Assembly (NCBI GenBank): GCA_010909165.1
Contig: VJWM01000011.1
Span: 1,364,001-1,428,000 of the forward strand
DNA length: 64,000 bases
Source: Anthoceros angustus
Lineage: Eukaryota; Plantae; Anthocerotophyta
Direction: 5' to 3'
Positions 1 to 64,000 of this stretch are shown here, piece by piece (within the stretch, counting starts at the first letter, position 1; the number at the start of each line of letters is the position of its first letter). The position numbers and the translations under genes are program-made. Under the pieces are notes generated by a model. The model made no database searches. It had not been told where the DNA came from and worked only from the letters and a program-made list of their open reading frames with translations.

Positions 1-560
1 TGATATAGATATTGCTATCGACTCTAGCTTAGCAAATCCTAGTGCTTCTAGGGTTTCATCTAGCTTAGCATACCACTCCATAGCACTTTGTTTTAATCCG
101 TAAAGTGCCTTCAATAATAAGCAAGTATTGTATAGTCTCCTGTCAACCTTTAATCCTTCAGGTATCTCCATGTAAATGGTATGTTGAAGGTCACCATAGA
201 GAAAGGCAGTTTTTATGTCCAGTTGCATGAGTTCATAGTCATGATGAGAAGCTAGTGCTATGAGGGTTCTAAGTGAGGTGATCTGGCACTACTAAATGTC
301 TCATCATAGTCAAATCCGTATTTTTGTGAGTAACCCTTGGCCACTAATCTAGCCTTATACCTTTCTATGCCGCCATCGCATTCAACTTGATTTTAAATGT
401 CCACTTAGACCCTACAAGTTTTCTTCCGGTGGTAAGGTAGTAAGGGTCCAAGTTTTATTGGCTTTAAGGAGTCTAACTCGACTTGATTGCTATCTTCCAA
501 TTTTCTCTTTACGGGCATGTGATGGCTTCCGATAGTTAGCTGGGACAAACCGATCAATTG
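1..560 (-). mobile_element. Ty1/Copia reverse transcriptase fragment (degenerate, runs off window)
   Basis: Manual minus-strand translation gives [49 protein letters not shown] and LKALYGLKQS, with stops and frameshifts. Confidence 0.85.
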
Positions 561-1376
561 CGGATAGGCGAAGCTAAAGTGTTTTAGGATCTCCAATTAG
601 TGGGTGAATATCTACGATCTCGACCGCATTGCTACGCTGAGGGCGTCTTCCTCTTGTGTCGGGATATTCGATGGTCGTGTTACATTTGCATCCAAGTCCT
701 CGTGGTCAATGTCTTCATTTCCTAATAGGTCTTGAAGTTGTGTGGTATCCACGGAATTATGTATATTAGATATACCATAAGAAATCAGTTCACCTTGCTG
801 AGTGCCGATGAAATGAGATGTTTGAGGAAACGATGAGAAGTCGAGTCAGTATGCGGTATGGGTCGAGCGCGAGCCACGGGTTGCCGGTGGCGATGTGTTG
901 ATCGCTCAGTGCACGCGGTGAGTCTGCGGCCGGCGAAGTCGCCGCTGCGCTGCGGCATCCGGGCAGTCATCTCGGTCTTGTCGCGTAATTCGTGGCGGTA
1001 GACTCGGATCTGCTTGTCCCCGCTCAAGGGCGGGCCTGCGGGCGGCGAGATCTGAGGAGGAGAGGCATGGGCGTCAAGTCAAGGTCGCCAAAGTGGATCT
1101 TCGATATCTTAGATCCACCTCGACATGGGACTTCTATATCGGTCATCCACCAAGCCGGTGAGCCTCTCCAACTCCAAGGATTCGGTGATCTGATTGGGCT
1201 GGAGATCATGGCCTCGGGAGGAGCATCGGCTATGTATACACGCTAGGAGGGACCACTAGTTGGAGTAGCAAGCGGCAACAAGTTGTAGCCTTAAGCTCCA
1301 CGAGCAGTATCGCTCATTAACACATGCTAGCAAGGAGGGACTTTGGCAACTGCTCCAACTTTCAGAATTAGGAGAA

Positions 1377-1861
1377 GTGCAACTTTTGCCAAGACCTCTC
1401 TACTGCGACAACCAAGGCGCCATCTCACTCACCTATAATCCCAAGTTCCATGCGCGCACCAAACACATTGAGGTGCAATTTCATTTCATCCGAAAAGTGG
1501 TTAAAGATGGTAAATTAGAAGTTTTGTATTGTCCAACAGAGCAAATGACGGCAGATATCCTGACCAAGGCACTCACCAAGCATCAACAACAACTGCGCAT
1601 CCATGGGGCTGAGAAAATTATCGAGATGTTTAGTAGTAGTTCAAGCTAGGCTAGACTAGCATCACAACTTAAGTACCTAATGCATGCACGCTAAGTGGGA
1701 GTGTTGAGATATGTAGCGTCCTAAGCATTAGGGCACGCTTCGTGCCAATCACGAACGTTACTTAATTAAGCGGTTACTTCGCCAAGTTCCGCACCGTAAG
1801 AACAATACCTTATGTACATTCGAGAGATCGGGGCGCAAAATCTATACACCTGTGCGCATCA
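1377..1861 (+). mobile_element. Copia 3' end: RNase H fragment, PPT and start of LTR
   Basis: ORF 1377-1649 contains LYCDNQGAISL..NPKFHARTKHIEVQFHFIR..QMTADILTKAL. PPT AAGTGGGAG (1693-1701) is followed directly by TGTTG at 1702. LTR end is approximate. Confidence 0.85.
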
Positions 1862-1879
1862 ATCTAGAGCACATGCAAC

Positions 1880-2390
1880 CTTAAACATTCCTTCTGTCCC
1901 CAATGTCAGCCCCCCTGGATTGCTCGTGTGTGCCCCTACAGAATATAACATGATTTGTTGAAGGCTCGACTCCCGGACTTTGAGATTTGATCCGCAAAAT
2001 AGGAGGATGTGTGGTAATAAACTCACGGGATGTATCATTCTGCTTCTCAATCTTGATGCTCGCAATCGAGTTGCGAGTACTTAGTCTGGCTATCCCTGAG
2101 CACGAGCGTGAAAGTGAGTGAGTGTGTGTCCCAGAGAAGAAATCAACCGCCAGTGATAGCCCAATGCACAAAGAGAGCGGTGAATTTTCTGTAACCAAGG
2201 AAACGGAATGCACATTTTGTGCTGCGAATCAAGGGTTGAGAGTCAGGTCCTCAGAGGAGGAGGCTGGCGGCTCCTAGCCACCTGCACAGTAGCTGCCTCA
2301 AGGAAGTCCAAAGCGGGACTGCCCGCTTTCAAGCATCTGGCAGGCTTGTACTGCCACGTTAACGCTCCCGGCGTGGCCCAGGGTTAGTTC
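1880..2390 (-). pseudogene. GH3: GH3 pseudogene fragments (two non-collinear pieces)
   Basis: 1890-2070 aligns by eye to the intron-2/exon-3 boundary region of the GH3 gene at ~23850-24030 (MLYSVGAHTSNPGGLTLGT vs MLLYSIGTQSSSPGGLKVGT). 2220-2390 aligns to its last exon, 22440-22620 (WQYKPARCLKAGSPALDFLEAA). Confidence 0.75.
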
Positions 2391-2587
2391 AAGTCGCACC
2401 AAGTAACATGCCTTCTCACATGGCGGATGTGTCTGAGGTAAAGAGGCGTCCACCTCCTCTGACAAGTTTGCTTGGGGGGACGGCAAATGAAATAGGGTTC
2501 CTGTCAAGCGAAGGAGCACCAGAGTTCTCTGAACGTCATCCTAGAGTTCCTCTGCCTTTGCTTATTGAATTCTTGCAACTCAGGAAC

Positions 2588-2731
2588 GATGGCTTTCTAA
2601 ATGTTGTTAATGAACCCGATGAGGATGGCTATCTAAATGTTGTTAATGAACCCGATGAGGATGGCTATCTAAATGTTGTTAATGAACCCGATGAGGATGG
2701 CTATCTAAATGTTGTTAATGAACCCGATGAG
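2588..2731 (+). repeat. 36-bp tandem repeat x4, in frame within orphan ORF 2408-2923 (DGYLNVVNEPDE x4)
   Basis: Unit GATGGCTATCTAAATGTTGTTAATGAACCCGATGAG, read directly. Confidence 0.9.
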
Positions 2732-3109
2732 GAAGGCGGTCCAAAGGATAGTTCCGGGGCAAGTAGCATGAAGAGCACTTACGAAGTCCTCATGGAGGAA
2801 AATCTTGGACTTCGTGTTATAATTGATCAGGTCCTACTGGAACAAGAAATGGATTCAGGTATACCCTTGTTAGATGACACAAAGTCGGAAAATCACAAGA
2901 GAGGTCATAGAGCTCTCGAGTAGGTAAGTGAAATTCCATAATCCGTGACCTAGTTGTGGAAGGCTTGCTGTGAACATGCTGGAGAGACACGGAGTGTGAC
3001 GAAGTACTTGTTATGAACTGCATTCGTGGTCAATATTGGAGAGAAACAAAGTGTGACGAAGTACTTGTGATGAACTGCATCAATATTTTTAATATTAAGT
3101 TATAACAGG

Positions 3110-3275
3110 CCTAGTGGTTAGGACACTGGACTCTGAATCCCCTTGTAATAAATTGCATTCTAAGTCAATATTTTTAATACTTAGTTATAACAGGGTCACA
3201 TAGTCTAGTGGTTAGTTAGGACAAGATCAAATCTCGAGATTTGTCTCGATAGGACCCGAGATCAAATCTTGGTAG
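3110..3275 (+). pseudogene. Fragmented tRNA-Gln(CUG)-derived relic
   Basis: CTAGTGGTTAGGACACTGGACTCTGAATCC (3111-3140) matches the D-arm plus CUG anticodon arm of plant tRNA-Gln. GGTCACATAGTCTAGTGGTTAG (~3194) is 5'-end-like and ACCCGAGATCAAATCTTGGT (~3254) is T-arm-like. No intact cloverleaf. Confidence 0.55.
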
Positions 3276-3339
3276 TTTATGTGATAAAAATCTTGGTAGT
3301 TTATCACCGTATTTCTGTTTCATCGATTGCATTGACTTT

Positions 3340-4330
3340 TGCGGCGTTCACCACAAAGAACTTCTTCTTGTCCAATGCAATATGTTCACGACAAAGAACT
3401 TCGACTTTTACGGCATTCACCACAAAGAACTTCTTCTTGTCCCATGCAAAGTGTTCACCACAAAGAACTTCTTCTTGTCCCATGCAAAGTGTTCACCACA
3501 AAGAACTTCTTCTTGTCTATCACAAAGTGTTCACCACATAGTACTTCTTCTTGTTCAATGGTTGTATTGCCTTTTGCGGCTTCTTGTCCAATACAAATTG
3601 TCCGCCACACAAAATTTCTTCTCCAATTGTTGTACTTACTCTTGCGGCTTCTTGTCCAGTATAAATTGTCCACCACACAAAACTTCTTCTTCTCCAATGG
3701 TTGTACTATTTTGCGGCTTCTATCCAATACAAACTGTCCACCACAAAAAACTTGCTTGATGGAAATATTGTTATTTTGCCCCCGTGTAAAGAAGAAGACG
3801 AAGCTATCATATAGAATATCTTGTGAATGCCCTGTGTATGGAGGAAGGTTGAGTGCGTCTTGATAGAGGAACATTGACTGCAATATAAATTGTCCACCAC
3901 AAAAAACTTGCTTGATGGAAATATTATTTGCTATTTTGCCCTTATGTGAAGGAAAAGACAGAATCTATTCTTGATAATATCATGTATATAGAGGACATTG
4001 AGCACATCCGTCCTGAGTATACAGGAGGTTGAGTGCATCCTGATATAGGAAGTTTGAGTGCATCTTGCGTAAAGAAGAGGAAGAATCTATTCTAGAGAAT
4101 GTCCTGTGTATAGAGGAAGGTTGAGTGCATCTTGATTGGCGACTTAGTTCTTCAGAAGTTCTCCAGGCAAGCCAAATTGCAAAAAAGTAAGCGAATGTCA
4201 TGTGTATAGAGGAAGAGAGTACATCTTGATTGGCGACTCAATTCTCCAAAATGTATTATAAAGAATGTCCTATGTATAGAGGAAGGTTGAGTGCATCTTG
4301 ATTAGCGACTCAGTTCTCTCGGCAAGCCAT
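3340..4330. repeat. Composite degenerate minisatellite array
   Basis: 38-bp units (CACAAAGAACTTCTTCTTGTCCCATGCAAAGTGTTCAC), then ~68-bp units (GCGGCTTC..AAATTGTCC.CCAC), then repeated GTATAGAGGAAGGTTGAGTGCATCTTGAT blocks. Confidence 0.8.
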
Positions 4331-4446
4331 ATTGCAAAAAAGTCAGTACTTAATAGTGTATCCACAAACCTTCCTCCTATGGGCTTGTATCTGAAAATGT
4401 TTGTGGATTACGAGACACACACACTCACGCAAGCATACATTGATAA

Positions 4447-4575
4447 TGTTGGAAAGACACAATAGAAGTAACCTGTAAAACGGTTACAACCGTTCATAAG
4501 CCCTCTTAAGTAAACTAGATAACCTACTTGGTATAACGTAATGTACAGTATATATTAAACCATACAATTCTAACA
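4447..4575 (-). repeat. 3' LTR (129 bp) of the Copia element
   Basis: Termini TGTTGG...TAACA (TG..CA with inverted TGTT/AACA). Preceded on the minus strand by PPT GAGTGGGAG (4576-4584). Confidence 0.8.
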
Positions 4576-4868
4576 CTCCCACTCATTAGTTATACGACGA
4601 CAACATTAAATAAAACTAGGATAAACAAATATCCAGAAACTTGTACGCCCCAACATCTGTACGCGCGAACGCCCTTAGTCTCCAGCTCATGTACTGGATA
4701 CGCTCACACCAATTATGCTAGCCCATCTCCTCGTGAACTCAGGGCACTCCCGCCTAAGGCCGCTGCAGCTACGCCGCTATTTGTCGCTGAAGCCATGGCA
4801 GGAGCGGCTGGAGCTCCCATCGCCTTATCTGCCTCTGAAGAGACGGGACACCAGGGTGCTGAGGAAGG

Positions 4869-5438
4869 ATGCGATGCGGTGCTGAATCTGCTCAGAGCGC
4901 TCCTGCTCCTATCCATGCTGATCTGCGTCTTGTGTGTGACTGCCAGTCGCTTGTGCCACCCAACTGCCCAGTACACCCAGATACCATCCAGGCATGGCAG
5001 GCTGCAGAGGCAAACGACTTCTACAACATGACAGTGTACTGGAAGGAGCGGGTGAAGGAAACGGAGGACAGAGAAGATAGACTGGCACGCGAAGTGGAGC
5101 ACCTGAAGAAGAGAATAACTCTGGCAAAGCGCAGACCCTGCACTTACCCTGACAAGGAGGAAGGCAGCATAAAACTGATGAAGACGGGGGAAGAAGGGGG
5201 AGACGAGGTGATTGTTCCCTCAAACTTCAAGCCCAAGAACTACAAGCTGCCTATTGGTGACCTGTACAAGACTAAGAGGCTGGTGTCTGACGGAAATGGG
5301 GTAGACAACCCTCAGACCCCTGAAGTCTACTGTTGCTCTTCAACAGGGATCACCATGGTTAGAGACAGATGGTATAGATGGGGTGGACATGGTGGGAATT
5401 TCATTTCGTTCTACGGTAAGGACCTCCTGCACATCTGA
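4869..5438 (+). CDS. Uncharacterised antisense ORF inside Copia 3' region (probably extends 5' via a frameshift)
   Basis: 189-aa ORF with a Cys/His segment, a charged coiled-coil-like segment and an aromatic C-terminus. It lies between the pol stop (5704) and the PPT (4584). Confidence 0.45.
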   Translation: MRCGAESAQSAPAPIHADLRLVCDCQSLVPPNCPVHPDTIQAWQAAEANDFYNMTVYWKERVKETEDREDRLAREVEHLKKRITLAKRRPCTYPDKEEGSIKLMKTGEEGGDEVIVPSNFKPKNYKLPIGDLYKTKRLVSDGNGVDNPQTPEVYCCSSTGITMVRDRWYRWGGHGGNFISFYGKDLLHI

Positions 5439-8280
5439 TTTGGCTCCCACTATTTGTGTGGTTTGAGAAGTGCTAGGACTAGCCCTGACTCTATAACACA
5501 TGTATGCAGTGTCTGAGAGGAGGATGTACGAAGAGTCTGGCATGGACTGGAGCCACATGGACAGCAATGAAGAAACAGAGTCTGAAGAAGAGCTTAGGCA
5601 GAAACATAAGCAACCACCTACCTACCCATCAAGCTCCAATGAGGACGATAGCGACTAGCCCTCTAGGAACAGACTATGCTTTCATATGCTGAACTTATCC
5701 TTCTCATGACTGACTGCTGGACATGGTTATGTGACCAGACTCTAAGACTCCAAGTGACTCCTTGAACCGGAAATGTTTTGCTCTGGCTAAGGACTTGGTG
5801 AGAATATCTGCTACATTTGCATCTGTTGGGATATATTCAAGCTTGATCTGACCTGAGCTAACAGCGTCCCTGATAAAATGATGATGCACCTCGATGTGCT
5901 TGGTCCTCGCATGAAAAACAGGATTATGTGCCAAAGCCAGTGCTGACTGATTGTCGCAGTAGATAGTTGTGGGTTCACGTTGAGCTTGGCCCACATCTTC
6001 AAGTAGCCTCCTTAGCCAAATTGCTTCCTTGGCTGCTTGTGTTAATGCTGAATATTCAGCTTGACGACAATGACACAGTGGATTGTTTCTTCGAGGACCG
6101 TGACTGCACCACCGGCTAACAAGAAGGCGTGCTGACACAGACTTCCTGGTATCGGGATCTGCCCAGTCTGCATCGCAATACCCTATCAAGGTGAGCATGT
6201 CCTCATCACGTGACTGTCTAGAGTAGTGGATTCCATGATTGCTAGTGCCCTTCAAATACCTAAGGATACGCTTAGTGGCTGACCAATGTGGCCTGCTAGG
6301 ATCCTTCAGAACCGCGAACTCATTACGGCAAAAAACATCAGGCCTAGTATGGTTCGAACAGAAGATTAGAGAACCTACTGCCTGTGCATAGGGAACTAAG
6401 GACATCTCATCACGCTCTGCATCAGTATGTGGGGATTGGGACTTGCTCAACTTACAACCCGCTTCTAAAGGAGTAAGAGCTAGCTTAGCTTCAGCTAGCT
6501 TATACTTATACAGCATATCATAGATATATTTCTCCTGGTGAATCACTAATGTGCCCGATGCGTCATCCCGCAGGAGTTGAGTTCCAAGAAATAAGTAAGC
6601 TCACCAATGTCCACCATATCAAAACGACCAGATAAGAGAGTCTTAACCTTCTTTATGCTGGCAAGATCAGTTCCCATAAGTATACAGTCGTCGACATATA
6701 AGGCCAGAATAACATAGCCTGTCTCATGTTGCTGCAGATAAACATTGGTGTCTGCTAGGCTTTTGACGAAGCCAAACTCCAGAAGAAACTCATCTATGCA
6801 GAAATACCAAGCTCTAGGGCTTTGTTTCAGCCCGTATATGGTCTTGAGCAGCTTACAAACATGGTCTTCTTTGCCTTTTAGCTCAAACCCTTCAGGCTGC
6901 TGCACGTAAATCTCCTCCTCTAACTGACCATGGAGAAAGGCAGTCTTAACATCCATTTGATGGATGAATAGTTTGAAGAAGGCTGACATAGCAAAGAGAA
7001 CCCTAAGTGACTGGGACTTGACAACAGGGGAAAAGGTGTCATGGTAATCCAGCCCAGGAACCTGAGAAAAACCATGAGCTACTAACCTAGCCTTGTACCG
7101 GGAAATGCTGCCATCTGCCTTGTATTTCAACTTAAAGACCCATTTAGAGGTGACAATTTTCCTCCCCGGAGGCGGAGGGCAGACATCCCAGGTATGGTTT
7201 TGTATCAGGCTATCGTATTCAGACGTAATGGCTTGCTCCCACTGCCTAGACTCTGGCCCACTAAGAGCATCTTTATAGGACTGAGGTTCATATCCAGGGT
7301 TGATGGTAAGGTTGACCACATCGACAACATCAACGACAAACTCATCAGCCTGAGAACCATGAGGGCGAGGGACCTTACGGAAATCCTCACTACGGTAAGG
7401 AGGCTCATGCCACTGAGAGGGAGGGCGATGAGGGCGACCAGACCGACGTAAGGAAGGAGGAGGCTGAGGAACAGGAAGGAGAAACTCAGCAGGGTCAGCA
7501 ATATCAGCATCCTCATATGGAGGAACAAAGCCGACAGGAGGGACCGGGCGGGGCATCGAATCGAGAATCAACATCGAATCAAGGCGGGTGCTATAGCACG
7601 AGGCAGCCCCTACAGGAGCAACCCACCAGTGAGCAGGGGATCGTGAACATCCACTGGAAAAGAGGCATCAAACTGTGGAAAAGTAACAGTGTCCAACTCA
7701 TGGTCAGAGTCATCACGACTGTCAAAATGTCCCGCAACATCAAAAGGGACAGAAACTGCAGAATCATCCAAAGAAGTAGCCTGAAGAACAGATCTCTCAT
7801 CAAAGACCACTGTCGAGCATGGAGTACCTTATGAGAGATAGGATTAAACAATTTGTACCCATGGATGCCAACAGTGTAGCCGATAAAAATATGCCGTTGT
7901 GATTTGTAAGAGAACTTCTGACGCAGTTTGTCCGGAATATGTGCATAGGCAATGCTCCCAAAAACTCGAAGATGTGATAAATCGGGCTTGACCCCTGTCC
8001 AAGCCTCAAAGGGTGTCTGTCCATGAAGGGATGAGACAACAATCCTGTTCTGAAGATATGTGGCAACTTGAACTGCTTCACCCCAAAATCGTACAGGCAA
8101 CCTCCCCTGAAACATAAGGGACTGGCTGCATCACAGATGATGCGATGGCGACGTTCAGCCCGGCCATTCATATCGGAATGATAAGGTATAGTGAGTTGTC
8201 TGGTGATTCCTCTTTCTTCGCAAAATTCTTGAAAGGCAGCTGACAAATACTCTTTGGCATTGTCAGATCTGAGGCTCAGT

Positions 8281-9550
8281 GGCAAGCGTCCCTTCCTATC
8301 GCTTTTGGGGCCACAGGTCTGCTTGCCATGGAGGCCTTAGTACCGACGGCTTTCCTTGGGAGCTGGGCCCTTTCTGCCCGCGTCTTCACCACTCGTTTCT
8401 TAATTCGGGATGTTCCCATCTTGGAGGCCTTCGTCTCGGGCGTTAAGGAGGGGGCTTTCTCTTTGCAGGCTTCCCTTAAGTTGGCTAGGGACTCCCTTTT
8501 CTCCGAGGCTAGGGCGGGCCTGCCTCCCTTTTCCTTGTTTTCCGTGGAAGGGCTACGTGGCCTTCAGGCCTCTCTCCAAGAGAAGAACTACAGGCAGGTG
8601 CAATGGGCAATCCTTCTAGACTCTACTACCTCCCAGTTCGTGCTCGCATCCGCTCTTTCTCGGGGAAAGGAGTAGGCTCCTAGCTTCTGGCTCGGCCTTG
8701 CATCCAGGCGTTCCGAATTGCACCAGCTTCTTTTTCTACTGCGATGAGGTTCTGCCTGGGTTTGGTCCAGCCTCTGTCCTGTTCTCTCTCAGCCTGCAGC
8801 TGTGGGGCTCCCCTCGACGACTCAAGGTCCCACCTAGCTCGTTGTCCAATTGGAGGGCAACGTATCGCTACGCATGACACCGTTCACGACGTCATGTTCT
8901 TGATGGCCAAGGAGAGCGGTTATTTTCCACATAGGGAACGTCCATATACCCTGCGCAATGGGTGTCGGTCAAGGCGGATCTATTTTTGATCCAGGGGAAC
9001 CAAACCTCTGTTGCGGATGTCGTCGTAACGGACGCTACCTGGAACTCCATTTGTGAGCATGTCATTATCAACCCTTCGAGCTGGGTGGCGGAGGGATGCG
9101 CGACTGCCAAGGTACACAAGTACACACCTTTGCAGGACGGCCACACCTTCATCCCCCTCGCCATTGAGACTCACGGGGCTATCTATGGGCAAGGATTTTT
9201 CCCGGCCCATTAAGGATTGTGCTAAAGCCCACCATAGTCGTCAGAATGGGGTGGGTCTCCCTCTTTCCTCAGTGGTGGCTTTCTTTCGAGAGTAGGTATC
9301 CATCGCCTTACAGAGGCTGCTGGCCAACGCTATTTACAGGACGACAACGAGCACACAAGACGAGGCATCATCGGCACCAATTGTTGGTAGGCCTTTCCTC
9401 ATCTCGAACCACGACATAATCGGGGCGGTAGGTAGCTTCGGGGTTGGCATTCGTGGGGGCTAGCCCCCTTGGCTCTTTAGTGGGTTGTCCCCCCTTTCGG
9501 GTAGATGGGTTTTCCCATCTTTTCTTTTTAATAAAGTCTCCTTTGTCCCA
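8281..9550 (+). mobile_element. 5'-truncated RLE-type (CRE-like) non-LTR retrotransposon
   Basis: RFCLGL..CSCGAPLDD..HLARC..G..R..HD zinc knuckle. KADL..DVVV..K..KY..FIPLAIETHG restriction-like endonuclease, then SIALQR. 3' UTR with AATAAA. About 75% similar by eye to 19371-20350. Confidence 0.75.
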
Positions 9551-10935
9551 TTTATGACTTAGACTTGCATGTTTAGTTGCCAAGAAGTTGTAGCTCTATG
9601 TTTTTCACATTATTTTAATTGTTCTTGAAAGAAGATTAAAATTTGATGTTTTATTCTATGGATATATGCACAGAGCAGGCCAGGATCCTGCCTTCCTAGC
9701 CCGATGTCTCGGCCATCTGGCCACCACCCTGGCATTGGAGCCAATACTCATCTATGTGTCCGTACATCTGGCCTTGGTTCTAGGTGCAGGAGCAGGAGCA
9801 GATTCTACGTGCAGAAGCAACCCATGAAGTCACACCGATGGGCATGGTTCCTCAGGGCTGCCATTCTTGGCAAATTCTGCAAGATGATGTCCGTCACCCC
9901 ATTGCCCAATCATCTGAAGACCACCTTTAAAGTGGAGGATTTTACCCTTAGCCTCTGCACCTCTTCATACTCATGGGCCACCTTCAACGAGCGGGTCGCT
10001 TCGTCACATGAACTAATCCGATTGTCTGAGTCAATTATACTGAAGTCCTTGAGCTCATCACGGAAGGTTGATCTTCCTATGATACGCATCCCGTGTCAAT
10101 GGAATGGCAGCAGAGAAGAAATCTTCGTGCGAACGAGCGTCCCCCAGTTGAACGTGCTGGTGACGATGATGGGAAACGACCACTCACATTACCTAGGAGC
10201 AAACTTGAGTGTCTCGGACTTTGTCCTGAAAAATGCAGCCCGCTTTCATCTGTTCCCATGTAGCCCATCTTTCCGAAGTCAAGTCGGGCCATGGAGGAAG
10301 CTGATTGGGGCTGCAGCTCTAGTCCAAGTCCCACCCCAACATCTTCTGGAAAGCGAGGGAGTTCATCGCCAAGCTTGGACGTATCACCTGCGGCAAAAAG
10401 TCGCCAACTGAGGTGCTGAGAGGAGCTCATGTTCGGGAATCTTCCGACAGGACACAAGTATCCACGAAGCTTTCTCTGTCTGTGACTGCCACCTGTTCGT
10501 GCCCTGCGAAGTCGTCCAACTTGGTACATAACTACTTATGTGAACCTCCTTCTTCATCAGCTGACCTTGGTAGGCCGAAGTCAACCATGAGCGTGGGTGG
10601 AAGGAGGTTGCAGGTGCCAATGCTACATTCTCCGGTGCAGGTGCAGGTTCAGGTCCAGCAGCAGGTGCCGATGTCCAGGTGAGGTGCAGGTGCCAATACT
10701 ATGTACTTTCTCCAAGTGCAGGCCAGGCTTGCTATTCTGCAGCAATTTCCCGGGTCCTGAGCACAGCTTAACTGCCCGCTCTTCAGCAGCTTTGTAAGCA
10801 CTGCCATTCACCGTCCAGGTCAGTCCACCAACCCTGGCCTGGCTGCTGTGGAGGCTGTGGGTTACTGCGTGTAGCGAGGACGCGTTTGTGAGCGGCTTAG
10901 TCTTGTCCATGCACTCCGACAGCGGTCCCTGAACT

Positions 10936-13900
10936 ATGGCCACAGCGAAGGCTGAAGCTTCTTTTCTTCTCTTTGCACGTCACTGGCTTTCAGGCGGCAC
11001 CCAACAAATTGGTGTGTGTACAGGGATTCTACGAGGAGCTCCTGCTAACCTCATTTTAGGGAGTCGACCCCTGGCAAGCAAAGCCTCCAGGTGCAGCAGT
11101 GTAAGGAGCCCAGCACTTCCACCTCTGAGGAAGTATGTGGGTAGGGACGGGTTTTCCAGCGATGGTCGTTGCCAGGAGCAGGAGCACTTGTGGCATCAAT
11201 TTTTTCTGGACCCTACCATGTGGTGGGACAACAGACGAGATAAGAAGAGCTCCCGTTCTCCTGACTTCCGGCGAAAGGGGTCCGGCGAGGTGCTGTGCTT
11301 AAACAACATGTTTAAGCCAGCTTGGGTTGACGAGCAGCTCATTTCCTTGGATTTGCAGATGGGCCATTGTGCCAGTGTAAGGAGCCCAGCACTTCCACAT
11401 CCGATGGGCCATGGTGCCTCTCCTTCCGCGTCCAGCTCTCAGGATAAGCCTGAACCTGGGAGGCGTGCAGGATCGGAAATGGGCGTCGTTACTGCTGTTA
11501 CCGTGAGCACGTTATGTCAGCAGGGGAAGCTTTCTGAGGCTGTTGGAGCCCTGGAATCTCTGGCGCACACAGACTCTCCCATTTCTCAGTCTCTGTTCTA
11601 CACTGTGCTGAAACTGTGTACAGCCAAGAAGGATTTGGTTGTGGGGCGACGAGTTCATGATCTCATTGTCAAACTTGGATACGAGTCGAGTGCATACTTG
11701 GGGAACCATATCTTGCGCATGTATGCTGGTGGAGGTAGGCTAGAGGAGGCCATGGATGTGCTCACCAGGGTGGGCAAACCAGATGCCTTCATGTGGTTTT
11801 CCATAATATCCGCATATGCCAAGCAAGGGAAACCTAATCAGGCCATACAACTGTATCATGAGATGCGTAGGTCAGGAGTTAAGGCGGATGCTCACGTCTT
11901 TGTAGCTGCCCTTCAGGCTTGTGCATTTGCTGCCGACTTGGAATCTGGCAGAAAAGTGCACCATGATGTGGTGCAGAGTGGCATTCCTACTAACTTGTTT
12001 GTTGGCAACTGCCTGGTGGACATGTATGCAAAATGTGGCCAACTGAAAGATGCACGCCAGGTTTTTGACAGCATGGCCACAAAGGATGTGGTGACATGGA
12101 CTGCCCTGATATCTGGGTATGCAAAATGTGGTGAACTGGAAGACGCACGCCAGGTTTTTGACAGCATGAACAGAAAGGATGTGGTGACATGGAATGCCCT
12201 GATATCTGGGTATGCACAGCAAGGACGCGGCCACGAGGTGCTTGTTCTGTATGGACAAATGGAGCAGGAGGGCCTGATTTTGGCTGACCATGTTACTTTT
12301 GCTTGCCTTCTGAAGGCCTGTGCAAGCACTGGTGCCTTACAGAAGGGCAGGCAGCTGCACTCACAGATTGTGGAAAAAGGACTGCTGGATGACGTAGTGT
12401 TAGGCAACTGCCTGGTGGACATGTATGCAAAATGTGGTGAACTGGACGACGCACGCCAGGTTTTTGACAGCATGAACAGAAAGGATGTGGTGACATGGAC
12501 TGCCTTGATATCTGGGTATTTACAGGAAGGGCTGGGCCAAGAGGCGCTTGCCGTGTATGGACAAATGGAGGAGGGGGGCCTTATTTTGGGTAACGATGTT
12601 ACTTTTGCTTGCCTTCTGAAGGCCTGTGGAAGCACTGGTGCCTTACAGAAGGGCAGGCAGCTGCACTCACAGATTGTCAAAAGGGGACTGCTGGATAACG
12701 TCGTGCTGGGCAACTGCGTGGTGGACATGTATGCAAAATGTGGTGAACTGGAAGATGCCCGCCAGGTTTTTGACAGCTTGGCTGGTGACATGGAATGCCC
12801 TGATTGCTGGGTATGCACAGCAAGGACTCGGCCAAGAGGCACTTGTTGTGTATGGACAAATGGAGCAAGAGGGCCTTATTTTGGCTGACCATGTTACTTT
12901 TGCTTGCCTTCTGAAGGCCTGTGGAAGCACTGGTGCCTTACAGAAGGGCAGGCAGCTGCACTCACAGATTGTGGAAAGAGGACTGCTGGATAACGTAGTG
13001 GTGGGCAACTGCCTGGTGGACATGTATGCAAAATGTGGTGAACTGGAAGACGCACGCCAGGTTTTTGACAGCATGAACACAAAAGATGTGGTGACATGGA
13101 CTGCCCTGATATCTGGGTATGGTACTTGTGATGAAGGTCATAAGGCACTAGCTTGTTTTGAGGAGATGTTGGTTGCCGGTATTCAGCCTAATGATGTTAC
13201 TTTTACTTGCCTTTTAGTAGCATGCAGTCATGGGGGACTGGTCCACGACGGTCGCAAGCACTTTGATTCCATGGCTGAACAGCATGGCATCAAACCTACT
13301 CTTGAGCATTATAATTGCATGATTGATCTTCTTGGGCGTGCCGGCCATTTAGATGAGGCAGAGAAGATGCTATTATCATGCGAGGGCCAAACTAATGTTG
13401 TGGGATTGACGTCTTTGTTGAATGCCTGCAAAAGTCACGGGATATAGAGAGGGCGATGTGGTGTTTTGAAAGCATTGTTAGGCTGGACCCCAGGAGGCCC
13501 CCGCATATGTGCTCATGGCAAATGCCTACGCAGATGCAGGTAGGTGGACCGATGTAGACAGGATTGAAACACAGAGAACGGTAGCAGGAGCTAACAAGAA
13601 ACCTGCAGTGGCGACCATTGAGGTGAATAAGCAGGTACATAGATTTTTGGTGGGAGAAAGGAGAGAGGATATTGCGCTTAAGGTAGAGAGCACGAATGCA
13701 CGTCTGAAGCAGGAAGGAGGCCACGTACCTCACACAAAGTTGGTGTTGAAGCCAATGTCTGAGAAGGAAAAGGAAGATGTGCTTTGTGGGCATGCTGAGA
13801 AGCTAGCTCTGGCGTTTGGTCTCTTGAACACTCCGAGTGGGACACCCCTAGTGGTAACGAAGAATCTACGCATGTGCAGTGACTGCCACAGTTCCACGGA

Positions 13901-14000
13901 GATCATGTCAAGGCTTGAACAAAGAGACATTGTGGTAAGGGATGGGTACCGTGTGCATCGATTCGCAGCTGGTTGTTGCAGTTGTAAAGGTCGACCGTGA
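10936..14000 (+). CDS. PLS-class PPR protein with E1-E2 and DYW:KP (GRP-ending) deaminase-like domain, candidate U-to-C editing factor; three frameshifts as assembled
   Basis: About 17 PPR motifs (L-S-P triplets, P2-L2-S2), E1/E2, KKPAVATIEV, HAEKLA, CSDCH, HRF..GCCSC and C-terminal GRP*. Frameshifts: 11-bp deletion at ~12782 and 1-bp losses at ~13440 and ~13494. Confidence 0.9.
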
Positions 14001-14182
14001 GATTAATGGAGTACTACCCAGAGCTCAAGTGTGTACGCTGAAGAAATTTTCTTCTTTCTAGGGTGAATGTGCTGGGTTAACTCCATCCCAGTCCAACGGA
14101 CACAGGAACGTGACATCCCTCTGGTGAAATATTCTAGACCGATTTAATTGGGAGATCGTTGCAACAGTCCGAAATCACTCCC

Positions 14183-15611
14183 TTGCAGAAGGGCAGGCAG
14201 CTTCACTTACAGATTGTGGAAAAAGGACTGCTCCGACGTAGTGTTAGGCAGCTGCCTGGGGGACATGTATGCAAAATTTGGTGGACTGGAAGACGCACGC
14301 CAGGTTTTTGACAGCATGAACAGAAAGGATGGGGTGACATGGACTGCCCTGATATCTGGGATGTTAAGGAAGGGCTGGGCCAGGAGGCGCTTGTTGTGTA
14401 TGGACAAATGGAGGAGGGGGGCCCTATTTTGGGTAATATGAACAGCAAGGACTCGGCCAAGAGGTGCTCGTTGTGTATGAACGAATGGAGCAGGAGGGCC
14501 TGTTTGTGTCCGACCATGTTACTTTTGCTTGCCTTCTGAAGGCCTGTAGAAGCCCTGGTGCCTTACAGAAGGGCAGGCAGCTGCACTCACAGATTGTCAA
14601 CAGGGGGCTGCTGGATAATGTAGTGCTGGGCAACTGCGTGGTGGACATGCATGCAAAATGTGTTGAACTGGAAGATGCACACCATGTTTGTGACGGCACG
14701 AACAAAAAGGATGTGGTTACATGGAATGCCCTGATATCTGGGTATGGTACTTGTGATGAAGGTCACAAGGCACTAGCTTGGTTTGAGGAGATGTTAGTTG
14801 CCGGTATTCGGCCTGATGATGTCACTTTTACTTGCCTTTTAGCAGCATTCAGTCATGAGCAAATGGTCCAGGAGGGTCGCAAGCACTTCGATTCCCTGGC
14901 TAAACAGCATGGCATGAAACCAACTATTGAGCATTACATTTGCATGATTGATCTTCTTGGACGTGCAGGCCATTTAGATGAGGCAGAGAATATGCTGTTG
15001 TTATGTGAGGGCCAATGTATCTTTTTTGAATGCCTGTGAAAGTCATGGCCATCTAGAGAGGTCGATTTGGTGTTTTGAAAGCATTGTTAGGCTGGACCCC
15101 CGGCAGGTATCCGCATGTGTGCTTTCGGCCAATGCCTATGCAGATGGACGCAGGTGGACCGATGTTGACAGGATTGAAACACAGAGAACAGTGGCAAGAG
15201 CTAACAAGAAACCTGCAGTGGCGACCATTGAGGTGAATAAGCAGGTACATAGATTTCTGGTGGGAGAACGAAGAGAGGATACTGCGCTTAAGGTAGAGAG
15301 CACGAATGCACGTCTGAAGCAGGAAGGAGGCCACGTACGTTGTACGAAGTTGGTGTTGAAGCCACTGACTGTGTGAGAAGGAAAAGGAAGATGCGCTTTG
15401 TGGGCATGCTGAGAAGCTAGCTCTGGCGTTTGGTCTCTTGAACGCTCCAAGTGGGACACCTTTTGGAACCAAGAATCTACGCATGTGCAGCGACTGTCAC
15501 AGTTCCGCGGAGATCATGTCAAGGCTTGAACAGAGAGACATTGTTGTAAGGGATGGGTTCCGTGTGCATCGATTCGCAAATGGTTGTTGCAGTTGCAAGG
15601 GTCGACCGTGA
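14183..15611 (+). pseudogene. Tandem 5'-truncated paralogue of the DYW:KP(GRP) PPR gene
   Basis: Same P2-L2-S2-E-KKPAVA-HAEKLA-GRP* sequence with multiple frameshifts and no N-terminus. Confidence 0.88.
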
Positions 15612-16186
15612 GAATGATGGAGTACTACCCAGTGCTGAAGACTGTGTGTGGGCCAGAAAATATTTCTTTTCTCTTGGGGGTGAATGTTGCTTAACGGCTC
15701 CACCTTCGTCCAACCTGGGACATGGGTACGCAACGTTAACGCTGCCCTACCTCTGATAATGAAGAGAGATGGTCAGTATCGACTGAAATTTGTTTCTGGA
15801 GTATAACAGGGCTCCATAAAGGGAAGAATTACAGAGCAGAAAACCGCAGCAGGGGATGAGCAGCGCAAGCCCGACAAGGGTTGCAAGGCAGGAGGCACTA
15901 GCAGGTAGCTAGCATCAGCATACACATACGGACATTCCTAACAGAAGCAGAACAACCAAAGACTAGCCCAGCTGCCCAAGCCAGGAACTAATGTCGAGAA
16001 GGACTTTCTGGATCTTGACTTCCATAAAGACTACTGGAGGGGAATTCTTGCACGTGACTGCATCTCAGATGTGGCAGACACTGGATATCACAATTGAGAT
16101 ATGAAGGTCCAATGAACATATAGCACGTCGCATTGCCTGTAGGATTTTCTTTGAAACTCTATCAAGATCCTACCCCAAACACAATA

Positions 16187-16722
16187 CAGTCCACCCCCCC
16201 TAATTGGGATTGGTTCGGAGTGGCTTTAGAGGTCCCATTAAGGGAGGTGTCCCGATTATATTTTTCCTATTTAATAATAATAAAAATATTATAAACTTTA
16301 AAAATTTAAAAAATACCCAAAAATTTTAAATTTTGATTGATAGGTTTCACTAAAAATAACTTTTACGACTTCTCTATATAGTTGTTTGAAAGCTAGCACT
16401 CTCTCTAAGCAACATCAAAAAATCTCTACCTATCATAAAGGAAAAAGCTTAGTTTAAGAGTCTTCAATCACACCTAAAAGTCTATTGTGCTATGAAATAA
16501 TCGATTCTTTTTTCTTTATTTCTTTTGATTTTTTTAGTAAAAAAATTAAAAATCCCATTTAGGGAGGTAAAACTAACATGAATGTATGTTTCAAAAGGTC
16601 CCAATTACTATTTAGGGAAAAGTCCCATTTATTACATTGTAAACTAAAGGGAGTAGGATGGGAGGTCCCATTTAGAGAGGAATCCCATTTATAGAGTTCC
16701 CAATTAGGGGGGGGGGCGACTG
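16187..16722. mobile_element. Tc1/mariner-type MITE (536 bp)
   Basis: TIRs CAGTCCACCCCCCCTAATTGGGA / TCCCAATTAGGGGGGGGGGCGACTG and TA target duplication (16185-86, 16723-24). AT-rich interior. It interrupts a GH3 3' flank that is continuous at 22260-22440. Confidence 0.88.
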
Positions 16723-16759
16723 TATGTCTCTGGGTTCCACCTAAGTTGTTGCTTTGAAT

Positions 16760-17680
16760 CAACCGACATGCACAGGGTTGGGAAAAAGGTAAGGAGGATA
16801 GTGTCGGCTCCATGCTAATTGCACAACAGCCGCCTCGAAGAATTGAAGCGCAGGAGACCACAACACCGCATCAGGAGTCTTGCCTGCGTTGATGCTCAGC
16901 GTGGCCCAGTCTGGACCCGGCTTAGGAAGCATCCAGACTCCACAATCCGCATCTCTAAGGGAGCAATCATCCCGATGTTTCGTCCTCTCCTGTATGGCTC
17001 ACTCAGCCCCGCTTGGATTGCATTGCAGCATTTCTCCAGATGCTCCACACTCACAGCCTGCCCGCCTGGCTGGATGAGTTCCCAAAAAACAACGTAATGC
17101 CCGGGGATGGAGGCCACACTTGCCCTTGCTATAGTCAAGCAATTTGGACATCCGATGGGAGTTCACCTTGGCGGCAATCGGCCAGCGCATGAGCTCTAAT
17201 TCCTCTGTTTTGTCCGTGCTGATGCTCAGAATCACGTTCTTCCTACCCATGATCCTGACCAAGGGGGTTGAGTGGTGAAACCCCACACATTTTAGGATGT
17301 CCCCAAGCCGGTATCTCCACAAACCTGCACCACAGTCCAAAATGCATTCATGAGCAAATCGTTCCGTCACAATTCATGCACCAATCGGGAAGAGATGTTG
17401 CCTCACCTGCGAGATTAGTGATGACTAATTCATACAGTCGTCCCTCCTTCACAACTGTAAGGTCAATTGGGTTGAGGACGCTCTGCACGGACTGCTCCTC
17501 ATCCAGCTCAAGGAACTCAAAGTAAGCAGCCTCCAGCATTAAAGCACACGCGACCTCTCTTGGAGGGACATTGAGATTGCAATTGATGCAATATAAGTGC
17601 GCGACCAAATTTGGACCTGACCCCCAGTGAGGAACGTGACGTGGTCGACATACTCCTCCATGGACCCAGTGGAAGAGTCC
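16760..17680 (-). pseudogene. GH3: GH3 pseudogene (3' half, internal deletions)
   Basis: GLWRYRLGDILKCVGFHHSTPLVRIMGRKNVILSISTDKTEELELMR and FLELDEEQSVQSVL match the intact copy. The 3' flank 16040-16186 is also homologous to 22260-22420. Confidence 0.88.
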
Positions 17681-18029
17681 TGAATGGTGTATGTATGAAA
17701 CCGTACCCATGCCCTCACCTTGCCTATCTATGTGGGCATAGGTAAGTGTGGGCACCGTTAAGTCTGAGCAAGAGCTAGAATGAATCACGCCCATTATCTT
17801 ATGGGAGCGGAGCTAGAATGAATTACGGGAGCTAGAATGAATCACACCAATTCTATCGTAAGTATTTCTCATGTTTGATTGATAGATTATATAGATTTTT
17901 CATGTCGGCGTTGTAGGTCTCACTCAACTCAAACCAGGATGCATGGGCTCTAAAACGAAGGACGGACCAAGTTAATAAGTTAATGTGTATCCAAATGGCT
18001 TAGGCCAATTGGATAAACATTTATAAGAA

Positions 18030-18425
18030 TGCAATTGTTAAGCATCTTATGCTTAGATCGATACTTCGATGTGGTGCCTAGAAAAATGGATGCCCTTGGT
18101 ACAAGTAGCTTAGGCACACAATGGTACAAGTTTTGACCCCAGAATGAAATCGATACTTAGATTGGTACTTCGATGGGGTGCCTAGAAAAATGGATGCCCT
18201 TGGTATAAGTAGCTTAGGCACACAATGGTACAAGTTTTTACCCCAGAATAAAATCGATACTTAGATGGGGTGCGTAGAGGGAGTGGATGCTCATGGTGCA
18301 AGTAGCTTAGGCACACCATGGTGCAAGTTTTTAACCACAAAATGAAAGTACTTAGATGTGGTGCCTAGAGGGAGTGGATGCCCTTGGTGCAAGTAGCTTA
18401 GGCACACTATGATTTAAGTTTTTAA
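18030..18425. repeat. Dispersed AT-rich tandem-array family (~100-116-bp units, about 4 copies)
   Basis: Core ATCGATACTTAGAT..GGTGCCTA..TGGATGC..CAAGTAGCTTAGGCACAC.ATGGTACAAG. The same core recurs at 46515-46740 (2 units, period 116) and inverted at 51840-52065. Confidence 0.8.
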
Positions 18426-18960
18426 CCTCAGAATGGCTGGTTCTTTTAGTGCCAAAATTTGTTTTTTTTGGTGAGTTTGAAGACTTCATAAATATTTCAA
18501 AGTATACGTCGAAGTCTCGTACTGGCTGGAGTAACTCCGTAAGGCACAAATAACTCGCGGCCCCACACACTATAAAGACGAGAACATGATGTTTATATTT
18601 GAAACTAACTCCATAGGGCACGAACAATTGGCAGCCCCACACGCTACCAAGCCGAGGAGATGATGTTTGTAACAGGTGGTTCTGTAGGGCCATGAAGCTA
18701 GGGAATGGGCTACTAGTACGCCATCCAAGCACTGACCCGTCTGAAGGACACTTAACTATGGAGTTAAGCGTCATGTCACTCCTTGAAGGAACAATTTTAG
18801 TGCCAAATTTGCCGCATGGCATAAAAAAAATACATATATTCAATCTATTAAGATAGGGTTATTGTCTGTACATTCGGTTAACTTGCTAATTTCTTTCCTA
18901 ATAATATTTAGTATATATTCTTGAGAATGCTTCAGTTCGATCATACTATAGTAATGTAAA

Positions 18961-19129
18961 TAGTATATGGATACACGGAGCAGAAAGTCTTTCACTAAGT
19001 TGAAGTGCATTTTGTGAATAGTATATGGATACACGGAGCAGAAAGTCTTTCACTAAATTGAAGTGCATTTTGTAAATAGTATATGGATACACGGAGCAGA
19101 AAGTCTTTCACTAAGTTGAAGTGCATTTT
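18961..19129. repeat. 58-bp tandem repeat x3
   Basis: TAGTATATGGATACACGGAGCAGAAAGTCTTTCACTAAGTTGAAGTGCATTTTGTGAA at 18961, 19019 and 19077. Confidence 0.9.
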
Positions 19130-20770
19130 CGCTAACTTTAACGCTCTTATCCTCTTTAGTGAAAAGATGATGGCCGGTTACCATTTCAAACAAGGTAATG
19201 CCGGCGGACCAAATATCATATGGGGCTACCTTATACTTCAATCTTAAACAAACCTCAGGAGCCATCTATATTTGTGTTCCACAATACTAGTTATACTTAG
19301 TACTTGAATCTCCTTTGCAATGAAGTTCGAAATATGCAATTTTTAGAATTACAAAGTTTTTATTCATAAGGGAAAAGAAGACTTTATTATAAAAAAGAGA
19401 TGGGAAAAACCCATCCACCCCAAAACAAAGGGGAAAAAACCCAACGAAGGGCACCATGCCGGGGGGACTAGCCCCCACGATCACGCATTTCAAAACTACC
19501 AACCGCCCGAAGACCTTCGTGGTAAGGGATGTGAAAAGGCCTACTTACCACCGGTGTCGAAGAACCTGCATCCCTCGCGCTCACTGTCGTTCTGTACATT
19601 GCGTTGGCGAGCGCCCTTTGCAGAGCGATGGAAACCCTCTGCCGGAAGAAAGCAACAATACAAGAAAGGCGGAGGCCAACCCCATTCTTGCGGCTATGAT
19701 AAGCCTTGGTGCAAGCCTTGACAAACCTAGAGAAATCCTTGCCCATGGCTCCGTGAGTCTCAATGGCAAGGGGGACGAAGGCGTGGCCGTCATGCATAGG
19801 ACAGTACTAGAAGACCATAGCCATCGCGCATCCCTCCACCGCCCAACCTGGAGGGTTAAGAATAACATGTTCGCAGACACTATCCCAGGTAGGATCGGTT
19901 ACAACCACATCAGCAACCGAAACCTGATCCCCCCGAGTCAAAAATAGATCTGCCCTAAGCGAAACCCCGTTGAGCAAGGTGTAAGGGCGCTCCCTAAATG
20001 GAAGGAACCCGCCTTCCCTAGCAATAGAGAACATGATGTCCCGTACGGCATCATGCGTAGCGATATGCTGCCCACCCGCGGGACAGCGAGCCAAGTGCGT
20101 CCCAAAGTCATCGAGAGGGGCCCCGCAGCTGCAAGTTGAAAGAGAGCAAGCCAGAGGTTGGACCAAGCCAAGGTGAAAACGCACCGCGGTGGAAAAAGTT
20201 CTTTGGTGCGATGCGGGCGCTGAATCTGGGTCGAGCGGAACCTAGGAACTGCCCCTTCCTCGAGCAAGGCGGAGGCAGGCCCGATCCTCGGTGCCGCGAT
20301 CGAAGGTGCACAGGCGGATGATGTCACCTAAAACCTGCATAAGCCGCTTCATTCATAAGTAGATTTCTTAGTTTGATATCACGATGAAAAATGCCCTTAA
20401 TGTGGCAATATTCTAAACCATAATAAGTGGACGAAAACAATGTCTTGCAATGTTTTCATCCAAGCAGCCTCTTTGGGTTATAATTTGGAATAATGTACCA
20501 GTTTGGATCAATTTTTAAACTATGAATATTTTCTTATCGCATTTATATGCAACACATATTTTTACTATATTTGGGTGGTCTAAACCTTTTGGGCACCCTT
20601 ACTCAAGTTCTATTGCATTCTTCAATTTTTTATTCTTAGCGTTATGAAAAGTCTTGATGGCTACTGATTCATGAGTAACATTATTCACGTCCAAGCATAA
20701 CTTCTGCTTGAGCAGCTTTTTCCAACATGGTTTCAATAATCTCATAATGGCCAAGTTTCTGAATCGGACG
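19053..20770 (-). pseudogene. Intronless AT-rich Ser/Thr protein kinase (CAMK/SnRK-like) pseudogene split by a retroelement
   Basis: 20770-20351: HYEIIET..EV, VAIK, LDHPNIVKI, LEYCHIKGIFHRDIKLRNLLMNE (with stops and frameshifts). 19360-19130: LKIAYF(DFG-equivalent), YCGT, MAPEV, YDIWSAGITLFEMVTG. Confidence 0.8.
19371..20350 (-). mobile_element. 5'-truncated CRE-like non-LTR retrotransposon with 9-bp TSD
   Basis: RFHLGL..CSCG..H..C..HD, RADL..DVVV, FVPLAIETHG and RVSIALQR. Flanked by ATTCATAAG at 19362-19370 and 20351-20359. Confidence 0.8.
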
Positions 20771-21867
20771 AGACAATTTGATGTAAGCAGGTTGTCGATT
20801 GGCTACTGTCACACGAGGTAAGCACTTGCATTTATATGAGCACTTCCTCAACAGATAACTAAGCAAAACAAATATTATATGTAAATATAGATGCAAACCA
20901 AGATATTATTACTAATTACTTACTTAAAGATAAGTAATAAGATTAATTAACACAAATCAAACACTAAACCCAAGCGCTCAGATTAATGTCACACGGCATG
21001 ACACTATCCGTTGTTGTCCTTTTGATTTGGAATTTGCTCGTTGAGTTCATGACACATCAGCTCTTGCCCTACTGGTAGGGAGCTTGCCCATTAGTTTTCG
21101 GTGCACCCGCTATTGCCTTGTTGATTACCACAATGACTCGGATTTCGAAGTCTTGGTTAAGAGTAGATGCAAGAGGTAGTAAGAGCACAGCCACCGGTTT
21201 AGTTAGCCGCTCAAGAAGTAGCGGGTTAATAGTTGGATTGAGCAAGACCTCCGATATATAGCCACGCTCTAAAGATTCATTTTTCAAAATATAAGGACTC
21301 AAGGTTCTTGGTCTATCGCAAAATATAATGCTGGCTCAAAGGATAAAGAAATTCCTTCTTTTCTTCGACAAAGAAAAATAAAACTCCTTTTCTTCGTCAA
21401 AAAAAATGAAACTCCTTCCTTAATCTTTGGAAAGGGGATGTTAATGCAGTTAGGGAGTACATAAACTCCTTCCTTGGTTTTTGGGGAGGGGATGCTCCTT
21501 CCTTGGTCTTTGGGAAGGGGATGTTAATGCAGATACGGAGTACTTGACCAGATAGACCGTAAACCAAGGAATAAACTCTCATGGGGTGTAACATGAGGAT
21601 GCCACACTTTAGCACCAAAGAGTAGAGGACACTTGATTGTAATTAGAGAGTAATAAAAGAGTTAAATTTGAAACTCAAAAGTTAGATTTTACTTTCTTTA
21701 TACTTAGATAATAAATACCTAGATATTTTAATAATCAATAGTAATATTTAATATAATAAGATTTATTAATAATTATATATATTTAAAATAAAATAAATGA
21801 ACTGATAATTATATTTATCTAAGTATGGGAAGCATGATGAGTAGGCAGCAAATGTAGTTTGGAACCT

Positions 21868-21958
21868 TGGGTTAGTCCCCTAGGCATGTGCCCTTCGTTG
21901 GGTTGTTCCCCGTTTTTTTTGGAGGTAGATGGGATCTCCACCTCTTGTTTTTACATAC
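21868..21958 (+). mobile_element. 91-bp 3'-UTR-only copy of the CRE-like family with 11-bp TSD
   Basis: GGGTTAGTCCCC..GTGCCCTTCGTTGGGTTGTTCCCC..GGTAGATGGG matches the 3' UTRs at ~9460-9520 and ~19400-19470 (reverse complement). Flanked by GTTTGGAACCT at 21857-21867 and 21959-21969. Confidence 0.75.
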
Positions 21959-22449
21959 GTTTGGAACCTAGGCGACGGCGGCGAGTGACCAGTAGATGGA
22001 TCGACAGCCCTAAAGAGGCCACGTGACGGGTAACAGCGAAAGCAGCATTTTCATGGACCATGGATGGTTACTTCCGAACGCGGGAGGTTGTCGTCTTCTT
22101 TCTCTTGCCTGCGCAAGCTCAAGCCCAAGCTCAACTTATTGCTCTTGGTATTGCTCTGCCATAGCTCTCAGGAGAATTGTGAGCTTGGGAGTTTGTGATC
22201 TCAGATAGCCGCGTCATTCAGGCATCCCTGTAGATCTTTCTGTATGTGGACTTGAGTAATGCTACTGGAGGGGAATTCTTGTACGTGTAGCCCAGGTGTG
22301 GCATACACTGTGTATCACAATTGAGATCTGAAGGTCCCATCAACATATAGCAGGTCGCATTGCCTGTAGGGTATGCTTTGAAACCTCTATCGAAGATAAC
22401 ACCCCAAAGACAATGTGTCCCTGGATTCCACGTCAGTTGTTGCTGTGAA

Positions 22450-24674
22450 TCAACCAGTATGCACAGGGTTGAGAACAGGGTGAGGAGGATTGTGCCGGCT
22501 CCATGCTACTTGCACAACAGCCGCCTCTAGGAATTGCAAGGCAGGTGTACCTGCTTTCACGCATCTGGGAGTTTTGTACTGCCACGTTGATGCTCCCAGC
22601 GTGGCCCCAGTCCGCTGGGCCAGCTCCCGGAAGCTTCCAGACTCCACAATGCGCAGCTCCAAAGGAGCAATTGTCCCGATATTCCGTCCTCTCCTGTATG
22701 GCTCACTCAGTGCCGCTTCGATTGCGTTGCAGCATTTCTCCAGTTGAGCCATACTCACAGCCTGCCCGTCTGGCTGGATGAGTTCCCAGAAAATAACGTA
22801 ATGGCCAGGGATGGAGGCCACGCTTGCCGCACTGCTATAGTCAACCAGCTGGACATCTGGTGGGAGTTCCTGCTTGGCGGCAGCGATCAGCACGCGCATG
22901 AGCTCTAATTCCTCTGTTTTGTCCGTGCTGATGCTCAGAATCACGTTCTTCCTACCCATAATCCTGACCAAGGGAGTTGAGTGGTAAAACCCCACGCATT
23001 TCACAATGTCCCCAATCCGGTATCTCCACAAACCTGCACCACAGGTCAAAGCAAACCATGATGACGAGCAAACTCTTTCGTCACTGTTCACCAACCGGGA
23101 AGAGATGAGTAGATCTTTAGCCTTACCATCCACTCACCAGCGAAATTGGTGACCACCAATTCATACTGTCGTCCCTCCCTGACAGCTGCGAGGTCAATCG
23201 GCTCGAGGACGCTCTGCACGGATTGCTCCTCATCCAGCTCAAGGAACTCAAAGTAAACAACATCCGTCATTAAAGCGTAGGCAACCTCCCTTGGAGGGAC
23301 ATTGAGATTGCTATTGATCCCCAAGTAGCCTTCTGATGCACCATAAACTTGCGACCAAATTTGGATCTGACCCCCAGTGAGGAACTCTACGTGGTCGACA
23401 TACTGCTCCATGGAGCCAGTGGTAATGCAAGTCACCAACTTCACATTTGGCCAGAGTCGAGGTATGATGCCCTTCCACGACTCCTTACTGCATTCCTTTC
23501 TGATAGAGCGAGCAACATCCTTATCAGCGTTCATCAGCAGCCTAGACAAGGATGCACGGAGGGCAGCATCTGTGATACGGCTGCTCAGCTTGCCTTCTTC
23601 TATGTCACTGCATATCTCCTCCCACCACTGCTTGAGGTTGCCGAAGACATTGGCCACACCTGAAGCAAATGCCACACTTATTTCACTCACCTGCGGGGAG
23701 TGGATCAAGCCGCAGACAAGATGGCAGTAGATTGCCTGTTCGTAGTCGTCGCAAAGGATAACCTCTATCGGACTTGTCAGCACCTTGGACAAGTCTAAAT
23801 CCGTTGGTGCGTTGCCAAATCTCTTCTTTAGAAGGCAAGTTACTACTGTCCCCACTTTCAGGCCCCCTGGACTGCTTGACTGTGTGCCTATCGAATATAA
23901 CAGCATTCGCGGGCCCGACGCCTTGCCTGTGATTTCTCGATCTGCATGTCTGAGCCACATTTGAAATAGGATGTGCGGTTATTTCACGGTATGCATCACT
24001 CTTCTTCTCAAAATTGATGCTCGCAAGCAAGATGCAAATACTTAGCCTAGCTAGCTAACCCTGGGCCGGGGTTGCAATTACTAGCTAGCCAGCCCTATAA
24101 TGTGTAGCCTTAACCGAGATGTCTCCAGGAACAAGATTGCAAGGTTCTTTGTCACAGCTTACTGCTCAAAAACTTCAAGGTAGGAAAAATATCGGTCGGT
24201 GGCCTCTTGCTGCGACGCAGTAACCGGGAAGGCCTTGCGCTTGCCTGCGGATGTTCCCGAACTGCTCACCAGGAAACAAGAATATCGTTACTTCAGGCAC
24301 GGATGGAAAAAAAAAATCACAAACCACTGGAAATGCTTTCTTCAAGAAGAAGGACATGGAAACACTACTGCGCACTCCCTTTGCTCACGAGCAGTTCAGC
24401 ACCTGACAAAAAATTCAGTAGTATCCTCGGAACACAAAATGTGAGCAGTGTGATCTTGCATCAGCCGCTCAATGTCGTCAGCCACCGCATCGTAATCGAT
24501 CACCGGAATACAGGAGCGGAAGGACTCCAAGTCGGTTCTGCCATTGAGCCCGTGCCTTCGGAGGTACTCGCAGTCCGCGTTCTTGCGGAGCAAATTCTCC
24601 AGCAGCTTACTTTGCACTTCCCCTGCGTTCTCCACCGAATTGAGCAACGATGCGGCAACCGCAGATGCCGCCAT
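22450..24674 (-). CDS. GH3: GH3 family acyl-acid amido synthetase, 4 exons, apparently intact
   Basis: Exons 24674-24403, ~24260-24158, 23949-23138 and 23033-22450, with GT-AG introns in consistent phase. Motifs: EVQSKLLENLLRKNADCEYL, SSGTSAGKRK, YGASEG and GLWRYRIGD. Confidence 0.92.
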
Positions 24675-25357
24675 GTTCCAGAGCGCAGCCCCGTTCGAGG
24701 CTGGATGCTCATGACACAAAGCCCCAGCCTCATATACATTTCACCTTCCCCGTTCTTTCCTGAGCAGTCTAGGCCACGGCTCCTCCTCTCCATTAAAAAA
24801 TCTTATACACCGGCTCCTCGATATCTCGGATCCTTCTGAATTGCATGATAGAGGACGCTTGTGGTGCGCATCGCCGTCGTCTGCGCCGGACCGGGACGGG
24901 CTGACGAGAACATTATTCACCTGATTCAACTGTCTGTTTGTCGGACATGCAGTCTTCCTCGTCGTCCTCCGAAGCCACTGCATTCTTACATTGCGCGCCT
25001 CGTGTTCCCCACAAAACGCACCTCAACCCTCAACAACAAAAAAAACGCACCTCCGCATCTTCCAGAGATTCGCCGGCCAACGGCTGTAATTTGTCATCTG
25101 TTCACATTACAGTTGTGGGCCTCCCGATTCCCCAGTCCCAAGCTTTCATCACCTGTCCTTGCTCGCAACGTCGCCACACGCGCTGAACGAATGGCAGCAG
25201 CCTGAAGGAAAGCGGAAGGGAACCGTCGAAGCAGCTTCCCATTCATAGATGTGGTGCGAATCCCCGTTCCCACGATGGCGTTCTCGTTCGCATATAAACG
25301 AGCTGCTGCTGCCTGGCCGGCCACGACTCTGTAATCTAAACGTTGCGGCCCGGAACA

Positions 25358-26815
25358 ATGGCGAGAACACGGGCTGCTTGGCTGCCTGTCCTTGCATTCC
25401 TGGCGCTGCTGGCCGCACCTGGGGAAGGCTATGCGGCCTCCAACTGCTCGGCCTCATTCACGGCCACTACGTGCCCGAATCCCCCGACCGTCCGGGGCTT
25501 CGATCTCTCTGCGTACGTCGGGAAGTGGTACGAGATCGGCAGCACGGCCAGGTTCAAGCTGGGCACCGAGTCCGGCTTGGTCTGCATCTTCGCCAACTAC
25601 ACCCTGGCCGAGGCCCCCACGCCCACCCAGGGCGCTAATGTCACCGTCGTCAATTCGAGCTTTCAGGTACAACATTGGCGAATTCAGGACGTACTGGGTT
25701 CCTTGTGTGAGACCTTGAGGGGCGAGGCCTTGTTTCGGTTTCACTAACAAGCATGTCGATTGACGACTTGGAGTGGGTGATCTCTTGCAGGTGTTGGGCC
25801 CGATAGCTTCTCAAGGAGTGGCGTTGATCCAGGCCAGCCTGCAGGAGATCTGTTCTGCAGCCCGAGCATTGTGCTCCGCGGTTGGTCCAGTCGGGCCCAT
25901 CTCGCAGGCCGTTGCGCAGGTGAAAAAGGTGAGATCTGGCCTCGTCGGGCAGGACGCCCAGACTCTTGCTTCCGCGGTTGCCAACATTTCCGAGGCGCTG
26001 GCGTCCTTGCAAGACCTGGTGAGTCCCCTGTCGGAGAAGGTGAAGGCAGCTACCATCCAGGCCGGGGCGCTGAGCCAGGCAATCGGGAGCAAGGCCGGGA
26101 GCTTGAAGGAGTTCTCCGACATTGCCAAGGGTTTGGAAACTGGAGTGTTTAGCACTCTGAAGACTGTGGGGAAGATCTCACGTGCCCGAGAGCAGATTAT
26201 CTCGGTACGCCGCAGCTCCTGTTCTCCAACTGTGTTGCAGCTGTAGTGAGTGCTCTTCTCACATGACTTGGGGTGCGGCAGGTTGCCAACAAGCTGCTGG
26301 CTGGATCTCCGAGCGACGCGGAAGCAGCCTTCTTGCTAACCCTCGCCGGTACCCAGATCTGGGCTCAAGAAGAGGCCATCAGTTTGCAGAACGTGGAGAT
26401 CGCTTTGGGGAGCCAGAAGCTCCTGGATGTTGCCGAGGACCTGGTGGCAGCGGACAATTCCAGCCCGTCGCAGCGCTCCTCCCTCACTGGATTTGCAGAG
26501 CAGAGTGTCTCGGATCCCGCCAAGCTCAACGTCTTCTTCCCCATCCCTGGAGAGCCGCTCACATCAGGACCTTACTGGGTTGTGGCCATCACTGGGGAGG
26601 CAAGCCAGGGCTACCAGGCTGCCCTCGTCTTCTCGTGCACCCAGTTGTCCGAAGGGGAGGTAGACACCGGCCTTTTCATCCTGTCCAGAACCCCGACATT
26701 GTCCCCGAATGTGACCAACTCCCTGTTAGCAAAGGCAGAGGAACTCGGATTCAACTTTAGCTGCGATAATCCTTTCCTCTTCACTGTACAGGATCATCCA
26801 AACTGCCAAAATTGA
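25358..26815 (+). CDS. Secreted lipocalin (ApoD/Blc-like) with ~200-aa helical insertion, 3 exons, ~418 aa
   Basis: Signal peptide, then GFDLSAYVGKWYEIG (SCR1) and CIFANYTL..VTVVN. C-terminal AKLNVFF..GPYWVV..YQAALVFSC..LFILSRTP..GF..Q..C. Exons 25358-25666, 25791-26204 and 26282-26815, all phase 0 with GT-AG. Confidence 0.82.
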
Positions 26816-28149
26816 CTCCTGTAGAAGGAGGGCACTCGTGCATATATCTCACGTGTCACAGCAACGCAGTACCATGTACTGCCTATCAACACACCCTTCG
26901 GGTCTCCAGCATTCGCTTGGTTTTCCGGTATCTTTTCTTCCAGGACTTCTGGGAGACCTTTACTCCACTGCTGGCAAAGAGTCTCGCCTTGAACACCAGG
27001 CAAGGTCAGCAATGACACTCATGTGAGCAGCCCGGCAGAGGAATAATAACAGGCCTGTACCTCGGATTCATCTACCCCAACAGAGTGAACTGCTAACAAG
27101 TTCTCCCCAAGGAATTTTATGTTGTCAAGGTGAGTAACACGTCCCGTGTTGCACATTCCGAGTGTCCCCCACCCACTCGTTCTCGAATGGTATCTCAGCC
27201 ACATGCTGTTCCGCGATGTCAAGATCAGTGGACGGAACCTCAATGTGGAATCCAGGCAACCAACAGTCCATGGGAGTCTGCCGGTACCATGTGGATTCCA
27301 GTGTTATTCTGATCCGCGGCCTGTTTCGTCCGGAACAACAGGTTGTCAGTGGCGTTCAGAATCTGCCATCTGCCTTAGGGCCAAACAGAGAATCCTCCTT
27401 TGGCCGAACAGAGCTGGTCCTTGGGATTACAGACTGCTGCAGGCCAACTGCGATGGACTGACCTGTGGTGTTGGAAGTGAAAGGTACTGGAGTCCTGTGC
27501 ATGGCTTGTGGCACAATTCATGAGTCGTGGTAAGCAAAAGGCACTGGAGTCCTTTGCATGGCTGGTGGCACAATTCATGACTCGTCCTTCTGTCACACGG
27601 AAACTCGGTGCCGTATGTGATGCTGCGTACATCCCATCTAAGGAGGGTTAGCTTGGACAGGCATTGGGCTGGTCGACTTAGAGGTTTGGGCCATGAAGTT
27701 CTATTCCAGGGATGTAGACGTCCAACCACCTGTGAGAGCTAGGTCTTGTATTCCAAGGAAGGCCCTCCTGAGGATGCGCTAGTGTAAAACACAGCACATT
27801 GTCAAAACAGGGCTCAGCCTGGAGTTGAACACTTCTTTTCGGACCTTAATGGCCTGCTGCCCTTCAGGACGTATAAGCAGAAGCAAGAAGGAGGTGTCCA
27901 GCCGCCGCATATTAGGCACACCTGTTCTTGGGGTGCTATAAGCGTGCAGGAGCTTAGCAGACCTGCGGCACAATTCATGGGATAGGCTCGTCCATGCGTG
28001 TGTGAGCTGCGAGGGAATTTGAGAGGCTGGAGATGTGTTTCATAGAACAGTGTGTAAGAAATATGGCCAGTCTCTGAGAGCTGGTTTGAAATTGCGCAGG
28101 AGGGTCACAATGTTCAAGGCGTACCCAACAAGAGTGTGCCGAATCACAG

Positions 28150-29750
28150 CACCAGGACGTACAGGCATTGACTTTACGAACCTATGTAAAGGGTGCCTCA
28201 TCCAGTTGGCCTGCACGGCCCAGGACATCTCCCATGTACATATTTGTAGTGCTGCACCGTCGGGGTGATGCCGTAGTACGTGAGAATACTAGAATGGGCT
28301 GCCTCGGACTCCATATAATCACATCGTGTGATTAGATCGATACAGACAAGGCAGCCATGGAACACTCTCTGAGCATCCTGTAAGCTGCCACACTTCGCAT
28401 ACATGCTTACCAAACTGTTGCCGATAAACACATCACCTTGATGGCCTCGTTCTCTGATTTGCACATAAAGCTGCTTCCCCTTCTCCAAAGCTGGGGATCC
28501 CACATTTCCACATGCCCGCAGTAGGGACAGAAGTGTCAGATATCCTGCTCATTTTCTTGCAGAGCTCTGTAAAGATGAAGCGCCTCTTGGCCCTTGCCCT
28601 GCTGGGAATACAGAAATATCATGGTATTCCACGTCACCACATCTTTTGTCCCGAGTGCATCAAATACTCTTCGGCAGTCTTCCAAGCTGCCACACTTTGA
28701 ATACATGTTTACCAAACCATTGGCTACGAGCATATCAGTTTCATGTCCTCCTTCGTGAATTTGTGTACGAAGCAGCTTCCCCTTCTCCAATGCAGGGGGA
28801 CCCACTCCGGCACAAGCCTGCAAGAGGGACACAAATGTCACGGAATTGGGTATAGCAACGCCTTCTTCTTGCATGACACCATAGAGGTAAAGGGTTTCTT
28901 GGCACCATCCATGTTAAGATACCCTGCAATTAGAACGGTCCATGTTACCACATCTTTTCGGACAAGGCCATCACACATTCTCTGTCCATGCTCCCACACT
29001 TTGCATACATGTTTATCGAACTGTTTGCGACAAACACATCAGCCTGATATCCTCGTTCCCTACTTTGTGCATGGAGCTTCTTCCCCTTCTCCAAAGCTGG
29101 GCTGCCTACATTTGCACATGCTTGCAGGAGGGACACAAACGCCACAGCATTCGGTACAGCGATGCCTTCTGCTTCCATTGTACTGTAGAGACGAAAGCCT
29201 TCATTTTGCATACATGTTTACCAAGCTATTCCAGACAAACAAGTGAGGCTCCGCCCCAATGGCCAACACATCAGAATGCACCTGCTTCCCCTTGCACAAG
29301 CCTGAAGGGCTGCCACAAACACATGCCCATCCGGCTCGACACTTGACCTGCCCATCTCATAATACAGTTCTAAGGCCTGCTTGTCCTCTCCATTTTTAAC
29401 ATGCGCAGAAATTATGGAAGACCACATAAAGGCATTTGGTTCGGCAACCATGGTGAACACATCCATCGCGTCTTGCAACCTACCATGCGAGGTATACATC
29501 CGCAGTATGTGGTTGCACAGGAACGTATCCAACTGGTACCCCTTTTCACGATCAAAGAATGGAGGCGGCGACCCGAAATAAGATATTTCTTCAACAAACA
29601 CTCCTTCAGGACAGTACAGAAAAGAGCTGTGTTAATAAAACACTCTGTCTGCACCATCACTCCCAAAGCCTCGACAGCCTCAGCGAGGTAACCCTCACGA
29701 CACAGCCTGCGAACAAATCTCAAACGGAGGAATGGTCTCTTGGAACTATT
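28150..29750 (-). pseudogene. Degraded PLS-class PPR pseudogene
   Basis: FVRRLCREGYLAEAVEAL N-terminus, NHILRMY, repeated MYAKCGSL and DVVTW. Many deletions and frameshifts. Confidence 0.85.
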
Positions 29751-29799
29751 GCGGATTGTAATGTCTGTTGTATTATAACATCGTTATTTATCGCAATTC

Positions 29800-31995
29800 T
29801 TCTATCGGCTACCAAAAACCTATGTACGACACGTTCACCGTCTGCCCACCAGCTCTGACCGGCCTGCTTCCGAGCCCTGATTCTCCTTCTCATGGCCTGC
29901 ATCTTCCTTGGCCGCTCCCACATCTGCCGCACACACTCTGTGAGCACTTTCCAGGCTGCCACATTTCGCATGCAGGTTCACCAAACTGTTGGCTACAAAG
30001 ACATCGGTTTCATGACCTCCTTCTTGGATTTCTTAATGAAGCTGCTTACCCTTCTCCAGAGCCCGGGTGCCAACACTAGCACATGCCTGGAGGAGGCACA
30101 CAGATGTCACAGAATTGGGTACAGCCATGCTCTCTTCTTGCATAACACTGTAGACAAGAAGGGCTTCTTGGCCCATGCCCTGCTGGGAATACCCTTCTAT
30201 CATGACATTCCATGTCACGATGTCTTTCTGAGCAAGTCCGTCAAATAGTCTGTGTGCATCTTCCAAGCTGCCGCACTTGGCGTACATGTTTTGGAGAAGC
30301 AGATGCATGCTCAAATCAAAGAACGAGGACATCAAGATGGCATGTTTGTAGCCAGTAGTTTCTAAAGCTGGGCTGCCCACACTGGCACATGCCTGAAGAA
30401 GGCAAACAGATGTCACACATTTGGGTGAAGTGATTCCTTCTGCTTGCATACCACCGTAAAGAAGAAGGGCTTCCTGGCCGATGCCCTGCTGGGAATACCC
30501 CGATATCAGGGCATTCCACGTAACCACATCTTTTTGGCCAAGTCCATCAAACACCGTTTGAGCTTCTTCCAAGCTGCCACACTTTGCATACATCTTAACC
30601 AAACTGCTTTCTACTAACACATCAGCTTGAAAACCTTGTTCTCTAATCTGTGCATGACGCTCTCTCCCTTTCTCCAACGCTAGGGTGCCCATGCTTGCAC
30701 ATGCCTGCAGGAGGCACACTAAAGTTATGGAGTTGGTTGCATTGATCCGCTCTTCTTGCACAGCTGTGTATAGATGAAGGGCTTCTTTGCCCATGCCCTG
30801 CTGGGAATATCCTGCGATCATGGCAGTCCACGTCACCACATCTTTTTGACCAAGTCCATCAAACAGTCTCTGGGCATCCTCAAGGCTGCCACATTTCGCA
30901 TACACGTATACCAAACTGTTGGCCACAAACACGTCTCCTTCTTGCCCTCCCTCTACAGTCTGCTCGTGAAGCCGCTTTCCCATCTCAAGGCTGGTGTGCC
31001 CACACTAGCACATGCTTGCAGAAGGCAAACAAATGTCACAGGATTGGGCACAGCGATACCTTCTTGTTGCATAACACTGTAGAGGTGAAGGGCTTCTTGG
31101 CCCATGCCCTTCTGGGAATATCCTGCGATCAGGGCCGTCCACGTCACCACATCTTATAGACCAAGACCGTCAAACACTCTTCGAGCATCCTCTAGGCTGC
31201 CACATTTTGCATACATTGTTACCAAACTGTGTTGCCCACACACTGGCACATGACTGTAGCACGCACACAAATGTGACAGAATCGGGTACAGCGATCCCTT
31301 CTCCTTGCATACAACTGTGAACACTAAGGGCTTCTTGGCCCATGCCCTGCTGGGAGTACCCTGCAATCATAGCATTTCACGTCACCACATCCTTCTGCAC
31401 AAGACCGACAAAGACTCTTCGTGTTTCTTCTAAGCTGCGACACTTTGCATACAGGTTCGCCAACCCGCTGCCTACAAACGCATTGGCTTGGTGTCCTCGT
31501 TCTGTGACTTGTGCGTGGACCTGCTTCCCCATCTCCAAAGCCGGAGTGCCCACACTGGCACATGCCTGTAGGAGGCAGAGGAATGTCACAGCATTGGGTA
31601 CCGCCCTGTAAAGAGAAAGGGCTTCCTGACCCCTGCCTGCTGGGAATACCCTGCAATTAGAGCAGTCCATGTCACCACATCTTTCTGCCCAAGTCTGTCA
31701 GACATGTCCACGAAGCAGCTAGAGACAAACAAATCAAGCTGAGCGCCCTGCTGCCCAGCTTTCAAGTCAGACCCCCTTGCACAAGCCTGCCTGCTTGTCT
31801 TGTCCGTGTTTCACATGCGCAGAAATTATGGAATGCCACAAGAAGGCACCTGGTTCGGCAACCATGGTGACCTACCACAAGGAGGCATCTGGTTCGGCAA
31901 CCATGGTGAACACATCCATTGCGTCCTGCAACGTGCCATGCGAGGCGACTCATGGACGTGGCGACCCAGAACAAGAATTCTCTTCGCCACACATT
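29800..31995 (-). pseudogene. Degraded PLS PPR pseudogene (paralogue of 46917-49441) ending in E+/PG-box-like remnant; 5' end truncated
   Basis: PLS triplets of ~306 bp and C-terminal MRRRIRARKQAGQSW..VVHRFLVADR. Contains a 66-bp inversion (30296-30361), a ~39-bp tandem duplication (~31850-31905) and deletions. Joined to unrelated sequence at 31995. Confidence 0.87.
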
Positions 31996-32285
31996 CCATC
32001 GTGCTCGGTGATGTCGGTGCCCCGATTGTCGTTCTGAAGGAAAACGAGGAGTGTGGAGAAGATTTGTTGGCAGGGTACGACCCGCAAGGGCTGCTCACCT
32101 GGCAGCTGAGTTCGGTGGGGAGTGGAGTGAGCAGGAGTGAGCAGAGCATGCTGACATTCTACGGGGCCTGGCCAATGCGGAAGAATGTCGTCTAAAACTA
32201 AAGCAACATGACTTGAAAGCGTGACAAATGCCACGAGAGTCACATTCGCCCTAGGCTCTAGGTATAGCTCTCATCCAGATCCTAA

Positions 32286-32490
32286 TACAAGGAGATTCAA
32301 GCCTTCATTCCTCCTACAAGGACATTCAAGCCAGCATTCCTCCTACAAGGACATTCAAGCCAGCATTCCTCCTACAAGGAGATTCAAGCCAGCATTCCTC
32401 CTACAAAGAGATCCAAGTTATCATTCCTCCTACAAGGAAATTCAAGCCAGCAGGCCAGCATTCCTCCGCCAAGGAGATCCAAGCCAGCAT
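32286..32490. repeat. 29-bp minisatellite (about 7 units) downstream of the dirigent gene
   Basis: CAAGGACATTCAAGCCAGCATTCCTCCTA variants; duplicated at ~61515-61725. Confidence 0.88.
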
Positions 32491-32647
32491 TCCTCCTACT
32501 GCTCTGAAGCACCGGGCAGGCAGACGCTTCAACCTCCACCAAGGGAGTACAACCTACAACCGGTGCGTCACTCAGAAGTGCAAGAGCTCAGCTCAGAGTT
32601 AGTCAGCACATCACTGACGACATGACATGGAGGCAGCCAGCCGACAT

Positions 32648-33212
32648 TCAGGATCCATAACCACCGTAATAGACGGAATTAGTGAAGTTAAAGACGGCGG
32701 TGTAGTTGACAATCTTGACGACGGAAAGCGAGCCCAGCCTCGGGCGAGCCTGAAGTCCCCGGTGCCTCCGACGATGGCGATCTCCCGCACCTTGGTACGG
32801 GTGTAGTCGTGGCCGCGGTACGAGAGAGTACTGTCCGAGGTGAATCCGCTCTTTTGTTGAAGATGGCGGTGAAGACGAACTCCAAAGCGGGGCGCCCACC
32901 AGGCCGTCCACACGTAAAGGCCCTTGGCCTTGCCAATAGTCGTGGAACTGGGGTCGGGGCCCTGCGTCAATGGGTCGTCCATCACCACCATGCCGCCCAC
33001 GAGCGGCTTCCTTTCGAGGAAAGGTTTCGGGGATGCCTTGCAAGGAGGCACCGCGAAAAGGCAGTAGCATTAGGCGCCAGGAGATCGTCGTGCATGAAGT
33101 AACTGAATTCCACGAAATTCTCTTTTCCCGCCCAGCACGGCTGCACCCAGGATCCGCTCGCCAAAAGGAGGAGGAGAGCTGTGGTCGCCATCGCCATCGC
33201 CCCCACCCGCAT
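32648..33212 (-). CDS. DIR: Dirigent protein, intronless (frameshifted in this copy, probably a sequence error)
   Basis: Near-identical to the intact ORF at 61873-62445, differing by 1-3 bp deletions. Confidence 0.8.
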
Positions 33213-34251
33213 CCGATGCCTCTTGACGCCCAAGAAAGTGCAAGTGCACCCACTTCTCATGCCTCTGTCGACGCTCAAGGAGTAGGCTCTCTGGGCTCAG
33301 CCAATGCAGCTTTAATGGACCAGCTGCAGCTGCGGGACGTGCTTGTGACTCGAGGACTAAAGCGGCATATACGACCAGTCACAGTGAACTGCCACACTCC
33401 AAACTCGCTTTTGGTGTCCGAGACATCCTCATCCTCATCCTCACCCTCATGCATGTGGTGTCATGCATTTCCTGTCTTGTTGCATTTCCTGTGTTGCTGC
33501 ATTTCCTGTCTTGTTGCATTTCCTACCTTTCTGGAACTTTTCCTTCCGTTTATGTCTTATGTTGCTCTCACGCTGCATGTTGCTCTCATCTGTTGACCAT
33601 GTATGTTATGTTGCTCTGTTCACCATGGTCTGTATTGTTTTCTGGCTTTGTTGCAAGCAGGTCGGGCCATGGAGGAAGCTGATTGGGGATGCAGCTGCTC
33701 TAGTCCTAGTCCCACCCCAACGTCTTCTGGAAAGCGAGGGAGTTCACCGCCAAGCCTAGTGCCTGGTGATGAGATGAGCCCATGTTCGGGAAATCCTCGT
33801 ACTGGACACAAGCTGTGTTCACGAAGCCTTCCCTGTATGTGACTGCCACCTGCGAAGTCGTCCAACTTGGTATGTGGAACCCCTTTCTTCATCAGGTGAC
33901 TCGAAGTCAACCATGAGCATGGGTGGAAGGAGGTTGCAGGTGCCAATGCTACATTCTCCCAGTGCAGCTGACGGTCCAGGTGCAGGTGGCGATGTCCAGA
34001 TGAGGTGCAGGTGCCAATGCCACTTTCTGCGGGTGCAGTCCAGCCTCGCTATTCTGCAGCAATTTCCCATGGCCAGGTCCTGAGCACAGCTTAACTGCCC
34101 GCTGTCCAGCAGCTTTGTAGGCACTGCCATTCACCATCCAGGTCAGTCCACCAACCCTGGCCTGGCTGCTGTGAAGGCTGTGCGCGTAGCGAGGACGCGT
34201 TTGTGAGCAGCCTAGTCTTGTCCATGCACCTCCGACAGCGGTCCCTGGACG

Positions 34252-35517
34252 ATGGCCACAGCGAAGGCTCAAGCTTCTTTTCTTCTCTTTGCACGTCATT
34301 GGCTTTCAGGCGGGACCCAGCAAATTCCTGCGTGCACAGGGATTCAGCGAGGAGCTCCCACTAACCTCATCTTAGGAGTCGACCCTGGCAAGCAAAGCCT
34401 CCAGGTGCAGCAGTGTAGGAGCCCAGCACTTCCTCTTCTGAGAAAGTGTGTGGGTAGGGACGGGTTTTCCAGCGATGGGCGTTGCCAGGAGCAGGAGCAC
34501 TTGTGGCAACAATTTTCTCTGGACCCTACCATGTGGTGGGACGACAGACGAGATAAGAAGAGCTCCCGTTCTCCTGACTTCCGGCGAAAGGGGTCCAGCG
34601 AGGTGCTGTGCTTAAGCCAGCTTGGGTTGATGAGCAGCTCATTTCCTTGGATATGCAGATGGGCCATGGTGCCAGTGTGAGGAGCCCAGCACTTCCACAT
34701 CCGATCGGCCCATGCTGCCAGTGGAAGGAGCTCAGCACTTCCACATCCGATGGGCCATGGTGCCTCTCCTTCCGAGTCCAATCGGAAATGGGCGTCGTTA
34801 CTGCTGTTACCGTGAGCACGTTACGTCAGCAGGGGAAGCTTTCTGAGGCCGTTGGAGCCCTGGAATCTCTGGCGCACACAGACTCTCCCATTTCTCAGTC
34901 TCTCTTCTACACAGCGAACAAGGATTTGGTTGTGGAGCGACGAGTTCATGATCTCATTGTCAAACTTGGATAAGAGTCGTGTGCATACTTGCTCACCAGG
35001 GTGGGCGAACCAGATGCCTTCATGTGGTTTTCCATAATATCCGCATATGCCAAGCACGCGAAACCTAATGAGGCCATACAACTGTATCATGAGATGCGTA
35101 GGTCAGGAGTTAAGGCGGATGCTCACGTCTTCGTAGCTGCCCTTCAGGCTACCGACTGCATTTGCTGCCGACTTGGAATGTGGCAGAAAAGTGCGCTTAA
35201 GGTAGAGAGCACGAATGCCCGTCAGAAGCAGGAAGGAGGCCAGGTACCTCATACAAAGTTGGTGTTGAAGCTAATGTCTGAGAAGGAAAAGGAAGATGTG
35301 CTTTGCGGGCATGCTGAGAAGCTAGCTCTGGCGTTTGGTTACTTGAACACTCCGAGTGGGACACCTCTGGTGGTAACGACGAATCTACGCATGTCAGTGA
35401 CTGCCACAGTTCCACAGAGATCATGTCAAGGCTTGAACAAAGAGACATTGTGGTAAGGGAGGATACCGTGTGCATCGAATTGCAGATGGTTGTTGCAGTC
35501 GTAAAGGTCAACCGTGA
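34252..35517 (+). pseudogene. Internally deleted paralogue of the 10936 PPR gene (5' region fused to the C-half of DYW:KP, ends GQP*)
   Basis: Same MATAKA start and WWDDRRDK..PDFRRK motif. At ~35185 it jumps from the equivalent of 11959 to that of 13678 (TGC overlap). In-frame stop at ~34971. Homology to copy 1 extends upstream (33655 vs 10280) and downstream (35715 vs 14200). Confidence 0.88.
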
Positions 35518-36965
35518 GAATAATGGAGGACTACCCAGAGCTCAAGCGTGTACTGTGAGGAATTTTGCGTTTGTGGGTGAATGTGCTTGGTTAACTCCAT
35601 CCCTGTCCAAACGGAGACACCAACATGACATACCTCCGGTGAAATATTCTAGACAGATTTAATTGGGAGATCGTGGCGACAGTCCGAAATCTCTTCCTTC
35701 CAGAAGGACAGGCAGCTGCGGAAGAACAAAAAAGGATTGCTCGATGACATAGTAGTATTAATGCGCAATATTCGGGCCGCCAGAGACATGCGATTTCTCC
35801 AAGTTCAACACGGTTGCCATCCACTGCACGACAATATCTGTCTCCAGACCTGCGCACGAAAGAGCAGGCCAGGTTTTGTGCTCCATGTGCAACAGACACC
35901 GGGTGCACGCTTAGCTTTCCACACATTCCTGCACCAGAATCAGCAACGTAACCTAAAGTTGTCTCCTGAGGTTTGCACCTCTGTTTCCTCTGAATCTGTG
36001 CTACGCGAGATCCAAAGGACCTGCGTCCTTGAAGGTCGTTCCTCTACTGTACCTGGATGACTGGGTCTATCTGCCTGATGCAATGCAGCATCCCTGCCGT
36101 ACCGTTTTAGGCAGACCGTGTTTCATCAGGCAAGGAAAAGTGCAGCAGGGCCACAGGAGACAGCTGAGGAGAGAGCCTGGAAGCGTGTGCGTACATATGT
36201 ATAGTTGCTGTTTAAAGGCGCGGGTGGGCCTTCCCTTCGGACACGGCAAACGAGACCAGCGGCAGAACGAAATTGTCGTTACCAGCAGCAGCAGCTTTGG
36301 ACTGGAGGCCGGTAGGGCACACTTGCCGGTGCCACGCCACGCCATCCCACGCCAGCCCAGGCCACGCCGTGTCCGAAGCTTGGCACACTGGGCAATGCGG
36401 GCAACACAGCTTCACTACAGATACTGACTGCACACACAGACTTCCACATTCTGGTCCCGAAATCCTCCCCCTTCCAATCATCCGGCGGCGCCTGTCCCAC
36501 AGACCACTTCGACGGCCCACAACATTTGCCCACACGAGACGCGTATCACTCCTCGGCTATGGCTGCCCAGGTGAGACTCTGCGCGGGAGCCCACAAAGCT
36601 GAGAGGCTTTTAGTACTACTGGGCAGCTTGCCGGGAACAGTAGCGCATTGCTCTCGTCGTGCCGGCAGCTCTCATTGTCGGGTACACGAGAAGCTATGTT
36701 TTTTCTTTTTTGTCTTTTCGGAAATGCGGGTGGTCCAAGTGTAGCATTTTCGTGTGAGTCAGGATTTGTTTTGCTCCAGCTAACTGGCAAGCGCCAAGTT
36801 GGTGGGCACGGTCTGATGGTTGTTGTATCTGGCGCAGTCCAACGAGATGGTTGGGGAGAATGGAGCTTCTGGCAATCATTTTGGTCAGCTGCGATTTGCA
36901 GGAACTTTGAGTTTGGTACGAAAGCTCTTACTCAGGGGTTGAAAATGTGTTCTTGCACGAATGCA

Positions 36966-39900
36966 GGAGGAGAACCAAGGGTCCGAGGATCAGAGGTTTT
37001 CGTTGGGGACTCCAGCGTAATGTGACAGAGGAGGTCATCGCTGAGGTGATTGAAAGTTTTGGGCAACCTTCCAACCGTTCAGTGATCAGCCGAAAGGGTG
37101 TGTATACGACTGGTTTGAGTGTCGTTGTCCTGACTGTTACGTAAGTTGTTCTGTAGCTTTTTTCGAAGTGTGGAGAGGTGGCTGAGATTCGGATTATGAA
37201 AGATCATTCTGGATCTCCGAAGGTGAGGAAACTCTACTTCTGCTTCCCAAACAAGTTGCTGGAAAGAGTCCACGCAGACAATTGGTGACAAATCATTGTA
37301 GGGTTCGCTGATCCTGGATGTCGTTTAGTAGGGGTACTGTTTTGTGCGGTTTACAACAAAAGAAGCCGCCCTGAAGGCTCAGAAAGAGAAAAATGGAACC
37401 ACGGTATGTAGTCGTCATTTCTGCTGCTCTGCCTCTTCAACTTGGATGGAAACGTTTTCTGATCTGTCTGGCTTGTCAACTGAATCACGAAAAGGCTGCT
37501 GGCATATCTATTCTTTCTGACGAAGGTTTGCTTGGCTGATGAAGCTGCAAGGGAAGAAGATTGGAGTCACTCCATCCACCGATCAAGATACCCTTTTTCT
37601 TGAAATCTACGTAAAGGTATGTTCATGCTGGTACTTGGATGTTTCCGATCCAGCCAGTCCGTTTGTTGTGAATCCCCTCTATGTGTACACGCATGGGCGT
37701 TAGCCATGATGTGATTTGCTGCTGGGCATGCAGAGTGGGGAACTGTGGAGGTTGACCAGATGGTGAGGCAGGTGAGGATTTGTCTGGATTGTCTGATCCT
37801 TTACTTTCTCCGCACAGTTTGAATGTTTGAATGTTGATAACTCCAGTTTTTTAATCTTTGATGTTGCACATGCTACAGGCATTCCAAGATGTGCAGTCAG
37901 TCGAATTGGCTATGCCACCAAGCACAGGGGAGTCACCCACTAACAAGAAACGACAAAATCGAGGCTTTGCCTTTGTGCATTTCTAGCCATGCTGTAGGTG
38001 ACAAACCAACCTCCTTTCGCTAATATGCCCTGGTTAGCACTTGTGGCAGTAGATGCCTGATGTGCAATTCTTGTATGTTCAATTTCCTGACTGATTGTGT
38101 ACCCAGGCAGCAGCCTTCTCGTTGGCTGTTCTGGGAGAGGTTGGAGTGCACTAAGAGTGGCTTGTCTTGCAAATTTGTGTACTGATTGGGTCACCCATTT
38201 GGCGTTGGCATTGGGCAGTGCATGGCAACACACTGTGCATGGCTATGCTCCTCATAGCTTTCAAGGCTGCAGCAATCCCTATGCATGGTCAATGTTCCGT
38301 CTATTCATTCCATGGTCTTCATCAATTCTACCAAAATCAATTCCCTCAAATGCAGTTTCTTAATCTAGGTCGTAGAGCACTAATATATTTCTCTCATTCC
38401 TCGGTACAAAATATCCTTGGTGGTGTGGTAGTTCAGTCATGGTGATTGCAAGGTCGTAACATTGACATGGTAAGACACAATGCGATGCATCCAGTGTCAC
38501 TGGTGATGATCCACTGTAGTACAGGACCATGAACCTCTAATTCATCCCTGATTCCTGACTTCCTGACCTTTGCGTCTATGTTGAATGAGCTGGAAGGCTT
38601 TACTCCCTGAGACCCATTGGGATGATGGGGTTTTCAGACTGATGGATGTGTGACTTGGCTTCTTTTCTTAAACGAGAAAACAAGCCAACACCCTCACCAC
38701 ATTAAACTTCAGATCACGCCACTGGCCATCCTCATTCAAGTTTAGGGCCTGGAAAACGTGAAGGTCAGTTTGAAAGAACCATTGTTGCTAGGCCTCTTAA
38801 TTGGTATGCTCTTCCGCTGATCTTTTGAGCTGATCGGTCATGTGTCTTGAGTCATCTCCTCCACTGTATGATCTGGTACTTCTATTCAAGTTGTATCAAG
38901 TCACCATCGGGGATATCAGGCTTGATCAAAGTCGAAATCTGGCATCCTTCCTTTTGATCTGGTCACAATGGAAATTCCATCACAGGCTGCAGCACGTGCG
39001 TATCGAGTAGCCAGCAGACCTGATTTCATGCTTGAGGAAAATGGCGACCTGCGATCGACTGGGCTGAGAATGAGCCTGAACCGGATCCTGATGAAATGGC
39101 TAAGGTATTTGAAGGCTAAATATTCACTTGTTGATTTTAGTAAAAAATACAATCATATTAGGCCGTTGAAATCATTGTGGAGAACTTGTGCAGGTGAAAA
39201 CAGCGTTTGTGGGTAACCTTCCGAACAACGTCAATGAGGAATTTTTGCAAACTCTCTTTGAGCCGTTTGGAAAGGTAAGTCGGCCTTTACCATCTTTGTT
39301 CATTGTTATCATCCTTCGGATCTCTCAATTCTTCCCTTTTGTTCACCTTGTCCGTAGTGACAGTTTCTTGTTTACAGATAGAGCGGGTGGCCATATCAAG
39401 AAAGAGCAACATTCCTGTAGGCTTCGTACACTTTGCACAGCGCTCGGTAGACAATCTCATCCACGTTTGCAGCTGAATTTACTGTGTATGAGCTTTAATA
39501 AATCTGATGTCATTCAATTAATAAACTCGTTTCTTGCTTCAATCCTCAAGTTGACATCGCATGAAACATCAGGAACTTGATGTTGCTATCAAGGAGCTAG
39601 ATGCCAGAACAATTGATGGGCCAGATGCTGGTCCCAAATTCAAGCTACAGGTATTGGAGCACTAATCCTGCTCAGACAGTCATGCAATCCACTGTTTAGT
39701 ACCGAGACCTCATGAGCTTGAATGCATGATCAGGTGTCACTGGCTAAGCCTGCTGATAAGGCTCGAAAGCGAGGTCGGGAAGATAATGCCAGTTCTGTGC
39801 TGTTGGCGGCAGCACCAGCAGTGAAGTTTGCTAGTCCGCTTGGTGCTTTCAGCCCTGTGGTAACCGCTGGAGCATATGGGGAATACACAGATTATGTTGT

Positions 39901-41338
39901 AGCTAAGAACCCTCGTGTAACAAACAAGCAGTACCCCTTCCAGAGGTAATCAGCTTGTCTCAAGATGTGATCTTCTAGGCAAATCACTGAAACAACAGTG
40001 TCTGTGCATCACTTGATGAAGTCGAGGTCATCTGCAGGTAGTTGATCCGTATGAGCTTGCCGTTCTCTTTAAGGCCAACAGTTGCAGATAAGCTGACGCA
40101 AATTTTCCGGCAGGGCCTTGCAACTCGTCAGGATGTAAGCAGCCCTTCGCTACCTAGTGCTTCACACAGTTGTGGTGGATACAACCCTGACTGATACGTT
40201 GTCCTGAACAGGTTGACATCCGTGCTTTGAGAGTCTCAGAGATCTACCAGAGCAGGCTGCGGTTTCTGCACTTGATCAGGTTAACTGGAAGGATGTCCTG
40301 TCGTGAACTTCGTAGATCCTAACTTCGTCTCCCTCCAGGTTGCTGAGCGCGATTCTGTTGACTGCAGTTTGCTGTGTCGAGCTTCGCCGATGTCCGTAGC
40401 AAAGGTGCTTACTTGGTTGGTGTCATAAACCGGGTACGTATCATCTGCTGCAGCTGGTCGACGTCACAATAGTCTGCAGAGAGTTGCAAGATAACTAAAA
40501 CCACCGTCCAGTAGGCCTGTTATCAGTCTCATTTTGGTACAATGTCTGGTCCTCAGCTTTCCAATCCTCATGCTGAAGATAACGACAAACAGTCTCTACT
40601 GTCCAGCATTACCGACAATAGGCCCTCGAAAACAAGGTGCTAGTCGCCTGTAAATGCAGACTTCCTTCTAATAACAGCCACTAATAAGAGATCTGGAATC
40701 CTCCCACCTAGACCCACAAACATGAACTAGACCTTGCCTGATCACTTTGGACCCTGTTTTACTATGCTCCCTGTGTTTCTCCTGATCACAGGTGCGTCGA
40801 GACCTTCGTGACAAGGGAGGGGTACAAGACTTGGCTGGCAGGGGGAGCAGACCATCTGGTTATGGTGGGCGTAGCCATGTTGCAGTCAGAGACAGCAGAG
40901 TACTAGGCATGGGAACTGCTGCCCGGACGCGTGTACCGGAACCCCCTTCCATGCCTTATGCTGATGTGGAGCCGAAAATGCTTGGGTACGTGAAATGTTT
41001 CAAGTACATCCTTGATTGGTTCCTCCTGTGGTTCCTTGTATCAACATCTGAGATCAGCATTGTCTGTCGCAGTTATCATGTGTATGGCAACGTGCGACAT
41101 GTTTCTGCCCACCCAGAGCCGTTCCTTCACAGAATGCCAAGTGGTGTGAATGACAGTTACGGGCTTGCTCTCTACAGATCGCCTGTGGGTGCAGGCCCCA
41201 TGGCCGGAGCACTGATACCTCAGATGATGATTGGAGCTCTCGATCGACGAGGCTTCAAATTTGATCCTTACACAGGGAGCCCTTGTTCGACCCATTCACC
41301 GGCGAGCCATTGCAAGCCGGCCCCAGAATATTTGGTAA
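36966..41338 (+). CDS. hnRNP R/Q-like three-RRM RNA-binding protein (multi-exon; start codon not located; 1-bp frameshifts)
   Basis: Exons: GSEVFVG(G)LQRNVTEE, LFSKCGEVAEIRIMKD, GYCFVRFTTKEAA, KIGVTPSTDQDTLFL(G)NLRK, QNRGFAFVHF, AAARAYR..IDWAE.EP.PDPDEMAK, VKTAFVGNLP, VGFVHF and VSLAKP. GT-AG introns. Confidence 0.85.
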
Positions 41339-42726
41339 GTTTTACTGATCGTCTCGGGGTCACAATTTTGTACTAGTAGACTCGTTGTCCTAAATGCACT
41401 TGTAACTTTGTGTCTAGGTATGTAACAAAAAAAAGCTCTTTATATATAATTTTATCCTTTAAAACTTTGTGCTGTATCACTTTGCAAACCTTCAGCACAC
41501 AAAGGTTGAAAATCGATTTCGTCAAGATACGGAAAAAGAGAACCTCTAGGTATTTATGTATATAAAATCATCTTTATATATCAAAAATATTATAATGATT
41601 TTATATCATAAAAATAACAAAAAAATATATAGTTCCATTCTATGCTGGACTAGGGACAGGACTATAATCACCTGCGGTTGCAATTGTACAGTTTGATCCT
41701 ATGGGAGATGGATCCAAACTCAAAAGTTTGACAACATCAGTGATTCTCCTAGTGTAGTAATCGATATTGCAATGAGTGTCGAGGCATTAAGACTAATCCA
41801 TTATCACATATGCTCTTCAAGATCAATAAACTTCGAGATGTAATATGTAGACCCATGAAAAGTCCGAGCAATTCACACGTATCTTGGGAGCACAATACCG
41901 CAATCCTTCCTTTTTGGTGAAGCATTATAGAACTCGACCACGATCTCACTTGATTTGATGTTTCATTTTTGTGCTTCATGTGTTAGAACGCCCATCCAAA
42001 CAAATGGGATCCACCTTTGGGATGCAACCAATAAAAGTTCCAATGTTATTAGAATGGAATGATAAAGCTTTGTTGTGTCTATAGAGAAAACACGACTAAT
42101 TACCATTTCCGCTTTGCAAAAAGTCATGATGCGTGTTCTCAAGCTCAAACAAGAAAAGAGCGCTTGAGATTGGTGCCTTAAAATATCTTCATGCCTATTC
42201 TCGAGATCCAAACAAGAAGAATACGCTCGCTTGTCTTCAAACTTAGAAGTGACATCATTTGTTGCTTGCTTGGTTCCTATTTCAACTCAATCATGAAGAA
42301 AACTAGTCAATGATCACCATACAAAATCTTTACATGTGATGCTATACTCAAGCATATATAATAAAACCATATCTTTCCAATGTAAAAAACTGCACCGAGA
42401 AACCTTGTTTTAACTCAATCAAAGAATCTAAGTTGTTATACAATGTAATACAACAAAGAATTGTAATCAACATAAAACTTTGTTTGACCCATGAGATCAC
42501 CATATTTGGTAGATCAAGAGAAAACAAACAAACAACAAATCATCAAAAGTAGGCAAAGTCATACATATATAGCAAAAAGTAAAAATTCATCGATGATGTC
42601 TTTTAAGGTTATTTAAATAATTGATAATTTTAAATTTATTTAAAATTATATTATTATTTTTAAAATACGTTATCTAAGAATAAATATAATACATATACTT
42701 AAAATATCTTCTTTCAATCTTTCCTT

Positions 42727-45700
42727 GATGACGGACATCAGAACCACTAGGCGCTCATTGGAACCCCGTTATTAACGCAGAATGAATGTAACCACTAGCG
42801 CTCATTGGAACTCCATTATTAACCCGTAATGAATGACAATGAAGGCGTGGGCAAGGGTTCGTGCAATAAGATGGATAGGGTTTGAGGCAAAGATGGCCCT
42901 TTACTTCAGATCAAAAGTGTGTACTTAAAGTAATCCTACTAGATAAGAGAAGCTAATTAGTCAGCTATGTGCCTGGGACGATTGTGGCGCGACTTTTGAC
43001 GGCCACCAAGCATAACCGGTCGTTGTAGGAAGGAGTCCGCTCAAGGGAATGGTCTCGTGCTTATTCCCTCGAGCTCTACTTTATCGCTGAATCGGACTTC
43101 ATCAGTTGGGTCCGGCCCACATTAAGTGTGTGCCCTCCGAACTCCGACCAGCACAGCCACCTGGACCTTCCCACAAACCCCGCCGGATTTCCAAGATTAC
43201 CGAACAGTTTAACGACGCCCTTCGCCCCACGACTAGCGCCCCTCAGCCCTCAACTCTCCGCCACAACTCCACCTCAACACACACGCTGTAACACGACCCT
43301 TCTCCCTTATCCATTCCCATAGTAGTCACAACACCAACACGCTGATGTATTCACACCAGCCTGCCCTTCCTACCGGCTTCACGCTCATGGAGAAGTAGCT
43401 TGTACCGCAACCCCACTTGCTCCAAAGAAGATCCAAGGATGGCTTCCGCCAAGAGTCACCCCAAGCGCCTCCTAATCCTCCTACCGCTTCCACGCTCATG
43501 GAGAAGTGGCTTCACTGCATCCCCATCCGCTCCAGCCTCCAAGGATGGCTTCTCCGCAGTGTCACCCCAAGCGCCCTAATCCTCCTACCGCTTCACGCTC
43601 ATGGAGAAGTGGCTTCGCACTGCATCCCCACCTCCGCTCCAAAGCAGCCTCCAAGGTTAGTCTCGCACCGAGAAATCACCCGCGAGCACCTCCTCGAGCT
43701 CAGTCCGACCCCGTCCGCACCCATCAAGCGTGTTGGAGCTCGCTACCGAGCTCAAAACACATCCCTCTACCAATTAATCGCAGACGGTGAACTCACCCGC
43801 CTCGAGCACTCAAGGCAAGAGCACACGGAGCGCCAAGATGGTACTCGGATACTCGCCGCCTTGGACGCCAGCCTTCCTATATACTCCCATACCCCAACCT
43901 AACCCGCCTATGTATGTATCCTAACCCCTATGTATGTACCTAACTCGGTCGTGGTAATCACGGACGTAGCTCATCGCGCCGGACTTCTGCACCGCTTCCC
44001 CGCCAAACAAGATCCATGCCAGCGATGCCCACCAAACTAAACCACCCTACCAGACCACTCACGGACCGCCCGGACGACCACTCGCGACCTCAAGGACGAC
44101 CACCGGACCTCTCAAGGACGACCACTCCATCGGACCCGTCGACGGACCACCGCTTGACCTCGCCGACGGACCACCCATCTGACCGCCACTCACCACCGCC
44201 GGACCTCGCCCGACGACCACTGCCGCCCCACCCGACGACCACCCGCCTGACCTCGCCCGACGGACCACCCGCCGGACCGCCCGGACGGACCACCGGACCG
44301 CCTCGGACGACTACCCGTCGACCTCGCCCGGACGGACCACTCCGGACCGCCCGGACGGACTACCTGACCGCCCGGACGGACCACCTGGCCGACGCCCGGA
44401 CGGGACTCCACGGACCTCGCCCGGACGGACCACTCCGCCTCTGACCAGACGGACCACTCCGTCTCCAACGGACTGAGGGTCTAGGATTGCACCGGCGCAA
44501 TCGTCAAAATGGCCTTATTGGCTAACTCCTCCCTATCCCTCTTAACAAGAACGACCAAAAAGCAAAACAAGCCGCCAAGAGTACGGGACATCGGATTTGG
44601 CACTCAAACGATCCCGCGATCCAATACGTATCCTAGTTCTTGTGAATCCAATAGTGTATCACGTAGTCTTCACCCCATTCACACTCACACACCAACACAC
44701 TATGTACTATTCTCAACCCCTGCTCACACTTGTGGAAATGGAAAGCACACACCACTCACACTTCTCACCCATGGATATACATGAGCCTCCTCCCAAGGAA
44801 AACAAAGCTTTGTTCTCAAATCCCAAGCACCTCTAGTTCATTTTCTATTGCTTAGGCTTGGAGCATTGTGGAGGAGTCCCGTGATAAGCCTTGAGAAGTG
44901 ACACATGAAACGTGGATGTAACTTTAAGTTAGAACCCAAGGGAAGAGCAAGCAAGTTCATAGGCGTGTCCGATACAACTAAGAATTTTGTATGGACAAAG
45001 ATTTTGTATGGCCCATCAATCAATTTTGTATGGCCACAAGTCTCAGATGGAATGTTGTGGACAAGCAAAGCTAATTAGTAATGGAGTGTAGTCTGCAGGT
45101 TGTCCAAGATGAATCGAGGCGAAATGATATCCCGATCAACCAACAATGAGTCAAGCCATGATACCTATAGACTATCTTGAGAAAGAGGTTGACCACATTC
45201 TCCACCGCAGACAAGTCTAAATTCTTCTTCTTCTTCTTCTCCACCGCATAAATCTTTCGATTTGAAGTAGTATCACCCACCGTGTCAACTAGTTAGTAAA
45301 TACCAAGAGTGTATCATGTCTTGTGGCGCCAATGGAAGACCCATGATGAAGACTCGATCCCATGGTAGCGCCTTAATTGGCAACGTAGTAGGCCGCTTGG
45401 TTTCGCCTGTTGGCCTTGATTCACGATGCTAAGTGCATAATAAGTTGACGCATTTTGGACAACCCTACCGATTGTGTTCTAAAAACATTCAGCACCTTTG
45501 TATCGTCCAAGGATGCCTTGGTGAGAAGTAGATATAGCATTGTGAGCTTGATATGATAGCATGCCGATCTGTGGGTTAAAAGTCTACCTTCATACCATAA
45601 CATGTAGACATCAACCCGTGTCCACTTGTCGATCGCCGTAATATCCTAATAGCTACTGTATTGGGTCCATTTGCATTTAACGATTCGATGTATGCCCTCA

Positions 45701-46440
45701 TATATGCCTACAACCAAGTTCTCGCCTCCCATTCACATACCCTCATAGCATGTTGCGGTGAGCTCCAACCACTAGCTAGTCCGATCGTAAGAGTGTTGAT
45801 CGAGTCTCCAAATAAACCATAGGGCGTTGGTCGGTTTCAAGTTCAATTGAGAGCTCCGTAATAAAGCACCGCCAGGCTTTTAAGGGCCAAACTTGTGAGT
45901 GTTTCCTTCTCACCTCATATTAACCAAATTCAAAGATGCTTGAGCTTTTAAGAATAGTACGAATGGCCGTTGTCTTTCCTAAAAGTCTTGTCGCAACACG
46001 ACCACCAAGTCGATGCATTTGTTGTGACAATGAACGCTCACAAGATCGTGGTAAGACAATTAACTAGAGGTGAGGCAACTTGTTGAGGGCCAGGTCCAAA
46101 GTCATGTCAGAGTCATGACATTAGTGGTGCACGTATGAGCAAAGTTGCAATCAAACTTATGGTAATAAGATGCTAGCTCCACAAAGCTATGTAACTTGAG
46201 ATACCTAGACAGGTGACAGCATCGTTGTATTACTTGAACCTTAGTGGTCTAGTTGGATGCGTCAATAACATGTCCAAGATATTCCAGCTTGGTTTTGCGT
46301 AAACTTACATTCAAAAGCATGGACGAGAGTTTAACAATCTAGGATATTGTATTAAATATTGGCACAAGGGTATTCCTTCTAGGCTTTATTTTCAAGATCT
46401 TTAGAATGATCTACCATGATCTAATATACCCCAAATATAT
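42727..46440 (-). mobile_element. Decayed Ty3/Gypsy remnant (RT-RNase H-integrase plus probable 3' LTR with GC-rich repeats)
   Basis: Degenerate ..SFVELASYY.., LALKAWRCFI..LETDQRPMVYL (RNase H) and LPWDRV..GLP, VYRYHGL (integrase). Minus-strand end ..CCGTCATCA at 42727. LTR limits are approximate. Confidence 0.7.
44050..44470. repeat. GC-rich CCGGACGGACC(AC) minisatellite (inverted copy 54107-54527)
   Basis: Dense CGGACC/GACCAC arrays read directly. Confidence 0.88.
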
Positions 46441-46916
46441 TTGAGCTGCTTATTTTGTTCTTTGCTTAATGAGAGATGTGCTAAATGCTTCTTAGCCAAA
46501 TGGACACACATCTATACAACGTTATTAAGCATCCGGTGCTTAGATCGATACTTAGATAGGGTGCCTAAAGGAGTGGATGCTCTTAGTGCAAGTAGCTTAG
46601 GCACACCATGGTACAAGTATCAAGTATACAAACGCCGTTATTAAGCATCCTGTGCTTAGATCGATACTTAGATGGGGTGCCTAAAGGAGTGGATGCTCTT
46701 AGTGCAAGTAGCTTAGGCACACCATGGTACAAGTATAAGTGCCATGACGGAAGTTCTCTGTGGACTATAATAGAAGTCTCCTTTCCTTCTTCTTTCATTT
46801 AACCGAAGAGAGCGGGTCAGTGGCCAGGTAGTGTAACTGAAGGGAGTTGTGGGTCAGTGTATTTCATGTCCAGGTAGTGTAGTGGCGTGTGCCCGATACA
46901 TTCATATTCTCAGCTC

Positions 46917-49441
46917 ATGCACCGAGCAAATGGGCGTCTGGATTGGTCGGGCAAAGGGCAGCAGGAGCCAGTGCTGGGACAGTTATCGTTGCGCGAGCGA
47001 ATTGGTGGGTTAAGACGTAGACTACCAAGGTCTCCTGCCCAATTGAATTCAAAGAGGCCACGGTTGAGAAACAAGCAGTCTGGGACGTGCTCATTAGCAG
47101 CAAAGCCAGCTCGTGGAAGAGGATATGTTGCTGCAGATGGCCCTTCCAGCGAGGGTCGACGGCAGGAGCCTTGTGGCGACAATTCTTTCTGGGACCCCAC
47201 GCTTTGGTGGGACAGCAGGCAAGATAAGCAGAGCGACCGTTGGCCTAACTTCCGGCACAAAGAGTCCCAGGAGGTCCTCTGGTTGAACAGCCTCCAAGCC
47301 GGGTTGGGTGGATGCCCAGCTTGCTGCTCTGGATGTGGAGGTCGGGTGATCCTGGCCCTCGCAGGCCTGCAGGATACGAAGTGGGCGTGACTGCTGCATC
47401 CGTGGCCGAGCTGTGTGGTGAGGCGACCTCGCTGAGGCTGTTGAGGCTCTGGGAGTTCTGGTGCAGGCAGACTGTCCTGTTGCCAAATCTCTGTTTTATA
47501 CTGTCTTGAAGAAATGTGTGGCGAAGAGGAATCTTGTTCTGGGTCGCCACGTCCATGCCTTGATGGTGAGAAGAGGGTACCAGTCGGACACGTTCCTGTG
47601 CAACCACATTCTAAGAATGTATGCCTCGCATGGCACGTTGCAGGACGCAATGGATGTGTTCTCCATGGTTGCCGAACCAGATGCCTTCTTGTGGTCTTCC
47701 ATAATTTCTGCGCATGTGAAACACGGACAAGACAAGCAGGCCGTAGACCTGTATCAGCGGATGCGCAGGTCAAGTGCGAGGGCAGATGGCATGTGTTTGT
47801 GGCAGCTCTTCAGGCTTGTGCAAGGGGTCTGACTTGAAAGCTGGGCAGCAGGTGCTGCTGATGTGTTGGCTAGTGGCACTCAGCTTGATTTGTTTGTCTC
47901 TAGCTGCTTGGTGGACATGTATGCCAAGTGTGGCAGCTTGGAGGATGCTCAGAAAGTGTTTGACGGACTTGGGCAGAAAGATGTGGTGACATGGACTGCT
48001 CTGATTGCAGGGTATTCCCAGCAGGGCAGGGGTCAGGAAGCCCTTTCTCTTTACAGGGCTATGCAAGAAGAAGGCATCGCGGTACCCAATGCTGTGACAT
48101 TCCTCTGCCTCCTACAGGCATGTGCCAGTGTGGGCTCTCCAGCTTTGAGATGGGGAAGCAGCCCACGCACAAGTCAGAGAACGAGGACACCAGGCCGATG
48201 AGTTTGTAGGTAGCGGGTTGGTGAACATGTATGCAAAGTGTTAGTTAGAAGAAGCACAAAGAGTCTTTGACGGTCTTGTGCAAAAGGATGTGGTGACGTG
48301 GAATGCTATGATTGGGGTACTCCCAGCAGGGCATGGGCCAAGAAGCCCTAAGTGTTTACAGTTGTATGCAAGAAGAAGGATCGCTGTACCCGATTCTGTC
48401 ACATTTGTGTGCGTGCTACAGGCATGTGTGGGCAACCCAGCTTTGAAGATGGGAAAGCAGCTTCATGTCCAACTTAGAGAGCAAGGACATCAAGCTGATG
48501 CCTTTGTAGCCAACAGTTTGGTAAACATGTATGCAAAGTGTGGCAGCCTAGAGGATGCTCGAAGAGTGTTTGACGGTCTTGGTCAAAAAGATGTGGTGAC
48601 GTGGACGGCCCTGATCGCAGGATATTCCCAGAAGGGCATGGGCCAAGTAGCCCTTCACCTCTACAGTGTTATGCAACAAGAAGGTATCGCTGTGCCCAAT
48701 CCTGTGACATTTGTTTGCCTTCTGCAAGCATGTGCTAGTGTGGGCACACCAGCTTTGGAGATGGGAAAGCAGCTTCACGGGCAGATTGTAGAGGGAGGGC
48801 ATGAAGGTGACGTGTTTGTGGCCAACAGTTTGGTATACATGTATGCGAAATGTGGCAGCCTTGAGGATGCCCAAAGACTGTTTGATGGACTTGGTCAAAA
48901 AGATGTGGTGACGTGGACTGCCATGATCGCAGGATATTCCCAGCAGGGCATGGCCAAAGAAGCCCTTCATCTATACACAGCTGTGAAGAGCGGATCAATG
49001 CAACCTGACTTTTGTGTGCCTCCTGCAGGCAAGCATGGGCACCTAGCGTTGGAGAAAGGGAGAGAACTTCATGCACAGATTAGAGAACAAGGTTTTCAAG
49101 CTGATGTGTTTGTAGGAAGCAGTTTGGTCAACATGTATGCAAAGTGTGGCAGCTTGGAAGAAGCTCAAACGGTGTTTGATGGACTTGGCCAAAAAGATGT
49201 GGTTACGTGGAATGCCATGATATCGGGGTATTCCCAGCAGGGCATGGGCCAGGAAGCCCTTCTTCTTTACGGTAGTATGCAAGCAGAAGGAATCACCTCA
49301 CCCAATTGTGTGACATTTGTGTGCCTTCTTCAGGCATGTGCCAGTGTGGGCAGCCCAGCTTTAGAAGTGGGGAAGCAGATGCATGCTCAAATCAAAGAAC
49401 GAGGACATCAAGATGGCATGTTTGTAGCCAGTAGTTTCTAA
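46917..49441 (+). CDS. PLS-class PPR protein with N-terminal PDF-like WW motif, truncated by the fold-back; frameshifted as assembled
   Basis: Arg-rich N-terminus, LWRQFF.DPTLWWDSRQDKQSDRWPNFRHKESQEVLWL, then ~6 PLS triplets, ending at the hairpin centre. Confidence 0.8.
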
Positions 49442-51660
49442 AGCTGGGCTGCCCACACTGGCACATGCCTGAAGAAGGCAAACAGATGTCACACATTTGG
49501 TGAAGTGATTCCTTCTGCTTGCATACCACCGTAAAGAAGAAGGGCTTCCTGGCCGATGCCCTGCTGGGAATACCCCGATATCAGGGCATTCCACGTAACC
49601 ACATCTTTTGGCCAAGTCCATCAAACACCGTTTGAGCTTCTTCCAAGCTGCCACACTTTGCATACATCTTAACCAAACTGCTTTCTACTAACACATCAGC
49701 TTGAAAACCTTGTTCTCTAATCTGTGCATGACGCTCTCTCCCTTTCTCCAACGCTAGGGTGCCCATGCTTGCACATGCCTGCAGGAGGCACACTAAAGTT
49801 ATGGAGTTGGTTGCATTGATCCGCTCTTCTTGCACAGCTGTGTATAGATGAAGGGCTTCTTTGCCCATGCCCTGCTGGGAATATCCTGCGATCATGGCAG
49901 TCCACGTCACCACATCTTTTTGACCAAGTCCATCAAACAGTCTCTGGGCATCCTCAAGGCTGCCACATTTCGCATACACGTATACCAAACTGTTGGCCAC
50001 AAACACGTCTCCTTCTTGCCCTCCCTCTACAGTCTGCTCGTGAAGCCGCTTTCCCATCTCCAAGGCTGGTGTGCCCACACTAGCACATGCTTGCAGAAGG
50101 CAAACAAATGTCACAGGATTGGGCACAGCGATACCTTCTTGTTGCATAACACTGTAGAGGTGAAGGGCTTCTTGGCCCATGCCCTTCTGGGAATATCCTG
50201 CGATCAGGGCCGTCCACGTCACCACATCTTATAGACCAAGACCGTCAAACACTCTTGAGCATCCTCTAGGCTGCCACACTTTGCATACATGTTTACCAAA
50301 CTGTGTTGCCCACACACTGGCACATGACTGTAGCACGCACACAAATGTGACAGAATCGGGTACAGCGATCCTTCTTCTTGCATACAACTGTAAACACTTA
50401 GGGCTTCTTGGCCCATGCCCTGCTGGGAGTACCCCAATCATAGCATTCCACGTCACCACATCCTTTTGCACAAGACCGTCAAAGACTCTTCGTGTTTCTT
50501 CTAAGCTGCGACACTTTGCATACAGGTTCGCCAACCTGCTGCCTACAAACGCATTGGCTTGGTGTCCTCGTTCTCTGACTTGTGCGTGGGCTGCTTCCCC
50601 ATCTCAAAGCTGGAGAGCCCACACTGGCACATGCCTGTAGGAGGCAGAGGAATGTCACAGCATTGGGTACCGCCCTGTAAAGAGAAAGGGCTTCCTGACC
50701 CCTGCCCTGCTGGGAATACCCTGCAATCAGAGCAGTCCATGTCACCACATCTTTCTGCCCAAGTCTGTCAGACATGTCCACGAAGCAGCTAGAGACAAAC
50801 AAATCAAGCTGAGCGCCCTGCTGCCCAGCTTTCAAGTCAGACCCCTTGCACAAGCCTGCCTGCTTGTCTTGTCCGTGTTTCACATGCGCAGAAATTATGG
50901 AAGACCACAAGAAGGCACCTGGTTCGGCAACCATGGTGACCTACCACAAGGAGGCATCTGGTTCGGCAACCATGGAGAACACATCCATTGCGTCCTGCAA
51001 CGTGCCATGCGAGGCGACTCATGGACGTGGCGACCCAGAACAAGATTCCTCTTCGCCACACATTTCTTCAAGACAGTATAAAACAGAGATTTGGCAACAG
51101 GACAGTCTGCCTGCACCAGAACTCCCAGAGCCTCAACAGCCTCAGCGAGGTCGCCTCACCACACAGCTCGGCCACGGATGCAGCAGTCACGCCCACTTCG
51201 TATCCTGCAGGCCTGCGAGGGCCAGGATCACCCGACCTCCACATCCAGAGCAGCAAGCTGGGCATCCACCCAACCCGGCTTGGAGGCTGTTCAACCAGAG
51301 GACCTCCTGGGACTCTTTGTGCCGGAAGTTAGGCCAACGGTCGCTCTGCTTATCTTGCCTGCTGTCCCACCAAAGCGTGGGGTCCCAGAAAGAATTGTCG
51401 CCACAAGGCTCCTGCCGTCGACCCTCGCTGGAAGGGCCATCTGCAGCAACATATCCTCTTCCACGAGCTGGCTTTGCTGCTAATGAGCACGTCCCAGACT
51501 GCTTGTTTCTCAACCGTGGCCTCTTTGAATTCAATTGGGCAGGAGACCTTGGTAGTCTACGTCTTAACCCACCAATTCGCTCGCGCAACGATAACTGTCC
51601 CAGCACTGGCTCCTGCTGCCCTTTGCCCGACCAATCCAGACGCCCATTTGCTCGGTGCAT
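49436..51660 (-). pseudogene. Inverted mosaic copy of the PPR gene (right arm of palindrome)
   Basis: 49436-50240 matches 30361-31165. 50240-51060 carries the deletions and duplication of the 31-kb copy. 51060-51660 is the reverse complement of the left arm. Confidence 0.88.
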
Positions 51661-52136
51661 GAGCTGAGAATATGAATGTATCGGGCACACGCCACTACAC
51701 TACCTGGACATGAAATACACTGACCCACAACTCCCTTCAGTTACACTACCTGGCCACTGACCCGCTCTCTTCGGTTAAATGAAAGAAGAAGGAAAGGAGA
51801 CTTCTATTATAGTCCACAGAGAACTTCCGTCATGGCACTTATACTTGTACCATGGTGTGCCTAAGCTACTTGCACTAAGAGCATCCACTCCTTTAGGCAC
51901 CCCATCTAAGTATCGATCTAAGCACAGGATGCTTAATAACGGCGTTTGTATACTTGATACTTGTACCATGGTGTGCCTAAGCTACTTGCACTAAGAGCAT
52001 CCACTCCTTTAGGCACCCTATCTAAGTATCGATCTAAGCACCGGATGCTTAATAACGTTGTATAGATGTGTGTCCATTTGGCTAAGAAGCATTTAGCACA
52101 TCTCTCATTAAGCAAAGAACAAAATAAGCAGCTCAA

Positions 52137-55100
52137 ATATATTTGGGGTATATTAGATCATGGTAGATCATTCTAAAGATCTTGAAAATAAAGCCTAGAA
52201 GGAATACCCTTGTGCCAATATTTAATACAATATCCTAGATTGTTAAACTCTCGTCCATGCTTTTGAATGTAAGTTTACGCAAAACCAAGCTGGAATATCT
52301 TGGACATGTTATTGACGCATCCAACTAGACCACTAAGGTTCAAGTAATACAACGATGCTGTCACCTGTCTAGGTATCTCAAGTTACATAGCTTTGTGGAG
52401 CTAGCATCTTATTACCATAAGTTTGATTGCAACTTTGCTCATACGTGCACCACTAATGTCATGACTCTGACATGACTTTGGACCTGGCCCTCAACAAGTT
52501 GCCTCACCTCTAGTTAATTGTCTTACCACGATCTTGTGAGCGTTCATTGTCACAACAAATGCATCGACTTGGTGGTCGTGTTGCGACAAGACTTTTAGGA
52601 AAGACAACGGCCATTCGTACTATTCTTAAAAGCTCAAGCATCTTTGAATTTGGTTAATATGAGGTGAGAAGGAAACACTCACAAGTTTGGCCCTTAAAAG
52701 CCTGGCGGTGCTTTATTACGGAGCTCTCAATTGAACTTGAAACCGACCAACGCCCTATGGTTTATTTGGAGACTCGATCAACACTCTTACGATCGGACTA
52801 GCTAGTGGTTGGAGCTCACCGCAACATGCTATGAGGGTATGTGAATGGGAGGCGAGAACTTGGTTGTAGGCATATATGAGGGCATACATCGAATCGTTAA
52901 ATGCAAATGGACCCAATACAGTAGCTATTAGGATATTACGGCGATCGACAAGTGGACACGGGTTGATGTCTACATGTTATGGTATGAAGGTAGACTTTTA
53001 ACCCACAGATCGGCATGCTATCATATCAAGCTCACAATGCTATATCTACTTCTCACCAAGGCATCCTTGGACGATACAAAGGTGCTGAATGTTTTTAGAA
53101 CACAATCGGTAGGGTTGTCCAAAATGCGTCAACTTATTATGCACTTAGCATCGTGAATCAAGGCCAACAGGCGAAACCAAGCGGCCTACTACGTTGCCAA
53201 TTAAGGCGCTACCATGGGATCGAGTCTTCATCATGGGTCTTCCATTGGCGCCACAAGACATGATACACTCTTGGTATTTACTAACTAGTTGACACGGTGG
53301 GTGATACTACTTCAAATCGAAAGATTTATGCGGTGGAGAAGAAGAAGAAGAAGAATTTAGACTTGTCTGCGGTGGAGAATGTGGTCAACCTCTTTCTCAA
53401 GATAGTCTATAGGTATCATGGCTTGACTCATTGTTGGTTGATCGGGATATCATTTCGCCTCGATTCATCTTGGACAACCTGCAGACTACACTCCATTACT
53501 AATTAGCTTTGCTTGTCCACAACATTCCATCTGAGACTTGTGGCCATACAAAATTGATTGATGGGCCATACAAAATCTTTGTCCATACAAAATTCTTAGT
53601 TGTATCGGACACGCCTATGAACTTGCTTGCTCTTCCCTTGGGTTCTAACTTAAAGTTACATCCACGTTTCATGTGTCACTTCTCAAGGCTTATCACGGGA
53701 CTCCTCCACAATGCTCCAAGCCTAAGCAATAGAAAATGAACTAGAGGTGCTTGGGATTTGAGAACAAAGCTTTGTTTTCCTTGGGAGGAGGCTCATGTAT
53801 ATCCATGGGTGAGAAGTGTGAGTGGTGTGTGCTTTCCATTTCCACAAGTGTGAGCAGGGGTTGAGAATAGTACATAGTGTGTTGGTGTGTGAGTGTGAAT
53901 GGGGTGAAGACTACGTGATACACTATTGGATTCACAAGAACTAGGATACGTATTGGATCGCGGGATCGTTTGAGTGCCAAATCCGATGTCCCGTACTCTT
54001 GGCGGCTTGTTTTGCTTTTTGGTCGTTCTTGTTAAGAGGGATAGGGAGGAGTTAGCCAATAAGGCCATTTTGACGATTGCGCCGGTGCAATCCTAGACCC
54101 TCAGTCCGTTGGAGACGGAGTGGTCCGTCTGGTCAGAGGCGGAGTGGTCCGTCCGGGCGAGGTCCGTGGAGTCCCGTCCGGGCGTCGGCCAGGTGGTCCG
54201 TCCGGGCGGTCAGGTAGTCCGTCCGGGCGGTCCGGAGTGGTCCGTCCGGGCGAGGTCGACGGGTAGTCGTCCGAGGCGGTCCGGTGGTCCGTCCGGGCGG
54301 TCCGGCGGGTGGTCCGTCGGGCGAGGTCAGGCGGGTGGTCGTCGGGTGGGGCGGCAGTGGTCGTCGGGCGAGGTCCGGCGGTGGTGAGTGGCGGTCAGAT
54401 GGGTGGTCCGTCGGCGAGGTCAAGCGGTGGTCCGTCGACGGGTCCGATGGAGTGGTCGTCCTTGAGAGGTCCGGTGGTCGTCCTTGAGGTCGCGAGTGGT
54501 CGTCCGGGCGGTCCGTGAGTGGTCTGGTAGGGTGGTTTAGTTTGGTGGGCATCGCTGGCATGGATCTTGTTTGGCGGGGAAGCGGTGCAGAAGTCCGGCG
54601 CGATGAGCTACGTCCGTGATTACCACGACCGAGTTAGGTACATACATAGGGGTTAGGATACATACATAGGCGGGTTAGGTTGGGGTATGGGAGTATATAG
54701 GAAGGCTGGCGTCCAAGGCGGCGAGTATCCGAGTACCATCTTGGCGCTCCGTGTGCTCTTGCCTTGAGTGCTCGAGGCGGGTGAGTTCACCGTCTGCGAT
54801 TAATTGGTAGAGGGATGTGTTTTGAGCTCGGTAGCGAGCTCCAACACGCTTGATGGGTGCGGACGGGGTCGGACTGAGCTCGAGGAGGTGCTCGCGGGTG
54901 ATTTCTCGGTGCGAGACTAACCTTGGAGGCTGCTTTGGAGCGGAGGTGGGGATGCAGTGCGAAGCCACTTCTCCATGAGCGTGAAGCGGTAGGAGGATTA
55001 GGGCGCTTGGGGTGACACTGCGGAGAAGCCATCCTTGGAGGCTGGAGCGGATGGGGATGCAGTGAAGCCACTTCTCCATGAGCGTGGAAGCGGTAGGAGG

Positions 55101-55850
55101 ATTAGGAGGCGCTTGGGGTGACTCTTGGGCGGAAGCCATCCTTGGATCTTCTTTGGAGCAAGTGGGGTTGCGGTACAAGCTACTTCTCCATGAGCGTGAA
55201 GCCGGTAGGAAGGGCAGGCTGGTGTGAATACATCAGCGTGTTGGTGTTGTGACTACTATGGGAATGGATAAGGGAGAAGGGTCGTGTTACAGCGTGTGTG
55301 TTGAGGTGGAGTTGTGGCGGAGAGTTGAGGGCTGAGGGGCGCTAGTCGTGGGGCGAAGGGCGTCGTTAAACTGTTCGGTAATCTTGGAAATCCGGCGGGG
55401 TTTGTGGGAAGGTCCAGGTGGCTGTGCTGGTCGGAGTTCGGAGGGCACACACTTAATGTGGGCCGGACCCAACTGATGAAGTCCGATTCAGCGATAAAGT
55501 AGAGCTCGAGGGAATAAGCACGAGACCATTCCCTTGAGCGGACTCCTTCCTACAACGACCGGTTATGCTTGGTGGCCGTCAAAAGTCGCGCCACAATCGT
55601 CCCAGGCACATAGCTGACTAATTAGCTTCTCTTATCTAGTAGGATTACTTTAAGTACACACTTTGATCTGAAGTAAAGGGCCATCTTTGCCTCAAACCCT
55701 ATCCATCTTATTGCACGAACCCTTGCCCACGCCTTCATTGTCATTCATTACGGGTTAATAATGGAGTTCCAATGAGCGCTAGTGGTTACATTCATTCTGC
55801 GTTAATAACGGGGTTCCAATGAGCGCCTAGTGGTTCTGATGTCCGTCATC
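52137..55850 (+). mobile_element. Inverted duplicate of the Gypsy remnant
   Basis: Reverse complement of 42727-46440. Confidence 0.75.
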
Positions 55851-57050
55851 AAGGAAAGATTGAAAGAAGATATTTTTAAGTATATGTATTATATTTATTC
55901 TTAGATAACGTATTTTAAAAATAATAATATAATTTTAAATAAATTTAAAATTATCAATTATTTAAATAACCTTAAAAGACATCATCGATGAATTTTTACT
56001 TTTTGCTATATATGTATGACTTTGCCTACTTTTGATGATTTGTTGTTTGTTTGTTTTCTCTTGATCTACCAAATATGGTGATCTCATGGGTCAAACAAAG
56101 TTTTATGTTGATTACAATTCTTTGTTGTATTACATTGTATAACAACTTAGATTCTTTGATTGAGTTAAAACAAGGTTTCTCGGTGCAGTTTTTACATTGG
56201 AAAGATATGGTTTTATTATATATGCTTGAGTATAGCATCACATGTAAAGATTTTGTATGGTGATCATTGACTAGTTTTCTTCATGATTGAGTTGAAATAG
56301 GAACCAAGCAAGCAACAAATGATGTCACTTCTAAGTTTGAAGACAAGCGAGCGTATTCTTCTTGTTTGGATCTCGAGAATAGGCATGAAGATATTTAAGG
56401 CACCAATCTCAAGCGCTCTTTTCTTGTTTGAGCTTGAGAACACGCATCATGACTTTTTGCAAAGCGGAAATGGTAATTAGTCGTGTTTTCTCTATAGACA
56501 CAACAAAGCTTTATCATTCCATTCTAATAACATTGGAACTTTTTATTGGTTGCAGACATCCCAAAGGTGGATCCCATTTGTTTGGATGCAGGCGTTCTAA
56601 CACATGAAGCACAAAAAAATGAAACATCAAATCAAGTGAGATACGTGGTCGAGTTCTATAATGCTTCACCAAAAAGGAAGGATTGCCAGTATTGTGCTCC
56701 CAAGATACGTGTGAATTGCTCAGACTTTTTCATGGGTCTACATATTACATCTCAGAAGTTTATTGATCTTCGAAAGAGCATATGTGATAATGGATTAGTC
56801 TTAATGCCTCGACACTCATTGCAATATCAGTACTACACTAACGGAGAATCACCTGATGTTGTCAAACTTTTGAGTTTGGATCCATCTCCCATAGGATCAA
56901 ACTGTACAATTGCAACCGCAGGTGATTATAGTCCTGTCCCTAGTCCAGCATAGAATGGAACTATATATTTTTTTGTTATTTTTATGATATAAAATCATTA
57001 TAATATTTTTGATATATAAAGATGATTTTATATACATAAATACCTAGAGG

Positions 57051-57518
57051 TTCTCTTTTCCCGCCCAGCACGGCTGCACCCAGGATCCGCTCGCCAAAAG
57101 GAGGAGGAGCTGTGGTCGCCATCGCCATCGCCCCCACCCGCATCCGATGCCTCTTGACGCCCAAGAAAGTGCAAGTGCACCACTTCTCATGCCTCTGTCG
57201 ACGCTCAAGGAGTAGGCTCTGGGCTCAGCCAATGCAGCTTTAATGGACCAGCTGCAGCTGCGGGACGTGCTTGTGACTCGAGGACTAAAGCGGCATATAC
57301 GACCAGTCACAGTGAACTGCCACACTCCAAACTCGCTTTTGGTGTCCGAGACATCCTCATCCTCATCCTCACCCTCATGCATGTGGTGTCATGCATTTCC
57401 TGTCTTGTTGCATTTCCTGTGTTGCTGCATTTCCTGTCTTGTTGCATTTCCTACCTTTCTGGAACTTTTCCTTCCGTTTATCTTATGTTGCTCTCACGCT
57501 GCATGTTGCTCTATCTGT
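57051..57518 (+). repeat. Direct copy of 33118-33593 (dirigent 5' end and promoter)
   Basis: Sequence identity apart from small indels; bounded by microhomologies TTCTCTTTT and GCTCTATCTGT. Confidence 0.92.
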
Positions 57519-60473
57519 AAACAAGAAACTGTCACTACGGACAAGGTGAACAAAAGGGAAGAATTGAGAGATCCGAAGGATGATAACAATGAACAAAGAT
57601 GGTAAAGGCCGACTTACCTTTCCAAACGGCTCAAAGAGAGTTTGCAAAAATTCCTCATTGACGTTGTTCGGAAGGTTACCCACAAACGCTGTTTTCACCT
57701 GCACAAGTTCTCCACAATGATTTCAACGGCCTAATATGATTGTATTTTTTTACTAAAATCAACAAGTGAATATTTAGCCTTCAAATACCTTAGCCATTTC
57801 ATCAGGATCCGGTTCAGGCTCATTCTCAGCCCAGTCGATCGCAGGTCGCCATTTTCCTCAAGCATGAAATCAGGTCTGCTGGCTACTCGATACGCACGTG
57901 CTGCAGCCTGTGATGGAATTTCCATTGTGACCAGATCAAAAGGAAGGATGCCAGATTTCGACTTTGATCAAGCCTGATATCCCCGATGGTGACTTGATAC
58001 AACTTGAATAGAAGTACCAGATCATACAGTGGAGGAGATGACTCAAGACACATGACCGATCAGCTCAAAAGATCAGCGGAAGAGCATACCAATTAAGAGG
58101 CCTAGCAACAATGGTTCTTTCAAACTGACCTTCACGTTTTCCAGGCCCTAAACTTGAATGAGGATGGCCAGTGGCGTGATCTGAAGTTTAATGTGGTGAG
58201 GGTGTTGGCTTGTTTTCTCGTTTAAGAAAAGAAGCCAAGTCACACATCCATCAGTCTGAAAACCCCATCATCCCAATGGGTCTCAGGGAGTAAAGCCTTC
58301 CAGCTCATTCAACATAGACGCAAAGGTCAGGAAGTCAGGAATCAGGGATGAATTAGAGGTTCATGGTCCTGTACTACAGTGGATCATCACCAGTGACACT
58401 GGATGCATCGCATTGTGTCTTACCATGTCAATGTTACGACCTTGCAATCACCATGACTGAACTACACACCACCAAGGATATTTTGTACCGAGGAATGAGA
58501 GAAATATATTAGTGCTCTACGACCTAGATTAAGAAACTGCATTTGAGGGAATTGATTTTGGTAGAATTGATGAAGACCATGGAATGAATAGACGGAACAT
58601 TGACCATGCATAGGGATTGCTGCAGCCTTGAAAGCTATGAGGAGCATAGCCATGCACAGTGTGTTGCCATGCACTGCCCAATGCCAACGCCAAATGGGTG
58701 ACCCAATCAGTACACAAATTTGCAAGACAAGCCACTCTTAGTGCACTCCAACCTCTCCCAGAACAGCCAACGAGAAGGCTGCTGCCTGGGTACACAATCA
58801 GTCAGGAAATTGAACATACAAGAATTGCACATCAGGCATCTACTGCCACAAGTGCTAACCAGGGCATATTAGCGAAAGGAGGTTGGTTTGTCACCTACAG
58901 CATGGCTAGAAATGCACAAAGGCAAAGCCTCGATTTTGTCGTTTCTTGTTAGTGGGTGACTCCCTGTGCTTGGTGGCATAGCCAATTCGACTGACTGCAC
59001 ATCTTGGAATGCCTGTAGCATGTGCAACATCAAAGATTAAAAACTGGAGTTATCAACATTCAAACATTCAAACTGTGCGGAGAAAGTGATCAGACAATCC
59101 AGACAAATCCTCACCTGCCTCACCATCTGGTCAACCTCCACAGTTCCCCACTCTGCATGCCCAGCAGCAAATCACATCATGGCTAACGCCCATGCGTGTA
59201 CACATAGAGGATTCACAACAAACGGACTGGCTGGATCGGAAACATCCAAGTACCAGCATGAACATACCTTTACGTAGATTTCAAGAAAAAGGGTATCTTG
59301 ATCGGTGGATGGAGTGACTCCAATCTTCTTCCCTTGCAGCTTCATCAGCCAAGCAAACCTTCGTCAGAAAGAATAGATATGCCAGCAGCCTTTTCGTGAT
59401 TCAGTTGACAAGCCAGACAGATCAGAAAACGTTTCCATCAAGTTGAAGAGGCAGAGCAGCAGAAATGACGACTACATACCGTGGTTCCATTTTCTCTTTC
59501 TGAGCCTTCAGGGCGGCTTCTTGTTGTAAACCGCACAAAACAGTACCCTACTAAACGACATCCAGGATCAGCGAACCCTACAATGATTTGTCACCAATTG
59601 TCTGCGTGGACTCTTTCCAGCAACTTGTTTGGGAAGCAGAAGTAGAGTTTCCTCACCTTCGGAGATCCAGAATGATCTTTCATAATCCGAATCTCAGCCA
59701 CCTCTCCACACTTCGAAAAAGCTACAGAACAACTTACGTAACAGTCAGGACAACGACACTCAAACCAGTCGTATACACACCCTTTCGGCTGATCACTGAA
59801 CGGTTGGAAGGTTGCCCAAAACTTTCAATCACCTCAGCGATGACCTCCTCTGTCACATTACGCTGGAGTCCCCAACGAAAACCTCTGATCCTCGGACCCT
59901 TGGTTCTCCTCCTGCATTCGTGCAAGAACACATTTTCAACCCCTGAGTAAGAGCTTTCGTACCAAACTCAAAGTTCCTGCAAATCGCAGCTGACCAAAAT
60001 GATTGCCAGAAGCTCCATTCTCCCCAACCATCTCGTTGGACTGCGCCAGATACAACAACCATCAGACCGTGCCCACCAACTTGGCGCTTGCCAGTTAGCT
60101 GGAGCAAACAAATCCTGACTCACACGAAAATGCTACACTTGGACCACCCGCATTTCCGAAAAGACAAAAGAAAAACATAGCTTCTCGTGTACCCGACAAT
60201 GAGAGCTGCCGGCACGACGAGAGCAATGCGCTACTGTTCCCGGCAAGCTGCCCAGTAGTACTAAAAGCCTCTCAGCTTTGTGGGCTCCCGCGCAGAGTCT
60301 CACCTGGGCAGCCATAGCCGAGGAGTGATACGCGTCTCGTGTGGGCAAATGTTGTGGGCCGTCGAAGTGGTCTGTGGGACAGGCGCCGCCGGATGATTGG
60401 AAGGGAGGATTTCGGGACCAGAATGTGGAAGTCTGTGTGTGCAGTCAGTATCTGTAGTGAAGCTGTGTTGCCC
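57508..60473 (-). repeat. Inverted copy of 36399-39384 (5' two-thirds of the RRM gene, truncated)
   Basis: Mirror ORFs, e.g. 38968/57731, 38167/58462 and 36526/60133. Confidence 0.93.
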
Positions 60474-61872
60474 ACACACTGGCACATGACTGTACGCACA
60501 CAAATGTGACAGAATCGGGTAGCGATCCCTTCTCCTTGCATACAACTGTGAACACTAAGGGCTTCTTGGCCCATGCCCTGCTGGGAGTACCCTGCAATCA
60601 TAGCATTTCACGTCACCACATCCTTCTGCACAAGACCGACAAAGACTCTTCGTGTTTCTTCTAAGCTGCGACACTTTGCATACAGGTTCGCCAACCCGCT
60701 GCCTACAAACGCATTGGCTTGGTGTCCTCGTTCTGTGACTTGTGCGTGGACCTGCTTCCCCATCTCCAAAGCCGGAGTGCCCACACTGGCACATGCCTGT
60801 AGGAGGCAGAGGAATGTCACAGCATTGGGTACCGCCCTGTAAAGAGAAAGGGCTTCCTGACCCCTGCCCTGCTGGGAATACCCTGCAATTAGAGCAGTCC
60901 ATGTCACCACATCTTTCTGCCCAAGTCTGTCAGACATGTCCACGAAGCAGCTAGAGACAAACAAATCAAGCTGAGCGCCCTGCTGCCCAGCTTTCAAGTC
61001 AGACCCCCTTGCACAAGCCTGCCTGCTTGTCTTGTCCGTGTTTCACATGCGCAGAAATTATGGAATGCCACAAGAAGGCACCTGGTTCGGCAACCATGGT
61101 GACCTACCACAAGGAGGCATCTGGTTCGGCAACCATGGTGAACACATCCATTGCGTCCTGCAACGTGCCATGCGAGGCGACTCATGGACGTGGCGACCCA
61201 GAACAAGAATTCTTCGCCACATTCCATCGTGCTCGGTGATGTCGGTGCCCTGATTGTCGTTCTGAAGGAAAACGAGGAGTGTGGAGAAGATTTGTTGGCA
61301 GGGTACGACCCGCAAGGGCTGCTCACCTGGCAGCTGAGTTCGGTGGGAGTGGAGTGAGCAGGAGTGAGCAGAGCATGCTGACATTCTACGGGCCTGGCCA
61401 ATGCGGAAGAATGTCGTCTAAAACTAAAGCAACATGACTTGAAAGCGTGACAAATGCCACGAGAGTCACATTCGCCCTAGGCTCTAGGTATAGCTCTCAT
61501 CCAGATCCTAATACAAGGAGATTCAAGCCTTCATTCCTCCTACAAGGACATTCAAGCCAGCATTCCTCCGCCAAGGAGATTCAAGCCAGCATTCCTCCTA
61601 CAAGGAGATTCAAGCCAGCATTCCTCCTACAAAGAGATCCAAGTTATCATTCCTCCTACAAGGAAATTCAAGCCAGCAGGCCAGCATTCCTCCGCCAAGG
61701 AGATCCAAGCCAGCATTCCTCCTACTGCTCTGAAGCACCGGGCAGGCAGACGCTTCAACCTCCACCAAGGAGTACAACCTACAACCGGTGCGTCACTCAG
61801 AAGTGCAAGAGCTCAGCTCAGAGTTAGTCAGCACATCACTGACGACATGACATGGAGGCAGCCAGCCGACAT

Positions 61873-62445
61873 TCAGGATCCATAACCACCGTAATAGACG
61901 GAATTAGTGAAGTTAAAGACGGCGGTGTAGTTGACAATCTTGACGACGGAAAAGCGAGCCCAGCCTCGGGCGAGCCTGAAGTCCCCGGTGCCTCCGACGA
62001 TGGCGATCTCCCGCACCTTGGTACGGGTGTAGTCGTGGCCGCGGTACGAGAGAGTACTGTCCGAGGTGAATCCGCTCTTTTTGTTGAAGATGGCGGTGAA
62101 GACGAACTCCAAAGCGGGGGCGCCCACCAGGCCGTCCCACACGTAAAGGCCCTTGGCCTTGCCAATAGTCGTGGAACTGGGGTCGGGGCCCTGCGTCAAT
62201 GGGTCGTCCATCACCACCATGCCGCCCACGAGCGGCTTCCCTTTCGAGGGAAAGGTTTCGGGGATGCCTTGCAAGGGAGGCACCGCGAAAAAGGCAGTAG
62301 CATTAGGCGCCAGGAGATCGTCGTGCATGAAGTAACTGAATTCCACGAAATTCTCTTTTCCCGCCCAGCACGGCTGCACCCAGGATCCGCTCGCCAAAAG
62401 GAGGAGGAGAGCTGTGGTCGCCATCGCCATCGCCCCCACCCGCAT
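61873..62445 (-). CDS. DIR: Dirigent protein (signal peptide, intact ORF, 190 aa)
   Basis: FSYFMHDD, G.MVVMDDPLTQGPDPSSTTIGKAKGLY, LEFVFTAIF and REIAIVGGTGDFRLARGWA, which are the canonical dirigent motifs. Confidence 0.92.
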   Translation of the reverse strand: MRVGAMAMATTALLLLLASGSWVQPCWAGKENFVEFSYFMHDDLLAPNATAFFAVPPLQGIPETFPSKGKPLVGGMVVMDDPLTQGPDPSSTTIGKAKGLYVWDGLVGAPALEFVFTAIFNKKSGFTSDSTLSYRGHDYTRTKVREIAIVGGTGDFRLARGWARFSVVKIVNYTAVFNFTNSVYYGGYGS

Positions 62446-63481
62446 CCGATGCCTCTTGACGCCCAAGAAAGTGCAAGTGCACCTTCTCATGCCTCTGTCG
62501 ACGCTCAAGGAGTAGGCTCTCTGGGCTCAGCCAATGCAGCTTTAATGGACCAGCTGCAGCTGCGGGACGTGCTTGTGACTCGAGGACTAAAGCGGCATAT
62601 ACGACCAGTCACAGTGAACTGCCACACTCCAAACTCGCTTTTGGTGTCCGAGACATCCTCATCCCTCATCCTCACCCTCATGCATGTGGTGTCATGCATT
62701 TCCTGTCTTGTTGCATTTCCTGTGTTGCTGCATTTCCTGTCTTGTTGCATTTCCTACCTTTCTGGAACTTTTCCCTTCCGTTTATGTCTTATGTTGCTCT
62801 CACGCTGCATGTTGCTCTATCTGTTGACCATGTATGTTATGTTGCTCTGTTCACCATGGTCTGTATTGTTTTCTGGCTTTGTTGCAAGCAGGTCGGGCCA
62901 TGGAGGAAGCTGATTGGGGATGCAGCTGCTCTAGTCCTAGTCCCACCCCAACGTCTTCTGGAAAGCGAGGGAGTTCACCGCCAAGCCTAGTGCCTGGTGA
63001 TGAGATGAGCCCATGTTCGGGAAATCCTCGTACTGGACACAAGCTGTGTTCACGAAGCCTTCCCTGTATGTGACTGCCACCTGCGAAGTCGTCCAACTTG
63101 GTATGTGGAACCCTTTCTTCATCAGGTGACTCGAAGTCAACCATGAGCATGGGTGGAAGGAGGTTGCAGGTGCCAATGCTACATTCTCCCAGTGCAGCTG
63201 ACGGTCCAGGTGCAGGTGGCGATGTCCAGATGAGGTGCAGGTGCCAATGCCACTTTCTGCGGGTGCAGTCCAGCCTCGCTATTCTGCAGCAATTTCCCAT
63301 GGCCAGGTCCTGAGCACAGCTTAACTGCCCGCTGTCCAGCAGCTTTGTAGGCACTGCCATTCACCATCCAGGTCAGTCCACCAACCCTGGCCTGGCTGCT
63401 GTGAAGGCTGTGCGCGTAGCGAGGACGCGTTTGTGAGCAGCCTAGTCTTGTCCATGCACCTCCGACAGCGGTCCCTGGACG

Positions 63482-64000
63482 ATGGCCACAGCGAAGGCTC
63501 AAGCTTCTTTTCTTCTCTTTGCACGTCATTGGCTTTCAGGCGGGACCCAGCAAATTCCTGCGTGCACAGGGATTCAGCGAGGAGCTCCTGCTAACCTCAT
63601 CTTAGGGAGTCGACCCCTGGCAAGCAAAGCCTCCAGGTGCAGCAGTGTAAGGAGCCCAGCACTTCCTCTTCTGAGAAAGTGTGTGGGTAGGGACGGGTTT
63701 TCCAGCGATGGGCGTTGCCAGGAGCAGGAGCACTTGTGGCAACAATTTTCTCTGGACCCTACCATGTGGTGGGACGACAGACGAGATAAGAAGAGCTCCC
63801 GTTCTCCTGACTTCCGGCGAAAGGGGTCCAGCGAGGTGCTGTGCTTAAGCCAGCTTGGGTTGATGAGCAGCTCATTTCCTTGGATATGCAGATGGGCCAT
63901 GGTGCCAGTGTGAGGAGCCCAGCACTTCCACATCCGATCGGCCCATGCTGCCAGTGGAAGGAGCTCAGCACTTCCACATCCGATGGGCCATGGTGCCTCT
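63482..64000 (+). pseudogene. Duplicate 5' part of the 34252 PPR pseudogene
   Basis: Same MATAKAQ start and WWDDRRDK..PDFRRK motif. Confidence 0.85.

What the first reader, a model, noticed from the sequence alone, without database searches (positions are those of the whole stretch)
11185..11340. PPR editing factors fused to an OSB-type PDF (ssDNA-binding-like) motif
Seen: LWHQFFLDPTMWWDNRRDKKSSRSPDFRRKGSGEVLCL..KPAWVDEQL sits between a transit-like peptide and the first PPR. A diverged version (WWDSRQDK..PNFRHKESQEVLWL, 47170-47330) heads a second PPR family whose paralogue ends in a PG-box-like E+ rather than KP. Known: WWDNR..K..PDFKHK..GEALWL is the PDF motif of organellar OSB ssDNA-binding proteins. 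Inference: an editing factor with an extra nucleic-acid-binding module, which could tether editing to nucleoid ssDNA or R-loops co-transcriptionally or melt RNA structure. A WW-type N-terminal extension may already be noted in hornwort PPR surveys, but I know of no functional test.
Basis: partly seen in the sequence, partly recalled or inferred. Interest (0 to 1): 0.75.

Follow-up and report, generated by a model that had tools for sequence, protein, structure and literature searches.

The report
OSB-type PDF domain on PPR editors
[quoted passage not shown] I found no paper describing the pairing, but all five copies in this window are broken and the module's job is untested.

Summary
At 11176-11364 (+), between a transit-like presequence and the first PPR, lies a 63-aa module that matches the PDF domain of OSB proteins. 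A profile built only from angiosperm OSB PDF regions scores it 73 bits (E 4e-24). BLASTP gives 47-49% identity to both PDF repeats of named OSB1 and OSB3. A profile of the window's copies retrieves 523 proteins (E<=1e-3), mostly OSB-type.

AlphaFold2 folds it confidently (pLDDT 90.5) as helix, three short strands, helix. No solved fold resembles it.

The window holds exactly five copies in two families. Four are split by a frameshift inside the module. The fifth (A1) has an intact module, but its PPR-E-DYW:KP (GRP-type) body has at least three frame breaks.

Intact PDF-PPR proteins exist elsewhere: ferns, a lycophyte, moss-like contigs, and one intact PDF-PLS-E-DYW:KP gene. So the fusion is old and not special to U-to-C editors. 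A PDF-like module also occurs in phage replication/recombination modules.

Most likely it is an accessory single-stranded nucleic-acid grip 5' of the PPR footprint; this is inferred. No paper found links PDF with PPR, but Gerke 2020 and Gutmann 2020 were not readable.

This scan has already reported the same fusion several times on other DNA of this genome.

The parts
10936..11175 (+). A1 presequence (transit-peptide-like N-terminus)
   Evidence: ORF start ATG at 10936. First 75 aa hold 10 Ser, 10 Ala, 9 Leu and 7 Arg but only 1 Asp and 1 Glu. Organelle targeting is inferred from composition only.
11176..11364 (+). A1 PDF domain, the only uninterrupted copy in the window.
   Evidence: Translation. 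OSB-only profile: 73.2 bits, E 4e-24, positions 3-65 of 66. BLASTP: 47% identity to Populus OSB1 and 49% to Euphorbia OSB3. AF2 pLDDT 90.5. One near-invariant Trp is replaced, giving LCL where the family has LWL.
11365..11500 (+). Ser/Pro/Gly-rich linker between the PDF and the first PPR
   Evidence: Translation. No Pfam hit in this stretch.
11500..13444 (+). A1 PLS-class PPR array, broken by a 10-nt deletion near 12765-12780
   Evidence: Pfam PPR, PPR_1, PPR_2 and PPR_3 hits in two ORFs in different frames. Frame change shown.
13491..14000 (+). A1 E motif and DYW:KP deaminase domain of the GRP subgroup, in a third frame
   Evidence: Pfam E_motif and DYW_deaminase, 2.9e-34. KPAVA box at 13599-13613. 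HAE and CSDCH signatures, C-terminal GRP. Two further 1-nt frame breaks at about 13445 and 13480, in G and C runs.
34489..34664 (+). A2 PDF, split by a 13-nt deletion. N half is 34489-34614; C half is 34611-34664 in another frame.
   Evidence: The deletion is flanked by TTAA microhomology when compared with A1 DNA. The gene body downstream has a large internal deletion and a broken DYW.
63722..63897 (+). A3 PDF, with the same 13-nt deletion as A2. The gene runs off the window end.
   Evidence: It lies in a 98.9% identical duplicate of 31224-34767.
47160..47346 (+). B1 PDF (PNF variant), split by a 2-nt deletion. N half is 47160-47288; C half is 47293-47346.
   Evidence: 33.7 bits, E 8.6e-12. 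More frame changes occur before the first PPR. The gene is cut at about 49441 by an inverted junction.
51231..51417 (-). B2 PDF, an inverted near-identical duplicate of B1 with the same frameshift
   Evidence: Part of the 99.5% inverted duplication 41530-47557 / 57063-51020.
11097..11404 (+). 32-nt direct repeat (11097-11128 and 11373-11404, 94% identical) bracketing the A1 PDF-coding stretch
   Evidence: Both copies encode SVRSPALP.

Best explanation
The stretch encodes a genuine PDF domain. This is the roughly 55-60 aa module that, as one to three C-terminal copies, gives plant OSB proteins their single-stranded-DNA binding. Here it is fused between an organelle presequence and the PLS-type PPR array of hornwort-type DYW:KP (GRP subgroup) RNA-editing genes.

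Shown: homology, a confident compact fold, the domain order, and purifying selection between the two families. The same architecture occurs intact in ferns, a lycophyte and one other KP-type gene. All five copies in this window are frame-broken, so this locus is a graveyard of recently duplicated pseudogenes.

Inferred: in intact members the PDF is an accessory, sequence-unspecific grip on single-stranded nucleic acid. PPR arrays bind RNA in parallel, N-terminus to 5' end. A PDF on a flexible linker would therefore lie just 5' of the PPR footprint. There it could hold the upstream strand unfolded and raise affinity or on-rate. It is not needed for catalysis.
For: Homology:
- A profile of the window's copies retrieved 523 proteins at E<=1e-3 and 154 at E<=1e-10.
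- The hits include named OSB1 and OSB3, with a weak Pfam SSB domain plus C-terminal motif copies.
- An OSB-only profile scores A1 at 73.2 bits, E 4e-24.
- BLASTP gives 47-49% identity to both repeats of OSB1 and OSB3.
- The family's invariant W, D, R, K, F and P residues are present in A1.

Fold: AF2 pLDDT 90.5, pTM 0.75, arranged helix, three short strands, helix.

Architecture: Pfam finds PPR, E_motif and DYW_deaminase downstream. A KPAxA box, HAE, CSDCH and a GRP end are present. GRP is a hornwort DYW:KP subgroup (PMC9478123).

Selection: for the PDF, A1 against B gives dN 0.31 and dS 1.18, a ratio of about 0.26.

Intact relatives:
- P0093, a 753-aa single ORF with PDF, PLS, E and DYW ending in GRP.
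- Adiantum, Ceratopteris, Pteridium and Diphasiastrum PPRs with one to three N-terminal PDFs.

Nucleic-acid role:
- Reviews report that the PDF of AtOSB1 suffices for ssDNA binding (PMC6963530; PMC4166229).
- A PDF-like module also ends a phage protein that sits between an exonuclease and a DnaB helicase, primase and RusA.

Accessory, not catalytic: designer PLS-DYW:KP proteins without a PDF edit U to C (PMC9478123).

Broken copies.
Against: - No binding, localisation or editing data exist for any PDF-PPR protein.
- OSB1 and OSB2 are reported to prefer ssDNA over RNA (PMC4166229). That fits a DNA tether better than an RNA grip.
- A1 has Cys in place of a near-invariant Trp, and B has PNF in place of PDF.
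- Recent copies drift neutrally: A1 against A2 gives dN/dS of about 1.2, though on only 6 differences.
- Two of A1's frame breaks sit in homopolymer runs and could be assembly errors. The 10-nt, 13-nt and 2-nt deletions could not.
- The parallel-binding geometry rests on established PPR knowledge, not on a test here.
Confidence: 0.5

Rival explanations
1. Nucleoid tether. The PDF binds single-stranded DNA at transcription bubbles, R-loops or replication intermediates. This parks the editing factor on the organelle nucleoid, so editing happens co-transcriptionally.
For: OSB PDFs are reported as ssDNA binders with preference over RNA (PMC4166229; PMC6963530). The PDF-like module also occurs in a phage DNA replication/recombination module.
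Against: No localisation data exist. Editing by PPR-DYW proteins works in E. coli and human cells without such a module (PMC9478123). The fusion is found on only a subset of PPRs.
Confidence: 0.22
2. Protein-interaction or oligomerisation module. The PDF recruits partners such as OSBs, other PDF-bearing proteins or a trans-acting deaminase, or it multimerises the editor. It does not bind nucleic acid.
For: AtOSB2 is reported to be a tetramer (PMC6963530). The many conserved aromatic residues could form an interface.
Against: The only biochemical statement available assigns ssDNA binding to the PDF itself. No interaction data exist.
Confidence: 0.13
3. Chance or convergent look-alike: a lineage-specific N-terminal extension unrelated to OSB PDF.
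For: Pfam has no model, so the family scan was blank. The word-index search was also blank.
Against: E 4e-24 against an OSB-only profile over the full domain. Reciprocal retrieval of named OSBs. 47-49% pairwise identity.
Confidence: 0.01

Closest known systems
PDF motif/domain of plant organellar ssDNA-binding proteins (OSB1-4; Zaegel et al. 2006 as cited in PMC6963530 and PMC4166229; PMC13393729)
   Same: The same roughly 55-60 aa module with the same invariant residues: W...F..P..WWD.R..K....PDF.HK....LWL....P.WV..L. Identity to OSB1 and OSB3 repeats is 47-49%.
   Different: In OSBs the module is C-terminal to an SSB-like OB fold and often repeated. Here a single copy is N-terminal to a PPR array and there is no OB fold. 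The PPR-linked copies share a KPxWVD signature after the third strand. They group together in a poorly resolved tree.
Hornwort PLS-class PPR DYW:KP proteins, GRP subgroup (candidate U-to-C editing factors; PMC9478123, citing Gerke 2020 and Gutmann 2020)
   Same: PLS repeats, E motif, DYW deaminase with a KPAxA box, HAE/CxDCH signatures and a C-terminal GRP.
   Different: These genes carry an extra N-terminal PDF domain that the papers I could read do not describe. The copies here are frame-broken.
PDF-PPR proteins in public proteomes: Adiantum capillus-veneris KAI5076972.1 and KAI5061374.1, Ceratopteris richardii KAH7429238.1, Diphasiastrum complanatum KAJ7570437.1, Pteridium EP00250_P017103, Logan P0093 and P0005
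   Same: The same order: presequence, one to three PDFs, then a PPR array.
   Different: They are annotated only as hypothetical or PPR proteins. Several lack a DYW domain. P0093 is the only KP/GRP-type match and shares about 44-69% identity with A1.
Phage/prokaryote-like proteins with a C-terminal PDF-like module (IMG/VR L003 ORF 5542-6096, L004, P0143, P0145)
   Same: The same WWDNR...NPKAPD(F/Y)KHK...WL core. They score 46-80 bits against the OSB-only profile.
   Different: The N-terminal domain is unrelated and uncharacterised. The L003/L004 copies end after the third strand. The genes sit among exonuclease, DnaB helicase, primase and RusA genes.

Membership tests
PDF domain (as in OSB proteins) | About 50-aa motif with a conserved Pro-Asp-Phe signature and flanking WWD.R / LWL / P.WV residues | tested here: met
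   A1 has PDF at 11260-11268, WWDNR at 11221-11235 and KPAWV. All invariant columns of the 32-sequence alignment are present. Deviations: LCL for LWL in the A family and PNF for PDF in the B family.
PDF domain (as in OSB proteins) | Significant match to a profile built only from PDF regions of OB-fold-bearing OSB proteins | tested here: met
   73.2 bits, E 4e-24, profile positions 3-65 of 66. Several profile rows belong to clusters named OSB1.
PDF domain (as in OSB proteins) | Binds single-stranded DNA | not testable with these tools
   Only literature statements for AtOSB1 and AtOSB2 are available.
OSB protein family | Central SSB-like OB-fold domain N-terminal to the PDF(s) | tested here: not met
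   Pfam finds only PPR/TPR-type families in ORF 10936-12885 and no SSB domain. OSB-type hits show a weak PF00436 match. So this is not an OSB; it shares only the module.
PLS-class PPR DYW:KP editing factor, GRP subgroup | PLS PPR array followed by an E motif and a DYW deaminase domain | tested here: met
   Pfam PPR families, E_motif (3.7e-07) and DYW_deaminase (2.9e-34) are present, but spread over three reading frames.
PLS-class PPR DYW:KP editing factor, GRP subgroup | KPAxA in place of the PG box, an HxE...CxxCH zinc site, and C-terminal GRP | tested here: met
   KPAVA at 13599-13613. HAEKLA at 13791, CSDCH at 13875, and the protein ends in GRP. The subgroup definition is from PMC9478123.
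PLS-class PPR DYW:KP editing factor, GRP subgroup | Uninterrupted coding sequence (a functional gene) | tested here: not met
   A1 has a 10-nt deletion near 12770 and 1-nt breaks near 13445 and 13480. A2/A3 and B1/B2 are frameshifted inside the PDF.
PLS-class PPR DYW:KP editing factor, GRP subgroup | U-to-C editing activity | not testable with these tools
   Activity has been shown only for designer KP proteins (PMC9478123).

The most novel reading that the evidence does not exclude
PDF-PPR proteins form an old, functionally distinct class of organellar RNA-processing factors in seedless land plants. Their ssDNA-binding module, borrowed from the OSB/phage recombination world, physically couples RNA editing to the DNA template at nucleoid ssDNA or R-loops. 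Editing by these factors would then be obligatorily co-transcriptional.
Probability: 0.15. Interest if true: 0.8.

Novelty: new variant of a known kind. Interest (0 to 1): 0.55.

Why it matters
PPR editing factors are usually described as a transit peptide, a PPR array and E/DYW domains. A conserved extra single-strand-binding domain on a subset of them, from hornworts to ferns, would add a module to that picture. It also gives a testable handle on two questions: how natural editors find or hold their substrates, and whether editing is coupled to the DNA template.

It matters for people who build U-to-C and C-to-U editing tools from natural KP and PG proteins. It also bears on OSB biology. The PDF domain is described as restricted to green plants and to OSBs, yet it appears here on PPRs and in phage-like proteins.

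For this particular window the practical value is low. Every copy is broken, so experiments should use intact genes from elsewhere.

Tried and rejected
- Pfam scan of the motif: no family, because Pfam has no PDF model.
- Word-index protein search with the motif region of the 650-aa ORF: 2 candidates, none scored. The same search with the Adiantum PDF found only 3 close fern relatives. This tool is too insensitive for a 55-aa motif, so the blanks mean nothing.
- Foldseek against PDB (best E 3.4) and VIA-align against 48,161 chains (best Z 4.2): no credible structural relative.
- PHROGs and Pfam on the phage-like PDF proteins and a neighbour: no family.
- Viral scan with P0145: nothing. Bacterial/archaeal genome scan with the PDF alignment: nothing confirmed.
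- Exact look-up of the 650-aa ORF to name the organism: not on record. 'Hornwort-type' therefore rests on the GRP-type DYW:KP tail.
- Tree of 129 PDF segments: too few columns. 69 of 125 inner branches are unresolved, so a single origin of the PPR-linked PDFs is neither shown nor excluded. In that script only, the split A2 and B1 halves were joined with X at the break.
- Reading Zaegel 2006, Gerke 2020 and Gutmann 2020: not held.
- Introns as an explanation of the frame breaks: rejected, because the breaks are 1-13 nt indels relative to paralogues.
Full report
**1. What is in the sequence**

It lies in ORF 10936-12888. The order along the ORF is:
- A presequence of about 80 residues, rich in Ser, Ala, Arg and Leu, with only two acidic residues in the first 75.
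- The motif, at 11176-11364.
- A Ser/Pro/Gly-rich linker.
- PPR repeats (Pfam PPR, PPR_1, PPR_2, PPR_3).

A regex scan and two profile scans of all six frames find exactly five copies in two families:
- A1: 11176-11364 (+).
- A2: 34489-34664 (+).
- A3: 63722-63897 (+).
- B1: 47160-47346 (+).
- B2: 51231-51417 (-).

**2. Is it the OSB PDF motif?**

Pfam has no model for it, and a word-index search was blank. I therefore aligned the window's own copies (alignment A1) and ran the profile against 1.84 billion representative proteins. This gave 523 hits at E<=1e-3, 154 at E<=1e-10 and 16 at E<=1e-30.

Most hits are 250-500 aa proteins with one to five motif copies in the C-terminal half. Some also show a weak Pfam SSB domain upstream. 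Source names include 'protein OSB1, mitochondrial' (Populus, Beta, Ananas, Drosera, Phtheirospermum), 'organellar single-stranded DNA binding protein 3' (Euphorbia) and 'Primosome PriB/single-strand DNA-binding'.

For the reverse test I built a profile only from the PDF columns of 11 angiosperm OSB-type proteins, with no window or PPR rows. Its scores on the window are:
- A1: 73.2 bits, E 4e-24, over positions 3-65 of 66.
- A2/A3: 45.1 bits.
- B1/B2: 33.7 bits.

BLASTP of A1 against Populus OSB1 and Euphorbia OSB3 aligns it to both of their PDF repeats at 45-49% identity (best E 6e-18 and 9e-17). In a 32-sequence alignment the invariant columns are W10, D22, R24, K27, F35 and P52 (A1 numbering within the 69-aa query). 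The near-invariant ones are F14, P17, W20, W21, P33, D34, K38, L44, W45, W54 and L59. All are present in A1 except W45, which is Cys. The homology claim is settled.

**3. Fold**

AlphaFold2 on that alignment gives mean pLDDT 90.5 and pTM 0.75: helix 2-15, short strands at 20-22, 35-37 and 43-44, helix 54-66. Foldseek against PDB (best E 3.4) and VIA-align against 48,161 chains (best Z 4.2) find no credible relative. A weak or missing match is not proof of a new fold. It does mean that no solved structure informs the mechanism.

**4. The genes**

A1 continues through a PLS array. It ends with an E motif and a DYW deaminase (Pfam 2.9e-34) carrying a KPAVA box, HAE, CSDCH and a C-terminal GRP. 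This is the GRP subgroup of hornwort DYW:KP proteins, the candidate U-to-C editors (PMC9478123).

As assembled, the gene needs at least three frame changes:
- A 10-nt deletion near 12770, inside a PPR.
- A 1-nt break near 13445, in a G run.
- A 1-nt break near 13480, in a C run.

The other copies are also broken:
- A2 and A3 lack 13 nt between the LCL and KPAWV parts of the PDF. The deletion is flanked by TTAA microhomology, so the start codon and first half of the PDF are out of frame with the rest.
- A2 also has a large internal deletion of the PPR array and a broken DYW.
- B1 and B2 lack 2 nt at the same loop and have more frame changes before the first PPR.
- B1 is cut at about 49441 by an inverted junction.

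The indels are shared by 98.9-99.5% identical segmental duplicates. They therefore predate those duplications and are unlikely to be random read errors. Only A1's two homopolymer breaks could be assembly errors. The locus is best read as a cluster of recently duplicated, decaying PPR pseudogenes.

**5. Selection**

Across the PDF, A1 against B gives dN 0.31 and dS 1.18, a ratio of about 0.26. This indicates purifying selection over the long divergence of the two families. A1 against A2 gives a ratio of about 1.2 on only six differences. That is compatible with recent neutral drift but has no statistical power.

**6. The fusion elsewhere**

Among the best 150 hits, seven are PPR proteins with one to three N-terminal PDFs:
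- Adiantum capillus-veneris KAI5076972.1 and KAI5061374.1.
- Ceratopteris richardii KAH7429238.1.
- A Pteridium aquilinum transcript.
- Diphasiastrum complanatum KAJ7570437.1.
- Two Logan-assembly proteins, P0093 and P0005.

P0093 is an intact 753-aa single ORF with a PDF, PLS array, E motif and DYW with KPAVA and a GRP end. It is the closest match to A1, at 44-69% identity by segment.

Short N-terminal fragments in which a PDF runs straight into a PPR come from metagenome contigs. Longer members of one such cluster give Pfam PPR hits. Another cluster includes Sphagnum jensenii models, but these give no PPR Pfam hit at their annotated length.

Several of the fern and lycophyte proteins have no DYW domain. 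So the fusion is old and is not specific to KP-type editors.

Single-PDF proteins score lower than multi-PDF OSBs. The 373 hits I could not list probably hold more of them, so this count is a lower bound.

A maximum-likelihood tree of 129 PDF segments is mostly unresolved. It places the window's copies with P0093 and P0005 in a PPR-only group (SH-aLRT 86), next to the fern PPR PDFs. A single origin is neither shown nor excluded.

**7. Outside plants**

P0143 and P0145 lie on short, gene-dense, prokaryote-like contigs. Two IMG/VR viral contigs encode a 184-195 aa protein ending in a PDF-like segment. Against the OSB-only profile, P0145 scores 79.7 bits, P0143 61.0 bits, and the viral ORFs 46-47 bits.

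In L003 that gene lies between a PD-(D/E)XK-type exonuclease and a DnaB-like helicase, a primase and a RusA resolvase. This is the usual place for a phage SSB or annealing protein. It supports a DNA-strand-handling role for the module. It also contradicts review statements that PDF motifs are confined to green plants (PMC4166229).

**8. Mechanism**

What is shown:
- Homology to the PDF domain.
- A confident compact fold.
- The N-terminal position on a flexible linker.
- Long-term constraint on the sequence.
- Recurrence of the same architecture in several plant lineages.

From the literature:
- The PDF of AtOSB1 suffices for ssDNA binding (PMC6963530).
- OSB1 and OSB2 prefer ssDNA to dsDNA or RNA (PMC4166229).
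- Designer PLS-DYW:KP proteins edit U to C in bacteria and human cells without any PDF (PMC9478123).

From established knowledge of PPR-RNA complexes: the array binds RNA in parallel, so an N-terminal add-on sits 5' of the footprint.

My best inference, at about 50%, is an accessory and unspecific single-strand grip that raises affinity or keeps the upstream RNA open. The reported ssDNA preference and the phage context favour it. A protein-interaction role is third, at about 13%.

**9. Novelty**

Full-text searches found no paper connecting the PDF domain with PPR proteins. The term combinations tried were:
- 'PDF motif' with OSB1 or with pentatricopeptide.
- 'PDF domain' with OSB.
- OSB, PDF, PPR and hornwort.
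- WWDNR.
- pentatricopeptide, OSB, N-terminal and single-stranded DNA.

A 2026 survey of 182 OSB genes does not mention PPR or hornworts (PMC13393729). The Anthoceros angustus genome paper discusses the PPR expansion without it.

The three most relevant papers (Zaegel 2006, Gerke 2020, Gutmann 2020) are not held, so prior mention cannot be excluded.

The scan's own index shows the same fusion was reported and followed up at least eight times on other DNA of this genome, with the same conclusions.

**10. Verdict**

The functional reading is plausible but untested. The window's own copies are dead. I class it as a new variant of a known kind: a new domain architecture built from two known modules.

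Noticed in passing
L003:5542-6096 (IMGVR_UViG_3300002835_000706); L004:512-1096; P0143; P0145: Phage/prokaryote-like proteins end in a PDF-like module (46-80 bits against an OSB-only profile). In L003 the gene sits between an exonuclease and a DnaB-like helicase, primase and RusA. The PDF is therefore not confined to green plants, contrary to what reviews state.
   Followed up: partly
window 11097-11128 and 11373-11404: A 32-nt direct repeat (94% identical, spacing 276 nt, both copies encoding SVRSPALP) brackets the A1 PDF-coding stretch. It may be a trace of a local duplication or of a lost second PDF unit.
   Followed up: no
window 11295-11320, 34605-34620 and 47285-47295: Both families carry independent frameshifting deletions in the same short loop of the PDF, between the LxL strand and KPxWV. 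In the A family it is 13 nt, flanked by TTAA microhomology; in the B family it is 2 nt.
   Followed up: partly
window 30292-64000: A mosaic of very recent segmental duplications: 41530-47557 is inverted at 57063-51020 (99.5%), 31224-34767 is direct at 60460-64000 (98.9%), 36399-39384 is inverted at 60473-57508 (99.3%) and 30292-31995 is direct at 49368-51064 (98.1%). Together they carry the PPR gene pieces.
   Followed up: no
window 14148-15640: A second GRP-type E/DYW:KP tail (KPAVA at 15209, HAE at 15405, CSDCH at 15486, ends in GRP). It is 88% identical to 12812-14029 and has only a few PPRs and no N-terminal part. It is also frame-broken.
   Followed up: partly
P0001 (Kingdonia uniflora KAF6142360.1), P0002, P0004, P0012, P0027 (Coptis chinensis KAF9616283.1): Some angiosperm gene models hold very long PDF arrays (13 copies in P0001, 8-10 in others). 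One model fuses three PDFs to a kinesin motor. These may be real expansions or merged gene models.
   Followed up: no
window 27300-28420 (-): The B-like PPR gene on the minus strand (28.2-31.9 kb) ends in a decayed P2/L2/S2-like tail with many stops. Its only PG-like remnant is at 27817-27840.
   Followed up: partly
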